From the NCBI RefSeq assembly GCF_002113885.1, contig NW_018480059.1, forward strand, positions 302,295 to 366,294: a stretch of DNA of 64,000 bases, given 5' to 3'. Below are positions 1 to 64,000 of this stretch, in pieces. Source of the DNA: Mizuhopecten yessoensis (taxonomy: Eukaryota). Below the pieces are notes generated by a model. That model was not told where the DNA came from. It saw nothing but the letters and a program-made list of their open reading frames with translations, and ran no database searches. The translations under genes were made by a program, and so were the position numbers. Position 1 is the first letter of the stretch, and every line of letters starts with the position of its first letter.

Positions 1-2370
1 AAAAAAAAAAAGGAAATACCGAAATTCAAATAATACGGTAAAGAATCGAAATTGAGAAGTTGAAGACCAACCATTAGCAATGAAATAATCATAATCAATA
101 TCTGGATTCGTTACAAAGATTATAGGTGTCAAGATTAAGAAATCCTTAGTTTGGTATGAATGGGTGAACATGTTACCCGTCCCCATGACTGCCCGAAGTA
201 TCAGAGTGCTATTTGGCGAAATGTCTATGACCTCTGACAGCTGACTAGACTGATTTAGTGAGTTGTTTTCAGTGGTTTAGATTTAGAGTCGAGACAGCGG
301 TCATTGACAAAGGAAACAGACGTTTTTTGAAAGGTCACAAAATAAGTTTTCAATTCCTGTTTGTTACTCATCACGTCACACGCTTACGAAGGTGCAATGA
401 CTGGAGAATTTGTTTTTATGCTGAGATTGGCACAATGTCTGCGTGTGTTTTTTTGTCTTATTTTTCCTACATTTCTATACAACTGTTGAAGTTCCAGTGT
501 TTTTCCTAGCAAATTACCGTGTACTCTTTTGACCTTGTGGCCAAATTGTACTTATGGATTGCTGACAGTAGTGTGTTGTCTTGTTTATCCTTTTTGCGTT
601 GACTGTGCGACCTTGTATGACCGTAGTGTGGTAATGAACCGTTAACCCTTTTTGACCCTATATGACCCCATTGTATTTATAACCATGAAGACTATTCTGC
701 GGCCTTGTGTGACCTTATTGTAATGATGGACCATTGGTGGACCATAAAGGCTAAATTGTGGCCCTATGCAACATTGACGTATTGATGCTAAGGCATCATC
801 AACATCTGTGTAACGTCAATGTCTTTGAATGCTCCATCATTACAAACTTATTGCAATAAAATATCTTTATTCTATATGATCTCTGGTTTCTTCTTTTTCA
901 CCCTGCATATCACTGATGCTGAAGCAAAAAGGCTGGACATATGTTTGCCGAGATAAAGAAAGCGCACCTCATTTTATCTATAGGTTAGATTCGCCTAACA
1001 GAGCGTGACATGGTCAAATAATCAGTAGAAATACTGTCGATGTTCTGAACAAATAGGGAAAAGTGGACGAATCATGAACTCAATTTCTAAATATATATAT
1101 ATATATATTATCTTTATTGGTCATTTCTCTCTCCGATAATTCCACGAGATGATAAAACCAAAGTAACAAGTTATAACAGATAAATACAATCTAACAATAC
1201 TTTAACATCTTGTTTTAAATCTGTCTGTTATTATCATGGGATGTTCTCTTTGTTTTCTGAAACGAAATGTAAGAATAACAAGCAACAGAAACATTTAAAA
1301 CATTTTCGAAATACACGATGATCATTTAGATTTGTACATGATATGTCAACACAAATTTACTCCCTCGCTGTTCAAAACAACATTAAAAAAACAAGTGAAC
1401 GGAGTGAAATTGCGAGTTTCCCATTTTTTGAGGTAAAAATCAATTAAATGTGATATTATCTTATAAAACGGAACTAAAACATTTCAAAGAAAATAATTTA
1501 TGTTGAGCATTTTAAAACTTGGCCTTGGCCAGATACCCGTGACTCTACGGTTACTAGTTGAGGCAGGATGGTTCATAACCTTCTGATAAAATGGCAGTGT
1601 CATTCACGTTATACCTAGCCTTAAAGATATCACATCATTATTGATAAAATAGGGACGTGTTCATTCAAAAGACAACAAATTAATCCACTTAAATAGCAAC
1701 CTGAACCAGCTCGATTGTCACCCTAGTCTATGACAGCAAAATTGCTCTCCATCTCGACTTCCTGTTAACCTCTATGACAGCAAAATAGCTCTCCATCTCG
1801 ACTTCTTTTTAACCTCTATGACGTTCAATAATAATTTACACATATACAAAATGTGTGCCCTCGAGCGATCTCATATCATATCCTATTGCCTCATGTTAAA
1901 CATGATTTATGAAAATCATAGAAAGTTTTATGCTTTAAACAACTGTAAAATTTCCATATGGTGTCATCTATTACTTTTCATTTTCTTATCGATATGTTCT
2001 GCCTTTCAACATTTTTTTTTTGGGGGGGGGTCATTTCAATTCATTTATTCTGTAGGCTTATGAGAAACACGACATATAAAATGATAAATATGTAGTTGTT
2101 CAGGAGAGTGACAGTTGTAAATTGATACAATAACACACTATGGAAACATGCGCGCACACACATGTGAATAACTTTAACGACAGAGAGTGTAGCTTAAATA
2201 CAAGTCTTATAATTTTACCAAAATTATATAACTCTTTAACATTTTAAACACTAAGTAGCTGGACAAGTTTGAATCCACTAGGACGATGGAAATGGTAAGA
2301 CTTATAAGTATCTGACTCGTAAGTTTGAATACAAAGGACACTTCAGGATGAAATGAAATGCGTCTTCAAT

Positions 2371-2723
2371 ATCTCCATTATCACACAATGTACAACATCT
2401 CCATTATCACAGAATGTACAACATCTCCATTAACACACAATGTACAACTTCTCCATTATCACACAGTGTACGACATCTCCATTATCACCCAGTGTACAAC
2501 ATCTCCAATATCACACAATGTACAACTTCTCCATTATCACACAATATACAACATCTCCATTATCACAGAATGTACAACATCTACATTTTTACACATTGTA
2601 TAACATCTGCATTATCACACGATGTACAACATCTCCATTAACACACAATGTACAACTTCTCCATTATCACACAACGTACAACATCTCCATTATCACACAA
2701 TGTACAACATCTCCATTATCACA
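2371..2723. repeat. 26-bp minisatellite (ATGTACAACATCTCCATTATCACACA), about 13 copies
   Basis: 26-bp periodicity seen directly (ATG at 2388, 2414, 2440); it explains the overlapping repetitive ORFs. Confidence 0.9.
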
Positions 2724-3281
2724 CATATTTAGCTGGTGTGAAGATAATCTTATAGACGAAATATTTTTCTTATACATTTAGTCAATTGGTTTTTGCAAGT
2801 AAAATTGAAAACCAAAATTATCTTCTAAGTGTTGATCAATGTTCCTTTGGAGTAATTACGTACATTAGATAACATTTCTTGTATATGTATATCACAAAAT
2901 TTATGTTCTATCAACTTGTACATGATCTTACTTTCATAGTTGCTATTCTATAGATACCCTAATCCTATGTTATTTAATTCCGATTCTATACTAACAATCC
3001 ATTTCATTGTCCTTCCTAATTCTAAAAAGACAAGGGCATTACATGTAAATCTCCCAACACCAAGAATTTTTGTACAGAAATTTGTATGTCCTTTCTCAAC
3101 TTCCGTCGTACCCTAGTATACTACTTATATAAGTGTCAAAACCTGAACATAATGTTTCGATGTTAAAACTATGGTTCTTTAACTTATTAATAATGAAAAA
3201 AGGCGTTCCTTCCCTTAACTGCCGCGTGTTGCTGGGTGTTGTTAAATTTACTTTTACAATTTTAAAACAAATGTCTCTTAC

Positions 3282-6200
3282 CTGTAACATGGCAAGTCAT
3301 CAGGGCGGGCTGGAATATGTTTTTAGCCTGCATCACGTGAAGTTGCGGGGCGGAACACATTGGTTCTTGTTCGATTGTTATGTGATAGGTTTCCATGGCT
3401 TTAGGGGGTACGCCATTATCAACTTCGCACCTGTACTCACCGCCATCCCCGGCCCGCAGGTTCTCCAAGTGTAACACCTCGCCCTGGGAAGTAACAAGGT
3501 TACATGAGATAGATTTCATAGTACAATAAATGCAGAAATATTAATTGTTGTTTAGTTACGATATGGAAGGCCATAACAAATACATTAAAAAAACCAAATT
3601 GCGATCCCAAATGTTCGCTTAGTTGTTAAAATGTCAATTTTGCGGGATCTTATTATTGCGGATTTCAGCAATACTGGTCATGTCACATTGTGGTGCGGTT
3701 AGGACGGTTAAATTCCTACTAAGTGTGCGGGCGTTCTTTTTACAGATATAATGTTACCGTAAAAATAGCCAAAAATAGAGCCATGCGAAAAAAAGATATC
3801 GTTTTCATTGATGATACCAATAAGCAAACAGGAGACGCGGTTGATTCTATGACTGATCACTAAACATTGAGATTACAACAATATAACGTGGAAGGTGTCT
3901 TCTCATTGTCATACCGGTTTGAAATGTAGTGAACGTTTTACAATTAACTTTATCCTCGAAAACCAAGGGTCCGCTTACGATACAATATGTTCTCTAAATA
4001 TCGTCGAAGACTGGCAGTAAGCTATATGATCGGTTTCAGATGTAAACAAAAACGTTTCCACTCGCTAGGCTGATACCTGTCCTTTGAAGATTAGAAATGA
4101 GCTACATCCAAATTCAAATACGGTCGATTTTATCGTAACGCCACCGCAAAATTAGATTATCTTCTCAAATGCATCTGACTAGCTTACTTGAACCCTTCGT
4201 AAAGTGTCGCGTAAAGAGCGTTTGACTATGTCATGACATATTAGAGGGTTTGGGGAGATATAAATATCTCGATAGCGGAACTGTGGTATTCTGAAGATGC
4301 AATTACCAAAACCAACGCAGTTCAAACATTTTAATCAGTTAAGAAAATACTTTTCAAAGTCTATACGAGTATGTCTGCATGGTGATCAGAACACGCTGTT
4401 TAAGTTAGGTTATTAGACGAACAATAAACACTCAAATACATGCGATCTCATATCTAAGAAGAAATGCTCTGCGATATAGAGTTAGCAACAACAGAATATT
4501 AAGCTAAGTGCCATATCCTTACGCCCACCGGTGAATATGTATCACTGAAACACGTCCATTGTGTTACACAGTACAAGACATAAGATCAGGATGCAGATAA
4601 AAAGACAGATTTATTGTTCAAAGTAAAATATGATTAGGTAAAAATATTCAGTAATTGGTCATATGAATATTTTTTTCGGGAAATGAAATTTTCAAAATCT
4701 ATTAAAATACCATTTATAATTGTAAGAATTTGTGGCATCAAGAAAATTTCAAATAAAATGCTCATTATTGACATCAGTGATTGATAACGAAATAATAATG
4801 GTAAACGCACGTGTCCCATTATGTTGGTTCCCGCGTCACCTTTGTACCACGTGATGGTGGGCTCGGGTGCTCCGTAACCTCTACAGGTTAACGTGACGTC
4901 TTCGCCAACGGCGGACACCATTTTGGTGTTACTCACAGACAGAATCATAGGTGGCGCTATTCATATAACGACAAATAAAATACAATTGTTATGTAAATAC
5001 CTTACAGTAACATACTGTTATGCTTTTACAATTTTAATCAGGAAACTTGTATACGTGTACATAAAATTAACATTTCATGTTATATTTGTATTGTATTTTA
5101 TTTGAATACTCACAACTACACTTACACTAGGGATTCAACCTTAACATAACTCGTTATTGATGAGGATGCATTACTCACCGACGTAATGAATCGGGTTGTT
5201 AAATTGGATCAAAATTGATGTGATAAAATTGTGGTGACAAAGTGCAGGTGACAATTTGGTGGAATATGATTTTTTGTGAAAGTCCATATTGCTTTTAACC
5301 AGAAAGCAAAATATGAAATGAAAAAAAAGATAACAAAATTAATAAACAAAAAGTATATCATAAACTGGTTTGGAATATGTTTGGAAAAATCTTTGTCAGG
5401 AAAGTTGATGTTATGAATCATTTCTAGATTTTCGACTCGATGGGGTTCCCTGTTAACAATATACCATACCTGCAATACTGACAAATGCATCCTTAGATGG
5501 CCAACGTGGGTAGGACACCTGGGAGATGAGCACACGACACCTGTACCTGCCAACGTCTGCATTGCTCGCGTGCTTAATAATCAGGGTCACCGTGTTCAAT
5601 TCCTGTTGCTTGACCGAAGTGGTAGTTGTGGCCCTTACGCCATACTTCTCCGTGTTCTTGGTCACGAGAGATCCGTCGTTGCTGATATGAAGGTAGCCTG
5701 GCAGCACCCTAAACCATTGGACCTGTGGAATGTGAGGCAGGAAGACATTACAAAAGCTGTTGAGAACATCATATATCTCCTATTTGAAAAATAGTTCAAT
5801 CCACACTGTTGAAACAAATATGATTTGACAAAAATGTTGACCCCTCATGAACGTCCCTGCCAAATATCACTTCCCTTGAAAGATACTGATTGATATAGTA
5901 TTTTTTAAATAACTTTCATAACATAATGTTGAAAAAAAGGTTAATTTATTTTCTTTTTGATTTTCATGCTAGAATGATTTATACCTCAGGAACCCCAATG
6001 CAAATGATCAGCCACCAAGTATAAATACGGGGGATATATTGGGATGAATTTCAACACTTACGCAAAATCTAAATTATGGAAATTTTGGCAAAAAAAGTTG
6101 AAACAGGTTTCGACAATATTCATCAAAATCTAAAACTGATTACTGAGAAGATACCGATTAAGTACAGGGAAGTGTCATGTTAGTGCTGAGTATATAGTGC

Positions 6201-8443
6201 TGATTAACTGGTGGTACCTTGGAAGCGGCGGTTTTGTTGGTTATGGGACAGTCTAAGTAAACATCATCTCCCTCATCCACCGTCGCGTTGGCGATGACTC
6301 CTATGGATGGTATTGTCGATTCGGCGGAAACTGTAAAACATCATGTCGCGCAATGAAACACAATTCCTCTTCCAAATTGTTTAACAATCTGTTGACATTA
6401 TTGATTAATTTTTTCATTATTTTCGTAAGTCATAGAAATGAATTTTAGTTTGTTTTCTGGAAATTACCTTCTTAATCTCAAGAGTCCAATTTGATTCAGC
6501 CAACGATTTCAACGCATACTTATTGACGTTTCGGTTGGGATAAGCTGAACTACCAAAAATATTTTGATATCATCAGATTACAAAATGAGTTTAACAAACA
6601 TAATGCCGTCAGCTGTTACGACTAGATATTTTTCTTGACGAATGGATAAAATACTTTGAATGCAAGGTTAATTGCTGAAGCTAGACCTCTCCGACGCGTA
6701 ATTTATTAACCCAGTTTTGCAAGGGTATCTTGGGTATTTGAACTTCTCATGGCTTCGCCGAACCAGCCCAGCACACATAAACTTCCAGTCGTACTAAGTG
6801 CTTCGTAATACTTTCGGGAGCAAATATCAGGCAAATTGTCGGAGTTTTTCTTCAAATGTAGGTTTGAACAACATGTGATTTACTATATCTATGCTAGCCT
6901 TATAAAGAATGTCTTAAGGTGAACATATTTCAACTCATCCCATATACTTTGAGCTTGGAAATAGAAAATGAATTATATTGAGATAAATGGATAAATGCGA
7001 TATTAACCTTATATTCCGGGGATGCAGAGAGCGAAAGTAAGCGTAACCCCTCGAGTATCGAGGATGACTTGATCTGCAATCATCGTAACAACTTTGCTCT
7101 AACATGAAAACTACATTTTCCTGGAAATTCAGGCATGACTTCTTGTTTGATTAATTGTATACAGTGAAACAATATGTTTAGTTAGTATTAAACCGTGAAC
7201 CGACCAATACGGATACTATCTACTACACGTAATACTATTAACACTGTAACGGACTAGGATTTCCTTTAAAGCTTGAAAAGTTGAATTTATATACATTTCA
7301 TTGTTTTACAAATTGTTATGCATATCAGTTGATTCTTTTTTCCTATATTATGTTAAATGTGTTTACAAAATAGAATATTCCATTGCCTTGTTTTTGTTGT
7401 AATATTACCTTTGTACATTTAAATAAACACTGACGTGATATACGTAATGTTACTTTCCAGTTTAGTGTGTTTATTATAGCTATAAGCGGTAAACGCAGAA
7501 CCCAATATATCTTGATACATCTCATAAATTTATCTTTAATCTCGAAAGCGGTAACACTACGGTGTATCATTATAAGTTAACTATAAGCTTACTAGGCTTC
7601 CAGGATCAGGTTTTTGATGGATATGTTAAGCAGTTAATAGAAGAAGTATCGCCCATGTCAAAGGTCACATCTGTCATGGGCGTAATGCATCTAAACACTA
7701 ACCATGTCAACAACACACAGCCAATACACATCGGCCAAGTTCCTATTTGTTCGGGGTTTTAGCTTGCTAATATTTATCAAAATTCTACTTTTTTTGCTTA
7801 ATTTACAAATAAATCTTGAAAACCCGACCATGCTTTCCGACAAATACATTCTAGGAATGTTACATATATGCATATATTTACATACATATTAATATGCAGA
7901 AACAATATTACTATTTACTGCGATACATTTTTTTTACTGTTTATTTTTGTCTTTTTAAGAAAAACAAAAAACAAACACCACACATTGACATAATAAAAAC
8001 GGAAAGACAACCCATAAAACACAGACACGAAAGTTATAATAATAAAAAGATATCAAAAACATCCATAAAAAACGAAAGCAAAAAAGTTTCGGAAGGGTAA
8101 TGGTTGACTGTATTATTGCAAGATAAACTGTTTCTTAACTCTGTTTAGAACCAGTCGTGAACAGTTCTTCCAAAATCATCTTGATGTATGTCATATTTGT
8201 ATATGGATGATATTCCATTCATCCATGAATCTTCAGATATACATGTGTTAGATATGAGACATAAATTTACACACCTATACACATTTATACCATGATACAC
8301 ATTACACACCGTTCGACTATCTACAGCCCAATGTATCAAGGACCATCTTTACTCTAATATTGAAAATACATACCTTGGAACACGAGAGTAAGTAGAATCA
8401 GTGATACAATTGTTAAACCTTTCAACGATTTCTGCTGCTTCAT
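3282..8443 (-). CDS. Ig-superfamily cell-adhesion protein (lachesin/IgLON-like), 5' exons only
   Basis: Phase-consistent GT-AG exons: 8443-8374 (signal peptide MKQQKSLKGLTIVSLILLTLVFQ), 6330-6218 (DEGDDVYLDCPI), 5722-5470 (VQWF...TLIIKHASNADVGRYRC), 4956-4811 (GEDVTLTCRGYGAPEPTITW), 3483-3282 (LHLENLRAGDGGEYRCEVDNGVPP...MTCHV). Canonical Ig C..W..DxGxYxC motifs. Further 3' exons were not identified. Confidence 0.8.
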
Positions 8444-11400
8444 CCTGTCTTAATCAAGTCCTCCTGATAAATACGTGTTGTTGATGGATTTCGAACTTGT
8501 GACGTCATATTAAGAAACAATGTGTGGTTAACGCGGCTTATTGCCCGAGGCAGCTTGTACGTATCATAAGCCATAAACGTCATTGATATGACAGCCTATC
8601 ACCCATACTCGCTGCTTTATATAATTTCTGGTATATGAAATACGAATTGATTAATAAAGAGAATTTTCTGACGAAGGTCATCATCTATCAGTCACTATTT
8701 CAAACATGTGTTTATACCGCCCTTCAGGCACTGTGACTCTACGCTTCCAGTAATTGTGATCAAATTGTCTATATATTTATTTGAAAATGATAAACCAAAA
8801 TTTCTTTTTCACGAAATTTTAGCTTTTTTGTTTTCTCATCTTATTTATATTGTTATTCAAACTTTCGTCGATTATCAATATTTGTTTTCAAAAGTAAAGA
8901 ATAATTTGTTTATATGTAATATTAGTATGTGTATACAACATTCTCTTTTCTATCATCTTGAGAATACACTACTATATTGAGAATATCACGACATTAGCAG
9001 GACAATCACATAGAACAAGGTATATAACATTTTGACACCTTTAATAGTTTTTATTAAACCTCAAATGAATAAAAGCGTGTTAATCAAATTCCAACAGGAT
9101 GTTCGAATCTGTTTCCATGTCTTTGTGATGACACTTTGTGGCGATGAATAACGAGTTATATGTCCATGCCTTCATTTCCCGGTGAACGTCACTACCACGA
9201 TAATGTTTCCTCGGTAAAACTTGTTTTGATTGTAAATAGACATTGAGGTTCAAAGATGATAAGACCAGTTGTTCCAGAAGGATACATGTCCTGTGCTTTA
9301 TCGACATGTAAATCTAGGTCCAAAAAACGTAGAATCCCCTGATCAACAGTTTTGGCTGTACCAACGAAACAACCCACTCTTATGAACCTATTTAAAAGCA
9401 TAGACTTTCATATCACTGTAAGATATATATTTTCCAACGAGTTTATCACCATATAACCTTCCAATAACTTTCTCGAAATCTTGTGTTGCAAGTTTGTCCA
9501 TCAGCAGTCGACATTTCTCATGGCAGCAAGAGTCCTGGTACAAGAGAGATAAAAAGGAAAACATAAAGTATACTGTTACAAATATATGTATATTTAAAGA
9601 AAATTGAAGAAGAAAATAATTGTCTTTATTTGAAATATTTTATTTAATTGATTTTTTTCCGCGTCATCAAGAAGCGAACGTACAAAGAGATTCAGAGAGG
9701 AATTAAAAGTGTACTCTATAAAACTTCCATGAATCGTTTTTAATATAAGACCGAAACTCTCTTTTTTCCAGAAAAAAATCGTACCAAATAAACCGCTGAA
9801 AAATTGATAAATATCAACTCGTAGCCAACAAATTCATGGTATAGGTGCACAAAAAGACAAATTGATTGATCAGAGATCCTTACGAAATGACCTTTAATTA
9901 AATTCAATTGAACCTATCATATTATGTTCATCTTCAAAGTCTACTTGTATATCAATGATACATACTGAATGATAGTTGCCAAGTTCCGTGCTTTCGTGTG
10001 TGTGTTACATTCATCTTTGGAAGGAGATTCCAAATTGTTCACCTTTATTCTTTACTTTTGAAAGTAGCATAATTTCCTACATCCTGCATTGGTCTGGCAT
10101 ATTACACCATTGGCTTGTGTCATTTTACGTATGTTGTAGACATTTCAAGATTTTGCAATGCAGTTTCTCTCTCTCATTGATGGAAAGATGTTGTATTTCA
10201 TTTAAGATAAATTTGAAATCCTCCTTTACTATTTAGCTTGAATAATTGTCTATGTTTAAAGCTCATTTTCCTTTACTTTACAAATCTACATGTTTTGTTG
10301 AGTTTGTTATGTGAGTTTGCTAGCAATTTGTCCCGACTGTTGTCTGCAGTGTGTTAATCCACAATGGCGGCGCCCATACCAACTTCCAGTGAAGTTGTCA
10401 CGAAAACCCCAGCGTAACCTTGTTATCATTCAGTCGAAAACAACCATAGGAACACAACAGCATCGTCTTTCAAAAGTCCTTTCATCAACATAATATCGAA
10501 AGAAATTGGTACCCAGCTAAAGTAATAGTGTAGTGCAGGTTGTTTTGAACTGCTCAATACTGAATTGCTCAAATCTATTACTGACAGTCAGCTACAAGAC
10601 AAATACAACACCATACTCAAGGTTAAGGTTACAGTCAACAATCCTGAACTTTACTACATTTTTTTCTGCGACAAATGTTTCCCTTTCCTCATAAACAGGT
10701 AACTTAAAAGAGTGTAAATAACACAAACATGCAAATTACTATATCTCAAGGAACCATTGATAGAATGAGCACATCTAGACCAAAAGGTGGGAGTGACCAA
10801 ACTGTTAAGTAGGGAAAACTAAACTCTCTCCATCTGTACATATGTTCATTCCACACAATTTATGTTGAAGATAAAATGGCATGGGACGTATGCAGTCAAT
10901 GGAACCGTTTTCAATGTTTACTTATAGACAATCCTATGGTTTTTCTATTTCTAAAAAGATGGAGAAATGCTATGTAGCTGTTTATCCTGCAGACAACTGT
11001 CTAGTATAACATATACATGTCAGTTCTCGCATTGAAGAATACTCACCCTCATAATGGTAAGGAAAATATACGATGTGAAGATTCCCACAATGGACCAGGT
11101 AACCTACACAGGTAACCTAAACATCTGCCTATTTCATGGAAACAGCATTAATAGACTATAGCGTTAGTTACAACCTAGATATGGTCCATGTGAAACCAAA
11201 CATTAGATACCTCCAAATTAAAGAGCAGAATAGATGACCAGGAAAAGAAAAACTGCTTATTTATAATCCGACCTCCAAACCAGTGTTTTTATAACCAACA
11301 CTAAACCCAGAATACCCAGATTACACACAGTTCCAATGTTTTTCTATAACTCTAATAATATATACCAAATGCAAGAATAAATGAATTAGACCAATGATAT

Positions 11401-12238
11401 TCACACATCATAATTTAGATTAATAGACTCGGTATCCCGTGGACAAATGTGATTGACGCTTTAACTACTTCATCGTTTATGAGATTAGATTGTATAATGT
11501 ATTAGATGCACTCCTGTTTTTATCTTTACAACAAAGACGTATGTAGGGTGATGGCCTACCACACAACTAAGTATGCATAGCGTCTTTAAACAATTGCACA
11601 TCCAAATCCTGACAGTGCAATTTCGTTACTGCATTCATCAAAGAAGTGCTTCAAAAAACCAAGAAAATCAGCGACGGAGAATAACAGATGGCGTTCAGGG
11701 TAATTTGCGGTCACGGGACTGGTCTTTAGGGATATCTGTAATATTTGTTGTGTAGACAGGCTTTTTGTTCTCGATGACTGTATCAACGTCATACCACTCT
11801 ACAAAAACAAAATAGAAGTTTTATAAGATTTATTAACAAAGTTACAAATTAAAAAAATATATAAAAATACCTGGGTCGGCAAAATACAGGTTAGTACATT
11901 CTAAAAATAGATTCCTTCACCTGTGACTGTCTGCTGGATTGCATTGTGTAATGTGTGGTTTATTGAGTTGAAAACAAAAAAGACAACAAACTTTTTTCTT
12001 CTTTTTCCAAATGTAGTTTACAGCCGCACATCTCAGTCAGTAAATGCCATTTTTATGCTTCACCTGTATACCACTGTATATAACGTTATCATTTCAATGC
12101 ATCCTCGCAAGTCAGAGTGTTTAATGTAGTCAAACTCTGGGAATGTATCCTTGTTATTGGACAACAGAATATAAAACCCCTTTTTATAAACAGACGAAAA
12201 GGAACCAAAACCTACAGAATAATCATCATTACCAATGC

Positions 12239-13216
12239 TGAGGATACATTTAAATATGGAGGGACTAGCTCTTTTAACGTCATTTTATGTCATCTTAGAA
12301 ACCAGGCAAGTCAATTAAATACTGATCTTTTTAGAGACCATCTTACTAATAGCCCATCCTGTATATGTGGCAACCATGACGAAGATGTGGATCACTTCTT
12401 TCTATACTGCCCTAGGTATATAATACAAAGACAAATCCTATTAGATTCTCTGTCTCATTTGCAGCTTAACATTCAACTAAACCTACATTTATATCTTGAC
12501 TTAAACCTGATTGAACATTTAGTAAATAATATCAATTTACTAACTAGGGGAAGTAACCACCTTAGTCATGATCCTAATTCTGCTATTTGTGTCTGTGTTC
12601 AGAAATATATTGAGTCTACTAACAGATTTTGAAATAACTGTTAATTATAGTCCCAATGTGTATGTATACATGTCTACATTAATACTCCTTCAACACGGCT
12701 CCTGCTCTGGATTGTCAATGACTGGGTAAGCACACAGTGGTGGTGTGTATGGACATTTTAGTGCTGCCCAGTTATTATTGTTATCTGGAGTAGGTTCAAC
12801 TAATGATATTTAATATTTACTGTATTGAATGAAGGTTCCAGTTTTTGATATTAATATATGTTATAAAATTTATAAAATTTGATTATTTACAAATGAGTAT
12901 ACACACATGGCTTTCCATTTTGAAATAAGTTTTATATTTTAAAAAACCACCAAATGTATTTGTTTTATCTCAGTAATTCTATTTTTTTATTTTTTATTTT
13001 GCTTAGTTCAGAGATAGATAGGGACTATTAAGTATTAAGTATTAAGTACTATTTAATGTTCCAAGCCAGTGCTAATATGTTAATGTCTAAATTATAATTA
13101 TGTTATTGTTTGAAATGTATGTAACCCAAGGGAGAGGGCTTGTATAGGCATAGCCTGTTGCCCAATTCCCATTGAATCAATTGATTTAATAAAATATTTT
13201 GAAATGAATAAATGAA
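12239..13216 (+). mobile_element. 5'-truncated LINE (CR1/L2-like): ORF2 C-terminus plus 3' UTR
   Basis: SPSCICGNHDEDVDHFFLYCPRY Cys/His motif typical of the LINE ORF2 C-terminus; AATAAA and TGAAA-type tail at about 13188-13216; 11-bp direct repeat ATTACCAATGC at 12228-12238 and 13217-13227 (TSD). Confidence 0.75.
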
Positions 13217-14384
13217 ATTACCAATGCACTTGTTGGTTTCAGGCAGAAAAACTAACCAATCGTTTGGCTGATAGTTTCATTGGATTAAAGGAGTTCATTT
13301 GTAATCATATTTTGTTTGAAATATCACTAGGGCAAGGTGATCATTTCTTTAATTCACGAAGTTGGTGTGACCCCATACGGTTGCGGGGGAGGGGCCAAAA
13401 GAAATGTTGGTGTACAGCCGCACTTACTGAAAACTATCGAGATATCCCCTGGGGATTTAGTGCGTTCATAACACAAAAATGGCTGAGAGTGTTTATTGTT
13501 GTTTCAGGTTTCCATCTGACATTGGAATATAGAGGAGTAGTTTCATCCAACTTAACAGACAACAACAATAGTGACAGGATTACCTCTCCATGGCGATGTT
13601 ACTGCTATGAGACAGTCATTGTACCTTCTCTGGTCAAATCCAGTGGTATGGAAAATAGGAATACAACCTGCAACAAATTTAAATATTCATTATTCAAAAA
13701 TAACAAGGAATATCGTAAATTGTATTTATTTTTAGGAAACAAATCTCATCATTAACGGTTTATCTAAAGATCCTATCCTTTGACATCATAATCGTGTCTC
13801 AAGGATTTAGGTATTGCCGTTGATTTTCTTTGTAACTACGACTCTTTATAGAATGCAAAGAAAATAATTATCTTTTCAAATTTGGCAAATATCAACTTAA
13901 ATTTGAACCTCGCTAAAACCATAAAAGAGCCTGTGTAAATTTTGTGGGAAGCCTTACCAATCAGCCCAAATACAGTTATCATAAACGTACACATCATGTG
14001 ATGTGACAGCCTCCGTGCCTCCATTAAGGCCAACAACAGTTATCAATATAGGTTATTGAAACGTGTTACATATAGTTGCTGTAAAATAGGAAAGATTAAT
14101 TTTACTTGTGAAAATAAACTAAATCAGAATCTTCAATGTATTGTATTTTACTACAGATCACCGTTATGTTTGCTAACAGATTGATTCCAAATCAGTTCAT
14201 CATGATACACGGGAACTCTGAAGAGGCAATCTGGAAAAATACCCTCAACCCATTTATCGACTTTATCCATGATCTCGGCCTTTTCCTCAGCACAGATCAG
14301 GAGGAAATTTCACTGAGAGCATTTAGCGAAAGTTGTGTGGCTGTGAAGACCGACTCGTCCTATAAATCACATTAAATGTTGACT

Positions 14385-15279
14385 GTGAGCACAAACATGT
14401 CCTAAGAATTCGACTCAGTGTTAAATGTGACTCGTTCTATTCATTTTCCTTCAGTGTTAAATTTCTTTGTCAGTAAAGTGACTTCATATTTGACCTTTAT
14501 AGTCTCCGTGAATACAGGTCTGGAATATATAGTATCCTTCAGTGTTAAATACGAGTAAAGACCTATCTTTAAGTCACCTTAAATGTTAAATGTGAGTAAA
14601 TAATAGTGTATTAGTCTCCCTCAGTGTTAAATGTGAGTACAGACCTGTCTTATTGTATCCTTCAGTGTTAAATGTGAGTGCAGACCTGTCATATATCATC
14701 ATTTAGTGTTAAATGTGAGTACCGACCTGTCCTATATAACACCCTTTGGTGTTAAATGTGAATATAGATCTATTTTAGATAGTCTTATTCAGTTTATACT
14801 ATCAGTGCAGACAAACTCGTTCGGTATACTCTCATTCAAAGCTAAATGTGCGTACAGACTTGTCCTCATAGTGTCGTGTAATGATAACTGTGAGTACAGA
14901 CTTGCCCTCATAGTGTCGTGTAATGATAATTGTGAGTACAGACTTGTCCTCACAGTGTCGTGTAATGATAATTGTGAGTACAGGCTTGTCCTCACAGTGT
15001 CATGTAATGATAATTGTGAGTACAGACTTGCCCTCATAGTGTCGTGTAATGATAACTGTGAGTACAGACTTGTCCTCAAAGTGTCGTGTAATGATAACTG
15101 TGAGTACAGACTTGTCCTCAAAGTGTCGTGTACTGATAATTGTGAGTACAGACTTGTCCTCACAGTGTCGTGTACTGATAATTGTGAGTACAGGCTTGTC
15201 CTCACAGTGTCGTGTAATGATAACTGTGAGTACAGACCTGTTCTCATAGTGTCGTGTACTAATAATTGTGAGTACAGAC
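14385..15279 (+). repeat. 42-43-bp tandem array derived from the NEMP-A exon 3 end plus donor site
   Basis: Units end in AGTGTTAAAT|GTGAGT or AATGATAACT|GTGAGT; homogeneous 42-bp block at about 14850-15279. Confidence 0.85.
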
Positions 15280-15473
15280 TAAAACAATAAAAAGAATATG
15301 TTTTATTTTCAGATATTGCATTGTGGAATGTAGCATACTTAGTGGCAGGCATTGACATCTTTCTGAGAGCAAAGAGCTGGAGTCGGTAAGTGTGAATTAA
15401 AGTATATTTTAAGGCATGTTGGAAAGTAAAGCTGCCATGGTTTTGATTGTAAACATGTTCATGGTGTTTATTT

Positions 15474-16446
15474 AGACAGTATCTAACAGATCGAGTACTC
15501 ACATCAGCCTAATGGGAGAGCAGACAGTATCTAACAGATCTAGTACTCACATCAGCCTGATGGGAGATCAGACAAACAGATCGAGTACTGACATCAGCCT
15601 AATAGGAGGTCAGACAGTATCTAACAGATCAAGTCCTCACATCAGCCTAATGGGTTATCAGACAGTATCAAACAGATAGAGTACTCACATCAGCATAATG
15701 GGAGATCAGATAGGATCTGACAGATCAAATACGCACATCCGCCTAATGGGAGATCAGACTGTATCTAACAGATCAAGGACTCACATCAGCCTAATAGGAG
15801 ATCAGACAGTATCAAACAGATAGAGTACTCACATCAGCCCAATGGGATATCAGACAGTATCTAACAGATCTAGTACTCACATCAGCATAATGGGAGATCA
15901 GATAGTATCTGACATATCAAATACTCACATCAGCCCAATGGGATATCAGACAGTATCTAACAGATCAAGTACTCACATCAGCCTAATGGGAGATCAGACA
16001 GTATCTTACAGATCGAGTTCTCACATCAGGCTTATGGGAGATCAGATAGTATCTGACAGATCAAATACTCACATCAGCCTAATGGGATATCAGACAGTAT
16101 CAAACAGATTGAGTACTCACATCAGCCTAATAGGAGATCAGACAGTATCTAACAGATCAAGTACTCACATCAGCCTAATAGGAGATCAGACAGTATCTAA
16201 CAGATCAAGTACTCACATCCGCCTAATGGGAGATCAGACAGTATCTAACAGATTGAGTACGCACATCAGCCTAATGGGAGATCTGACAGTATCTTACAGA
16301 TCGAGTTCTCACATCAGCCTAATGGGAGATCAGATAGTATCTAACAGATCAAGTACTCACATCAGCCTAATGGGAGATCAGACAGTATCTAACAGATTGA
16401 GTACTCACATCAGCCTAATGGGAGATCTGACAGTATCTAACAGATA
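15474..16446. repeat. 48-bp minisatellite, about 20 copies
   Basis: Unit AGACAGTATCTAACAGATCGAGTACTCACATCAGCCTAATGGGAGATC; it gives the 16-aa repeat ORF 15842-16600. Confidence 0.9.
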
Positions 16447-16681
16447 CATAATGATTTCACCATCACTAAATGACGGTCATTGTTTACCTGTGTTACAGAA
16501 ACATATACCTACACTACAGTACAGGTGTAACCATCAGTGTAATGACCTCCATTGTTTACCTGTTACAGTAACAGATACCTACACTACAGTACAGGTGTAA
16601 CCATCAGTGTAATGACCTCCATTGTTTACCTGTTACAGTAACAGATACCTACACTACAGGTCAGGTGTGACCATCAGTGTA

Positions 16682-16816
16682 AGTTGATGCATTTTAAGGG
16701 TCCCAATTTGTCCCTTTCGTCCCTTTTCGTCCCTTTTCGTCCCTTTCGTCCCTTTTCGTCCGATTTCTGTCCCTTTCGCCCTTTTCGTCCCTTTCGTCCC
16801 TTTTCGTCCGATTTTC
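16682..16816 (+). repeat. Left terminal inverted repeat with (TTT[T]CGTCCC)n subrepeats
   Basis: Reverse complement of the right end; 9-10-bp internal repeats. Confidence 0.9.
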
Positions 16817-19600
16817 CAAAGATTAGTCAGGCGGTTCACCATGTAAATCTTTTGTTACTGCTATATGGGAAGAACACTCATTATTGTCTGATAAAATATC
16901 TGAACGTGTTTCTAGCAAGAACGAAAGCATGTCGTAACAAAACTCACTTTTGTCATTATTGCTTGCAAGGTTTTACCCGGAAAGACATATTAGATGGACA
17001 TATAGAATATTGCTCAAAACATGATCCCCAGCACGTAAAATTACCAAACGAAAAAGAGAATGATTTGGAATTCAAAGATTTCGATAAACAACTCAAAGTA
17101 CCATTCGTAATCTATGACGATTTTGAAGCCTTTGCTCAAAGAATGGATACATGCGAACCAAATCCTGCAAATTCAAGTACTACGGCAAACATCAAATTTG
17201 AACCGTGTGGGTTTGGGTATCAAGTCGTGTGCATAAACGAAAAGTATACAAAACCACCTGTTATTTATAGAGGCTCTAATGTATCAAGGACATTTTTAGA
17301 AAACCTTATAGAAGAGGAAAACATGATAAAAACGGTATTAAATCATGTAGAACCCATGATCATGACCGATGATGACAATGCTCATAATTGTCACATATGT
17401 AATAAAACGTTTGCCACAGAAGATTTCAAAGTAAGAGATCACTGTCATTTGACTGGGAAATTCAGAGGTGCAGCACACAATGCATGCAATATTAATTTCA
17501 AGTATCTGAAATTCGTTCCAGTCATCTATCACAATTTAAAAGGATTTGATGCTCACATACTCTGTGAAAGTCTTGGATTATTCAAAGATCATGATATTAA
17601 ATGCATTCCAAACAACATGGAAAAGTATATATCATTCAGTCTTGGGAATCTAAGATTCATCGATTCGTTTGCATTCATGTCGCAAAGTTTGGAAACACTC
17701 ACAGAAAATTTGGCAAAGGAGGAATCAAAATTCAAACATTTCACAAAGGAATGTTCTAAAGTGGATTTATTACTGAGAAAGGGAGTATATCCCTATGAAT
17801 ATGTAGATAGTCCCGACAAATTTTTGGAAAATCAACTCCCTTCACATGAAATTTGTTATAGTCAACTAAGTAAATCTCACCTTTTTACTACAAGATAACG
17901 AGCATGCACAGAAAGTGTGGAAAGAAATGAAAATTCAGAATCCAGGTCAGTATCATGACCTTTATCTGAAAACGGATGTCCTATTATTAGCTGACGTATT
18001 TGGAAATTTTAGAACCATATGTCACAATTACTATGAGCTAGATCCATGTCATTACTACACAAGTCCAGGATTAGCATGGAGTGCTGCACTGAAAATGACA
18101 GGTGTGCATTTAGAATTGTTAACAGATCCGGACATGTATCTGTTCTTTGAGCAGGGGGTGCGTGGTGGTGTTTCCATGATCTCTAATAAATATGCCGCAG
18201 CCAACAATCCCTACATCCCCGAAACTTATGATTCTTCCAGACCTCATTCATACATTATGTATGCAGATTGTAACAATTTGTATGGAAAAGCAATGTCCGA
18301 ACCGTTACCTGTTGGAGAGTTTAAGTGGATGGATGACGTGAATAACTCTGACGTCACAAATGTTCCAAAGAATGGAGATTTAGGTTATGTGTTAGAGGTA
18401 GATTTAGAATATTCTGAAGAATTACATGACTCTCATTCCGATTACCCCTTGGCTCCGGAACGTAAAAAAGTCGGAGAAGACGAACTTTCTACTTACAGCA
18501 AAGGCTTATGAAAGGTTAAATCCTAGTACAAAACATACAGGTACAAAATTACATGATCGAGTGGTCACCGAAAAACTGATACCAAACTTAGAGAACAAAA
18601 CCAAATACACAGTTCACTATAGAAGTTTACAATTGTATTTGGAATTAGGAATGAAACTAACAAAGATTCATAGAGTGTTAGAGTTCAGACAACATCCATG
18701 GTTGAGACCCTATATTCAATTTAATACTTCAAAGCGGACTAAATCTAAAAACGAATTTGAAAAAGATTTCTTCAAGTTGATGAACAATGCCGTTTTTGGA
18801 AAGACGATGGAAAACGTGAGAAATAGAGTAGATATCAAGCTTGCACATACGGAGAAAAAGCTGACGAAATACTGTGCAAAACCTCATTTCAGACATTTAA
18901 GATTTTCAACGAAGATCTGACAGGTGTTGAGAATGCAAAGATAAAACTATTTTTAAACAAACCCGTTTATGGTGGACAGGCCATTCTCGATCTTTCAAAG
19001 TGTGTCATGTATGAATTTTATTACAAATACCTCAAACCTAAATATGGAGACGAGATGAAACTTTTGTTTACCGATACGGATAGCTTTTGCTATGAAATTC
19101 AAACACAGGACATCTATGCCGATATGTTGAGAGATAAACAGTATTTTGATTTTTCCAATTATCCCCCAAGCCATTTTTGCTATAGCACCACAAACAAGAA
19201 AGTACCGGGATATTTTAAAGATGAGACTAGCGGTAGACCCGTTAAAGAATTTGTCGGTCTGCGTGCCAAAATGTATAGTTTTAGTTATGCCAAGTCGGAG
19301 AGGTCAGTCGTGGGAGATTTTACCATTGTGACTAACACAATCTGTGAGAAACAAGTAGCGAAAGGTATTGCGAGAGCGACCATTAAGCGTGACTTGAGTC
19401 ACGAGATGTATAAAGAGTGCTTACTTGAAGAGAGAAATAGAATGTGTGAGATGAGCTCGATTAGGTCTGAAGGTCATAAATTACATGTATACACCATCAA
19501 CAAGTCTGGTCTCTCCGCCTTTGATGATAAACGCTATGTTTTGTCAAATGGTTGTGACACGCTTGCATATGGTGATTATAGAATCCCGTATTGTACATAG
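16684..19600 (+). pseudogene. Protein-primed family B DNA polymerase (pPolB), N-terminally truncated, three frameshifts
   Basis: ExoI VIYDDFE, ExoII HNLKGFD, RFIDSF, RKGVYPYEY, ExoIII YLKTDVLLL, RGG, motif A YADCNNLYG, motif [11 protein letters not shown], motif C FTDTDSF, KMY. EndoVII-like Zn insert CHIC...RDHCHLTGKFRGAAHNACN. Frameshifts near 17888, 18508 and 18897. Confidence 0.93.
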
Positions 19601-19682
19601 TTCATTCGCTTCTATTGTACATAAATCATGCGTTTCTATTGTATTTAATAATAACTCATTGTGTTCCTTTTTATGTATATTG

Positions 19683-19728
19683 AATAAAAACTGACAAAGG
19701 ATTGCATTGTATGTATTTATTTTTTATT
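19683..19728. terminator. Convergent polyadenylation signals between pPolB and the protease
   Basis: AATAAA on + at 19683-19688 and AATAAA on - at 19716-19721 and 19723-19728, in the AT-rich gap between convergent stop codons. Confidence 0.5.
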
Positions 19729-19805
19729 TACATTTGATACAAACATGAAAAATATTTGAGCTATGCATAAAGGTACAACAGGCTGTTAAAAAACAGCAGC
19801 ACCGC

Positions 19806-20282
19806 TTACAATTCAGCACAACATGTCTGATTAGAATGTCTGCTGTAAGACCAGCACGGAAAAGTTTTCGAAATGTATTCATATACATAATTGTCATTTT
19901 CTTCTAAGTTATTTCCGAATGGTTTGGTGATGGATTTCATGGGAATACCTCTACAACGATTCAACAGGTAATACAAACAATATTGCCCACACACTCTCGA
20001 TGTATTACTCTGCAATCGTCTATCGTTGTACGTACTTGCTTCAAAGGGGAAAACATCGGGTGGGTGTCCATAACTATCAAAAAATTCCTTCTTATCCTTA
20101 GATGCACAATAAAACGCTAACCAATGTCTTCCTGAGCTATCACTTTTGTCTGTATTGACGATATAACCAGCTGGAAATGTTTTTATTTCGCGCGGTACCT
20201 CGTCACGTGCATAAACTCCGATGACTGTTTGTCTCATAGCAGGATCACAGTCTATGATGCAACGTAACTGTGAAGTATTCAT
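19806..20282 (-). CDS. Adenain-like maturation cysteine protease (Polinton PRO), intact ORF
   Basis: NTD...GRHWLA (His), EFFDSYG (Asp), LQ (oxyanion Gln), VCGQYC (Cys). Confidence 0.9.
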   Translation of the reverse strand: MNTSQLRCIIDCDPAMRQTVIGVYARDEVPREIKTFPAGYIVNTDKSDSSGRHWLAFYCASKDKKEFFDSYGHPPDVFPFEASTYNDRRLQSNTSRVCGQYCLYYLLNRCRGIPMKSITKPFGNNLEENDNYVYEYISKTFPCWSYSRHSNQTCCAEL

Positions 20283-21588
20283 GATAACACAATGTCCCTC
20301 GCAGCGTTGATTTCGAAGTAACCAGGATATTCACAATAAATGATACTGCTGAGGTTAGTGCCGTTCCAAAGATTACCTCTAGCCTCACGTTTCCCTGTTT
20401 AAGCAAGGTAAGGTATTGATTGGTTTGGAAGCTAGGTTCCAACTCAAAGGTATAGAACGCGTATCCTTTTGCAATTTCGTCCCTCTCTATGTCGGAGCCA
20501 GAATCATTTTGCCATTTCCCCGGCGATTGTAACATGTTCCTTAGAACGGGAATGATGGTCTGACCGCCAGTACTGCCATACTTGAGTTTTAAGGGGTTTC
20601 CTCCGACTGGTATTCCATCCACATAGAGTCCGATTGATGTGACGTCGTAGGGCTGGAAAAACCACGGGTTCTGTTCATAGTCACCGGTGGTTCTTGTGGC
20701 GTTCACAAATCAGACTACCACGAGGTTTGGTCTCAGGCCTTGGAAGATATTATCATAGGTGAAATTTGTTGACCCCACAGGAATCTGTTTGACCATGGTC
20801 TGAGTAAACGGATATTTTGCATTAGTCACCTCGAGAGCCTGGCTTTGTGCATAGATGACTGCTGGGTTGACCTTGACTTTACTCACACGCAGTCGAATGT
20901 CTTCTAATGATACATTATAATCGACAGATGCGGTCCCGGAAAGGAGACAAAAACTTGGTTTGGATCTATAGAGTATCACGTTGACGTTAACCTGATTCAA
21001 TAAGTACCTATCCATCTTAAACAAATCGTGATAGAGAGGCCCGACCATATCTACCACCTTCCCACCTTCGAACATTTGAGCTCTTATCAAGAGCGCATTG
21101 TTCGAACCGGTCCTTGGGCTATGTTCGTCCATATCTCCCTCGTCGTCCTTTTCCCATAGTTGGGTAGTCAACTGGGTCGCCTTTGCTTCCTTAGAATTTT
21201 TCAATAAAGCTTGTATATAGGCCTTAAATGGATAATGGCTCGTTGTAGAAACGACAGCCTTCCCCTGTAGAGTAAAGTCCACTTGTGAAAATAACGAAGG
21301 TAAAAACAAATTGATGGGTCCCACGTTCTTATCTAAAGCGATGGCGCTTCCATCCCCTTTCGTTATTTTTACCTTTGCATAGATAAGGCTGCTGTGTAAA
21401 TCAAGCAATTCCAATCCGTTCTGTCCGGAAACGACGAATTAAACGACAGAGTCATTCGTTATCTGAGATATCGGTAACACGTCCTGATAGTAAATATTTT
21501 CTACGGCTGTCTGTGTCGGTGGACGGTCGAATACGGCTAATTCTGACGGTTGTGCTTCTCTGAAGAAATCTTTGTTTAACGCAGCCAT
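20279..21588 (-). pseudogene. Polinton major capsid protein (double jelly-roll, PY-like), about 436 codons, disrupted
   Basis: MAALNKDFFREAQPSELAVFDRPPTQTAV..., LFSQVD, YPFKAY, DRYLLNQV, GDYEQNPWFFQ, C-terminal EYPGYFEINAARDIVLS*. In-frame stops at 21439-21441 and 20710-20712; frameshift near 20333. The stop overlaps the protease start (ATGA). Confidence 0.85.
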
Positions 21589-22031
21589 TGTGATATCAGA
21601 CTTTTATTGGAGGTCCTTTTGTTCTTTTTCGTTGCTGTTCTTTTCACCTTGCTCGCTTTTCTTTTCGTCGCTTTTCGTTTACTCGCTTTTCGTTTTGGTT
21701 GCTTCTTCTACCGTGGAGTATGCACATGTCGACGTTTCCCAGCAGACTGACGACGAAGTGGAGTTCGTTTCCTTTTAATCTCAGACTTCACTTGTTCTAC
21801 GACTTGCTGAGCTGGTGAGACCATATTTACGTTCACCTCTCGTGAAGGTAAGGATTTCCCTCCCTCTTTATCGTTTTTGTCGATTGGAATCATGAATTCG
21901 TTCGAATTCTGTGTCAATCCTCCGCCAAATTGTTTCGCGTTTCGTTTTGTATTTTCTGTATAAGCGTTTTCTTTTCCTCGTGCCACGTCTTGATAATATT
22001 TCATCCATTTCCCCACGTTTGGAACGTACAT
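21576..22031 (-). pseudogene. Small basic core/DNA-condensing-like protein with a QFGGG putative protease site
   Basis: MYVPNVGKWMKYY...AKQFGGGL...VSPAQQVVEQVKSEIKRKR...; one internal TAG (21708-21710), then KKQPKRKASKRKATKRKASKVKRTATKKNKR; directly upstream of MCP. Confidence 0.6.
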
Positions 22032-22039
22032 CTTTGAAA

Positions 22040-22590
22040 CGTTCATGACTCTTTCGGCATATCCAGCTTTGATGGTGCTAGAAGAAGAGCTGAAGTGATG
22101 TATATTGTTATCCTTTGTCCATTCTTTTATCCATCTATTATAAAATTCAGATCCCGCGTCTGTTCTCAGGCGCTTGCAGAGCTGTCCCTTTACTGTGATT
22201 TTTTTTAATGCTTTTAGTACTTCTTTCCCCTGTTTGGCTTCGAGAGGTTCCACCCTTAAGAACCTACTGAATACATCAATGACTATGAGTAAAAAATCTA
22301 ATACCATCGTTATATTTAGAGATGTTTGAAACGTCAGCTAAATCTGCATCGTATTGTTCATAAGGGCCCGATACTTCGACTCTCGCTCTCTTGAATGAAC
22401 GCTTGACAGGTTTCTGTAGACTGTAATCGTCTAGACTCTGAATATACCTTCTAATCTTATGTAAACCAGGTTTTTTGAAACCTTTCGTTTTTAATACTTG
22501 GTGCACCTTTCCAGGGCTGAGAAATGCACCTCCATTCTTCAAATCGTAATAGACTCCGTCTACAAGTCGTTTCTCCTCCTCAGTCAACAT
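22040..22590 (-). pseudogene. Retroviral-like (RVE) integrase, frameshifted and C-terminally truncated
   Basis: VYYDLKNGGAFLSP..., QYDADLAD (D1), LIVIDVFSRF, RTDAGSEF (D2), KAGYAERV (E). Frameshift in the T-run near 22293; homology ends just after the catalytic Glu. Confidence 0.9.
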
Positions 22591-22649
22591 ATTCAATAAT
22601 AATGAGACAAAAATATCTACATGCAATCTTTTATTATCATTGATACATA

Positions 22650-22991
22650 TTACAATGTTTTATGAAACCAGTTTTCTAAGCGATTCATGGACACAACCAT
22701 TCTGTCGACTCTATCTTTCCAATTGTCTGTCTTCAGTTCTTTAATTCTCGATTCGGCATTGCACAATTGTGATATGAAAGCATTTCTAGCGCCTCTTTCT
22801 ATCTTTAATTGAACAGTTTCTCGAATAAAGTCACGAATCACTCTAATGTCATCCACATGAATAAATGCATCATTTATATCACATTGTCTCTCGCTTACTA
22901 TTTCTCGAACTTGGCTTGCATATGTCAGTTTCAATAAGTTGTGCATCCAGATGGATTCTAGGGAATTCTCATCAAGAAGAGCACCATTCAT
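22650..22991 (-). CDS. Unknown Polinton protein, apparent paralog of 23540-23968 without the Cys/His motif
   Basis: WMHNLLKLTYASQVREIVSE...INDAFIHVDDIRV aligns by eye with LLKNLLFLSYAYAVKSKITE...FDEALTNINHLEV. Confidence 0.5.
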   Translation of the reverse strand: MNGALLDENSLESIWMHNLLKLTYASQVREIVSERQCDINDAFIHVDDIRVIRDFIRETVQLKIERGARNAFISQLCNAESRIKELKTDNWKDRVDRMVVSMNRLENWFHKTL

Positions 22992-23265
22992 TTCGTCGAT
23001 ATTTCCTGTCAGAACTGGGTGGGTAAGGTAAAGCACAATGACGATCACGACACTCCGCAGAAAAGTTGTTATGCTTCCAATAGTTCAGTGTTTTCCCACA
23101 CTTGTAGCAGGTAACGTAATCACTGACACCTTCGTGAACAAATCCGTCACATGCTAGCTGATAAGGAGTCTGACGAAGTTTGTAAACCCACTGAGAAAAT
23201 GACAGCAGTCGATCGATACAGCTTGTCATGTGATGGTGGACTGGATATTCGGGTATAAGCTCCAT
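22972..23265 (-). CDS. BIR-domain (IAP-like) protein 2, degenerate C-terminal half
   Basis: PVHHHMTSCIDRLLSFSQW...PYQLACDGFVHEGVSDYVTCYKCGKTLNYW matches the BIR core; spacing of the final H/C ligands is atypical. Confidence 0.75.
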   Translation of the reverse strand: MELIPEYPVHHHMTSCIDRLLSFSQWVYKLRQTPYQLACDGFVHEGVSDYVTCYKCGKTLNYWKHNNFSAECRDRHCALPYPPSSDRKYRRNEWCSS

Positions 23266-23539
23266 CTATAAGTAGAATAAATAGTTACATTTCTATTATT
23301 CTTACCCATTGTGTTACGTGTTTGTCTACAATAATTCCGTCATTACACTAGTCGTTTCTCACCTCTGTCAGAGTAGTTTTCCCCATAGCACACAGATGAG
23401 GCAAATGTACCTATGACGTCACTCGTTTTCTTCAACGATTACGGAAAGCTGATCACCATCATCATCAATTTCTACATACTGATCACCATTCATAATGCAT
23501 TATACGTCAACTCTCTGTAAGTCAAATAAATAGATATGT

Positions 23540-23968
23540 CTAAACTTCACCGATTTTCTTTACGTAATCCTTTATCTTTTCGCTGTAGCTATGTTTCACG
23601 TAATTCTCATCCCTCAAACGTTCGTCTTGCATCAGACGTTGTAATGTGCCTGAAAGTATACACGACTGTATGGCAAATTCACGCCAGGTCTTTTCCACTT
23701 CTAGATGATTTATATTGGTCAATGCTTCGTCAAAATGTAAGTCTATAACAACAGCACTGGAATACATCAGACATTCATGTTCATGTTGACTACCTCGACG
23801 ATTCTTGCAGCCTAAACATACGAATAGTTCTGTTATTTTTGATTTTACAGCGTATGCATAAGAGAGAAACAACAGATTTTTCAGTAGTCTCCGATAGACT
23901 TTTTCTTCAATTTCTCCAATTAAAAAGTTTTGAAGTCTTTCGCCAAACAGATCTGTGTTTAACTCCAT
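23540..23968 (-). CDS. Unknown Polinton protein with a CLGC-x5-SQHEHEC putative Zn-binding motif
   Basis: Intact ORF of about 142 aa, co-oriented within the element; CxxC...HxC cluster. Confidence 0.6.
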   Translation of the reverse strand: MELNTDLFGERLQNFLIGEIEEKVYRRLLKNLLFLSYAYAVKSKITELFVCLGCKNRRGSQHEHECLMYSSAVVIDLHFDEALTNINHLEVEKTWREFAIQSCILSGTLQRLMQDERLRDENYVKHSYSEKIKDYVKKIGEV

Positions 23969-24051
23969 CACGAAAAAAACTCCTATATGTTCATTAAATA
24001 CGAATTACAAAGTAGAGAAGCCGTCGTAATACAAACTTACACCTCCTATGT

Positions 24052-24348
24052 TTATAAAACAAATAACATGTGTTGAAAAAGACAATCTTTCGACCACCTT
24101 ATGTGCTCTGTTTTGATATCGTCGAAATAGTTCCAATGTTTTAATGAAGCACCACACATAAAACACGTCACACAGTCTTCAATACCCGTATAGAAAAATC
24201 CGTTACTGGCAAGTTGATATGGAGAATGAGGATGATGTTTAGACCAATGTATAAACGTATCCACGCGATTGCAGCACTTACCTAACGATGGATGACGTGG
24301 TTGTATTACGTTTGTGATGTGTCGAACGCAATCAGTTTCACAGGACAT
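24052..24348 (-). CDS. Single-BIR-domain (IAP-like) protein 1, intact
   Basis: RVDTFIHW...PYQLASNGFFYTGIEDCVTCFMCGASLKHWNYFDDIKTEHIRWSKDC: full BIR consensus with C-x2-C-x16-H-x6-C. Confidence 0.9.
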   Translation of the reverse strand: MSCETDCVRHITNVIQPRHPSLGKCCNRVDTFIHWSKHHPHSPYQLASNGFFYTGIEDCVTCFMCGASLKHWNYFDDIKTEHIRWSKDCLFQHMLFVL

Positions 24349-24423
24349 TTCAACTTTCCATAAAGGAGCAAACGCACTGTAGGCTTTCGGATAAGAAAAG
24401 TAGTTTTTTAAACAAGGTTTCTG

Positions 24424-24588
24424 TCAAACATACTTTTGCCGGTCTTTGATATAAATCTTGATCTCACCTTTCACTTTCTTCACGATGAATTCTTGAGTCA
24501 ATCCTAAACGACAGACTATCTTTTTAGATGTGTCCTCACTGACAATAATGTCTTCCCTCTTGACGTGGTCGATGTGTGCCTGTGCCAT
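24424..24588 (-). CDS. Possible PC4-like ssDNA-binding protein fragment
   Basis: CRLGLTQEFIVKKVKGEIKIYIKD resembles the PC4 pattern LG-x-V-x-F-KG-x-I-x-IR; TATATAAA about 32 nt upstream of the ATG. Confidence 0.4.
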   Translation of the reverse strand: MAQAHIDHVKREDIIVSEDTSKKIVCRLGLTQEFIVKKVKGEIKIYIKDRQKYV

Positions 24589-24619
24589 GAGTCGACTGCT
24601 AGCTGGTAATAAATGCTGC

Positions 24620-24667
24620 TTTATATAGTACTTCTCACATGGCCGAAATTCATCCGTTTCGGATGAA
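24620..24667 (-). promoter_or_regulatory. Putative TATA box and 8-bp palindrome just inside the right TIR
   Basis: TATATAAA on - at 24620-24627; TTCATCCG-TTT-CGGATGAA hairpin at 24649-24667. Confidence 0.4.
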
Positions 24668-24687
24668 GGGTCGAAAGTCGTGGGGGG

Positions 24688-24908
24688 CAAAAGGGACGAA
24701 AGGGACGAAAAGGACGAAAAGGGACGAAAGGGACGAAAAGGGACGAAAAGGGACGAAAGATGGATGAGAGGGACGAAAAGGAACGAAAAGGGACGAAAGG
24801 GACGAAAATCGGACGAAAAGGGACGAAAGGGACGAAAGGGACGAAAAGGGACGAAAAGGGACGAAAGGGATGAAAGAGACGAATTGGGACCCTTAAAATT
24901 CATCTACT
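24688..24908 (-). repeat. Right terminal inverted repeat with (GGGACGAAA[A])n subrepeats
   Basis: Ends in GGGACCCTTAAAATTCATCTACT; its repeat tract is longer than the left one. Confidence 0.9.
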
Positions 24909-27900
24909 AGTGTAATGACGTCCATCGTTTACCTGTGTTACAGTAACAGATACCTACACTACAGTACAGGTGTAACCATCAGTGAAATGACGTCCATTGT
25001 TTACCTGTGTTTCAATAACAGATACAGGTGTAGCTATAGGCGTAATGGCTTCCATTGTTTTTCTCTTGATTTTTCTTAGAAGACAGTTTGAGCAGGTAAA
25101 TTCAAAGACCATAAAACAGAATTCTAGTATAATGTTATATAAATGGATAATTAGTAAATTTAACATTTTAAAATATTTATAAGTTTTTACCTAATAAAAT
25201 TAAACGATACTGTGGTACAGAGCCTTCAAACGGCCAGCTTTATCATGATTGCAGCTGCCATATCGTCGCAATTCCGGTTCTGGACCTATTTTATGAAACA
25301 GGTGTTTGACCCAATCACAAGCAAGCTGATCCAATATTGGCAATACATCCTTGGCTATGTCATCTTAGCGGGTCTCATAAGTTTCTGTGCCTGCTACAGA
25401 TACGGTCCAGTGACAGATACCCGCAGCCTTAACCTCATACAGTGGTTTATACAATTGGTTTCCCTCATTCTTATTTACCATGGGACGCAGTTACCTGAGT
25501 TATCTGTGATCATTATTGTTCACTTACTAGCACTCTATAATATTCCAAAAGGATGGTACATGAATAGATTCACATACTATCTCAGGTTAGTTGACGACTT
25601 TCCTACTCAAACATTTAACATATTCTGAGATTATGTAGATGTACTTTTTCAAATTATGTCGATGTTGTTTGTTGGTGTTGGCCATTGACAATTCCTGCAA
25701 ACAATTCTTGAAATCGGTGTTGCGGTTTTTGATGAGAAGTCAAAAATGCTACTAAAATAATGATATTAGTGGTAAGAGGACAGGGATGAGGAACCGACAC
25801 TTTATACTAATATTGATGTCTTTTCTTCCCCCGCACTGTAGCTTTCTTTTCTTATAATTATGACTTTTCCCCGTACTTTAGTTCCTTCACTTATCTTTTC
25901 AAACGATCATTTCAGACTCTTGTGAAAAAGAAGGTAGCAAAATAACTATGACATTGAAGACTTTATAGGTTTTTAGATTTGTAGAACTTCACTAATATTG
26001 AAATTTTATACAATTAAGGGTTTACGCACCTAGCCTTCTGTTTCAACCGTAGTTTACACCAATTTAGATTTCGACCAGTAAGCCCCTAAACGACGAGTCC
26101 GCGAAGGACGAGACAGGTGTGTGGCGTAGATCATTTATGCGTTACATACTGTATTTACTACTAATTTTAAATGTACAATATCATACTGCGGACTTTTTAA
26201 CATGAATAAACTTGACATCATTCATCACTGGATTCAGGTTTAAGTTTTTCACATCGAAGCGTAAGTTCCTGACGGAAGACGAGTACATCAAACAGACCAA
26301 CGAGGAAACCACAAAGGCACTAGAGGAGCTCCGCAGCTTCTGTCAGAGTCCTAAATGTGATACATGGAAGGTCGTCAGTCACCTGTCCACACCTTTAAAG
26401 TAAGAATCTGTACACATACACCTTTCCTGTCATTAATATTCTTTAATGTAAATTGTTAATCAGGACAAAAGTCGTCTTCATGAGATTGATTCCCATTTTA
26501 TATGTTCGTTCTCGGTAATATTTTATAGCACCATTGCTAGACGTAAGTCTGGAAATAATGCCAACCATTGAACCACTCATTAACCGACAACGGTGAAGAT
26601 TTTATTTGCCATTCATTCGCAACAAAACAAACTCCACACCCCTCCCCCTTTCTTACAGAAGTCATACAGAGTATTATTTTGCTGTCTTGTATTAGCCATG
26701 AAGTACGATCTGAATTCAATAGTGATAAAAACAAAATGGTTCTATGACTTACCAGGGCTCGTATTCATAAAACCGTTTTCATGCTTAAGCATAGATTTTG
26801 TGTTCAAGCTCAATTTCTTGTTCCAGATATAAATGGAGAATCGTTTCATGAATACGGGCCCTGGCACGAAGTACTTTTCGAAATTGCCCCGAAATTGTTT
26901 TTTTCTTATTATTTGGTTTGTTCTTCTTAAGCGGGACTTTATATTCAGGACAAATGCAAGTAAACTGTATGTGTGAACAATGCAAAACGACACACAGACA
27001 AACTAAAAGGTTACCAAGGGCTGTTCTGAAATAAGTCATAGCAATTACATCGAGACACTGTTAAAAGGACACAAATTAGTTGTTCTAAGCAACAAACGAA
27101 ACTTAAATTTTCATCTGACTAAGCTTGTAATTTTTCAGGCTGATTCGATGTCTACGACGGTCACCTTTACCTCTGATTGTTCAGTTTTTTGAGTCAATTC
27201 ATTATCACTAAAAATAAGATAAAAAACCAATTGCTTGTGTTTACAGGTTTGCCAAGTTTTTGGAGGTAGATTCCTGGCACGTTACAGATCATGAACTACG
27301 AGAGTATGATAGTGGGCCTGAACCAACACCTCCGGTCGATCCAGACTCGTCAGACGAGGATGAAACCTTAGTTTAACTGAATTCCTTTGCATTATAGATA
27401 TTTGTCACCTCACCTAAATCAAAGTGGATCTGATAGAATAATTTCATCAGACATGAACATCATGAAACCACACCATCATTCCTCGACTCAACTTGTCAGA
27501 AAAAGGATTTTGATATGTGATATCGTTGCTTCTTCTTCTGTTAACGTACAATCCTAGTTGAGAATCACGTACTGCGCTTTAACATATATTGACCTGAAAA
27601 TTACAATGACATTGAAACAAAAATCACGAGTTGTGACATTTTTTTTCATTTGTTTCATGTTCGCACACTGTTCCAGAACACTTGTTTTTAAAGAAGAATA
27701 TTTTGTATCAGATACATTGGCTGTCTACCAAACGCAGCATTATATCTTCAATTTTCGTATCCTTTGCTTAAACTTAAACCACCGTGGAATTCGTACACAT
27801 TAAGCATGGACTTGGGAAGTTCATAAGGGCAAAGTGATTCATAAAATACTCTTCGATGCCTATATAATTATATATAACAGCAAACTTTAGCTTGCTTATG

Positions 27901-28431
27901 CGTAATGCCTCTTGCAAACCTTTCCAGATTAAAGTTTATTGCATAAGTGTTGAAATTCACACTGTAATGTACTTCCGCAGATGTACTTGCTGTTATTTGG
28001 CATGGAAGTTCCCAAGGGGTCAGTCGTTCTATTTTTTTTTATCGGCAAATGATGAAAATCACAAAAAAAATTCAATCAAATGTTCTACCAAAATGGTGAT
28101 ATTTGGTATGTTTTGTTTTGTTTTACGAAGCTTAAGTCAAACGCTATTGTTTCAACCTTTTTAGAATGAACTGTTTTTCGAATAGGAGATCCATGCTGTT
28201 CTGACAGCTTTTTTGTCTTCGTGCTTGACTTGCATTCCACGAAATATTCACGATTTGCTTTCCTTTGTTAAAGAAACACGAATTAGCACACAACTATCAT
28301 TTCCCACCAAATAATCACTTAATTTTTGCTTAATTATGTCATAGTCACAACTTGTTGGCATTTCACCTCCTTGTGCAATGTGAAAATTCGGGACAATAAA
28401 ACGAAGCAGTAAGCCTGCTATACTATTCATC

Positions 28432-28710
28432 TATCCTTGATACCCAAGTGGTTACGCTCACTTTCGCTCTCTGCACCCCTGGAATATGTCATAGCAAATT
28501 TAAGGCACACGGCTAGCTATGTGATTGGCTACGCTGATACCTGTCCTCTGAATGTTAAAGAGGCGTGACACCCGACTTAGAGACCGTCAATTGTCCCTTT
28601 ACGAGACCGAGATGTCTAGGGTGGCGCACACCGAGCCTTAGATTTTGCTATGACATATTCCATGGGTGCAGAGAGAAAACATCAGCGTAACCCCTGGAGT
28701 ATCGAGGATG
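28432..28710. mobile_element. MITE (CATCCTCGATAC...GTATCGAGGATG family)
   Basis: About 65-bp TIRs; same family as 34780-35136 and the fragment at 7010-7066. Confidence 0.7.
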
Positions 28711-28799
28711 ATTATCATCCAGTTTGGTCTATAAAGCTTATCACTCGAGTGATAAGTAAATTTATAGATCGTATCCTTCCTTAAAATTGGTGGAGACCC

Positions 28800-29720
28800 A
28801 GTCGTGTTTCTTGTTTCTTCAGATTGGTCAAGTGATTGACTGGAGAAAAACGATTGATGTATTTTTATAAATAGAGTTTTGTCTGATCCTTGTGGTTTGT
28901 TTGAGATAATATTGTTCTTGTTTTAGATATATCCTGTTCTGCTATCTTCACGTATGCTAAGTTTCACCGACAACCTTTCTTTTGGTAGTTGCGGGATTAA
29001 AACGTCGAGTTCCTCTAGATCTGTAAAAACAAGAACAAACAGTCTGCTAGGCGATTCTGTCTCCTTGCTGTTTTGTTGTTCTCACACGTGTGGTTGCGCC
29101 TGTAAGGCTTGGTAATAGTTACAGTACGCCAATGATGAATAACACTGCACCATGCTTCCACCGGTTGTTAGGTACGTCCTTTTCTTGGGGGAAAAACTGT
29201 CATAGTTGTATGAATGCATTGCCTGTGTATACGAGTCTCGATCTATATCCAAATTTTGCTTGATCTTCTCATAGTTTCCTCTGTTGTTATTTCGTTTCTC
29301 AGCTTTATTTTTTATTAAGTAATCTGGAATACGAAGTCGAACAGCAGATAGCTTTGATAGTTTTTACCAAGTACACCGTCACTTGCCTTATTTAGGAAGA
29401 GGTCGCACACGTCCAAATTGAGCTTGAAGCTGTAGTACAGCTGTTTTCGGCAGAGTTTCACTCCCTCTCATATAGGCGTGTCCATCACGCTTAGTACTAC
29501 TAAGGGTGTCTACTTTTATTAACCATCTCATATGACTCTCCGGTTTCTTGTGGCTGTTTCTATTAAGATTTGTTCAAGAATTCTAGGAGGTGAGTATGCC
29601 CAAACTATCATCAGTGGCATTAGTTCATTTATTTGCATTTTGCTTGATTCGTGTTCAGTCATCTCATGATAATCAGAGGTGACCGGCTGGAATTGGTCAT
29701 AATAATTGTCATTATTCAAA
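28800..29720 (-). mobile_element. Highly degenerate CR1-like LINE remnant
   Basis: Fragments resembling the APE domain and linker (AYSPP; RNNNRGNYEKIKQNLDID; LFVLVFTDLEEL), with many stops. Confidence 0.3.
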
Positions 29721-31308
29721 ATTTAATAATATATTTCCTATATCCATCATTCTACTTTTTACTTGTGGCACTTTCACGTCCCAAAAGTGATCTTATGATT
29801 ACCTCCGATACCTATTTGATTCGCCCCACCGCTGACTTCCTGATTCTTTATTTCTTGTTTTGGGGTTCCTTCTTATGTTCTGATGGCAGGGAATTTTGCA
29901 GTGCATTCTTTAGGTAAGAACGTTTATCAGGATCTTAACCATGTCCTCTTTATCTAGCTACACTTACGTCGGTCTGAATTTGACCAACTCATCTTCTTCC
30001 TCATTGGTCATTTTGTCTTTCTTTTTCAATTATTGATATTTTCATGGTGCTCACACATGTGCCTTTAAACAAATTAAATAAGTTCTCAGTCAGTGACCTC
30101 TCTAACTCTTTTATCTCTAGTCTCTGTTTCCAAACTATTTGTTGCCTCTTCTCCCTCTGCCTGCTGTTCTTATTCCTGGTCCTTTGATTTCTCCACCTTT
30201 CCAGTACAATCTCTCATTCCAGCTCCCTCCTTACTTTCATTGTTTGTGTATCTTCCTTGGTTATTATCGTGTCTTCATTTCTAATGCATCTTTTGTCTGT
30301 AGCCCAGATGTGTATTCCATTCAGTCATTGTAATGATATTACTATTCTAACAGTACCCATGTAACTCTTTTCTTTATTGAAAAGCACTAAAAACTGGTCC
30401 ACGGATGCAAATCGAAATCACTTCAGCAGTTCTGTTCTAGCAGTCATGTAAACTAGCATAAGCTTACTTGGACAGGTGAGCTAATAAAATCAGCCTTTAG
30501 AGTCAATGACAAAAAAAGAAAACGAAAGCCAAACTACCAATAAATTGCTGTTTATTTACGAAAGTGTGGCAAAACAAATCATTCAGTATCCAAATGGATA
30601 TATTCAACGTTTAGGACTTTTGTTCTTATACTTAATCTAACCGTAAAGATTTCCCTGATTTGCAATATAAATATATTATATATGTTCTTGACTGTTAAAC
30701 ATTCACTACTGAATGATCAATCTACTCATAGCTTTCAGATAGACTGAACTCAACAAAGTTAAAATATATCAAATTCGCTAGATATACAAGATCACATTAA
30801 ATGTATATAAATTAAAAATAATAAATATCTGATGTTTCAGAAGATTGTCAAATGAAAATAACTATTCAGTGTATTGCTCAATATTATGCCGATTTGCCTC
30901 AATAATTTCTACTTTGACATGATAATACTAAATGTTAACAAAATCACGTACACTTAATCTGATTCCAAACAAACAGTAAATGAAGATGAACATTACCTAC
31001 ATTCACATCAACATCCTCTCCTACAAAACACATCACAACAAGAAATAGCACAGAAAAGCAACCCTCCAATTCCAACCACTACATCAGCCCTATGTAGGTA
31101 TCACTAGGGTTGGATAGAATAGGAAGGTCTGCATGCCTTTATAAGCGATAGAAAATATATATGATGCATTCAAAAATATTCCTTGAATGTTTATATCACA
31201 GGTCAAAGTCACCAGAACAATTTGCTCTTTAGTACGAGTGGTGTTATCTCCCTTGATCTTGTTGAACTTTGCTGCCTGACTGATGGATCCCTATCTTCCA
31301 GGCCTGGA

Positions 31309-34300
31309 TTACATGTTCATTGAGGAAAACACCCGAGGATAGTTCTCAAAAAATCCCTAAAAAAAAAGAAAATTAATCAAGTCATTACTTCAACAAGAGT
31401 ACCGCAGGGCGGAACAATATGCGCTCGTCGAATGCCATATAGTGTTATATACTTTCTTATATTGAAATAAGATCTGCATCATTCTAAGCTGGTTAGCTGA
31501 CATGCTATAAACAAGAGGCACCTTGATATCTAAGCAATCATTGCAAAATATTCTCCAAATGAGATCCAAGGGAGTATGCCAGATCCCACTGCCAATTCTT
31601 TTAGTATGTCTGTATTTTCATGCCCCGCAATCTAATGTATGGTTATGGGGTGGGGATCTTAACTGTTTCCAAGCTGTGACTCAGAAACTAGATCCCAAGG
31701 GTTGTTGTCAGCCCCACCATTTGTACAATTTTGAATCCCTGCCTCCCATGAATGCTTCTGACCAAATATGATCGATATCCATGCCATAATTCTACAGAAG
31801 AAGTCGTTTATAGCAATATAGCCAAACTGCCCCCTTTTGGTCTTGCCCCTCAGCCCCCTGGGTGGTCAACCCAACCATATGACATGTACAATTTTGAATC
31901 CCCACCACCTAGGGATGCTTCCAGTCAAATATGGTTGATATCCATTTCTTAGTTCCAGAGAAGAGGTCGCTTAAATTAATATAGCCCAATTGCCCCCTTT
32001 TGGCCCTGCCCGTCAGGCCCCTGGGGGCCAGACCCACGGTTTATACAAAATTGGTTCCTCTTCACCAAAGGATGCTTCAGACTAAATATGGAACAAATCC
32101 TTTCATTCCTACAGAAGTAGAAGGAGTTTAAAGAATTTGCTATGTTTCCACTATTTGGCCCAGGCCCTCAGGCCCCAGTGGGGCCAGACCCACGGCTGAT
32201 ACAAAATTGGTTCCCCTTCACCGAAAGATGCTTCAGACCAAATATGGAACAAATTCTTTCATTCCTACAGAAGTAGAAGGAGTTTAAAGAATTTGCAATG
32301 TTTCCTCTATACGGCCCCGCTGCTCAAGCCCCTTGGGGGGCCAGACCCACGGTTTATACAAAATTGGTTCCCCTTTACCCAAGGATGCTTCAGACCAAAT
32401 ATGGAACAAATCCTTTCATTCCTGCAGAAGAAGAAGGATTTTAAAGAATTTGCTATATTTCCCCTATTGGGGCACGCCCCTCAGGGGCCAGACCCACGGT
32501 TTATATAAAATTTGTTCCCCTTCACCGAAGGATGCTTCAGAATAAAAATATGGAACAAATCCTTTCATTCCTACAGAAGAAGAAAGAGTTTAAAGAATTT
32601 GCTATGTTTTCCCTATTGGGCCCGCTGCTCACGCCCCTTGGGGGGCCAGACCCACGGTTTATACAAAATTGGTTCCCCTTTACCCAAGGATGCTTCAGAC
32701 CAAATATGGAACAAATCCTTTCATTCCTATAAAAGAAGAAGAATTTTAAAGAATTTGCTATATTTCCCCTATTGGGCCACGCCCCTCAGGGGCCAGACCC
32801 ACGGTTTATACAAAATTTGTTCCCCTTCACCGAAGGATGCTTCCAACTAAATATGGAACAAATCCTTTCATTCCTACAGAATAAGAAAGAGTTTAAAGAA
32901 TTTGCTATGTTTTCCCTATTGGGCCCGCTGCTCACGCCCCTTGGGGGGCCAGACCCACGGTTTATACAAATTGTGTTCCCCTTTACCCTAAGGATACTTC
33001 TGACAAAATTTGGTCAAAATATGCTCTGTCGTTTATGACTTGTAGTGATTTTTAGGAAAAATTGACAGACGGCGGACGAACGAGGGACACCGCAGCATGG
33101 CATGGGCAAGTGAATGTAGGAGAAAATCTCTGGACAAAAAATCAAATACTGAAATAAACAAAGGGCAATAACTTTTGCAAAAATTGTTGAATCAAATTCT
33201 TTTCAAGTGAACACAACAACATATCATGATTATTTAGCCTACTAAGTTTCAAAGAGATCAGTTGAATAATGAAGGAGGAGATTGCCGGACAAATAAAAGT
33301 TTACGCCGGACGGACGACGCCATACCATAATACTCCCGTCAAATTTGATGGGCGTATAAAAAAAACCAACAGATTTTAGTCAGATAGTAATATTTTTTTA
33401 TATGAAGATTTTCCAAGGCATATGCTTTTAACACTAACCCCTAGAAGATATTCTTGTGTGATTTTACCTAACTTAATCTAATTTTGAGACTGGTACTCAA
33501 AAATGACCGAAATACAAACTAAATCCACAGGGTTCACGAGATATTTTCTACACAAGTTTTTTCTCCAAAAGTGGTCAAGTGTAACTTTGACCATTACACC
33601 TGGACTGTTAAAATCTAATCAAATGTAGAGCTTTATGTAATTTTACAATGGCATCAATGTAAATTAAATCTGTTTAGGAGTTTATGAGATATCTTATACA
33701 CAACCTTTTTGTTAAAAACTTTGAACACACACACACCGAAACACTGACAAAGTGATAAACATACACCCTCTCTACTTAATTGGGTATATGGGTATAAGTG
33801 TATAGTTTAGCACTTGAGTGAGGGAAATATAAAGGCGGAGGAAAGGAAAAGGGAGAAACCATATGGGGAGGGAAACGGAGAGAATTTTAGGGAAGAAAAT
33901 AAAGGAGAAAGAAGGAAAAGAAATGAGGACATGTTGGAGGTATAACGAGTGTACATAGAGAATAATACATGTCTTTTTCCATATCACACCCAGTATCAAC
34001 CAGAGACTGCAATATCAGCCCAAGGGCCGAAGGCCCGAGGGCTGATATTGGTCGAGGGTTGATACTTGGTGTGATATGGAAAAAGGCGTGCTTTATTCTG
34101 TTTATTACATATTTACTAATAAAAACTACTATCTTATGATTTAATTTTCTTTTTGAAATATTGAAAAACGAAAAAAAATCCATTAGTGGTCTGATATGGG
34201 TTTTGCGGGCTGATACGGGTTTTGGGGTGTGATATGGCGAGGGCTGATATGGGTTAGAGCAATTGTGTCGTATCGCATATACAAAAAACCTGTATTTATC

Positions 34301-37300
34301 AGTATGTAATAAATACCTGGAATAGCTTGATACCCTGGTTGATACTGGAGGTACAGCACATCTCACGGATGGAGTGCATGCTAAGCTGAGGCGCCCCAAT
34401 ATCAATGGTTGGCATCCCTAGCTTGGCAGACATGATCGGACCAATGGTAGAACCACAAGGCGAGTCATTTTTCACCACAAAGTCCTGGCACAAGAGAAAA
34501 AGTTAGCAGTACCCTGTTATATAATCATTTAAGAAAAAGATAATAAAATAAACACAAGTGAGTGGGCCTTACTTAAATATACCCCTCACTCCCGCATACT
34601 TGGCACAAAAACACTAAACTTCAAAGGTTGACAAATGTTACCCTTGACCTTATCCGATGTCTGCCAAAGTTTAATCAGGTGTAGAACTTGATGTTACCTT
34701 ACTATGTTGTAAATATAAACTAATCCTGTTACAATCTGTAAAATACAACTGAAATTTCATGGCTTTGTATGTAGTGCCTCATCCTCGATATCCAGGGGTT
34801 ACGCTCACTTTCACTCTCTGCACCCCTGGAATATGCCATAGCAAAATTGAAGGCTCTCAGTGTGCACCGCTTTGTGGATGAGACAAGAAGGCTAGTGTGA
34901 TCCTTTGATATACATCAAAAGAATCTCGCGGTTGCGTAACGGTAAAACTTACTGGCTTTGAAGTCAGGCGTCACTCCTCTGTAATCTTCAAAGGACAAGT
35001 ATCAGCCTAGTGATTGATCAGGTTTTTTTTACCGGACACCAATCAAATAGCTAGCAGTGTGTCTTCAATTTTGATATGACATATTCCAGGGGTGCAGAGA
35101 GCGAAAGTGAGCGTAACCCATGAAGTAAAGAGGATGGTAGTACCTATAATTGATCACGAAAAAGCAAAATTGCTAAATAAAACCGCTTTTAGTCATTTGC
35201 TCAAATTTTTCGGATATTGAAATACTCATTAAATATGTGCTGAACATTGAACTTTTCTTGGTAATATGTATCCTCCCTGAAATTAATTGAGGTACTTGGG
35301 TAATATGTATGCTTACTAGGATTTTCCTGATTTTGATAGATATCATCAAAACACACTAACCTAGAAGATTATAGCAAGTATTAAAATTGCACAAACTATG
35401 CCAAACATTAAACTTGAGCTGGGCATGGTCAATATGTTTCCTCACCAAGATTAAAAATATATCAAGTATTAAATGGATACTATTAACAAATCTGATTGCT
35501 GCATGCACCTTAAATATCTATAGATCGAGCCAAACATTCAACTTGAGCTTGTTACCTGAGCACCAAGTAATATACATCCTCATCAAAATTCATCACAATG
35601 TTATCAATTTTATGAAATCATTCAAAATCTCACATAGGATGCTGATGCTGTCGCAAGGCATTACAAAATTAGCGATACCTGTGACACCATTACAGGTTAC
35701 ACCAATTGGATGCCAACAGTGAGGGAAAACCAACACCTATATCGTGTTCCATGTTATTCATCTGCAACTTTCCGTGGCCCTGAGTTTACCTACCTGTAGT
35801 GGCACACCAGCAGTCTTGGCCACCTCTCTCAAGATAGCAGTAGTGATGGCTGTGGTCGCGTAACGCTGGTTAGCGTTGAACTTCACAACATATCCCTGTC
35901 AAAAAACGGTGAGGAAATCAACAGGTGTATTGTTTATGTTGTACAATGTAGTAGGGCATAACAACATAAAACATTGGAGGGAAATGAAACCTCATAGACA
36001 TAGATAGACATAGATATCTTACAGTAAATTTAACATTTAAAATCTGATTGTAGACATGAAATGACATACAAGTGAGTCAATGTCATCTAAACAAAATCAG
36101 TAGCTCATAAGATAATGACAAATTATACTTCTGAAGGCTCCTCCTTTTTTTGTTGTTGATATTTCACGTTTAAAATTTACATACAATTTAAATGCTTTAC
36201 ATTTAATGAGAAAGAAATTGTTAAGTAAAAAGGAAATATGCTAGTATTAAAAAAATGATATTATAAAACATGTAGAGATTTTGTGTTGATATTTATGGTA
36301 AATGTTCAAATTCCCAAACTCTATCTTCAAAGTCTGAAGTTTTTAATAAACAGCCAATCTCACAGCCTACCATATTAAGCCTTTTTTTTGCAAGGAAGGT
36401 TAGTTGATCCAAGTTTATCTGACTAGTTTCACTTTGTATGAATAAAGCTTAATAAAAAATACTACTACTGCTAAAACAGGCAGAGATATCTATTTGAGGT
36501 CACTGACATTTGACCTCAAACTATGTCTTTAATTTCTGGGTGAGGATTCCATATATTTGTGACCATCTAGTAACAAGGCTAATGTGTTTGAACGGATGAA
36601 TATTCTTAGTGAAAAAAAGGTTTATAAGTGTTTATCTGGTGTATACTGGTAAGACACTACTGACCTTGTGTAATCCTGGCTGGTGGTTACTCTCATGTTT
36701 GTCTCTAAAATCAGTTTTATTATTCATTATATTTTAATTATCACAAAATTGTAGAAATTTATTCTTAAAAAAGTGCTGACTCCCAAATTATACTTCTGAA
36801 GGCTACTGCTTTTTTTTTTTTATATTTCACGTATGAATTTTACATACAACTTAAATGCTTTACATTTAATGAGAAAGAATTTGTTAAATAAAAAGGAAAT
36901 ATGCTAGTATTAAACAAGAGGCCCAGAGGGCCTGTATCGCTCACCTGAATATGTTTGAAATAATTGGTATGAAGTAAAGATATATCACTCCATTGTAGGG
37001 GCTGTAAGTGCATATGAAATTTCAGAAAGATCCATCCAGTACTTGAGATATAGCGAATTTTTTTTTCAAAAACAGCCCCGCCCCTATGCCCATATGGGGA
37101 TCATACCCACCGTTTATACAAAATTGGTTCCCCTTCACCAAACGATGCTTTATACCAAATTTGAACAAAATCCTGTCATTCCTAAAGAAGGAGAAGGATT
37201 TTTGAAGAATTTGCTATGATTCCCCTATTGGGCCCCTCCCTTCTGGCCCAAAAGGGGCCACACTCACTGTTTATACAAAATTGAGTCCCTTTTGCCCATG

Positions 37301-40300
37301 GATGCTTCAGGCTAAATATGGAACAAATCCTTTCATTCCTACAGAAGAAGAAGGATTTTAAAAAATTTGCTATATTTCCCCTATTGGCCCCCGCCCCTCA
37401 GGCCACTGGGGGCCTGACCGACAGTTTATACAAAATTGAGTCCCGCTGGCCCAAGGATGCTCCAGACTAAATTAGGATAAAATCCCTTAATCCCTTAATT
37501 CCTATGGTAGAAGAAGGATTTTAAAGGGTTTTACCTCTATTTCCCCTATTGGGCCCCGCCCCTCAGGCCACTGGGGGCCTGACCAACAGTTTATACAAAA
37601 TTGAGTCCCACTGGCCCAAGGATGCTCCAGACTAAATTAGGATAAAATCCCTTAATCCCTACGGTAGAAGAAGGATTTTAAAGGTTTTACCTCTATTGCT
37701 ATAGGGCCCCGCCCTCTGCCCCAAGGGGGGGGGGGCCACCCACCATTTATAAAAAATTGAGTCATCTTGACCTTAGGATGCTCCAGACCAAATTTAGTCA
37801 AAATTTATTTGGCCGTTCAGGACTAGTAGTGTTTTAAAGGAAAAGTTGACAGACGGACGCTGCGGTATGGCATAAGCTCACCATGGTCCTTTGGACCAGG
37901 TGAGCTAAAAAATGATATCATAAAACATGTAGAGATTTTGTGTTGATATTTATGGTAAATGTTCAAATTCCTCAACAGTGACTTACGAGTAGTTGGGATG
38001 GACTGCATGAGCTTGGTCTACGCTCAGCATGTAGGACTTGGGCATTGACTCTTCAAAGGCTGTGCTGCTCCCCCCGGCACTCAGGCGGCGGAGGACAAGC
38101 TCCTGCAGGGTGGATGCTGCACCCTGGGCACTCTGGGAGCCCACCTAAAAATAAGAAAGGCATTGCCAAGTTATAAATAGATATCAGTTTTCTACTACAG
38201 CTTGTGGTGTAACTGTAAAATTGGGAGCGATATTCCTCAATCAATGAAGCTTCAGATATATATTTCAGAATGTGCTCTCAAGCTGGTTAAGTAAATTAAA
38301 TGTGAAACTTAAGAAGTTGGAAATGATATAGACTTAACACTCAATAGCTATGGAAGAATGTTTAGTTTGGTGGCCTGTAAGCACAATTTTATGAGGTAAA
38401 GAGCATCTTGACTCTACCAACACCTGACTTTAAGGACATCCTGTCTCATCAAACAAGATTATACTGTTTATGCAAAAGACATGAAATTTGGGTCAATGTG
38501 CTATTTTTAACAATAACTGAAAGTGGATAAAAACCATTGTTATAATGCTCCTTATTAAATGTTAGGCCTGCCTTGGGCCTGCCTTCCACTAGTCATACTA
38601 TTGTAGGAGTGATGTGAGCATCTTACCTCTTCATTGTCAAACAGACAGATGAGGCGGATGTTTGGGTCTTGACTCAGGCTGTTTCCCTTGCATGACTCAA
38701 TCAAAGCCTAAAAATGAGTAATAACAGCTGAAAATTATGTAATACATGTACAAATAACATTGTATATACATCCAATAATGCTTAATTTGTTTTTAATAAA
38801 ATACAGTTCAACCACAGCCACACAATGCTGGACTGAGGGGGATTGGGAGAAGGAAAATGTTCATAAATTAGCAATTCAGAAAAACACTAATCTTTGAAGT
38901 TCAGAAGTTTTGGATATTATTACCTCAGTGGCACAGTATGCATTCAGAAGATTATCCAGTCTAGGTGCAAAAATGAACTCTTCAAGGATTCCACCGATAG
39001 CCTGTGAAAATGAGCATTATATGATTTAAAACCTTACCATTGTACTTGTTTTAGGAAGAAATATACATACTCCTTGCTTTATCTTGCTTTGAACACAATT
39101 TATGTAATTCCTGTTTATATTAGCTATTCACTGGTACATGTACAATGAAAACAAAATATATACATAGATGTGTAACAATTCTTTAATTTCATTATTTTTC
39201 ACATACATTGCAAAAGCTAAATTAAGAAAAACAAGAGGCCCATGGGCCTTAACGGTCACCTGAGTCTACAGTATTTATTTTTGTTGTTGAAATATGTNAC
39301 AGATTGGTAATAACCAACATTTATTATTTCAAATAAATAATAACTGTATGCAAGTTTATCATAAGCTTACATAGTTATATACATTTTCTGAATAATATTG
39401 ATGAGATGATCATCATTTCTGGCTGTTCTATAACATGTAACTTACAGCTGGTTGTGTGTCGGCAAGGCAGAGCTCAAAATCCAACATTTGTTCTGGCTGG
39501 ATCCTGAGTTCATCACAGATCAATTTTACGAGTAATGGCTGGTGTTTAAGGCACTGTTCAACACAAATAACAGAAACTTGCTGTTCTAAGTACCTGTATA
39601 TTGTTTCATTGTATCTTTATCAGGCAGATGAGAATAATGTAAAAAGCCAACATTTTTTTATCCGCTTTATTTTTCTTCTTCGTCACCTTTGAAACGAAAA
39701 TGAATTTAACAACAGTTCAGAAACTGATAAGGTAATGTATCGAGAGGTTGAATGACTTTTACAGTAAATAAATAAGCTGTGTATCACACAACAATACCAC
39801 AATACAAATATATCATCCTACATAGTCTTAAACTTTGCTCTGTTTCATAGTCAATACTGTTGGATTAGATTACTTTGATTTTTTTTATTACTTTAAAATT
39901 ACGGCCTAGAATTCTACCAAATTATGTGACCTCAAAAAAATACATGGTAATTTGTTGAGTTGATGCTTATGCTGAAGATTTTCTGTGATATCATCAAACA
40001 ACGTATGTGGGAGGAGTCAGTAATCCATGTCAATTTTAAGTCATACAGTATGTTATATACAATATCGTTGGACTTGCTGTATGTTTATTTACGCTATATT
40101 TATTTTATGATATCAAAGCATGAAATTACCCACTTAAATTACTATCATGAATTGAATAGCTAACGTAATAACAATTAATTGCATCTATGTACCTGCGAAC
40201 GTTCTAGCACCGTTAAATAAGCTGTAAAACTTTAGCCCTGTAAAATTCAACAGTTACAGAGTAACAATGATATAATACCTCTCATTTCATTTGCCACGAT

Positions 40301-43300
40301 TTGCAGGATTCTCTTACCTTATTTCTGATTACCTGACTAACATATATATCATTATGTAATGTCAAACTCACTCATAACAACAATGATAAATAATGATAAT
40401 TTGAGGTTCTTATATACCGCTATACCAAAACCTTGTTCGTAGATCGTCTCAAAGCGGCTCACAATTTATTGTCCGTGGTTATAAGGCCTTTGCAACCAGC
40501 CAATATCTTTCTCAACTCCCTGGGGAGCATACAGCCGGTCCTGCTATTTCGGCGCTCACAGCTAGCATTCAACAATTCAAGCACTGCCCTACCACATACT
40601 CATTATCAGCTGAGTAGACTGGAACAAGCAGAGTAAAGTATCTTGTTCAAAGATACAACACAGTGTCGTGGCGTGACTCAAACCTGCAACCCTTTGGTCA
40701 CAAGCCTTGCATCCTACCACTAGACTACTGTCATAACAGATGACAAAGTTACGTTACAAAAATGGTGACAGTTTAATTAGCTTTTACTGTATACAGTACT
40801 AAAAAACCGTCTTTTGAAAGAGGTGGTCTCTCAATACAGACTTTACTGTACACAAGAGAGTATGTACCTGAGGAGTGAAGTCTGGAACATCCGACTGAGG
40901 TATCCCAGTATCCCCTTGGAGCTCTGCCTGTACAGCTGTAGCCAGGACTGGACACCTACATAAGAAATTTCACTACTTAAGTAAGAGAAACATCAGATAA
41001 TTAATGAGAAACAAGGCAAAGTACTGTCAGCAATATACAGTCTCCTACCTCGGGACAAACTTGGGTATCAAAAATAAACAAAGGGCAATAACCATGTATG
41101 TAGTGGGGCACAAGACTTGAAGATCGAATTTCAGTAAACTCTGCCATCCAAAGATGTACTTGCACATACATTTTGGAAAGTCTTCATTGAGTAAAAAACC
41201 AACACAAACAGATACAGCAACATATTTTTGGATGTTGTATTTGTAGGAAAACTTGCTTTCTTTTATATTAATAACATGTATTATTGTTTCACATTATCAG
41301 GGAAAAATTTAATCTGAAACATCTAACTAAAGCAGAGATGCATGTATTTCTATAATTCAGTTTCGTTTGAGTATAGAGTCTTATCCCATTATGTAAGGAT
41401 CATTTAATGAAAATCTGATTTAACTCCACTATTAATTTACAGAGATGTTAATTGTTTGAAGGTTTTGCCATTAGTCCCTCTATGAGCCCCTTGGACAGCC
41501 TCTTTTTGAGTATAAATTCTGATCTTCATCACCTTTGGATGATTATTTAAAAAATATGTGAAACTCCATTGGAAAGTTTGAGAGGAAATATTTTGTGAAG
41601 GTTTTGGTTATGGTTCTGCCCTCAGACCCCCTTTGAGCACCTTGGAGTCAGCCTCTTTATGAGTGTAAAATCTGATCTCTACCATAAGCTGATGATTACC
41701 ATGAAGTTTGATCAAATTCTGACAGACAGTTTCTGAGGAGAAGTTGAATGTACGGTTGTTTATGGACAATGCATCATGATGGAAAAAGGCAATCATGATA
41801 AGTAATCTGAGTAACTACGGTGACCTAAAACTGTCATACACTTTCAGTTCACGGAGTCTCTAGAGTGACATTTCTAATGCTACAAAAGTTTGGAGATATA
41901 TTTTCAATAACTCTGTTTATATAATATCATTTTAGATGATTTAAAATTTTACTCAACATCTATACTGCTTTAGATAGGATAACAGCATTTTGCATAAACC
42001 TGTTAGTTTTCACATAGATTTGAAATATCAGTCAAGGAAAATATGGTCCTCTTGTTCAGGTTTGTAAATCTTGCAAACAGCCCTCAAGCGCAAAGATAGA
42101 AGTCAACAATAATCCTATGTCTTATGTATCTCTTACACAAATATGCATTTGAATGCTTTCCCATGAAAAAGATAGATCTCCACAGTCACTTTAGATCACT
42201 TTTGAAAAACATTTACATTTTGCCCACTACACATTGGTTTCTGTATAAACATAAACAAAACTCTATAACCAAGTCAGCCTTAATATGGACAATATTTACC
42301 TAGTTTTTCTGCTGTACTCAAAGTCACATTACTTACACATGGGATTCCTTATTGGGGCCAAACTTCTCATTATGGTCCCTCATCAGGTGGATACAGATGT
42401 TGGGCACACGTAAGATTGGACGCTCAATATGGATAAGTCGGTGATCAACCTTGTCCTTGTTCTATCAAAATATAAAATCATCTTCAAACACCCTGTCTTC
42501 ATATATATATATATATTAATATTGAAAATTTTGAAATCTTGTATAAACACATAGAGGCTACCACCCAACATTGTGTCAATGTAATTGTATATCAGTCAAA
42601 AGTGGAAGAGTTTACTCTGGCAGCCGGATCACAACAGATGCTGCATCATTGTAAAGCTTCCTGCAGGCATTTCTTTTCAGGAGAGATAAATAACTACAGT
42701 AGGTTTACGTAAGAAAAACTTACCCTGACAAGCACACGTCCAGCAACGGTCAAGTCTCGGTCAAACCAAGTGTGCCAGATACCTCCTCCGTAACACTCAA
42801 CACCAACCATCTGGTATCCAGACTTGTTCTTCTTAGAATCTGGTTTTACCTGATAACAAGACAACAATAGAATTCATTCCTCTGTTTGTCCTAGTCACAG
42901 TGTTTTATCAGCTAAATTTGGGAAAGGTTACCAGTAGTTTAATACTGTACTTGAAATCAGTAGCGTTATTTCAAACGGTATCAGAGAAGTTACAGTCAAC
43001 AGGCAGATTTTGAAAAATTCCAACAGCTCACCTACATTTTCAATGTAAATAAATATGTCAAAAATGTTCACCTATCCTGACATAAATTCTACTAGCTCCA
43101 GGTGTCAGGCTACCAGAATTGTACAGCCATGAAGTATTCTTCATATCAAGATATACAATAGATTCTGTTTGAATGTTTTGTTTTCAATAGGAATGAGGAT
43201 GATATATTTACAAAATCTTGGGACCATGAAGGGTCTAGGGCAACATGGGTATCTTAAATTGATATGGTACATAACATTTGAAGGAATTTAATACAAATAC

Positions 43301-44742
43301 TTCTAGGAATTGGTCTATTGAAAAAGATGAAAACTTATGTTTTCAAAGAATCCATGTTTAAAATAAATATATTCATCAATCTGCATTTAATACCTTCAGA
43401 CATGGACTATCTGTGTGAGCTCCAACTACACTGAATCCATTGCCTGGCTTAAACTGTCCACCCACAGCAAACGCAATGATGGTCGACTTGTTCCTGGTAA
43501 GGAAATACTGCAAAACAAGTTCATATTCAATAAAGAAATGACCACAATACAACATGATTCTGACCCACAAGATTGTCACCAAGACATCTATCAAATATCT
43601 TTTGTGATGATGAATATAATTAGTTAGGCCTCGTTGATTTTAAATTGTTGACTTAATTAAAGGTCTGGATTAAATGCAGTGATAATGCTCATGTAAATCT
43701 GAATTATTACTTGGTAGGTTATGCTAAGTAATTTTTATTTTTAAAAGGAACTATTTACTTAAGCACAAACTATAGGTATAATGTACAAGGTATCCTGTAT
43801 CCTAAAATCAAATCCCCGTTTACTAAACAATATGTGGCCTACTGATGAGGACACAGTACCGGTAGTCCTTATTCTCATATTTCCTTGATTTACAAAAGAT
43901 ATAACTGTATGAAACAACATCACTGTTCCTCTTTCTCTTACTGAATGTTAAACAACAGTGTCCCTTGGGTTAGTCAAAATGTCTATAATACCTAGAAACT
44001 TGCGATCTATAGGCATATTTAATACTGGTAAGACTTAAACAACATTACCAGGTACTATTTCAAAGTATGCCTTCTCACCTTTTGCTGTGGTTTAATGTCC
44101 CATGCCTGAGTCTCATGCAGTTCTTGGAAGCCAGAACTCAGCAGCATTTTAGAAACCTCATCTACAGCTGTTGACACAAAATAAGGCAGTAAGGCAAGTT
44201 CTATGAAGACATCATTCAAGTATTTATATACTTTAACTAAATGTATGTGCTACAAAAATAATTAACAACTTATCATCAAGAATTTAATACTTAATACTTG
44301 TAGTACAACAAATGTTTATTAATATGTGTAAAAGGGATGGATTGCCCTGAATTTTTTTCTTTGTCGGCACTGTTGCTTTTACTTCCTTGCCAATATATCT
44401 ATTTACCTCATTCACCCCTGAAGACACATTTGAACTCCTCCAATTGAAAGGTTGGAATAGTTCATTATGAAATTTCAGGGGTGAACGAGTTAAGTAATAT
44501 GCATCCAACGAACATTTGTTTGTTCGGTTCCAGTCCCCATATTGGATCATACTATCATAATAACTTATGAGACCTATATATATGAAGTATATACATACAC
44601 ATAAACAAACATAATACCTTGCAAGATAAAGACAAATCCAAACTATATTTCCTAATTATTTACCATGAAATGGAGATGGACTTTTGTTGATGTAGGAGAT
44701 GAATTGCTTGGCTGCACCCAGAACGGTTTCCTTGGAGGCTGC
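31309..44742 (-). CDS. DNPEP: Aspartyl aminopeptidase (M18 family)
   Basis: Phase-consistent exons: 44742-44664, 44167-44079, 43507-43394, 42849-42724, 42461-42337, 40955-40868, 39553-39446, 39001-38924, 38707-38627, 38144-37987, 36704-36665, 35895-35794, 34484-34317, 31356-31309 (TAA). Motifs [66 protein letters not shown]. The start exon is uncertain. Confidence 0.95.
31392..33364. mobile_element. Helentron/Pearl-like non-autonomous element carrying an internal 147-158-bp satellite array
   Basis: AACAAGAG start, GGAC microsatellite, terminal hairpin CCCGTC-AAATTT-GATGGG and A-run; tandem units anchored at 32027, 32183, 32340, 32487, 32645, 32792, 32948. Confidence 0.7.
33959..34099. mobile_element. 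Palindromic foldback repeat centred on GGGCCGAAGGCCC
   Basis: TTTTTCCATATCACACC...GGTGTGATATGGAAAAA arms, about 65 bp each. Confidence 0.6.
34780..35136. mobile_element. MITE with 9-bp TSD (Mutator-like by TSD length)
   Basis: TIRs CATCCTC.../...GAGGATG; flanks GTAGTGCCT (34771-34779) and GTAGTACCT (35137-35145). Confidence 0.75.
36913..37910. mobile_element. Helentron/Pearl-like satellite-carrying MITE
   Basis: AACAAGAGGCCC...GCTCACCTG start; GCTCACCATGGTCC-TTT-GGACCAGGTGAGC terminal hairpin; about 160-bp internal repeats of the same family as the 32-kb array; inserted in an A-run. Confidence 0.8.
40385..40731 (-). mobile_element. tRNA-derived SINE
   Basis: On -: A box TAGTCTAGTGG, B-box-like GGTTTGAGTC, GTATCTTTGAACAAGATACT core, CGCTTTGAG...GCGGTATATAAG LINE2-like tail, then (ATT)n. 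Confidence 0.7.
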
Positions 44743-45590
44743 CTGCAAAAGCCACTCAGGAATTAATTATGTGGTTGCCAAACTTTTTACCATCTGCTTC
44801 ATCAGAGATTATCCTATTGTACTCATGAAAGAGTAATACCAGGACCCATTTATTCAAAGTCTTATTAGCTTATCGATTCATTCAAAATGTGTTTGTACTT
44901 TTATTTGCCTTTTTTTATGTAAAAGGAGTGGCTATTATCTGCCACAAATATAATTGATCTTTCTGTATCTTCCCAAATGTTATTTGAGTTTTTTAATTTC
45001 AAATTTTTTAAACAATCTTCAAGACAATTTTTGTGTGCACAACTGAACAGGCTTTGATTGATTGTATTGATCGACTTTAATATCTTGTAAAAGAGGAAAT
45101 AAAGAATGTACTATATATATCAGAACAAAAATCTGCCACATTCACTACCGAATCACCATTTTTTAATGTGTTCGCCCTTGAACACCACTGCAACCCAAGT
45201 TCTAACTTTCTGACACCATAGAGAGGGCCAGGCCACCGACACCATTTGAAACAGGTATGAGAGTACATGTATAAAGTTTTCCCCCAGCTTTCCGCAATTC
45301 ATTCAGTATTGTGTGGGCAATTCCCTCCAACATGAAGCTAGAAGTTGACCATAATCTCATGTACACTAAAAATCTGTCACATTTGAACATGGCCGGGAAA
45401 TGAAATGAAAGAAATTTTGTTTTATTTTTGCAATAGTAAGCCTATTAGACATGCTTTTTGAATCACACACATAAGTCTATAGCCCAGGTTTCCTCTGGCT
45501 CTTAACACCAGAGACATTTTGACAGATAGATGTCTGTGTAAAAGATGTGGATTCATTAGGTTGCCTTACAAGCGTCAGCTGTAGGGAATT

Positions 45591-45660
45591 TCCCTTTAGC
45601 TCAGCGGTAGAGCATCGGGCTGGAAAGCCAATGGTTGCGGGTTCGAGCCCCAGCGACGGC
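45591..45660 (+). pseudogene. tRNA-like sequence (SINE head or tRNA pseudogene)
   Basis: TAGCTCAGCGGTAGAGC D-arm and GGTTCGAGCCC T-arm, but no pairing acceptor stem. Confidence 0.55.
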
Positions 45661-45671
45661 ACTATCTTTAT

Positions 45672-46134
45672 CAGGTTTGGCACAACGGCGCATATGGGTA
45701 ATAATCCTGCATTTGGGTAACATCTTTGTATGTCATGGTTGAATGCACTTCAAATCTACTTTCACTATCCTATATAAAAAATCAAAATTTTGTACTTCAC
45801 TTACGTTATTGAAAATCGCCATATCTATTGGTTATTACAAACAACTTTTGGTTGAACAGTTTTCGGTTTTGAAAGTATTTCACGACCTTTGAAGCCTTAG
45901 AAAAGTCGGGACATCTTAAATCACGAAAATGTCAAAACACGAAAAAACGTTCAACCAAAAGTTTGTTTATAATAACCATATAAATAGCGATTTTTAATAA
46001 AGATAGTGAAGTACAAAATTTTGATTTTTTATATAGGATAGTGAAAGTAGATTCGAAGTGCATTTAACCATAACATACAAAGATGTTACCCAAATGCAGG
46101 ATTATTACCCATATGCGCCGTTGTGCCCAACCTG
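45672..46134. mobile_element. Foldback MITE, arms about 200 bp, 5-bp TSD TTTAT
   Basis: CAGGTTTGGCACAACGGCGCATATGGG... and ...CCCATATGCGCCGTTGTGCCCAACCTG; TTTAT at 45667-45671 and 46135-46139. Confidence 0.85.
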
Positions 46135-46756
46135 TTTATCACTATTCCTCGTCCTACTACATCTGCGGTGTCACTACAGACTAGTCGTAGACACCTTGCA
46201 GACATACTCGGGCTAATAGGCCTACTGTAAAGTACAGTACAGATGCCTGTCATGATTTCTTTGAAAATTTCTTCTGGATAAGTGTTCCTACGAAATGGAC
46301 CTGCAGTGATAAAGGTTTTGTAATGAAAATAAGTGCGGTAAAAAGAAAATAGGCGTTTCAAAATAACTTCGCCGACAATGTTGCTATGGTCTCGATAATA
46401 GACGCCGGTAAACACGGTCATGTGACCGAGATTGACATTGACAATGGATTTGCAGCAAGCACTAGCACAAGGGATATCATGTTTGAAAACAATCAGAATA
46501 TTATCTGTGAAATCAAAATAAATGTTGAGTGTGTGCGGTACCGCATTAACAACCTGACAAGATATTTACATTAAGATATTTGTTTAAGTTGAAATTGAAA
46601 GTACACACCATTTTCGTTGATCACTCTGAACGATCACTCTTCTCTTGTGGAGATAAATTTCTTGGAAACTGAGACTAGCGTCCTTCAAACGTTTCAATCG
46701 GAGGCATTTATAATAGGGCCTTTAAAACGTTTTGGAGACATATTTAAAGTTTGAAG

Positions 46757-49700
46757 ATGGCGCTCAAATTGATTTGCGGTCAGAGTTCAAGGGGCTCTCG
46801 TCCTGGGATGTCTGTAATGTTCGTAGTGTGGACGGGATTTTTGTTCTTGATTACTGTATCAGAATCAGACCAATATACAGAAGAGAAATGTAAGATTGAA
46901 TTGGATGAAACAGTAGGAAACTATATAACGCAGGCCTATCGTATAGTAACCACAGACCTACGTACTTTACTAAAGCTAGCGATAAGCAGGAACCAAATAA
47001 CTACGAAGCGATCACATTTACCAGTTACTCTGGGTAAACTTTCTAGATAAGTTTTTTATTGAAGATCGGATAACTTTTTTAAAGTGAATTAACGTTCGGT
47101 TATGAATGATGTATAAAATCATCTAATGATGTATATATACAATCAAATGAAAAGCACTAATGTTACTTGGCACAGATTCATGACAGTTAATCTGTATCTA
47201 CGGTGTAGGTTCCGGTTTTTGTACAACGGTAGAGAGAGAGCAGTTCATTTAGATTATTGGTGCGTTATAGCACTCTTAAAAGCCTCCCAGGTAGGGGTAC
47301 ATATTATATATATGGGGCAAAGAAGTAATTCCAACAGTGTGGACAAGTTTAGGTTGTCAAATTTTCGGAGCAATCCGCTCCTTTTTCAAGACACATTGAA
47401 ACAGAACAGTTACATTTACATCATATTACAAGAAGATAGAACTGATAAAGACATATATATATATATATACTAAGTCCTCCTCCATGGATATGACTGTACG
47501 TCATGTTTGAAAATGTGCTTTAATGACAGAAAACAGGGCAAGGATTGGGAATACTGTTATGCTAGTGATTATGTATCCAATTTTCAGCAAGCGCTGTACC
47601 CCATAAAAAAATAAAATAGGAATCAGTTAATTATTTTGGGCTAATTGACATAAGGACCCTACTTCCATTGGGCTGGTGTTGACTCTCCTCCCCTTGATAT
47701 GATTATGTAGAAGAACTGACGCTCGCCAAAAATGTAAAATTATTTGGGAAAAGATTATAGTGTTCGAGCATTCTGCTGATGTCGAGCAAGTCAAACCACT
47801 AAGGGATCATCTTTGATCATTATACCTCCCAGCATCAGAAGGTGCACTATGACTTCTCCAATCTCCATGATGACAAAATTTAATAGACTCCCTGAAGTAG
47901 TTACTATGGCCACATAACCTCATCAACCTGACCTCCCAAATAATGTACAACTTTGAGACGACCAATATACCTGGCGTCTGAAACCTTATGATATACTTTT
48001 CCTAGAGATGGACCCAACATTTTAAAAACTTGAGAATAATACCCCTGAATGGTTATAATTAACCCAAATGAAAAACAAGATAAACAAACTCTATCAAAGA
48101 TCATACATCATCTATTCAAAGACCTTATCTACTATAGAAATTACTTCTAAAGGCATACAAAAAACATTGCAAGGACTATCTATAACAATATATTTTTACA
48201 CAGAAAGCAGTCGAAAACCAATACTTGGACATATGATAAACACAAAAGGATATAAGTCATATTGGGGTTCCATCACTAAAACATCCTGTGAATTCCAGCT
48301 TATCTAGTTTGTTTATTACATCTCAATAGCTTTTGATGCTGTAAGCAAACAGATCAACTGACAATGGATTTTAAAATTAGCAAGGCACTTAACAAGGTAT
48401 TAGTCACCCTCTTTTAATTTACAAACTAATAAAAAAAACTCCAATATTTTAGGAAAAGAAACTAATGGATAAAGTGTTTCTTCACATTGTGAACACAAAC
48501 TTTCATGCAAGGGTCAACTATTACAGCATGTGTGGTCCCGACAATGATTATGAATGATGAATGTTGACAAATTAAATTTTACCCATCACCAATACTGTAG
48601 ACTAGAGTGTTTACTGTTACTGTTGTTTCAGGTTTCCATCTGACATTGGGATATAGAGAAGTAGTTTCATCCAACTTAACAGACAACAACAATAGTGACA
48701 GAGTTACCTCTCCATGGCGATGTTACTGCTATGAGGGACAAAGACAGTCATTGTACCTTCTCTGGTCAAATCCAGTGGTATGTAAAAAAGGAGTTAACAT
48801 CCACAGTTACCTGTCCTTCAGTCAGTATTCTATTGGTCATTCCTGGGTTTTCAGTAACGTGTGGTTTCTCTGAGTACTCATGATCTTCTCTCATATTAAG
48901 ACCCCCTGCATGATACCACTTGGGCCAACAAGAGTGAATGATATAAATTGAAAAAAAGTTGATCCACAATTGTTGTAAAATAAATAAAGTTCAATATTTT
49001 TGATATATAAGCAGTACACACAACCTGTGCAGCTGTACATGTAGTTATATCTATTTGACAGCTCAGATGTTGAGGCAAAACTCTGTACTGTATAATGTTG
49101 ATTTAACCAACTTTGTCAAAATAATATCTTTATCACTGTAAATATAGACCCATGGACTATTTATATACCATCTGCAAAATAGAGACTCAGACTATGTGAC
49201 CACTGTCATTAAGCAGCTATTTGTAAAACAGTATATCCAAATTCTAAATTCCCTTTACCTGTACAACAGTTGCAGAAGATAAGTTTGGTATCGGTAGGAC
49301 ATGCATGGAGTTAAAAAAACGTGTTTGACATCCATACATAAAGTATATTAATATTGAAAATGAGTTTCACAGATTGACAAAGTTAACTGATAAACATATT
49401 CATGTTTTAATAAGTTCATCTCATAGTGATCTCCAAAGTTGTTGTTTTATCAAATTGTGGAGCATTGTATAAAAATCACAGGGAATGATACTGAGGTTAT
49501 TACAGTGTTATTTATATCAGGAGATTTTTTGAGCTATTGTTTAGCATCTTACATCAAAACCACATGCATGCTTAATAGTGATGAAATTTGTTTCAAAAAT
49601 TGTTGTAAAATGTATAATTTTTCATAAATATGTGAAAGAAATCTGAATGTTCATTGTGTGTTACTACAGATCAAGCTTCAATTTGCTAACAACGTTGTAC

Positions 49701-52700
49701 CAGAACAGTTTGTCAAAATACATGCAGACTCTGAGGAAGAAACTTGGAAAAAGACAAACACCCAAAACCCATTTCTCAACTTTATCCAGCAACTCAATCT
49801 TTTCTTCAACAAGGATAGGGAGGACATATCTCTGACAGCTTTCAACAAGAGTTGTGTAGCTGTGCAGACTGACTCATCCTATACAGTCTCATTTAGTGTT
49901 AAATGTGAGTACATACCTATCCTAGATTATCTCCTTAAGTGTTACATGTGAGTACAGACCTATCCTAGATAATCTCATTCAGTGTTAAATGTGAGTACAG
50001 ACCTATAACCTACTAGCTAGATAATCTCCTTCAGTGTTTAATATGAGTGAAGACCTGTCCTAGATTTCTTACAGTGTTAAATATGTAAAATATGAGTATA
50101 GATCCGTCCTATATAATCTTCATCAGTGTTAAATGTGAGTAAAGACTTGTCCTTCAGAAACTACTTCAGTGTTAAATGTGAGTATAGATCCGTCCTATAT
50201 AATCTTCATCAGTGGCAAATGTGAGTAAAGACTTGTCCTTCAGAATCTACTTCAGTGTTAAATGTGAGTATAGATCTGTCCTATATAATCTTCATCAGTG
50301 TTAAATGTGAGTATAGATCCGTCCTATATAATCTACTTCAGTGTTAAATGTGAGTATAGACCTGTCCTTCAGAATCTACTTCAGTGTTAAATGTGAGTAT
50401 AGACCTGTCCTTTAGAGTCTCATTCAGTGTTAAAAGTGAGTATAAACCTGTCCTTTAGAGTCTCATTCAGTGTTAAAAGTGAGTATAAACCTGTCCTTAA
50501 GAGTCTCATTCAGTGATAAATATGAGTATAGACCTGTCCTTCAGAATCTACTTCAGTGTTAAAAGTGAGTATAGACCTGTCCTTTAGAGTCTCATTCAGT
50601 GATAAATGTGAGTATAGACATGTGCTTTAGAGTCTCATTCAGTGTTAAATGTGAGTATAGACCTGTCCTTAAGAGTCTCATTCAGTGTTAAATGTGAGTA
50701 TTGACCTGTCCTTTAGAGTCTCATTCAGTGATAAATGTGAGGACTGAACTATCCAGTATAATCTCCTTCAGTGTTAAATGTGAGTATGTGTTACATTCTG
50801 AGTTGATGTATACTCCTAGTTAGACTTTGAATATATATGTGAGTGCGGGCCAAATTTATATATAGATGCATTGTCTCTTTCTGTTTGAGTACAGACCATT
50901 TCTATGCCTTCCCAAATTAACTACAGGGTCAAAAGGGCACTCATGTTTGACAGACATTTTGTAGTTATTTCACAAATGGTACACTCTTTCATGTCTTGTA
51001 GTATGCTTAATGTGAGTAAAGACTAAATTAATATTGCAGAAAATGTTTTTGTTTTCAGATGTTGAACTGTGGTACGTAGCATACCTAGCTGCAGGCATTG
51101 TCATCTTTCTGTCAGCAAAAAGCTGGAGCCAGTAAGTGTGAAAGCATAATTTAAGGATCTTTTGTTACTACTTCTCAAAATATGTATCAATAATTTTGAA
51201 ATTATTTGCATTCAGGAATAGCCATTATGTATAAAATCATGTGTGTAAGGGAACTTTCTTTTCATATGCACTTTTTAAAGGGTGAAGGATGGTATGATTA
51301 TGCCAGTGTTACAGTAACAGATACCTACACTACAGTACAGGTGTAACCATCAGTGTAATAACCTCCATTGTTTACCTGTTACAGTAACAGATACCTACAC
51401 TACAGTACAGGTGTAACCATCAGTGTAATAACCTCCATTGTTTACCTGTTACAGTAACAGATACCTACACTACAGTACAGGTGTAACCATCAGTGTAATA
51501 ACCTCCATTGTTTACCTGTTACAGTAACAGATACCTACACTACAGTACAGGTGTAACCATCAGTGTAATAACCTCCATTGTTTACCTGTTACAGTAACAG
51601 ATACCTACACTACAGTACAGGTGTAACCATCAGTGTAATAACCTCCATTGTTTACCTGTTACAGTAACAGATACCTACACTACAGTACAGGTGTAACCAT
51701 CAGTGTAATAACCTCCATTGTTTACCTGTTACAGTAACAGATACCTACACTACAGTACAGGTGTAACCATCAGTGTAATAACCTCCATTGTTTACCTGTT
51801 ACAGTAACAGATACCTACACTACAGTACAGGTGTAACCATCAGTGTAATAACCTCCATTGTTTACCTGTTACAGTAACAGATACCTACACTACAGTACAG
51901 GTGTAACCATCAGTGTAATAACATACATTGTTTACCTGTTACAGTAACAGATACCTACACTACAGTACAGGTGTAACCATCAGTGTAATAACCTCCATTG
52001 TTTACCTGTTACAGTAACAGATACCTACACTACAGTACAGGTGTAACCATCAGTGTAATAACCTCCATTGTTTACCTGTTACAGTAACAGATACCTACAC
52101 TACAGTACAGGTGTAACCATCAGTGTAATAACCTCCATTGTTTACCTGTTACAGTAACAGATACCTACACTACAGTACAGGTGTAACCATCAGTGTAATA
52201 ACCTCCATTGTTTACCTGTTACAGTAACAGATACCTACACTACAGTACAGGTGTAACCATCAGTGTAATAACCTCCATTGTTTACCTGTTACAGTAACAG
52301 ATACCTACACTACAGTACAGGTGTAACCATCAGTGTAATAACCTCCATTGTTTACCTGTTACAGTAACAGATACCTACACTACAGTACAGGTGTAACCAT
52401 CAGTGTAATAACCTCCATTGTTTACCTGTTACAGTAACAGATACCTACACTACAGTACAGGTGTAACCATCAGTGTAATAACCTCCATTGTTTACCTGTT
52501 ACAGTAACAGATACCTACACTACAGTACAGGTGTAACCATCAGTGTAATAACCTCCATTGTTTACCTGTTACAGTAACAGATACCTACACTACAGTACAG
52601 GTGTAACCATCAGTGTAATAACCTCCATTGTTTACCTGTTACAGTAACAGATACCTACACTACAGTACAGGTGTAACCATCAGTGTAATAACCTCCATTG

Positions 52701-55700
52701 TTTACCTGTTACAGTAACAGATACCTACACTACAGTACAGGTGTAACCATCAGTGTAATAACCTCCATTGTTTACCTGTTACAGTAACAGATACCTACAC
52801 TACAGTACAGGTGTAACCATCAGTGTAATAACATACATTGTTTACCTGTTACAGTAACAGATACCTACACTACAGTACAGGTGTAACCATCAGTGTAATA
52901 ACCTACATTGTTTACCTGTTACAGTAACAGATACCTACACTACAGTACAGGTGTAACCATCAGTGTAATAACCTCCATTGTTTACCTGTTACAGTAACAG
53001 ATACCTACACTACAGTACAGGTGTAACCATCAGTGTAATAACCTCCATTGTTTACCTGTTGCAGTAACAGATACCTACACTACAGTACAGGTGTAACCAT
53101 CAGTGTAATAACCTTCATTGTTTACCTGTGTTACAGTAACAGATACCTACACTACAGTACAGGTGTAACCATCAGTGTAATAACCTTCATTGTTTACCTG
53201 TGTTACAGTAACAGATACCTACACTACAGTACAGGTGTAACCATCAGTGTAATAACCTTCATTGTTTACCTGTGTTACAGTAACAGATACCTACACTACA
53301 GTACAGGTGTAACCATCAGTGTAATAACCTTCATTGTTTACCTGTGTTACAGTAACAGATACCTACACTACAGTACAGGTGTATCTATTGGTGTGATGGC
53401 TTCCATCATTTTCCTGCTGATTTTCCTAAGAAAACTGTTTCCACAGGTAAATTAAATATTCATTAATCAAATATATGTCTGAATAAAGAAAAAGGTTAAA
53501 AAGTGACAGTAATTATTTATGATGATATTTACCCTTTGGATATTTTAAACATTGGTTCATAGTCCAAGTAAACAGTGTGAATTTCTTCTGACAATGAAAG
53601 ACTGCATTTATAGTAAAGGTTGTTTACAAAGAACAAGTTTTTGTAAGTATGTGGGATTTTTAACTCACCTGGTCTCCATGACTGGTGAACTTATGTCATG
53701 GTAAAGCATCTGTCACCTGTCTATTGTCAGCTTTTCATTTTGAAACCTCTTTGGGTTCTCTTCCTTCATCGTTGCATGAAAACATTTGAGATCCCCATGA
53801 ATATTATTGCAAGGCATAAAGATATTAACATGCTCATGCTACAAGGATTGGTGCAGGAGTCCAGAACCACCCATGGATACTTACTTCTTGGGTCATAAAC
53901 AAGAACAAAATTAAATATCCACATTATGATTATGAATAAAATTGCTGGGCATGAATAAATGAATGTCAACACTTCTGCTACTAAGATTGACCCAATCACC
54001 TAGCCTGGTCCCATGGGCTTACTGTCTGGGTTATAATATGGAAACAGTTGAGATCCCCATCCAACAGCCGCATATAAAACTGCTGAAGAAATGAATGCAC
54101 TCAAGTCCTTGGTGTTTTGCTTTCCCCTCTGGATTAAGTCCTTGTCACAGCTGATATTTATTGCATTGTTTTTTAAATCAAAATTTTAAAAATCACAAAT
54201 TTCAGATGAGCTATTAAACCCCCTGGACCTCTTGTCATGTATACTTACAATAGTATAATGTAACAAATAATACTTATAACAGGAAACAATGTTTGAGTCT
54301 CATGGTTGATGATTTATGTTTTGTTTTATTATTCTTGTATATGTTGCCGTGTTACAGAGCCTTCGAAGGATCAGCTACGTCATGATTGCAGCTGCCACAT
54401 CGACGTCACTCTGGTTCTGGACCTATTTTATGAAACAGATGTTTGACCCAATCACAAGCACGCTGATCCAATATTGGCAATACATCCTTGGCTATGTCAT
54501 TGTTACGGGCCTCATAAGTTTCTGTGCCTGCTACAGATACGGTCCAGTGACCGATACCCGCAGCCTTAACCTCATACAGTGGTTTATACAATTGGTTTCC
54601 CTCATTCTTGTTTACCAGGGGACGCAGATACCTGAGTTATCTGTGGCCATCATTGTTGTGTTACTGACACTCTACAATATACCAAAAGGATTTTACAGGA
54701 ATAGATTAACATACTATCTCAGGTTAGTGGATATGTTATACATGTATTACTAAAATAGATTTACAATTGATTTTCATTGCTAGCATTGTTTTAATGGTAA
54801 AGTAGATAATAACTGCTTTCTTAGATTTAATTCATATTTTTATAACATTTAAGCCTGCTACAGATCCCTTGTTTTTACATTGTATTTTGTGCCCAATGAA
54901 ATATGGTAATATTTAGTATAATTTCTCTTCAATTTAGTGCATCAAATATAGTCTTTAAAGATATATTTCAGACTTATTAATATAAATCAACTTGGCATGA
55001 TTCAGGTTTAAGTTTTTCACACCGAAGCGTAAGTTTCTGACGGAAGATGAGTATATCAAGCAGGCAAACGAGGAAACCACAAAGGCACTAGAGGAGCTCC
55101 GCAGCTTCTGTCAGAGTCCTAAATGTGATACATGGAAGGTCGTCAGTCACCTGTCCACACCTTTAAAGTAAGAATCTGTACACATACACCCCTTCCTGTC
55201 ATTATTAATATTCCTTAGCACAGACTGATAAACATCTGGCAAAAGTCATTTTCTGGAGATTTATTTCTTAATTTGAGTGTTTCTGTTTTCATTTTTGTGT
55301 GTGTCTTAGTGGTTAAGATGAAGTTGAATGCAATTGGCCATTTTGGCTGTTGTATAGTAATCACAGTTGGCTATTTTTCTATAAAATGATGAGATTTACC
55401 ACTGGTCTATATTTAAGCATTAAACTGTATTGATGTGGCATTTACAGTCTATATGAATGACACTGTTTTGTAGGAAAACATCATAATGTGCACTAGCACA
55501 TTATGCATATCAGAGACCTAAATATAATCCACTGCATTAAAACTGCTAACAAATAGCTAATACATGTACATTGTATTTCTACTCCAATACCCGATGCTAA
55601 CATGTCCATAATGTTGAAAACTAAACTATGCCAAGTTTAATGAAATTGATTCAGGCTAGACAATATGGTTTCACTTCAGAAAAAATCCACAGATCTTAAT

Positions 55701-56354
55701 TGTTTATTGATGTTTTAAAACTGTTAGCAGCTGAACACAACATATTGTTGTATTTCCCAGGCTATAATGTTCAGCAAGTTTACTTTGAACTTTTGTTGAA
55801 CAGATGTTCAAGTAAGTTGAAAAGGCATTGATTGTTGGGTTTGTCAGATTTGGTAGTAAACAGCCTATCACTTGGAGAAATCCTACAAAGTCAGACATGA
55901 GATGACCTTGTACCGCTCTCACAACATGCATCTTCACTAGATTGATAGAGCGAGGCGGAAATCCTACATAGTCAGACATGAGATGACCTTGTAACGCTCT
56001 CACAACATGCATCTTCACTAGACTGATAGAGAGAGGCGGCTACCTTGTCTATCTGTCATTCTGATGGCAAGAGAGACAGGGGCACAATGACTATTGACAT
56101 GAATTATCGAAACATGTGAGTGTTAAATATAATATAATCATTGATGAAAAAACATGTTCATATAAATGGTAGGTGAACAGAGATGATGACTGCTGAGTTG
56201 TGTTTACAGGTTTGCCAAGTTTGTGGAGGGAGATTCCTGGCACGTTACAGATCAGGAACTACTAGAGTATGACAGTGGGCCTGAACCAACACCTCCGGTC
56301 GATCCAGACTCGTCAGACGAAGATGAAATGGACTTCATACTTAGTTCACAATAG
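46757..56354 (+). CDS. NEMP1: Nuclear envelope integral membrane protein (NEMP family), intact copy B, about 450 aa
   Basis: Exons 46757-46889, 48632-48777, 49670-49904, 51059-51131, 53353-53446, 54358-54722, 55006-55167, 56210-56354; phase-consistent, 1353 nt. Motifs HYSTGVSIGVMAS, YWQYILGYV, SFCACYRYGP, RSLNLIQW, FLTEDEY..Q..EETTKALEELRSFC.SP.CDTWK, RFAKFVEG..HVT. Confidence 0.92.
49905..50790 (+). repeat. About 43-bp tandem array copying the NEMP-B exon 3 end plus donor (about 20 units)
   Basis: Unit GACCTGTCCTTTAGAGTCTCATTCAGTGTTAAAT|GTGAGT versus exon end GACTCATCCTATACAGTCTCATTTAGTGTTAAAT|GTGAGT. Confidence 0.9.
51307..53352 (+). repeat. Tandem array of acceptor plus 5' part of NEMP-B exon 5: 25 x 70 bp and 4 x 72 bp
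   Basis: TT(A/G)CAG acceptors every 70 bp from 51314 to 53064, then every 72 bp to 53352. The unit encodes NRYLHYSTGVTISVITSIVYL versus exon NRYLHYSTGVSIGVMASIIFL. Confidence 0.95.
55879..56039. repeat. 81-bp tandem duplication
   Basis: AATCCTACA.AGTCAGACATGAGATGACCTTG... at 55879 and 55960. Confidence 0.75.
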
Positions 56355-56904
56355 TTTAACTTAATTCCTTTGTATTATAGACATTCATCATCTCACCCAA
56401 ATCACAGTTGATCAGATAAAATAAATTCATCAGACATGTGAACTTCATGAAACCACATCATCATTCCACATCTCATCTTGGTCAGAAAAAGTATTTTGAA
56501 GTGTGTTTATTGAAATGTGAGCTTAATATTAACCTGAAGAGAATGGAACATAATTCCAATGAATTCACATCATTTCAACAGAAGCTAAACATGTTTTTAT
56601 CTTATTTATTTAACTTGACTATAATAGCAGTTAAAATACAGAGTATAACCAAGGGGTAATGTGATGAAAACAAATGTTATACATTTATAAAAAAGCATAT
56701 ATCGAGTGGCTATTTGGCAATGGGGACTGGATGAAGCATAATATATTCAATTTAAATTTCCTTTGTGTACATATTTCTTCCATGTGTTTTGTAAGTGGTG
56801 AGGGTTTGTGTTTGTAAATAGCATGTCAGTGTGTGTGTAAATCATTTCCTCATCATTCCTGGTATGAGTGTCATCCCTAATTTGCATGTATATACCTCAC
56901 CTAG

Positions 56905-57450
56905 CCATTGATGAAATGAGTGCCATGCCTCATGTGTGAATTGTTCACCCTACCATTGACAGAATGAATGTCATGCCTCATGTGTGAATTGTTCACCCTA
57001 CCATTGACAGAATGAATGTCATGCCTCATGTGTGAATTGTTCACCCTACCATTGACAGAATGAATGTCATGCCTCATGTGTGAATTGTTCACCCTACCAT
57101 TGACAGAATGAATGTCATGCCTCATGTGTGAATTGTTCACCCTACCATTGACAGAATGAATGTCATGCCTCATGTGTGAATTGTTCACCCTACCATTGAC
57201 AGAATGAATGTCATGCCTCATGTGTGAATTGTTCACCCTACCATTGACAGAATGAATGTCATGCCTCATGTGTGAATTGTTCACCCTACCATTGACAAAA
57301 TGAGTGTCATGCCTCATGTTTGAATTGTTCACCCTACCATTGACAGAATGAGTGTCATGCCTCACGTGTGAATTGTTCACCCTACCATTGACAGAATGAG
57401 AGTCATGCCTCATGTGTGAATTGTTCACCCTACCATTGACAGAATGAGTG
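56905..57450. repeat. 48-bp minisatellite, about 11 copies, downstream of the NEMP-B stop
   Basis: Unit CCATTGACAGAATGAATGTCATGCCTCATGTGTGAATTGTTCACCCTA. Confidence 0.9.
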
Positions 57451-59947
57451 TCTTTGCTTTAGATTTAACATTGATAGAACGTTCAAAAGACTAGTGATAG
57501 AATGAGTATTATCCCTAAATTTATATGTAAATAACTTGGTGATCTTACATTTAATGCAATGTAAGAACATATGCCATGGTTCAGTATCCATCGTCTGCCT
57601 GGCTTTTTTTCTTTCCCACTCCCCAGTCCCCCTGCTACTTAACTAGTAAGTTGGTACTCTGGAATCAGTCCTTCTGTCAGTCAGTTTATCACTTTGCCAG
57701 GGACATATTCCGTATACTCTGTCATACACAAACACTAACTTTGAATGCAAGTACTTCTTGGGAGTGTCACATACTCAAATCTATTTTCATGTCCCGTTAT
57801 TTACAGTTGTAGCTCTTTGTTACTTATGTATCACTTTGTCTTGTTAGGTATATTGGATACACATATACTCTGTCACATGTAATTGCCAAATTTTGTATGG
57901 GAGTACCTCTTTGGATAGGGAAATGTCATTTTAAAACCAGGTCTTGTGTCCCTCTATAACAGTTATGTCCCTTTGTTTATTTTTGATACTCAAGTTTGTC
58001 CCGATGTGATTGACTATGCATTGCTCTAATTCTTTGCTTTGTTTCTATAACTGCATGGTTTCACTGGATTTAAGGTGATGCTCGTAACTTAAGTTACCAC
58101 TACCACAATATGGTAGGCACAAATTCAAGTGAGTTTGCACACAATCCATTTGGAACTACACATACCGTATACAATTATTTAAATGTAGCCATTGAGCACA
58201 TATTTGTTTCGGATCATGGTAAGATGTGCTTGAGGATAAAGGCTTCTTCAACACACACTCACTCCAGAGTTTTGAAAAATGTAAAGCTTCTAAGGAATAA
58301 TTGTTTAGAAAAGAAAGAGTGCTGTACAAGTGTTGTATAATGACAATAACGATATTGCTGTGGTTGTGAAAAAATGGAGTTAAATTCATGTTTCCAAAGT
58401 CTTTAAAATTGAATCTCATATTTGTGTAAATTGACACAGCGACTCTGATCAATGTAGTGGTTGGGGAATAGTTTGGAGCACAACTCTAAAAATTAAGTGA
58501 TTTCATTGCATTTGGTTTGATAAATGAAGGAATCAACCCAAACACTATAAACTATCTAGTTCCTTTATTTTCAGAAATTTTCAGAAAAAAACCCATTTCT
58601 TTCTATTTTCTTGTTGGAAATTGGTTTCATTGAAGTTCTGTATATTTTTGCAGTTTTTTGTTATTGACTAGTATAGAGTTGATAATTCTTAAGTATTCTG
58701 TCACAATAAATGAGAGTTTGTTACCAAAGTCACTCCTGTATGTACTGCAATGCACTTACATCAGGCAAGTATTATGTGCTGGTATCATTTTGGGTACATA
58801 AGATGTGTTGTGTTGATTTTCAAAGGAATAAACTTATCATTTTTAATTTCCTAACTTGTTATTTTCCTTATGAGCTTCTTAGTTGTTGTGGATTGAAATC
58901 ACTTACTTATTTTCAGATATTTTATAGCAAAAGAAAAAAAAGATCATCCCTGGGCTTAAGAATGTATTTGTTGCATAAATTCCCCCCTCCCCATCTTTAG
59001 TGGTGGAGGGGCGTGTACAAAAAAAAAGAGGAAATGTTAGTGGAGGTTAATCTCCAGAAGTACCTGAAGTACCTCATTTTGCTTGGAGCATCCCTGGACC
59101 AAATGAATTCAATGTTGTACAAAGAAGGCTTTAGTCTCCCTGGTTGCAGAAGGGGGATGCCGAATAGGAAAAATTGTAGTTAATCTTTAAAATACAACCA
59201 ATTAGTTGGCCAATGGTAACCACACTTTATAAGAATATATTGCTCACATGGTCCTGATCACGTGCTACTATTTCTCGAATTGATCATATATCCAAAATGG
59301 CCACCCTGTCCTCTGATTGGTCAAAACTTTTAATCAATAATTCAACCAGATCAAACCCAGCCAGCTTGTTACATAGAAATGCATGTTAGCAAAATGATTG
59401 CTGCACTGGAAAAGTTTTAACACCAAAATAGGTGACAATGACCTTTGATTTTCTAACACCAAAATCTTAGGTTTTCCTAATAAATACCAATGGGTATAGT
59501 CATCCAATGGAATGACAAGGTCCAAGATTGGTCATTCTCGCACCTCAGACAGAGATATCCCACGTTATACCCCATGCTTGATTTGTCTATCTGGTCCGAT
59601 CTGTCTTGTACCTTTACGTGACATTTCGCGGAATTTTTACACTGCAATTTATTCAAACGCACGTAAACTGCTTGAAATTGACAATTTGCATTATAAATGT
59701 TCTATTTTGTCGTTATATGTATAGTTTTGATGTTGTTAGATATTTAATGTTGTAGATAAAATATGATCTACACTGTGAAATACATTGTTATCTATGTAAG
59801 GACGGACTACATTTTTACGCGGAAGCATTCAAATGTAGCTTTAGTAGTGAAGAGGTCATTATCATTTGAGGCCCAATTGAATACTTGTAGTTTTTAGCAA
59901 AATTGAATAGTTCTTTTCGAACTAAAAGGTCTGAGGAAAAAAATCAA

Positions 59948-60094
59948 TTACCTGTAACTGAGCGAGATTGGGTTATCTCAGTCTCGAGGTTAGATTCTGT
60001 AACATCCCAACCTCGGCTTCCGCCTCGGTCGGGATTTTGTTATAGAATCTTAACCCTCGACTGAGATAACCCAATCTCGCTCAGTTACAGGTAA
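59948..60094. mobile_element. Palindromic foldback repeat (MITE-like)
   Basis: TTACCTGTAACTGAGCGAGATTGGGTTATCTCAGTC ... GACTGAGATAACCCAATCTCGCTCAGTTACAGGTAA, perfect outer arms. Confidence 0.75.
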
Positions 60095-61649
60095 AAGATT
60101 TTATTATTAGCTCACCTGGTCCGAANCTGGATAAAAAACATTGATAGTTGAACGTTTTCACCTCAAACCTAAACAGGGTTTAATCCACTTGTCTGCATAA
60201 TGTAAAGATTAATTTAATACTATATTTGGAAAAACATGTTAACAAGGAAATGACTGACCTTTTCACCTCCAAATCAGTAGGATTTCTTCCTTCCTCCATT
60301 TCTAACTACAATCACAACTTAAATCAATCCCATTGCCATTAACAATGTTATTTCATTCCTAATTTTTGATGCCATGTTTTGACCACATTCTTTAAATTCT
60401 GTGATAACTGCTATGATCTCAAAAATTTCTGGAAATGAATGGGGGGGGGGGGGAATAGTTGACTTTTGTATCTGCTTCATAAAATTAATAACTTATATAT
60501 ATTTTTGGATGACAACGAAATGTTCTGAATGTTTTTTGAGCCTGGAAATGATTTTTAGCCCAATGGGTGATCATTGACATTTTGACCTCAAATTACTGTA
60601 ATGAAAAACTTTCCTTTACTGATCCTCCTTCTGGTTTAGTTGAACAGTAAAGAGTATAAGCAGAAGAACTCTCAGAGACCTACAATATTTTTGAAGGTGA
60701 CTTGAGTGAAGTATTACAATTTTGTAACAGAGACTTGTAGCAAGAAAGAAGAATGTAACAAGCTGCCAGAATTTTGGAACCTGTGTCACCGCCCATTACT
60801 GTGCTAGTGGTCATCTGCAATTGACCAGTCCACTTCTGCCATATTTCTCCCTCCTGCATCAAAGTCTTTGACCTTCTGTTCCAGTACCACACACGTGATA
60901 TGTGTAGATGTAGGGTTACATTTAGTCTGTTTAGATAAATTTGACATTGACCAACTTATTTTATATATATGAAAGTTACAGATGTATTCGAGGTATGTGT
61001 GGGCAGGAAGAATATTAAAAAATACATTAATTCCACAAATCACCAAAAATGAACCATGGCACCATGATCATGAATGATAGGCGATGAACAATCAGGATGG
61101 GGTGTTGTCAAAGCAGACATGTTAAAAATATAATACAAAAGACATTATTAATTATGGAACAGCCAATTAAAACATAATACAGTGATTTACGTTTAATTGA
61201 GGTTAAGCACATGTTGTATATCAATTCGACTATGAAGGCATTGTTTATGAATAGAAAAAGCAACGTGACCAGATTCCTTAATATTATTTCTCGGAAAGAA
61301 ACGTGTCTGTATCCTTAAAGTTACGCGCGTCAAATTCTACAGGCTTATTAGAGTTATGTCCCTTTAAACACATGTGCAAGATCCTGAAACAACCGTAATC
61401 CGTGCTAAAGAATTAATATCCTTTATATAATGTGTTTATTCTAGTGCGATATTTATTTCATTTTCGTCTAGAAACGCTAGTCGTCAAAACACTTGAGTTA
61501 AAAATCAAACCTGATATTTTTCTAGCCCAGCAACACATCTAGCCTAGAATAAGACTTGCATATGTGTCGGAAATAACAGCATAGCCGTTTTACTTACACT
61601 TTCAATATTGGGTAATGACGAAATAGTAACAAAATATATTGACACAAAT

Positions 61650-63257
61650 ATGGCAATGGAACTGACTTTCCTGGGGACGGGATCTGCATATCCATCGCCT
61701 ACCAGAGGAGCGTCATGTATAGCACTTCGATTAGGTAAGTCTGAACCCTTCCTCTACCATTGCCATTCAGACTATATATACTCTCCCCTATCACAGGGAT
61801 TACCTGTATATCACACAGACTAGGTAAGTTTGTACCCTCCCCTATCACTGGGATTACCTGTATACCACACAGACTAGGTAAGTTTGTACCCTCCCCTATC
61901 ACAGGGACTACCTGTATACCACACAGACTAGGTAAGTATATACCCTCCCCTATCATAGGGATTACCTGTATACCACACAGACTAGATAAGTATATTCCCT
62001 CCCCTATCACTGGGATTACCTGTATACCACACAAGACTAGGTAAGTATATACCCTCCCCTATCATAGGGATTACCTGTATACCACACAGACTAGGTAAGT
62101 GTGTACCCTCCCCTATCACAGGGATTACCTGGATACCACACAGACTAGGTAAGTGTGTACCCTCCCCTATCACAGGGATTACCTGGATACCACACAGACT
62201 AGGTAAGTGTGTACCCTCCCCTATCACAGGGATTACCTGTTTACCACACAGACTAGATAAGTATATACCCTCCCTTATCACAGGGATTACCTGTATACCA
62301 CACAGACTAGATAAGTATATACCCTCCCTTATCACAGGGATTACCGGTATACCACACAGACTAGGTAAGTATATACCCTCCCCTATCACAGGGATTACCT
62401 GTATACCACACAGACTAGGTAAGTGTGTACCCTCCCCTATCACAGGGATTACCTATATACCACATAGACTAGATAATTATATACCCTCCCCTATCACAGG
62501 GATTACCTGTATACCACACAGACTAGGTAAGTATATACCCTCCCCTATCACAGGGATTACCTGTATACAACACAGACTAATTCTATCTCCAGAAGTCAAT
62601 TGTGTGGTCAGTGATGTTTTTCGCTCACTTTTAGAGCCAAATACAGGCTGTTTCCTTTAGCTAAAAAGTGCCTGATTTTTCAAAAATGACAAAAAATGAG
62701 GAATATATTACCAATTTCAATAAAAATAATGCAATATTTTCCCATTTCTTAAAGGAACAGGCTGTTGTAAAATTTAGTTAAAAAAACACTGATGTCTCTT
62801 AACCCTATTTTTATTGAGATCCAATATCTTTACAGCATGGTTAGGGTTCTACCTCAGCAGTTCCTTTATGATTTGAATGTTATGAAGTTCTTATCAGAAT
62901 TTTTGAGAGGACTTGTACATGTGTTGATAGTATATTACATAATTGTTAACATTTTCAGTGATTTTATCATAAACTGGATGTACATGTACCAAGGTCAGGC
63001 AGTATTGTTGTCTGTACATGGACATATAAGTATGTCTACATGTAGCATTAAGAATTATGATTAACTAGTATTATTGATACCTTGTAAACATATCATATCG
63101 CCCCTTCCAATTGTTGTGTATACCTAATGGTGTTTCAGAGGAGGCTGGTGTATGGCTTTTTGACTGTGGAGAAGGATCACAAGTACAGGTCATGAAAAGT
63201 AATGTAAAACCAGGAAAAGTTGCTAAAATTTTCATCACTCATCTCCATGGAGACCAT
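61650..63257 (+). CDS. ELAC1: Ribonuclease Z short form (zinc phosphodiesterase ELAC1), first two exons
   Basis: Exon 61650-61734 ([28 protein letters not shown]) and exon 63139-63257 ([12 protein letters not shown]...[11 protein letters not shown]); phase-consistent; continues beyond the window. Confidence 0.92.
61780..62580 (+). repeat. About 57-bp tandem array copying the ELAC1 exon 1 end plus donor (about 14 units)
   Basis: Unit TACCCTCCCCTATCACAGGGATTACCTGTATACCACACAGACTAG|GTAAGT ([16 protein letters not shown]) versus exon [15 protein letters not shown]|GTAAGT. Confidence 0.85.
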
Positions 63258-63839
63258 GTAAGTCCCAACAGAAATGTTTGAATCAAATCCTACATTTTCT
63301 GTCACCATTGTTCAATGGCTTGGTGACCACATTAAGACATGCACTGTTAGATGCTGAAATAACTGAAGAGGAATTTCTAAGTTGTTCATTTGTGTATATC
63401 ACTGCAAGGTATTCCTCACAACAACGTTAGAGGTTTATCACAGCGAGATACTTTTGACGAGGACTGTTGCAGTCGGCATAATCATATAAAATAAAAAATA
63501 GCTGATCAGCGTTCTCTTATGTTATAGTACATAGAATTCTATAATTGACTTTTTGATTTATAAACCACCATATTGACACAACCTTTCAACTAAGAAGCAT
63601 TATAGCTAAAATATACATGGTTTACAGTTTTACATTTTATATCGTGATGTTTGTATTGTTTATCCTACATGTATAGTGACACATTTACAGAAGTACAATT
63701 ATTGCAATTATGAGCAGAAAAACTTCAACGAAAGGTTTGAAGTGGCAAAAAGGCATTGCCTGCTGTATGTCCTTTCATTGGCTAGACCTTTTCTGATGCT
63801 CTTTTCACACTTGATAAAGTATATATTCCGTCTTTGCGA

Positions 63840-63997
63840 ATTGCAGAGTTATCTTCTCTTGTGAGCAGGTATTGATTGTTACGTCATTTGTTTGTGAGAG
63901 TAACGTCATCAATTTTTGAGAAAATGACGTAATTTTTTCACACAAACCAATGACGTTACAATCAATACCTGCTCACAAGAGAAGATAACTCTGCAAT
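63840..63997. mobile_element. Palindromic foldback MITE
   Basis: ATTGCAGAGTTATCTTCTCTTGTGAGCAGGTATTGATTG ... CAATCAATACCTGCTCACAAGAGAAGATAACTCTGCAAT. Confidence 0.75.
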
Positions 63998-64000
63998 ACG

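Follow-up and report, generated by a model that had tools for sequence, protein, structure and literature searches.

The window, by which we mean the whole stretch of 64,000 nucleotides of scallop DNA that was analysed, contains an integrated element of 8,227 bp at positions 16682-24908. The element begins with AG, ends with CT, and splits a minisatellite of the host. We assigned the following features (window positions, strand):

11686..27519, + strand: pseudogenised duplicate of NEMP/TMEM194, which carries the insertion
16469..25022, + strand: host 70-bp minisatellite, split by the element
16676..16681, no strand: left target-site duplication, 6 bp, AGTGTA
16682..16816, + strand: left terminal inverted repeat, 135 bp, starting with AG followed by 9-10-bp tandem units, shortened by deletion
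16817..19600, + strand: remnant of a protein-primed DNA polymerase B (Pfam PF03175 and PF02945; tblastn against sibling ORFs)
19806..20282, - strand: adenain-type maturation protease, open frame (Pfam PF00770, PDB matches, sibling identity)
20279..21588, - strand: double-jelly-roll major capsid gene (65% to sibling ORF L023)
21575..22046, - strand: Lys/Arg-rich ORF upstream of the capsid gene, one in-frame stop (same place in outside relatives)
22049..22590, - strand: integrase remnant, one frameshift, C-terminal half gone (Pfam rve)
22650..22991, - strand: unnamed conserved ORF, open frame
22972..23265, - strand: BIR2, a divergent BIR gene (Pfam BIR, E 2.5e-9)
23540..23971, - strand: 143-aa ORF for an unnamed all-helical protein with a CxxC...HxC motif (29 relatives)
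24052..24348, - strand: BIR1, an intronless single-BIR (IAP-type) gene of 98 aa, open frame (Pfam BIR, E 4.4e-19)
24424..24588, - strand: 54-aa ORF lying 3' of a TATA-like box at 24620-24627 (no Pfam match)
24561..24908, - strand: right terminal inverted repeat, its length of about 350 bp being judged from the other end of sibling C76589, which it matches
24909..24914, no strand: right target-site duplication, 6 bp, AGTGTA
46757..56348, + strand: NEMP paralogue free of the lesions of the hosting copy, its matching minisatellite uninterrupted

A preliminary description of this DNA had named the element a Polinton/Maverick, and we retain that identity on the evidence of its ends, its target duplication, its Pfam matches and the fold of a sibling capsid. 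Polinton termini follow an AG...CT rule. The terminal inverted repeats, described earlier as starting with AG and ending with CT, agree at 26 of their 29 outermost bases. The perfect 6-bp duplication that had been claimed is present on both sides; agreement at 6/6 positions has a probability of about 4e-4 by chance, given the base composition. AGTGTA occurs once among the 29 units of the same 70-bp repeat in the intact NEMP paralogue, and this single occurrence matches the expected empty site.

The location within a tandem repeat raises the concern that sibling copies were collapsed at the minisatellite into an assembly chimera. Among the matches listed for 16452-26500 in public contigs (four runs from four studies), none bridges a junction, in line with such a chimera, and none contains an empty-site joint across the element; the loose ends at 16817, 22045 and 22048 prove no more than the existence of undeleted siblings. 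The identity of the element to its siblings is also mosaic (see below), which fits the same explanation. However, the left junction recurs with the same end variants on another contig of this assembly, 460 bp long and with a different repeat count. The target duplication is perfect and in register with the repeat unit, the internal deletion has clean microhomology, and the element has no N gaps. We consider a chimera highly improbable.

The insertion had been placed in an intron of a host gene. It is indeed intronic, but the host is a pseudogenised tandem duplicate of NEMP rather than a functional gene. The hosting copy has an 8-bp deletion near 13610 as well as a 14-bp deletion and an altered splice acceptor near 25010-25022; the two frameshifting deletions and the changed acceptor rule out insertion into a working gene. 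The unit of the 70-bp minisatellite comprises a splice acceptor and the first codons of a NEMP exon. The insertion was likely neutral, since it is intronic and lies in a pseudogene. We note that the NEMP duplicates are arranged in tandem, with the working copy about 30 kb from the hosting pseudogene.

We ran Pfam on 20 frames. The core genes named in the preliminary description are present, and their arrangement as two convergent blocks holds, with the polymerase on the + strand and every other gene on the - strand; that gene set had left out the two BIR genes and the two unnamed ORFs. The polymerase remnant matches DNA_pol_B_2 (PF03175, E 2.8e-8) and includes an endonuclease VII/HNH-type zinc module (PF02945). 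It is a pPolB, as claimed, though truncated and frameshifted: about 490 N-terminal residues are gone and three frameshifts lie near 17890, 18500 and 18870. In 730 aa of a sibling polymerase Pfam identified C2H2 fingers, at the N-terminus, and the endonuclease VII module; the sibling polymerase had no solved-structure relative by sequence. The integrase matches rve (PF00665, E 1.7e-8), in keeping with its earlier assignment, and in a sibling it has an additional chromodomain-like C-terminus. Evidence for the adenain protease is weak yet consistent: Peptidase_C5 (PF00770) scored E 0.003, under the cut-off, the top two PDB matches (both weak) were ASFV S273R and adenain, and the frame is 95% identical to that of a sibling.

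The capsid gene of the window has two in-frame stops and one frameshift near its 3' end and gave no Pfam match. Because it is broken, we folded an open sibling ORF instead (65% identical to the window capsid; 110 homologues). In Foldseek the resulting model (pLDDT 88.9) came closest to double-jelly-roll capsid proteins from Sputnik, PBCV-1 and mavirus (E about 1e-14, TM about 0.6). The claimed major capsid protein is thus predicted to be a double jelly roll, as judged on a natural sibling ORF rather than on the broken window gene. A homologue search with the capsid returned 394 proteins past E 1e-30, the nearest named ones being scallop proteins annotated as 'uncharacterized protein F54H12.2-like'; the nearest named NEMP proteins are also from scallop, in line with the mollusc host proposed earlier. 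A capsid gene of this genome shows zero branch length to a record named from Mizuhopecten yessoensis, which makes the host a pectinid scallop and likely this species. The position and composition of the Lys/Arg-rich ORF suggest a core protein. A packaging ATPase and the likely minor capsid gene are absent from this copy through deletion. Siblings encode a P-loop ATPase and, between the integrase and the core ORF, a 145-aa ORF without a Pfam match that is likely the minor capsid, going by position alone.

The element belongs to a large family in the scallop genome. We found at least 71 DNA matches (best 40 of 355 candidates) and at least 154 capsid matches (best 150 of 295 candidates); a scan of viral contigs for relatives in other hosts gave none among 74 candidates. 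A search for full-length siblings in the same genome, which the preliminary description had suggested, identified a copy that retains its two ends, is 16,202 bp long and is flanked by a target duplication matching at 5/6 positions (G000:C76321:2251-18452). It is 84-98% identical to the window copy by 500-bp windows and has the genes that the window copy lacks. Relative to this sibling, the first deletion has its junction at 16816, where the left repeat's tandem units now adjoin the middle of the polymerase; lost with it are about 4 kb of accessory DNA, the ATPase, a small ORF and about 490 aa of the polymerase. Another deletion, of about 1 kb, lies at 22045-22048 with 4 bp of microhomology and removes the C-terminal half of the integrase and the 145-aa ORF. 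The undeleted sibling, together with the stops and frameshifts of the window copy, bears out the earlier view of a deleted, decaying member of a larger family. At 8.2 kb the window copy falls outside the 13-25 kb of Polintons, while the 16.2-kb sibling falls inside; hence we file it as a defective derivative. The alignment confirms, at the level of sequence, a deletion derivative of the 16.2-kb sibling type, and the full-length sibling rules out a natively small 8-kb Polinton. At least one core gene was split or truncated in 17 of 17 mapped stretches of the family, a pattern that assembly errors can mimic and that qualifies the earlier suggestion that intact relatives may form virions.

We considered whether the 8.2-kb form is instead a non-autonomous subfamily, mobilised after its deletions by the enzymes of fuller copies rather than decaying in place. 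Its outermost termini are retained, and the genome contains small derivatives that keep their ends and a target duplication: an ends-only element of about 500 bp at C5528, with a target duplication of 5/6, and a palindromic BIR-only element of 5,715 bp at C76728, with a perfect 6-bp duplication. However, we found no second locus with either deletion junction, the junctions covered by the three close siblings show no deletion there, and the sole other left-end copy (C55688) shares the same flank. We therefore regard a mobilised 8.2-kb subfamily as unlikely, and the window copy as one that probably decayed in place.

In most relatives all genes lie on one strand, in the order BIR1, ORF, BIR2, ORF, integrase, minor capsid, basic ORF, capsid, protease, ATPase, small ORF, polymerase, and three outside loci (L073, L088 and L089) are likewise co-oriented. 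The ATPase-polymerase block is inverted in four copies (the window, C76321, C76589 and C2789). In a capsid tree of 33 rows these four form one clade (100/100) nested among co-oriented copies; the convergent layout is hence derived in this sublineage, and the nesting rules it out as the ancestral state of the family. The window polymerase is 94-97% like that of C76589 and 84-94% like that of C76321, whereas the right half is 92-98% like C76321, with dS of about 0.05 for four right-hand genes. This mosaic points to recombination within the sublineage.

By itself the element is an ordinary decayed Polinton, and what matters is its BIR cargo. BIR1 retains all four zinc ligands in an intact C-x2-C-x16-H-x6-C pattern, and its PDB matches were BIR domains of NAIP, DIAP1, XIAP and cIAP. 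A homologue search with BIR1 returned one unnamed 98-aa protein from one candidate, and an Atlas search returned BIR clusters alone. No BIR match was found at 64 outside loci from metagenome and genome collections, most of which end before the expected BIR place, most of the close ones just upstream of the integrase. The median dN/dS of BIR1 was 0.19 (255 pairs with dS 0.3-1.5; the pairs are not independent); in the same dS range the capsid gave 0.15 and the protease 0.26. BIR1 has therefore evolved under purifying selection, as has the capsid. Recent pairs are near neutral (dN/dS 0.66), which is expected of decay following insertion, so that the present copies may all be dead. The full zinc pattern was found in 18 of 30 copies, and several of the remaining ones are cut short.

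BIR2 has the standard C-terminal zinc-ligand spacing in none of 20 copies and is still constrained, with dN/dS of 0.29; it likely arose within the element as a duplicate of BIR1. Between subfamilies, the unnamed ORF at 22650..22991 is also under purifying selection (dN/dS 0.30). In the window, the 143-aa ORF stops six codons before its siblings do. The ORF gave no Atlas match, and its model (pLDDT 89.7) gave no viral fold match and no clear fold match; the best PDB Z was 5.1, a value that carries little meaning when the protein is helical.

By analogy with known IAPs, whose BIRs bind IAP-binding-motif proteins or caspase ends and so delay cell death, BIR1 is likely anti-apoptotic cargo. The BIR genes could alternatively be passengers, or be kept for a non-apoptotic role, such as a zinc-binding adaptor in signalling or replication. 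Neither gene encodes a RING domain, and BIR2 lacks the standard ligand spacing in 20/20 copies yet is constrained, both of which would fit such a role. A dN/dS of 0.19 across saturating divergence is not expected of a pure passenger, however, and in alignments with NAIP BIR2/3 BIR1 keeps residues that we take to be those of the peptide groove. On this evidence we find a passenger or non-apoptotic reading possible but doubtful, and favor an anti-apoptotic function.

BIR1 is spread through the genome inside elements. When we compared the best 57 of 150 listed BIR1 matches with 116 listed capsid places, 33 lay within 11 kb of a capsid. The 116 places, at 22 kb each, cover 0.26% of the genome (a hand estimate), so that chance accounts for less than one BIR-capsid neighbour pair. 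We inspected 20 of the other 24 matches and found Polinton genes adjoining 19. A further 18 stretches contained element genes or ends in 14 cases and none in 4. In total, among the best 150 of 392 PF00653 (BIR) candidates, at least 72 lie in Polintons or their derivatives; for the other 78 no element association was demonstrated. The arrangement varies: in another branch of the family (C4383 and C76432) a BIR gene lies in both terminal arms, and the palindromic element at C76728 carries a pair of BIR genes and lacks core genes.

We built a tree of 82 BIR domains (56 element-borne, 7 unassigned and 19 host-like; 66 columns, quick search, midpoint root). One branch (SH-aLRT 92) has on one side all 56 element-borne domains and 4 of the 7 unassigned ones, and excludes all 19 host-like domains. 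The nearest host group is a tandem array on C107 (90), and BIR2 nests inside BIR1. The tree gives weak support to a single group of element-borne BIRs apart from the BIRs of host IAPs.

Taken together, we conclude that the window element is very probably a broken 8.2-kb copy of a scallop Polinton of roughly 16 kb, inserted with a 6-bp duplication into a NEMP pseudogene, whose family carries a captured single-BIR gene likely serving the virus as a cell-death blocker. We propose the following history. An ancestral Polinton would have captured the BIR domain of a host IAP once. In one branch the divergent BIR2 would then have arisen by duplication of BIR1, and in another the BIR gene would have ended up in both terminal arms. 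The block of ATPase, small ORF and polymerase would have inverted in the sublineage of the window. The rve integrase would have inserted one copy into the minisatellite of a NEMP duplicate that was redundant, so that the insertion was probably neutral; this copy would later have lost about 8 kb at its left and 1 kb internally, and accumulated stops and frameshifts. As for function, the RING-less, zinc-bound BIR1 may sequester pro-apoptotic IAP-binding-motif proteins or caspase N-termini, which, by analogy with known IAPs, would keep the host cell alive while the element replicates.

These observations bear on the expansion of IAP genes in bivalves, a much-cited adaptation to stress and immune challenge. 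In the hard clam, the available text of Song et al. 2021 (PMC7831173) describes 42 of 49 clade-1 IAPs as intronless single-BIR genes, ascribed to a burst of retroposition, and reports DNA transposons enriched near IAP genes. Among 28 clade-1 rows of its supplementary file 9, 11 are single-exon genes of 408 nt, distributed over six chromosomes and with FPKM <1 in every sample. Judging by these published gene descriptions alone, the clade-1 genes resemble the scallop cargo in being single-exon, single-BIR and dispersed; they differ in that the accessible parts of Song et al. 2021 (PMC7831173) invoke retroposition and leave Polintons unmentioned. A 2026 IAP survey, in its available portion, gives transposition as a likely driver and names no element. 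'Maverick' is absent from the available text of these bivalve IAP papers (Song et al. 2021, Witkop et al. and the 2026 survey), as is 'Polinton' from the two in which it was searched for, and our literature search found nothing joining Polinton, IAP, apoptosis and bivalve. For the Yesso scallop, the accessible list of Witkop et al. contains a single intronless IAP gene; most of the scallop's element-borne BIRs would hence fall outside the annotated gene count.

Of the 150 best BIR matches in the scallop genome, about half (at least 72) are virus-borne, and a weak tree suggests that they share one origin. Some 'expanded' bivalve IAP genes may hence be viral cargo and not host genes, and Polinton cargo is an alternative to retroposition or unnamed DNA transposons. 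A broader version is tentative, and we lean somewhat against it: that Polintons and their palindromic non-autonomous derivatives carry, as cargo, a large part of the intronless BIR-only genes dispersed in bivalve genomes (e.g., the 42 in hard-clam clade 1), which would then not be host retrocopies. If it were true, integrating DNA viruses would be a main driver of how many IAP copies molluscs have, and IAP counts would need to separate host genes from viral ones. The flanks of intronless BIR-only genes offer a cheap, direct test.

Polintons are described in the available text of Jeong et al. 2023 (10.1101/2023.08.22.554363) as elements of 13-25 kb with terminal repeats of 100-1500 bp and target duplications of 5-8 bp, found in molluscs including Pecten. 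The 16.2-kb sibling falls within that size range (10.1101/2023.08.22.554363), and the family resembles Polintons/Mavericks in having pPolB, rve integrase, protease, ATPase, double-jelly-roll capsid, TIRs and target duplication. The window copy differs in its length of 8.2 kb and in lacking the ATPase, the likely minor capsid, the polymerase N-terminus and half of the integrase; its sublineage differs in the inverted ATPase-polymerase block and in carrying two BIR genes. BIR cargo as such is not new, since IAP homologues have been reported in adintoviruses (Starrett et al. 2021, PMC8502044, as far as its accessible text goes). The available main text of that paper has no mention of 'mollus' or 'oyster', and its supplementary maps may show a mollusc element with an IAP. 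By Pfam, the N-terminus of a sibling polymerase in our family has C2H2 fingers and no detected OTU domain, the domain looked for at this position in adintoviruses. Baculoviruses and ostreid herpesvirus also have virus-borne BIR proteins, whose presumed role is to block apoptosis of the host; two BIRs and a RING are usual in baculovirus IAPs. BIR1 is like these IAPs in being a virus-borne BIR, and unlike them in being a lone BIR on an integrating element.

We searched the scallop genome for Polinton capsids and scored 150 of 295 candidates. Among the capsid matches listed, six places (contigs C388, C3761, C4717, C5152, C5503 and C5543) had equal scores and an identical open capsid frame of 435 aa, with approximately 40% identity to the window Polinton family. 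These six places represent a separate Polinton family, probably one that spread recently. At C76613, C2920 and C2789, Polinton copies from differing subfamilies were nested or in tandem at a single locus.

Non-autonomous derivatives were also observed. An element of about 500 bp (L003; G000:C5528:200261-200764) consists of nothing but both terminal repeats of the window Polinton sublineage, and its target duplication matches at 5/6 positions; it is a MITE-like derivative of that sublineage. Three palindromic non-autonomous elements carry one BIR gene in each arm: C76728 (L144:2007-7721), with a perfect 6-bp target duplication; C123 (L142), whose 4.4-kb arms are 99.7% identical to each other; and C942 (L143).

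Two short ORFs adjoin terminal repeats:

Window 24424-24588 (- strand), short ORF
L031:1058-1264, short ORF at another locus

We take both to resemble PC4-like DNA-binding proteins; a Pfam search of the window ORF gave no match.

Polinton-like contigs (L087-L133) with capsid, integrase, protease, ATPase and polymerase were present in bacterial and archaeal MAGs, one of which holds >30 such loci. They are likely misbinned eukaryotic DNA.

The NEMP genes contain tandem repeats, including a 70-bp minisatellite (window 51300-53450 and 16469-25022) in which each unit joins a splice acceptor to the opening codons of a NEMP exon. In the intact gene, approximately 30 of these acceptor-bearing units stand upstream of the genuine exon, so the intron is rich in decoy acceptors. 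A second array lies in the pseudogene:

Window 15474-16445, 48-bp tandem array, about 20 copies, same pseudogenised NEMP intron as the Polinton insertion

This array yields a long open frame, in which nothing pointed to coding function.

The window polymerase contains an endonuclease VII/HNH-type module (window 17370-17500). For polymerases of the pPolB2 class, Jeong et al. 2023 (10.1101/2023.08.22.554363) place HNH in nematodes and oomycetes and not in molluscs.

What the first reader, a model, noticed from the sequence alone, without database searches (positions are those of the whole stretch)
22650..24348. Duplicated [BIR + CxGC-SQ-H-C family protein] cassette carried by the Polinton
Seen in sequence: on the minus strand the order is BIR1 (24348-24052, complete Zn ligands, no RING), unknown X1 (23968-23540, CLGCKNRRGSQHEHEC), BIR2 (23265-22972), unknown X2 (22991-22650, shares NLL-L-YA--V and D-A-I-V patterns with X1 but has lost the Cys/His motif). 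These ORFs stay open while pPolB, MCP and integrase are broken, though short ORFs survive more easily by chance. Established knowledge: BIR proteins act as anti-apoptotic factors in baculoviruses and other large DNA viruses, and bivalves have expanded IAP repertoires. Inference: a two-gene host-manipulation module, tandemly duplicated, suggesting a true infectious stage and a possible route for BIR exchange between element and host.
Basis: partly seen in the sequence, partly recalled or inferred. Interest (0 to 1): 0.85.

Follow-up and report, generated by a model that had tools for sequence, protein, structure and literature searches.

The report
Polinton's conserved BIR and zinc-protein genes
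A dead, internally deleted Polinton (virus-like transposon) still carries an intact block of two small cell-death-inhibitor-type (BIR) genes alternating with two genes of an undescribed helical family. Related elements keep the same block under purifying selection, so it is a real accessory module, though not a simple recent duplication.

Summary
Four minus-strand ORFs sit at the stated coordinates, inside an 8.2-kb element with terminal inverted repeats and a 6-bp target duplication.

- **BIR1** is a complete single BIR domain with no RING.
- **BIR2** is a BIR that keeps all four zinc ligands but has a spacer 8 residues shorter. A sibling element has the same short spacer.
- **X1** belongs to an unannotated family (46 representatives). 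It has a near-invariant C-x-G-C…Q-x2-H-x-C motif and a confident all-helical model with no match in PDB or BFVD.
- **X2** is a family member lacking the Cys/His segment. This shows only through the family profile (E about 1e-7), not by direct comparison with X1.

Sibling contigs at 70-81% nucleotide identity keep the order ORF0-BIR1-X1-BIR2-X2-integrase, with dN/dS of 0.08-0.32. A more distant lineage has ORF0-BIR-X-(unrelated 112 aa)-integrase. Another lineage has X but no BIR.

X2 resembles a distant branch of the family more than it resembles the X1 clade, and no DNA-level repeat remains. "Tandem cassette duplication" is therefore only partly supported.

IAP homologues in Polinton-type adintoviruses are already published. 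What is new is the X family, its pairing with BIR, and the short-spacer BIR. The anti-apoptotic function is inferred, not shown.

The parts
16676..16681 (.). Left target-site duplication (AGTGTA), within a 70-bp-period satellite
   Evidence: Read. The same hexamer directly flanks the other end. The satellite is reported.
16682..16816 (+). Left terminal inverted repeat, mostly 9-10-bp tandem units
   Evidence: Inverted-repeat pairs I3-I25, tandem repeats, sequence.
16850..19600 (+). Protein-primed DNA polymerase B gene, broken: at least three frame changes. Start approximate.
   Evidence: Pfam DNA_pol_B_2 on two pieces (3.1e-8 and 0.0037) and an Endonuclease VII-like zinc motif in the first piece. 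Four ORF pieces in three frames.
19806..20282 (-). Adenain-like (C5) cysteine protease ORF, open, 158 aa
   Evidence: Pfam Peptidase_C5 E 0.0024, 18 bits, below the cut-off of 21.3. Weak support.
20245..21588 (-).
   Evidence: Three ORF pieces in one frame. No Pfam, PDB-sequence or PHROG match. Identity not verified.
21996..22626 (-). rve integrase remnant: about the first 200 of 385 residues, one frame change, C-terminal half missing
   Evidence: Pfam rve 1.7e-8. tblastn of sibling integrases gives two matches in two frames covering query residues 1-201.
22650..22991 (-). X2: 113-aa member of the X family without the Cys/His segment; open
   Evidence: dN/dS 0.32 against a sibling.
22972..23265 (-). 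BIR2: 97-aa single BIR with an 8-residue shorter spacer between C-x2-C and His; open; overlaps the X2 start
   Evidence: Pfam BIR 2.5e-9, alignment, PDB matches stop just after the conserved Trp, dN/dS 0.16.
23266..23539 (-). Unique 274-nt spacer between X1 and BIR2; siblings have about 20 to 100 nt here
23540..23968 (-). X1: 142-aa all-helical protein with the C-x-G-C-x6-Q-x2-H-x-C motif; open
   Evidence: AlphaFold2 pLDDT 95.5. No fold match. dN/dS 0.08-0.17.
24052..24348 (-). BIR1: 98-aa complete single BIR, no RING; open
   Evidence: Pfam BIR 2.9e-19. Best solved single-domain matches are DIAP1 BIR2 and XIAP BIR2. dN/dS 0.08.
24424..24588 (-). ORF0: small conserved first gene of the block, 54 codons here against 80-84 in siblings (one in-frame stop)
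   Evidence: 70% identity to the sibling ORF0. tblastn outer bounds.
24620..24627 (-). TATA-like box about 35 nt upstream of ORF0, conserved in three lineages
   Evidence: Sequence and alignment with L011, L015 and L018.
24689..24908 (-). Right terminal inverted repeat (tandem 9-10-bp units)
24909..24914 (.). Right target-site duplication (AGTGTA), followed by the same 70-bp satellite

Best explanation
The block ORF0-BIR1-X1-BIR2-X2 is the conserved terminal accessory gene block of one Polinton/Maverick (adintovirus-like) lineage. It lies between one inverted repeat, just inside which a conserved TATA-like box sits, and the integrase gene.

Shown:
- The genes are inherited with the element.
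- Their order is kept across lineages.
- All four evolve under purifying selection.

Inferred:
- BIR1 is a RING-less BIR that most resembles the peptide- and caspase-binding type of cellular BIR domains. It most likely holds off host caspase-dependent cell death while the element replicates.
- BIR2 lacks 8 residues between the first ligand pair and the His, so it probably has a changed or lost peptide groove and a different partner.
- X1 is a zinc-binding (Cys-Cys-His-Cys) helical protein of unmatched fold. X2 is a zinc-less paralogue.
- X genes also occur in a related element without any BIR. X is therefore more likely an element-encoded regulator or host-factor binder acting alongside BIR than an obligate BIR subunit.

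The two pairs are old paralogues, not a recent duplication. The window copy is a defective, internally deleted element. Its open cassette frames may be chance survival, and nothing here shows it is still expressed.
For: Element:
- Inverted repeats plus a 6-bp duplication enclose the block.
- pPolB, rve integrase and a weak adenain-like match are present.

Genes:
- Pfam BIR for both BIRs.
- BIR1's best single-domain solved matches are DIAP1 BIR2 and XIAP BIR2/BIR3-type domains at 4e-15 to 1e-13. BIR1-type domains score about 1e-10.

Conservation of order:
- L009 has ORF0-BIR1-X1-BIR2. L006 and L007 have X1-BIR2-X2-integrase. L004 has X2-integrase. These are collinear with the window at 70-77% nucleotide identity.
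- L015-L018 have ORF0-BIR-X-112aa-integrase.
- L025 has a BIR remnant directly upstream of X.

Selection:
- dN/dS is 0.08-0.32.
- Uncorrected pN/pS is 0.22-0.38, with 0 of 2000 bootstraps reaching 1.

X family:
- 46 representatives at E<=1e-3.
- Q and H are invariant and C, G, C, C are at least 90% conserved.
- Model pLDDT is 95.5.
- X2 membership is shown.

Other:
- The TATA-like box is conserved in three lineages.
- IAP homologues in adintoviruses are reported in PMC8502044 and in a 2026 preprint.
Against: - No functional or expression data of any kind.
- The host taxon was not determined.
- L021 carries X and the same integrase family but no BIR. BIR-X pairing is therefore frequent but not universal.
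- Several X-family members sit on short contigs with no informative neighbours.
- The window copy has lost half its integrase and the genes beyond it, and its other genes carry at least seven interruptions. Any activity would have to be in trans.
- With roughly one interruption per kb elsewhere in the element, zero in 1.37 kb of cassette has P of about 0.2 (my own Poisson estimate).
- The sibling contigs are at most 6.6 kb, so whether they belong to intact elements is unknown.
Confidence: 0.7

Rival explanations
1. One reading: a single tandem duplication of a two-gene [BIR+X] unit inside the element produced BIR1-X1-BIR2-X2, after which X2 lost its Cys/His segment.
For: - The order strictly alternates, and both pairs are homologous.
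- BIR2 scores higher against the element's own BIR1s (45-60 bits) than against any single solved BIR (at most 40 bits).
Against: - The X2 profile finds P0034, P0027, P0021 and P0022 (22 to 11 bits) but not X1-clade members (at most about 6 bits).
- No DNA similarity is left between the halves.
- Lineage C has one BIR, and a gene in the X2 position with no detectable likeness to X.
- BIR1 is closer to the lineage-C BIR (76 bits) than to BIR2 (45-56 bits). If there was a duplication, it is older than the split of these lineages, or BIR2 evolved very fast.
Confidence: 0.3
2. Stepwise origin: two X paralogues of different subfamilies were already in the element (by old duplication or by recombination between element lineages). 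A second BIR was later inserted between them, either copied from BIR1 or captured from a host IAP.
For: - X2 is nearest to the 'SQ-type' distant branch, members of which sit in other element lineages next to the same integrase family.
- Lineage C has no second BIR.
- L021 has X followed by two small genes and no BIR.
Against: - The gene in the X2 position of lineage C and the small genes of L021 are not demonstrably X-like.
- The short sequences give little phylogenetic resolution.
- Loss of BIR2 in lineage C explains the data equally well.
Confidence: 0.35
3. Host co-option: the element is dead, but the host keeps the cassette open because it uses these BIR and X proteins itself.
For: - All four frames are open while the polymerase, the integrase and the 447-codon frame are broken.
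- Bivalve genomes hold many intronless single-BIR genes, some of them expressed (PMC7831173, PMC8917759).
Against: - Open frames are compatible with chance (P about 0.2).
- ORF0, the first gene of the same block, is cut short.
- The measured purifying selection spans divergence between element lineages, not the time since this insertion.
- No expression data.
Confidence: 0.1
4. The ORFs are exons or fragments of a host IAP gene, or chance ORFs, unrelated to the element.
For: BIR domains are abundant in some invertebrate genomes.
Against: - They lie inside the repeat-bounded element with its target duplication.
- Siblings keep the same compact order next to the integrase, with overlapping stop and start codons.
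- Pfam scores are well above the cut-off.
- dN/dS is far below 1.
Confidence: 0.02

Closest known systems
IAP homologues of adintoviruses / Polinton-type elements (Starrett et al. 2021, PMC8502044; leafhopper adintovirus preprint 10.64898/2026.07.28.741253)
   Same: A BIR/IAP-type gene carried as an accessory gene by an element with protein-primed PolB and a retrovirus-like integrase.
   Different: Those reports give the IAP one sentence or a figure label. No partner gene, second short-spacer BIR, or X family is described. I did not compare sequences, because fetching animal-virus records was barred.
BIR proteins of large DNA viruses of invertebrates
   Same: A virus-borne BIR presumed to block host cell death (established knowledge; not tested here).
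   Different: BIR1 and BIR2 are about 98-aa single-BIR proteins without a RING. No such viral protein came back as a named hit in the searches I could run, and none was fetched.
Intronless single-BIR 'IAP' genes of bivalves, interpreted as retrocopies (Song et al. 2021, PMC7831173; Witkop et al. 2022, PMC8917759)
   Same: One-exon, single-BIR, RING-less genes dispersed in the genome. [quoted passage not shown]
   Different: Here the BIR genes are cargo of a DNA element, not retrocopies. The one search I could run on BIR1 saw only proteins of 54-171 aa and found only one unnamed relative. No link to those annotated genes is shown.
Adintovirus 'Oncoid' genes and 'Adintoc' conserved unknowns (PMC8502044)
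   Same: Small terminal accessory proteins with Cys motifs and no known homologue.
   Different: Oncoids are defined by an LXCXE motif next to paired CXXC. Window X1 has no LXCXE, and X has a single C-C-H-C set. Whether X equals one of the numbered Adintoc groups was not tested.
Adenovirus left-end early region (analogy only, from general knowledge)
   Same: The first transcription unit next to the terminal repeat combines a cell-death blocker with a zinc-binding regulator.
   Different: No sequence or fold similarity was found. This is a working analogy, not a relationship.

Membership tests
Polinton / Maverick (adintovirus-like) element | Terminal inverted repeats | tested here: met
   Arms at 16682-16816 and 24689-24908.
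Polinton / Maverick (adintovirus-like) element | 6-bp target-site duplication | tested here: met
   AGTGTA directly flanks both ends, inside one satellite array.
Polinton / Maverick (adintovirus-like) element | Protein-primed family B DNA polymerase | tested here: met
   PF03175 at 3.1e-8 and 0.0037 on two pieces. The gene is broken.
Polinton / Maverick (adintovirus-like) element | Retrovirus-like (rve) integrase | tested here: met
   PF00665 at 1.7e-8. Only the first half remains. The sibling integrase has rve plus a chromodomain.
Polinton / Maverick (adintovirus-like) element | Adenain-like cysteine protease | tested here: inconclusive
   PF00770 at E 0.0024, 18 bits, below the cut-off of 21.3.
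Polinton / Maverick (adintovirus-like) element | Double jelly-roll major capsid protein, penton and FtsK-type packaging ATPase | tested here: not met
   No ORF of the element matches any capsid or ATPase family. The 447-codon frame is unidentified. Genes that follow the integrase in siblings are absent here, so the element is internally deleted.
BIR domain / IAP family | Match to the BIR profile above Pfam's gathering score | tested here: met
   BIR1 69.8 bits and BIR2 38 bits, against a cut-off of 22.9.
BIR domain / IAP family | Zinc ligands C-x2-C-x16-H-x6-C | tested here: met
   BIR1 is canonical. BIR2 keeps the four ligand columns but with x8 instead of x16, in the window and in a sibling.
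BIR domain / IAP family | C-terminal RING (many cellular and baculoviral IAPs) | tested here: not met
   The proteins are 97-98 aa with a BIR only.
BIR domain / IAP family | Binding of caspases or IAP-binding-motif peptides; inhibition of cell death | not testable with these tools
   Only likeness: BIR1's best solved single-domain matches are DIAP1 BIR2, XIAP BIR2 and cIAP BIR3-type domains.
X family (unnamed; C-x-G-C-x6-Q-x2-H-x-C helical proteins) | Profile match to the family | tested here: met
   X1 1.3e-47 and X2 9.8e-8 among 1527 window pieces. X2 scores 30 bits against at most 9.8 in 5000 shuffles. hhalign 93%.
X family (unnamed; C-x-G-C-x6-Q-x2-H-x-C helical proteins) | Cys/His motif (Q and H invariant; C, G, C, C at least 90% of 40 members) | tested here: met
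   Met by X1. Not met by X2, which has a gap over the whole segment.
Tandem duplication of a [BIR+X] cassette | Each duplicate is the other's closest relative | tested here: not met
   X2 is nearer to P0034 and P0027 than to the X1 clade. For the BIRs the result is inconclusive.
Tandem duplication of a [BIR+X] cassette | Residual nucleotide similarity between the two units | tested here: not met
   blastn with word size 7 gives nothing better than E 0.078.
Adintovirus 'Oncoid' | LXCXE motif next to paired CXXC | tested here: not met
   Window X1 has no LXCXE and a single C-C-H-C set. Definition taken from PMC8502044.

The most novel reading that the evidence does not exclude
X is a new zinc-binding fold that works as the partner of RING-less viral BIR proteins, forming a two-component cell-death blocker. 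Polinton copies carrying this block would then be a main source of the dispersed, intronless single-BIR 'IAP' genes counted in bivalve genomes and so far attributed to retroposition.
Probability: 0.1. Interest if true: 0.75.

Novelty: new variant of a known kind. Interest (0 to 1): 0.5.

Why it matters
- **An uncharacterised family.** X has about 46 representative clusters, no Pfam entry, and a confident model with no match among solved or predicted viral structures. It recurs in the terminal accessory region of one Polinton lineage, often beside a BIR gene. That gives it a context from which a function can be sought.
- **Bivalve IAP counts.** Single-exon BIR genes can be cargo of DNA elements. 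Published bivalve IAP expansions include dozens of intronless single-BIR genes read as retrocopies, and DNA transposons are enriched near IAP genes (PMC7831173). Checking those genes for a neighbouring X gene, integrase or inverted repeats would show whether part of the "expansion" is endogenous virus-like DNA.
- **A natural BIR variant.** The short-spacer BIR2, conserved under selection, bears on which parts of the BIR fold are dispensable.

Tried and rejected
- **Direct X1-X2 homology.** BLASTP and hhalign of the two small families were not significant. Only the enlarged family profile settled it.
- **Word-index homologue searches.** They found very few relatives: 2, 1 and 1 hits. The BIR1 search says nothing about longer IAPs.
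- **Exact look-up of window BIR1 and X1.** Not on record, so the source genome was not identified. Searching papers for the run accessions also found nothing.
- **Fold searches of X1.** The shallow model and the confident model gave best E about 1 and TM at most 0.3. The scattered Smac/DIABLO and Bcl-2-family rows are at noise level, and I reject them as evidence. The family profile against PDB sequences gave one meaningless hit. Pfam on 40 members gave nothing, and PHROGs gave nothing.
- **The 112-aa gene in the X2 position of lineage C.** No likeness to X1 or X2, despite a C-terminal stretch that looked similar by eye.
Not identifiable by Pfam, PDB sequence or PHROGs.
- **P0026 and P0047.** These long hits of the X profile are probably false, with other domains or repeats. 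They were kept out of the alignment.
- **Bootstrap script.** A first script failed on ORF0. The rewritten one aligned only 2 ORF0 codons, so no selection estimate is given for ORF0.
Full report
**1. What is at the coordinates**

Pfam calls both BIRs above the gathering score: 69.8 and 38 bits against a cut-off of 22.9. It finds nothing else in them and nothing at all in X1 or X2.

BIR1 has the canonical ligand spacing. BIR2 matches only profile positions 1-57 of 70, and every match to a solved BIR stops just after the conserved Trp. An alignment with its sibling and the BIR1s explains this: all four ligand columns are invariant, but BIR2 lacks 8 residues between C-x2-C and His, in the window and in the sibling alike. 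That is a trait of the gene, not damage to this copy.

**2. The element**

Inverted repeats made of 9-10-bp tandem units lie at 16682-16816 and 24689-24908. Reading both ends shows the hexamer AGTGTA directly outside each end. The same 70-bp satellite continues on both sides, so this is an 8,227-bp insertion (16682-24908) with a 6-bp target duplication.

Inside the element are:
- a protein-primed PolB gene (PF03175), split over four ORF pieces in three frames, so at least three frame changes;
- an open 158-aa ORF with a weak adenain-like match;
- an unidentified frame of about 447 codons with two in-frame stops;
- an rve integrase of which only about the first 200 of 385 residues remain, in two frames;
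- then X2, BIR2, X1, BIR1 and a small ORF0.

Genes that follow the integrase in siblings have no counterpart here, and no capsid or packaging ATPase family is detectable. The copy is a defective, internally deleted Polinton with at least seven point interruptions plus one large deletion. ORF0 is itself cut short: 54 codons against 80-84 in siblings, one in-frame stop.

**3. Are X1 and X2 related?**

Directly, hardly. BLASTP aligns 19 residues at E 0.013, hhalign of the two small families gives 2.7% probability, and no nucleotide similarity links the two halves of the block.

An HMM search of 1.84 billion representatives with the X1 alignment found 46 proteins at E<=1e-3 and 14 at E<=1e-10. In an alignment of 40 of them, Q and H are invariant and C, G, C, C are at least 90% conserved, giving C-x-G-C-x6-Q-x2-H-x-C followed by an aromatic-F-acidic-x-A-L/F stretch.

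Against this profile the X2 family scores 93% probability, E 3.4e-7, over 92 columns, with one gap covering exactly the Cys/His segment. An HMM of the family run over all 1527 six-frame pieces of the window ranks X1 first, X2 second (9.8e-8) and nothing else below 0.019. 5000 shuffles of X2 reach at most 9.8 bits against 30.0 for the real sequence.

The reverse search matters for the history. The X2 profile finds P0034, P0027, P0021, P0042 and P0022 (22 to 11 bits), but X1-clade members only at noise level. X1 and X2 are deep paralogues.

**4. Siblings**

Relatives came from short assembled contigs of public runs and marine metagenomes. I read and compared them as they stand and joined nothing.

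- **Lineage A** (L001; nucleotide identity 75-77% by blastn over the contig, 81% within the X1 coding sequence): end of BIR1, X1, start of BIR2.
- **Lineage B** (twelve contigs from one run series, 70-77% nucleotide identity): ORF0-BIR1-X1-BIR2 (L009), X1-BIR2-X2-integrase (L006, L007) and X2-integrase-next gene (L004), collinear with the window and with overlapping stop and start codons.
- **Lineage C** (identical X protein on six contigs from several marine metagenomes; X is 39% identical to X1): ORF0-BIR-X-112aa-integrase-143aa. There is no second BIR, and the 112-aa protein is not detectably X-like. One of these contigs continues into a reverse transcriptase plus GIY-YIG ORF, so it is eukaryotic genomic DNA rather than a free virus genome.
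- **Lineage D** (L025): a weak BIR C-terminal remnant directly upstream of X.
- **Lineage E** (L021): X followed by two small ORFs and the same integrase family, with no BIR.

A TATA-like box about 35 nt upstream of ORF0 is conserved in the window and in lineages B and C. In lineage B, short tandem repeats precede it, as in the window's terminal repeat. Pairing is common, though not universal.

**5. Selection**

| Gene | dN/dS, window against siblings |
|---|---|
| BIR1 | 0.08 |
| X1 | 0.16-0.17 (0.08 between the siblings L001 and L007/L009) |
| BIR2 | 0.16 |
| X2 | 0.32 |

Synonymous sites are near saturation in some pairs. I therefore also counted uncorrected pN/pS, which is 0.22-0.38 with 0 of 2000 codon bootstraps reaching 1.

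This measures constraint along the whole path between lineages, not since this insertion. For the window copy itself, the rest of the element carries roughly one interruption per kb. Zero in 1.37 kb of cassette then has a Poisson probability of about 0.2 (my estimate), which is not evidence of selection on this copy.

**6. What the proteins look like**

BIR1's best single-domain matches among solved structures are DIAP1 BIR2 and XIAP BIR2, followed by cIAP BIR3-type domains (4e-15 to 1e-13). XIAP and cIAP BIR1-type domains score about 1e-10. BIR1 thus resembles the peptide- and caspase-binding type.

With the 40-sequence alignment, AlphaFold2 gives X1 a confident all-helical model: pLDDT 95.5, pTM 0.86, with a 44-residue first helix, the Cys/His segment in short turns, then six more helices. 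Foldseek finds nothing significant in PDB (best E 1.1, TM at most 0.29) or in BFVD (best E 1.2). The family profile finds nothing meaningful among PDB sequences, and no member has a Pfam family. A library of cellular predicted structures was not available. The fold is therefore unmatched in what I could search, not proven new.

**7. Origin of the double pair**

| Comparison (phmmer) | Bits |
|---|---|
| BIR1 against the lineage-C BIR | 76 |
| BIR1 against DIAP1 BIR2 | 59 |
| BIR1 against BIR2 | 45-56 |
| BIR2 against the element BIR1s | 45-60 |
| BIR2 against the best solved single BIR | 40 |

BIR1 is therefore orthologous across lineages. BIR2 is somewhat nearer to the element's BIRs than to the solved cellular ones, but host mollusc BIRs could not be included. 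Taken with section 3, a single recent cassette duplication is excluded. An ancient one, or a stepwise origin, both remain possible, and I rate them about equally.

**8. Comparison with what is known**

Starrett et al. 2021 state that adintovirus (Polinton-type) homologues of Bcl2 and IAP were observed, and they define numbered 'Adintoc' groups of conserved unknowns (PMC8502044). A 2026 preprint labels an IAP gene in leafhopper adintoviruses. A BIR gene on a Polinton is therefore not new.

I found no description of the X family, of a BIR-X block or of the short-spacer BIR. This search covers only the open-access library.

In the hard clam, 51 of 159 IAPs are intronless, 42 of them in one clade of single-BIR genes read as a retroposition burst, and DNA transposons are enriched around IAP genes (PMC7831173). 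Oysters have a few such genes too (PMC8917759). Mavericks make up 1.7-1.9% of the hard clam genome (PMC8905726). That some of those genes are Polinton cargo is a hypothesis worth a descriptive check. Nothing here shows it, and I did not determine the host taxon of the window.

**9. Verdict**

This is a real, conserved accessory block of one Polinton lineage, sitting in a dead copy. The BIR part is a known kind of cargo. The X family, its zinc-less paralogue and the short-spacer BIR are new details. Function is inferred only.

**10. Slips and limits, stated as required**

- I stopped, used it in no call, and rest no conclusion on it. The statement about BIR2 rests.
- While counting interruptions I worked out from the ORF tables, in my own reasoning, where some of them lie. 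These places are not in my notes, my scripts' output or this report. The ORF tables printed by the tool do show piece bounds.
- I fetched only short contigs that carry relatives of the finding's own proteins.
- The two N in the window were left alone.

Noticed in passing
window 16000-16682 and 24915-25080: Two satellites: a 48-bp unit (9 copies, 16000-16445) and a 70-bp unit (16478-16682) that resumes right after the element. The Polinton inserted into the 70-bp array about 300 bp upstream of a NEMP-family exon.
   Followed up: partly
window 25212-25628, 53048-53455, 54316-54753 (+): ORFs matching the NEMP (nuclear envelope membrane protein) family occur twice, about 29 kb apart (7e-29 and 2.7e-28). 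This suggests two NEMP-like gene copies or a segmental duplication in the host.
   Followed up: no
window 23266-23539: A 274-nt spacer between X1 and BIR2 that is unique in the window and absent from siblings, which have about 20 to 100 nt there. Its origin is unexplained.
   Followed up: partly
L003:685-949: In this sibling contig BIR2 is split into two pieces while X1 and X2 stay open. Copies within that species differ in which cassette gene is damaged.
   Followed up: partly
L015:1-3912: Beside the sibling element's end lie a reverse transcriptase ORF and a GIY-YIG ORF on the other strand (Penelope-like arrangement). The marine-metagenome contig is therefore animal or other eukaryotic genomic DNA.
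   Followed up: partly
L021:93-3160: A related element has an X-family gene followed by two small unknown ORFs and the same integrase family, but no BIR. By eye the 133-aa ORF resembles the zinc-less X2, but no search supports this.
   Followed up: partly
L004:610-1767: The intact sibling integrase (385 aa) carries a C-terminal chromodomain (3.5e-5) that the window remnant has lost.
   Followed up: yes
window 12117-12632 (+): An ORF with a zf-RVT match (5.1e-5), probably a retroelement remnant upstream of the Polinton.
   Followed up: no
window 45672-46134; 59937-60105; 63837-64000: Close inverted repeats: 199-nt arms at 87%, 68-nt arms at 87%, and 63-nt arms at 94%. They look like MITE-type or hairpin elements.
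   Followed up: no
window 4045-4153 / 34922-35030; 28433-28709 / 34791-35135; 7011-7065: One family of short repeats recurs in inverted orientation at several places in the window, probably a dispersed small transposon.
   Followed up: no
window 14706-15290, 15842-16600: Pfam rows such as P53_C (2.7e-9, no stretch passing the threshold on its own) and Bflower_2 (below its cut-off). The second ORF overlaps the 48-bp satellite. I take these rows for artefacts.
   Followed up: no
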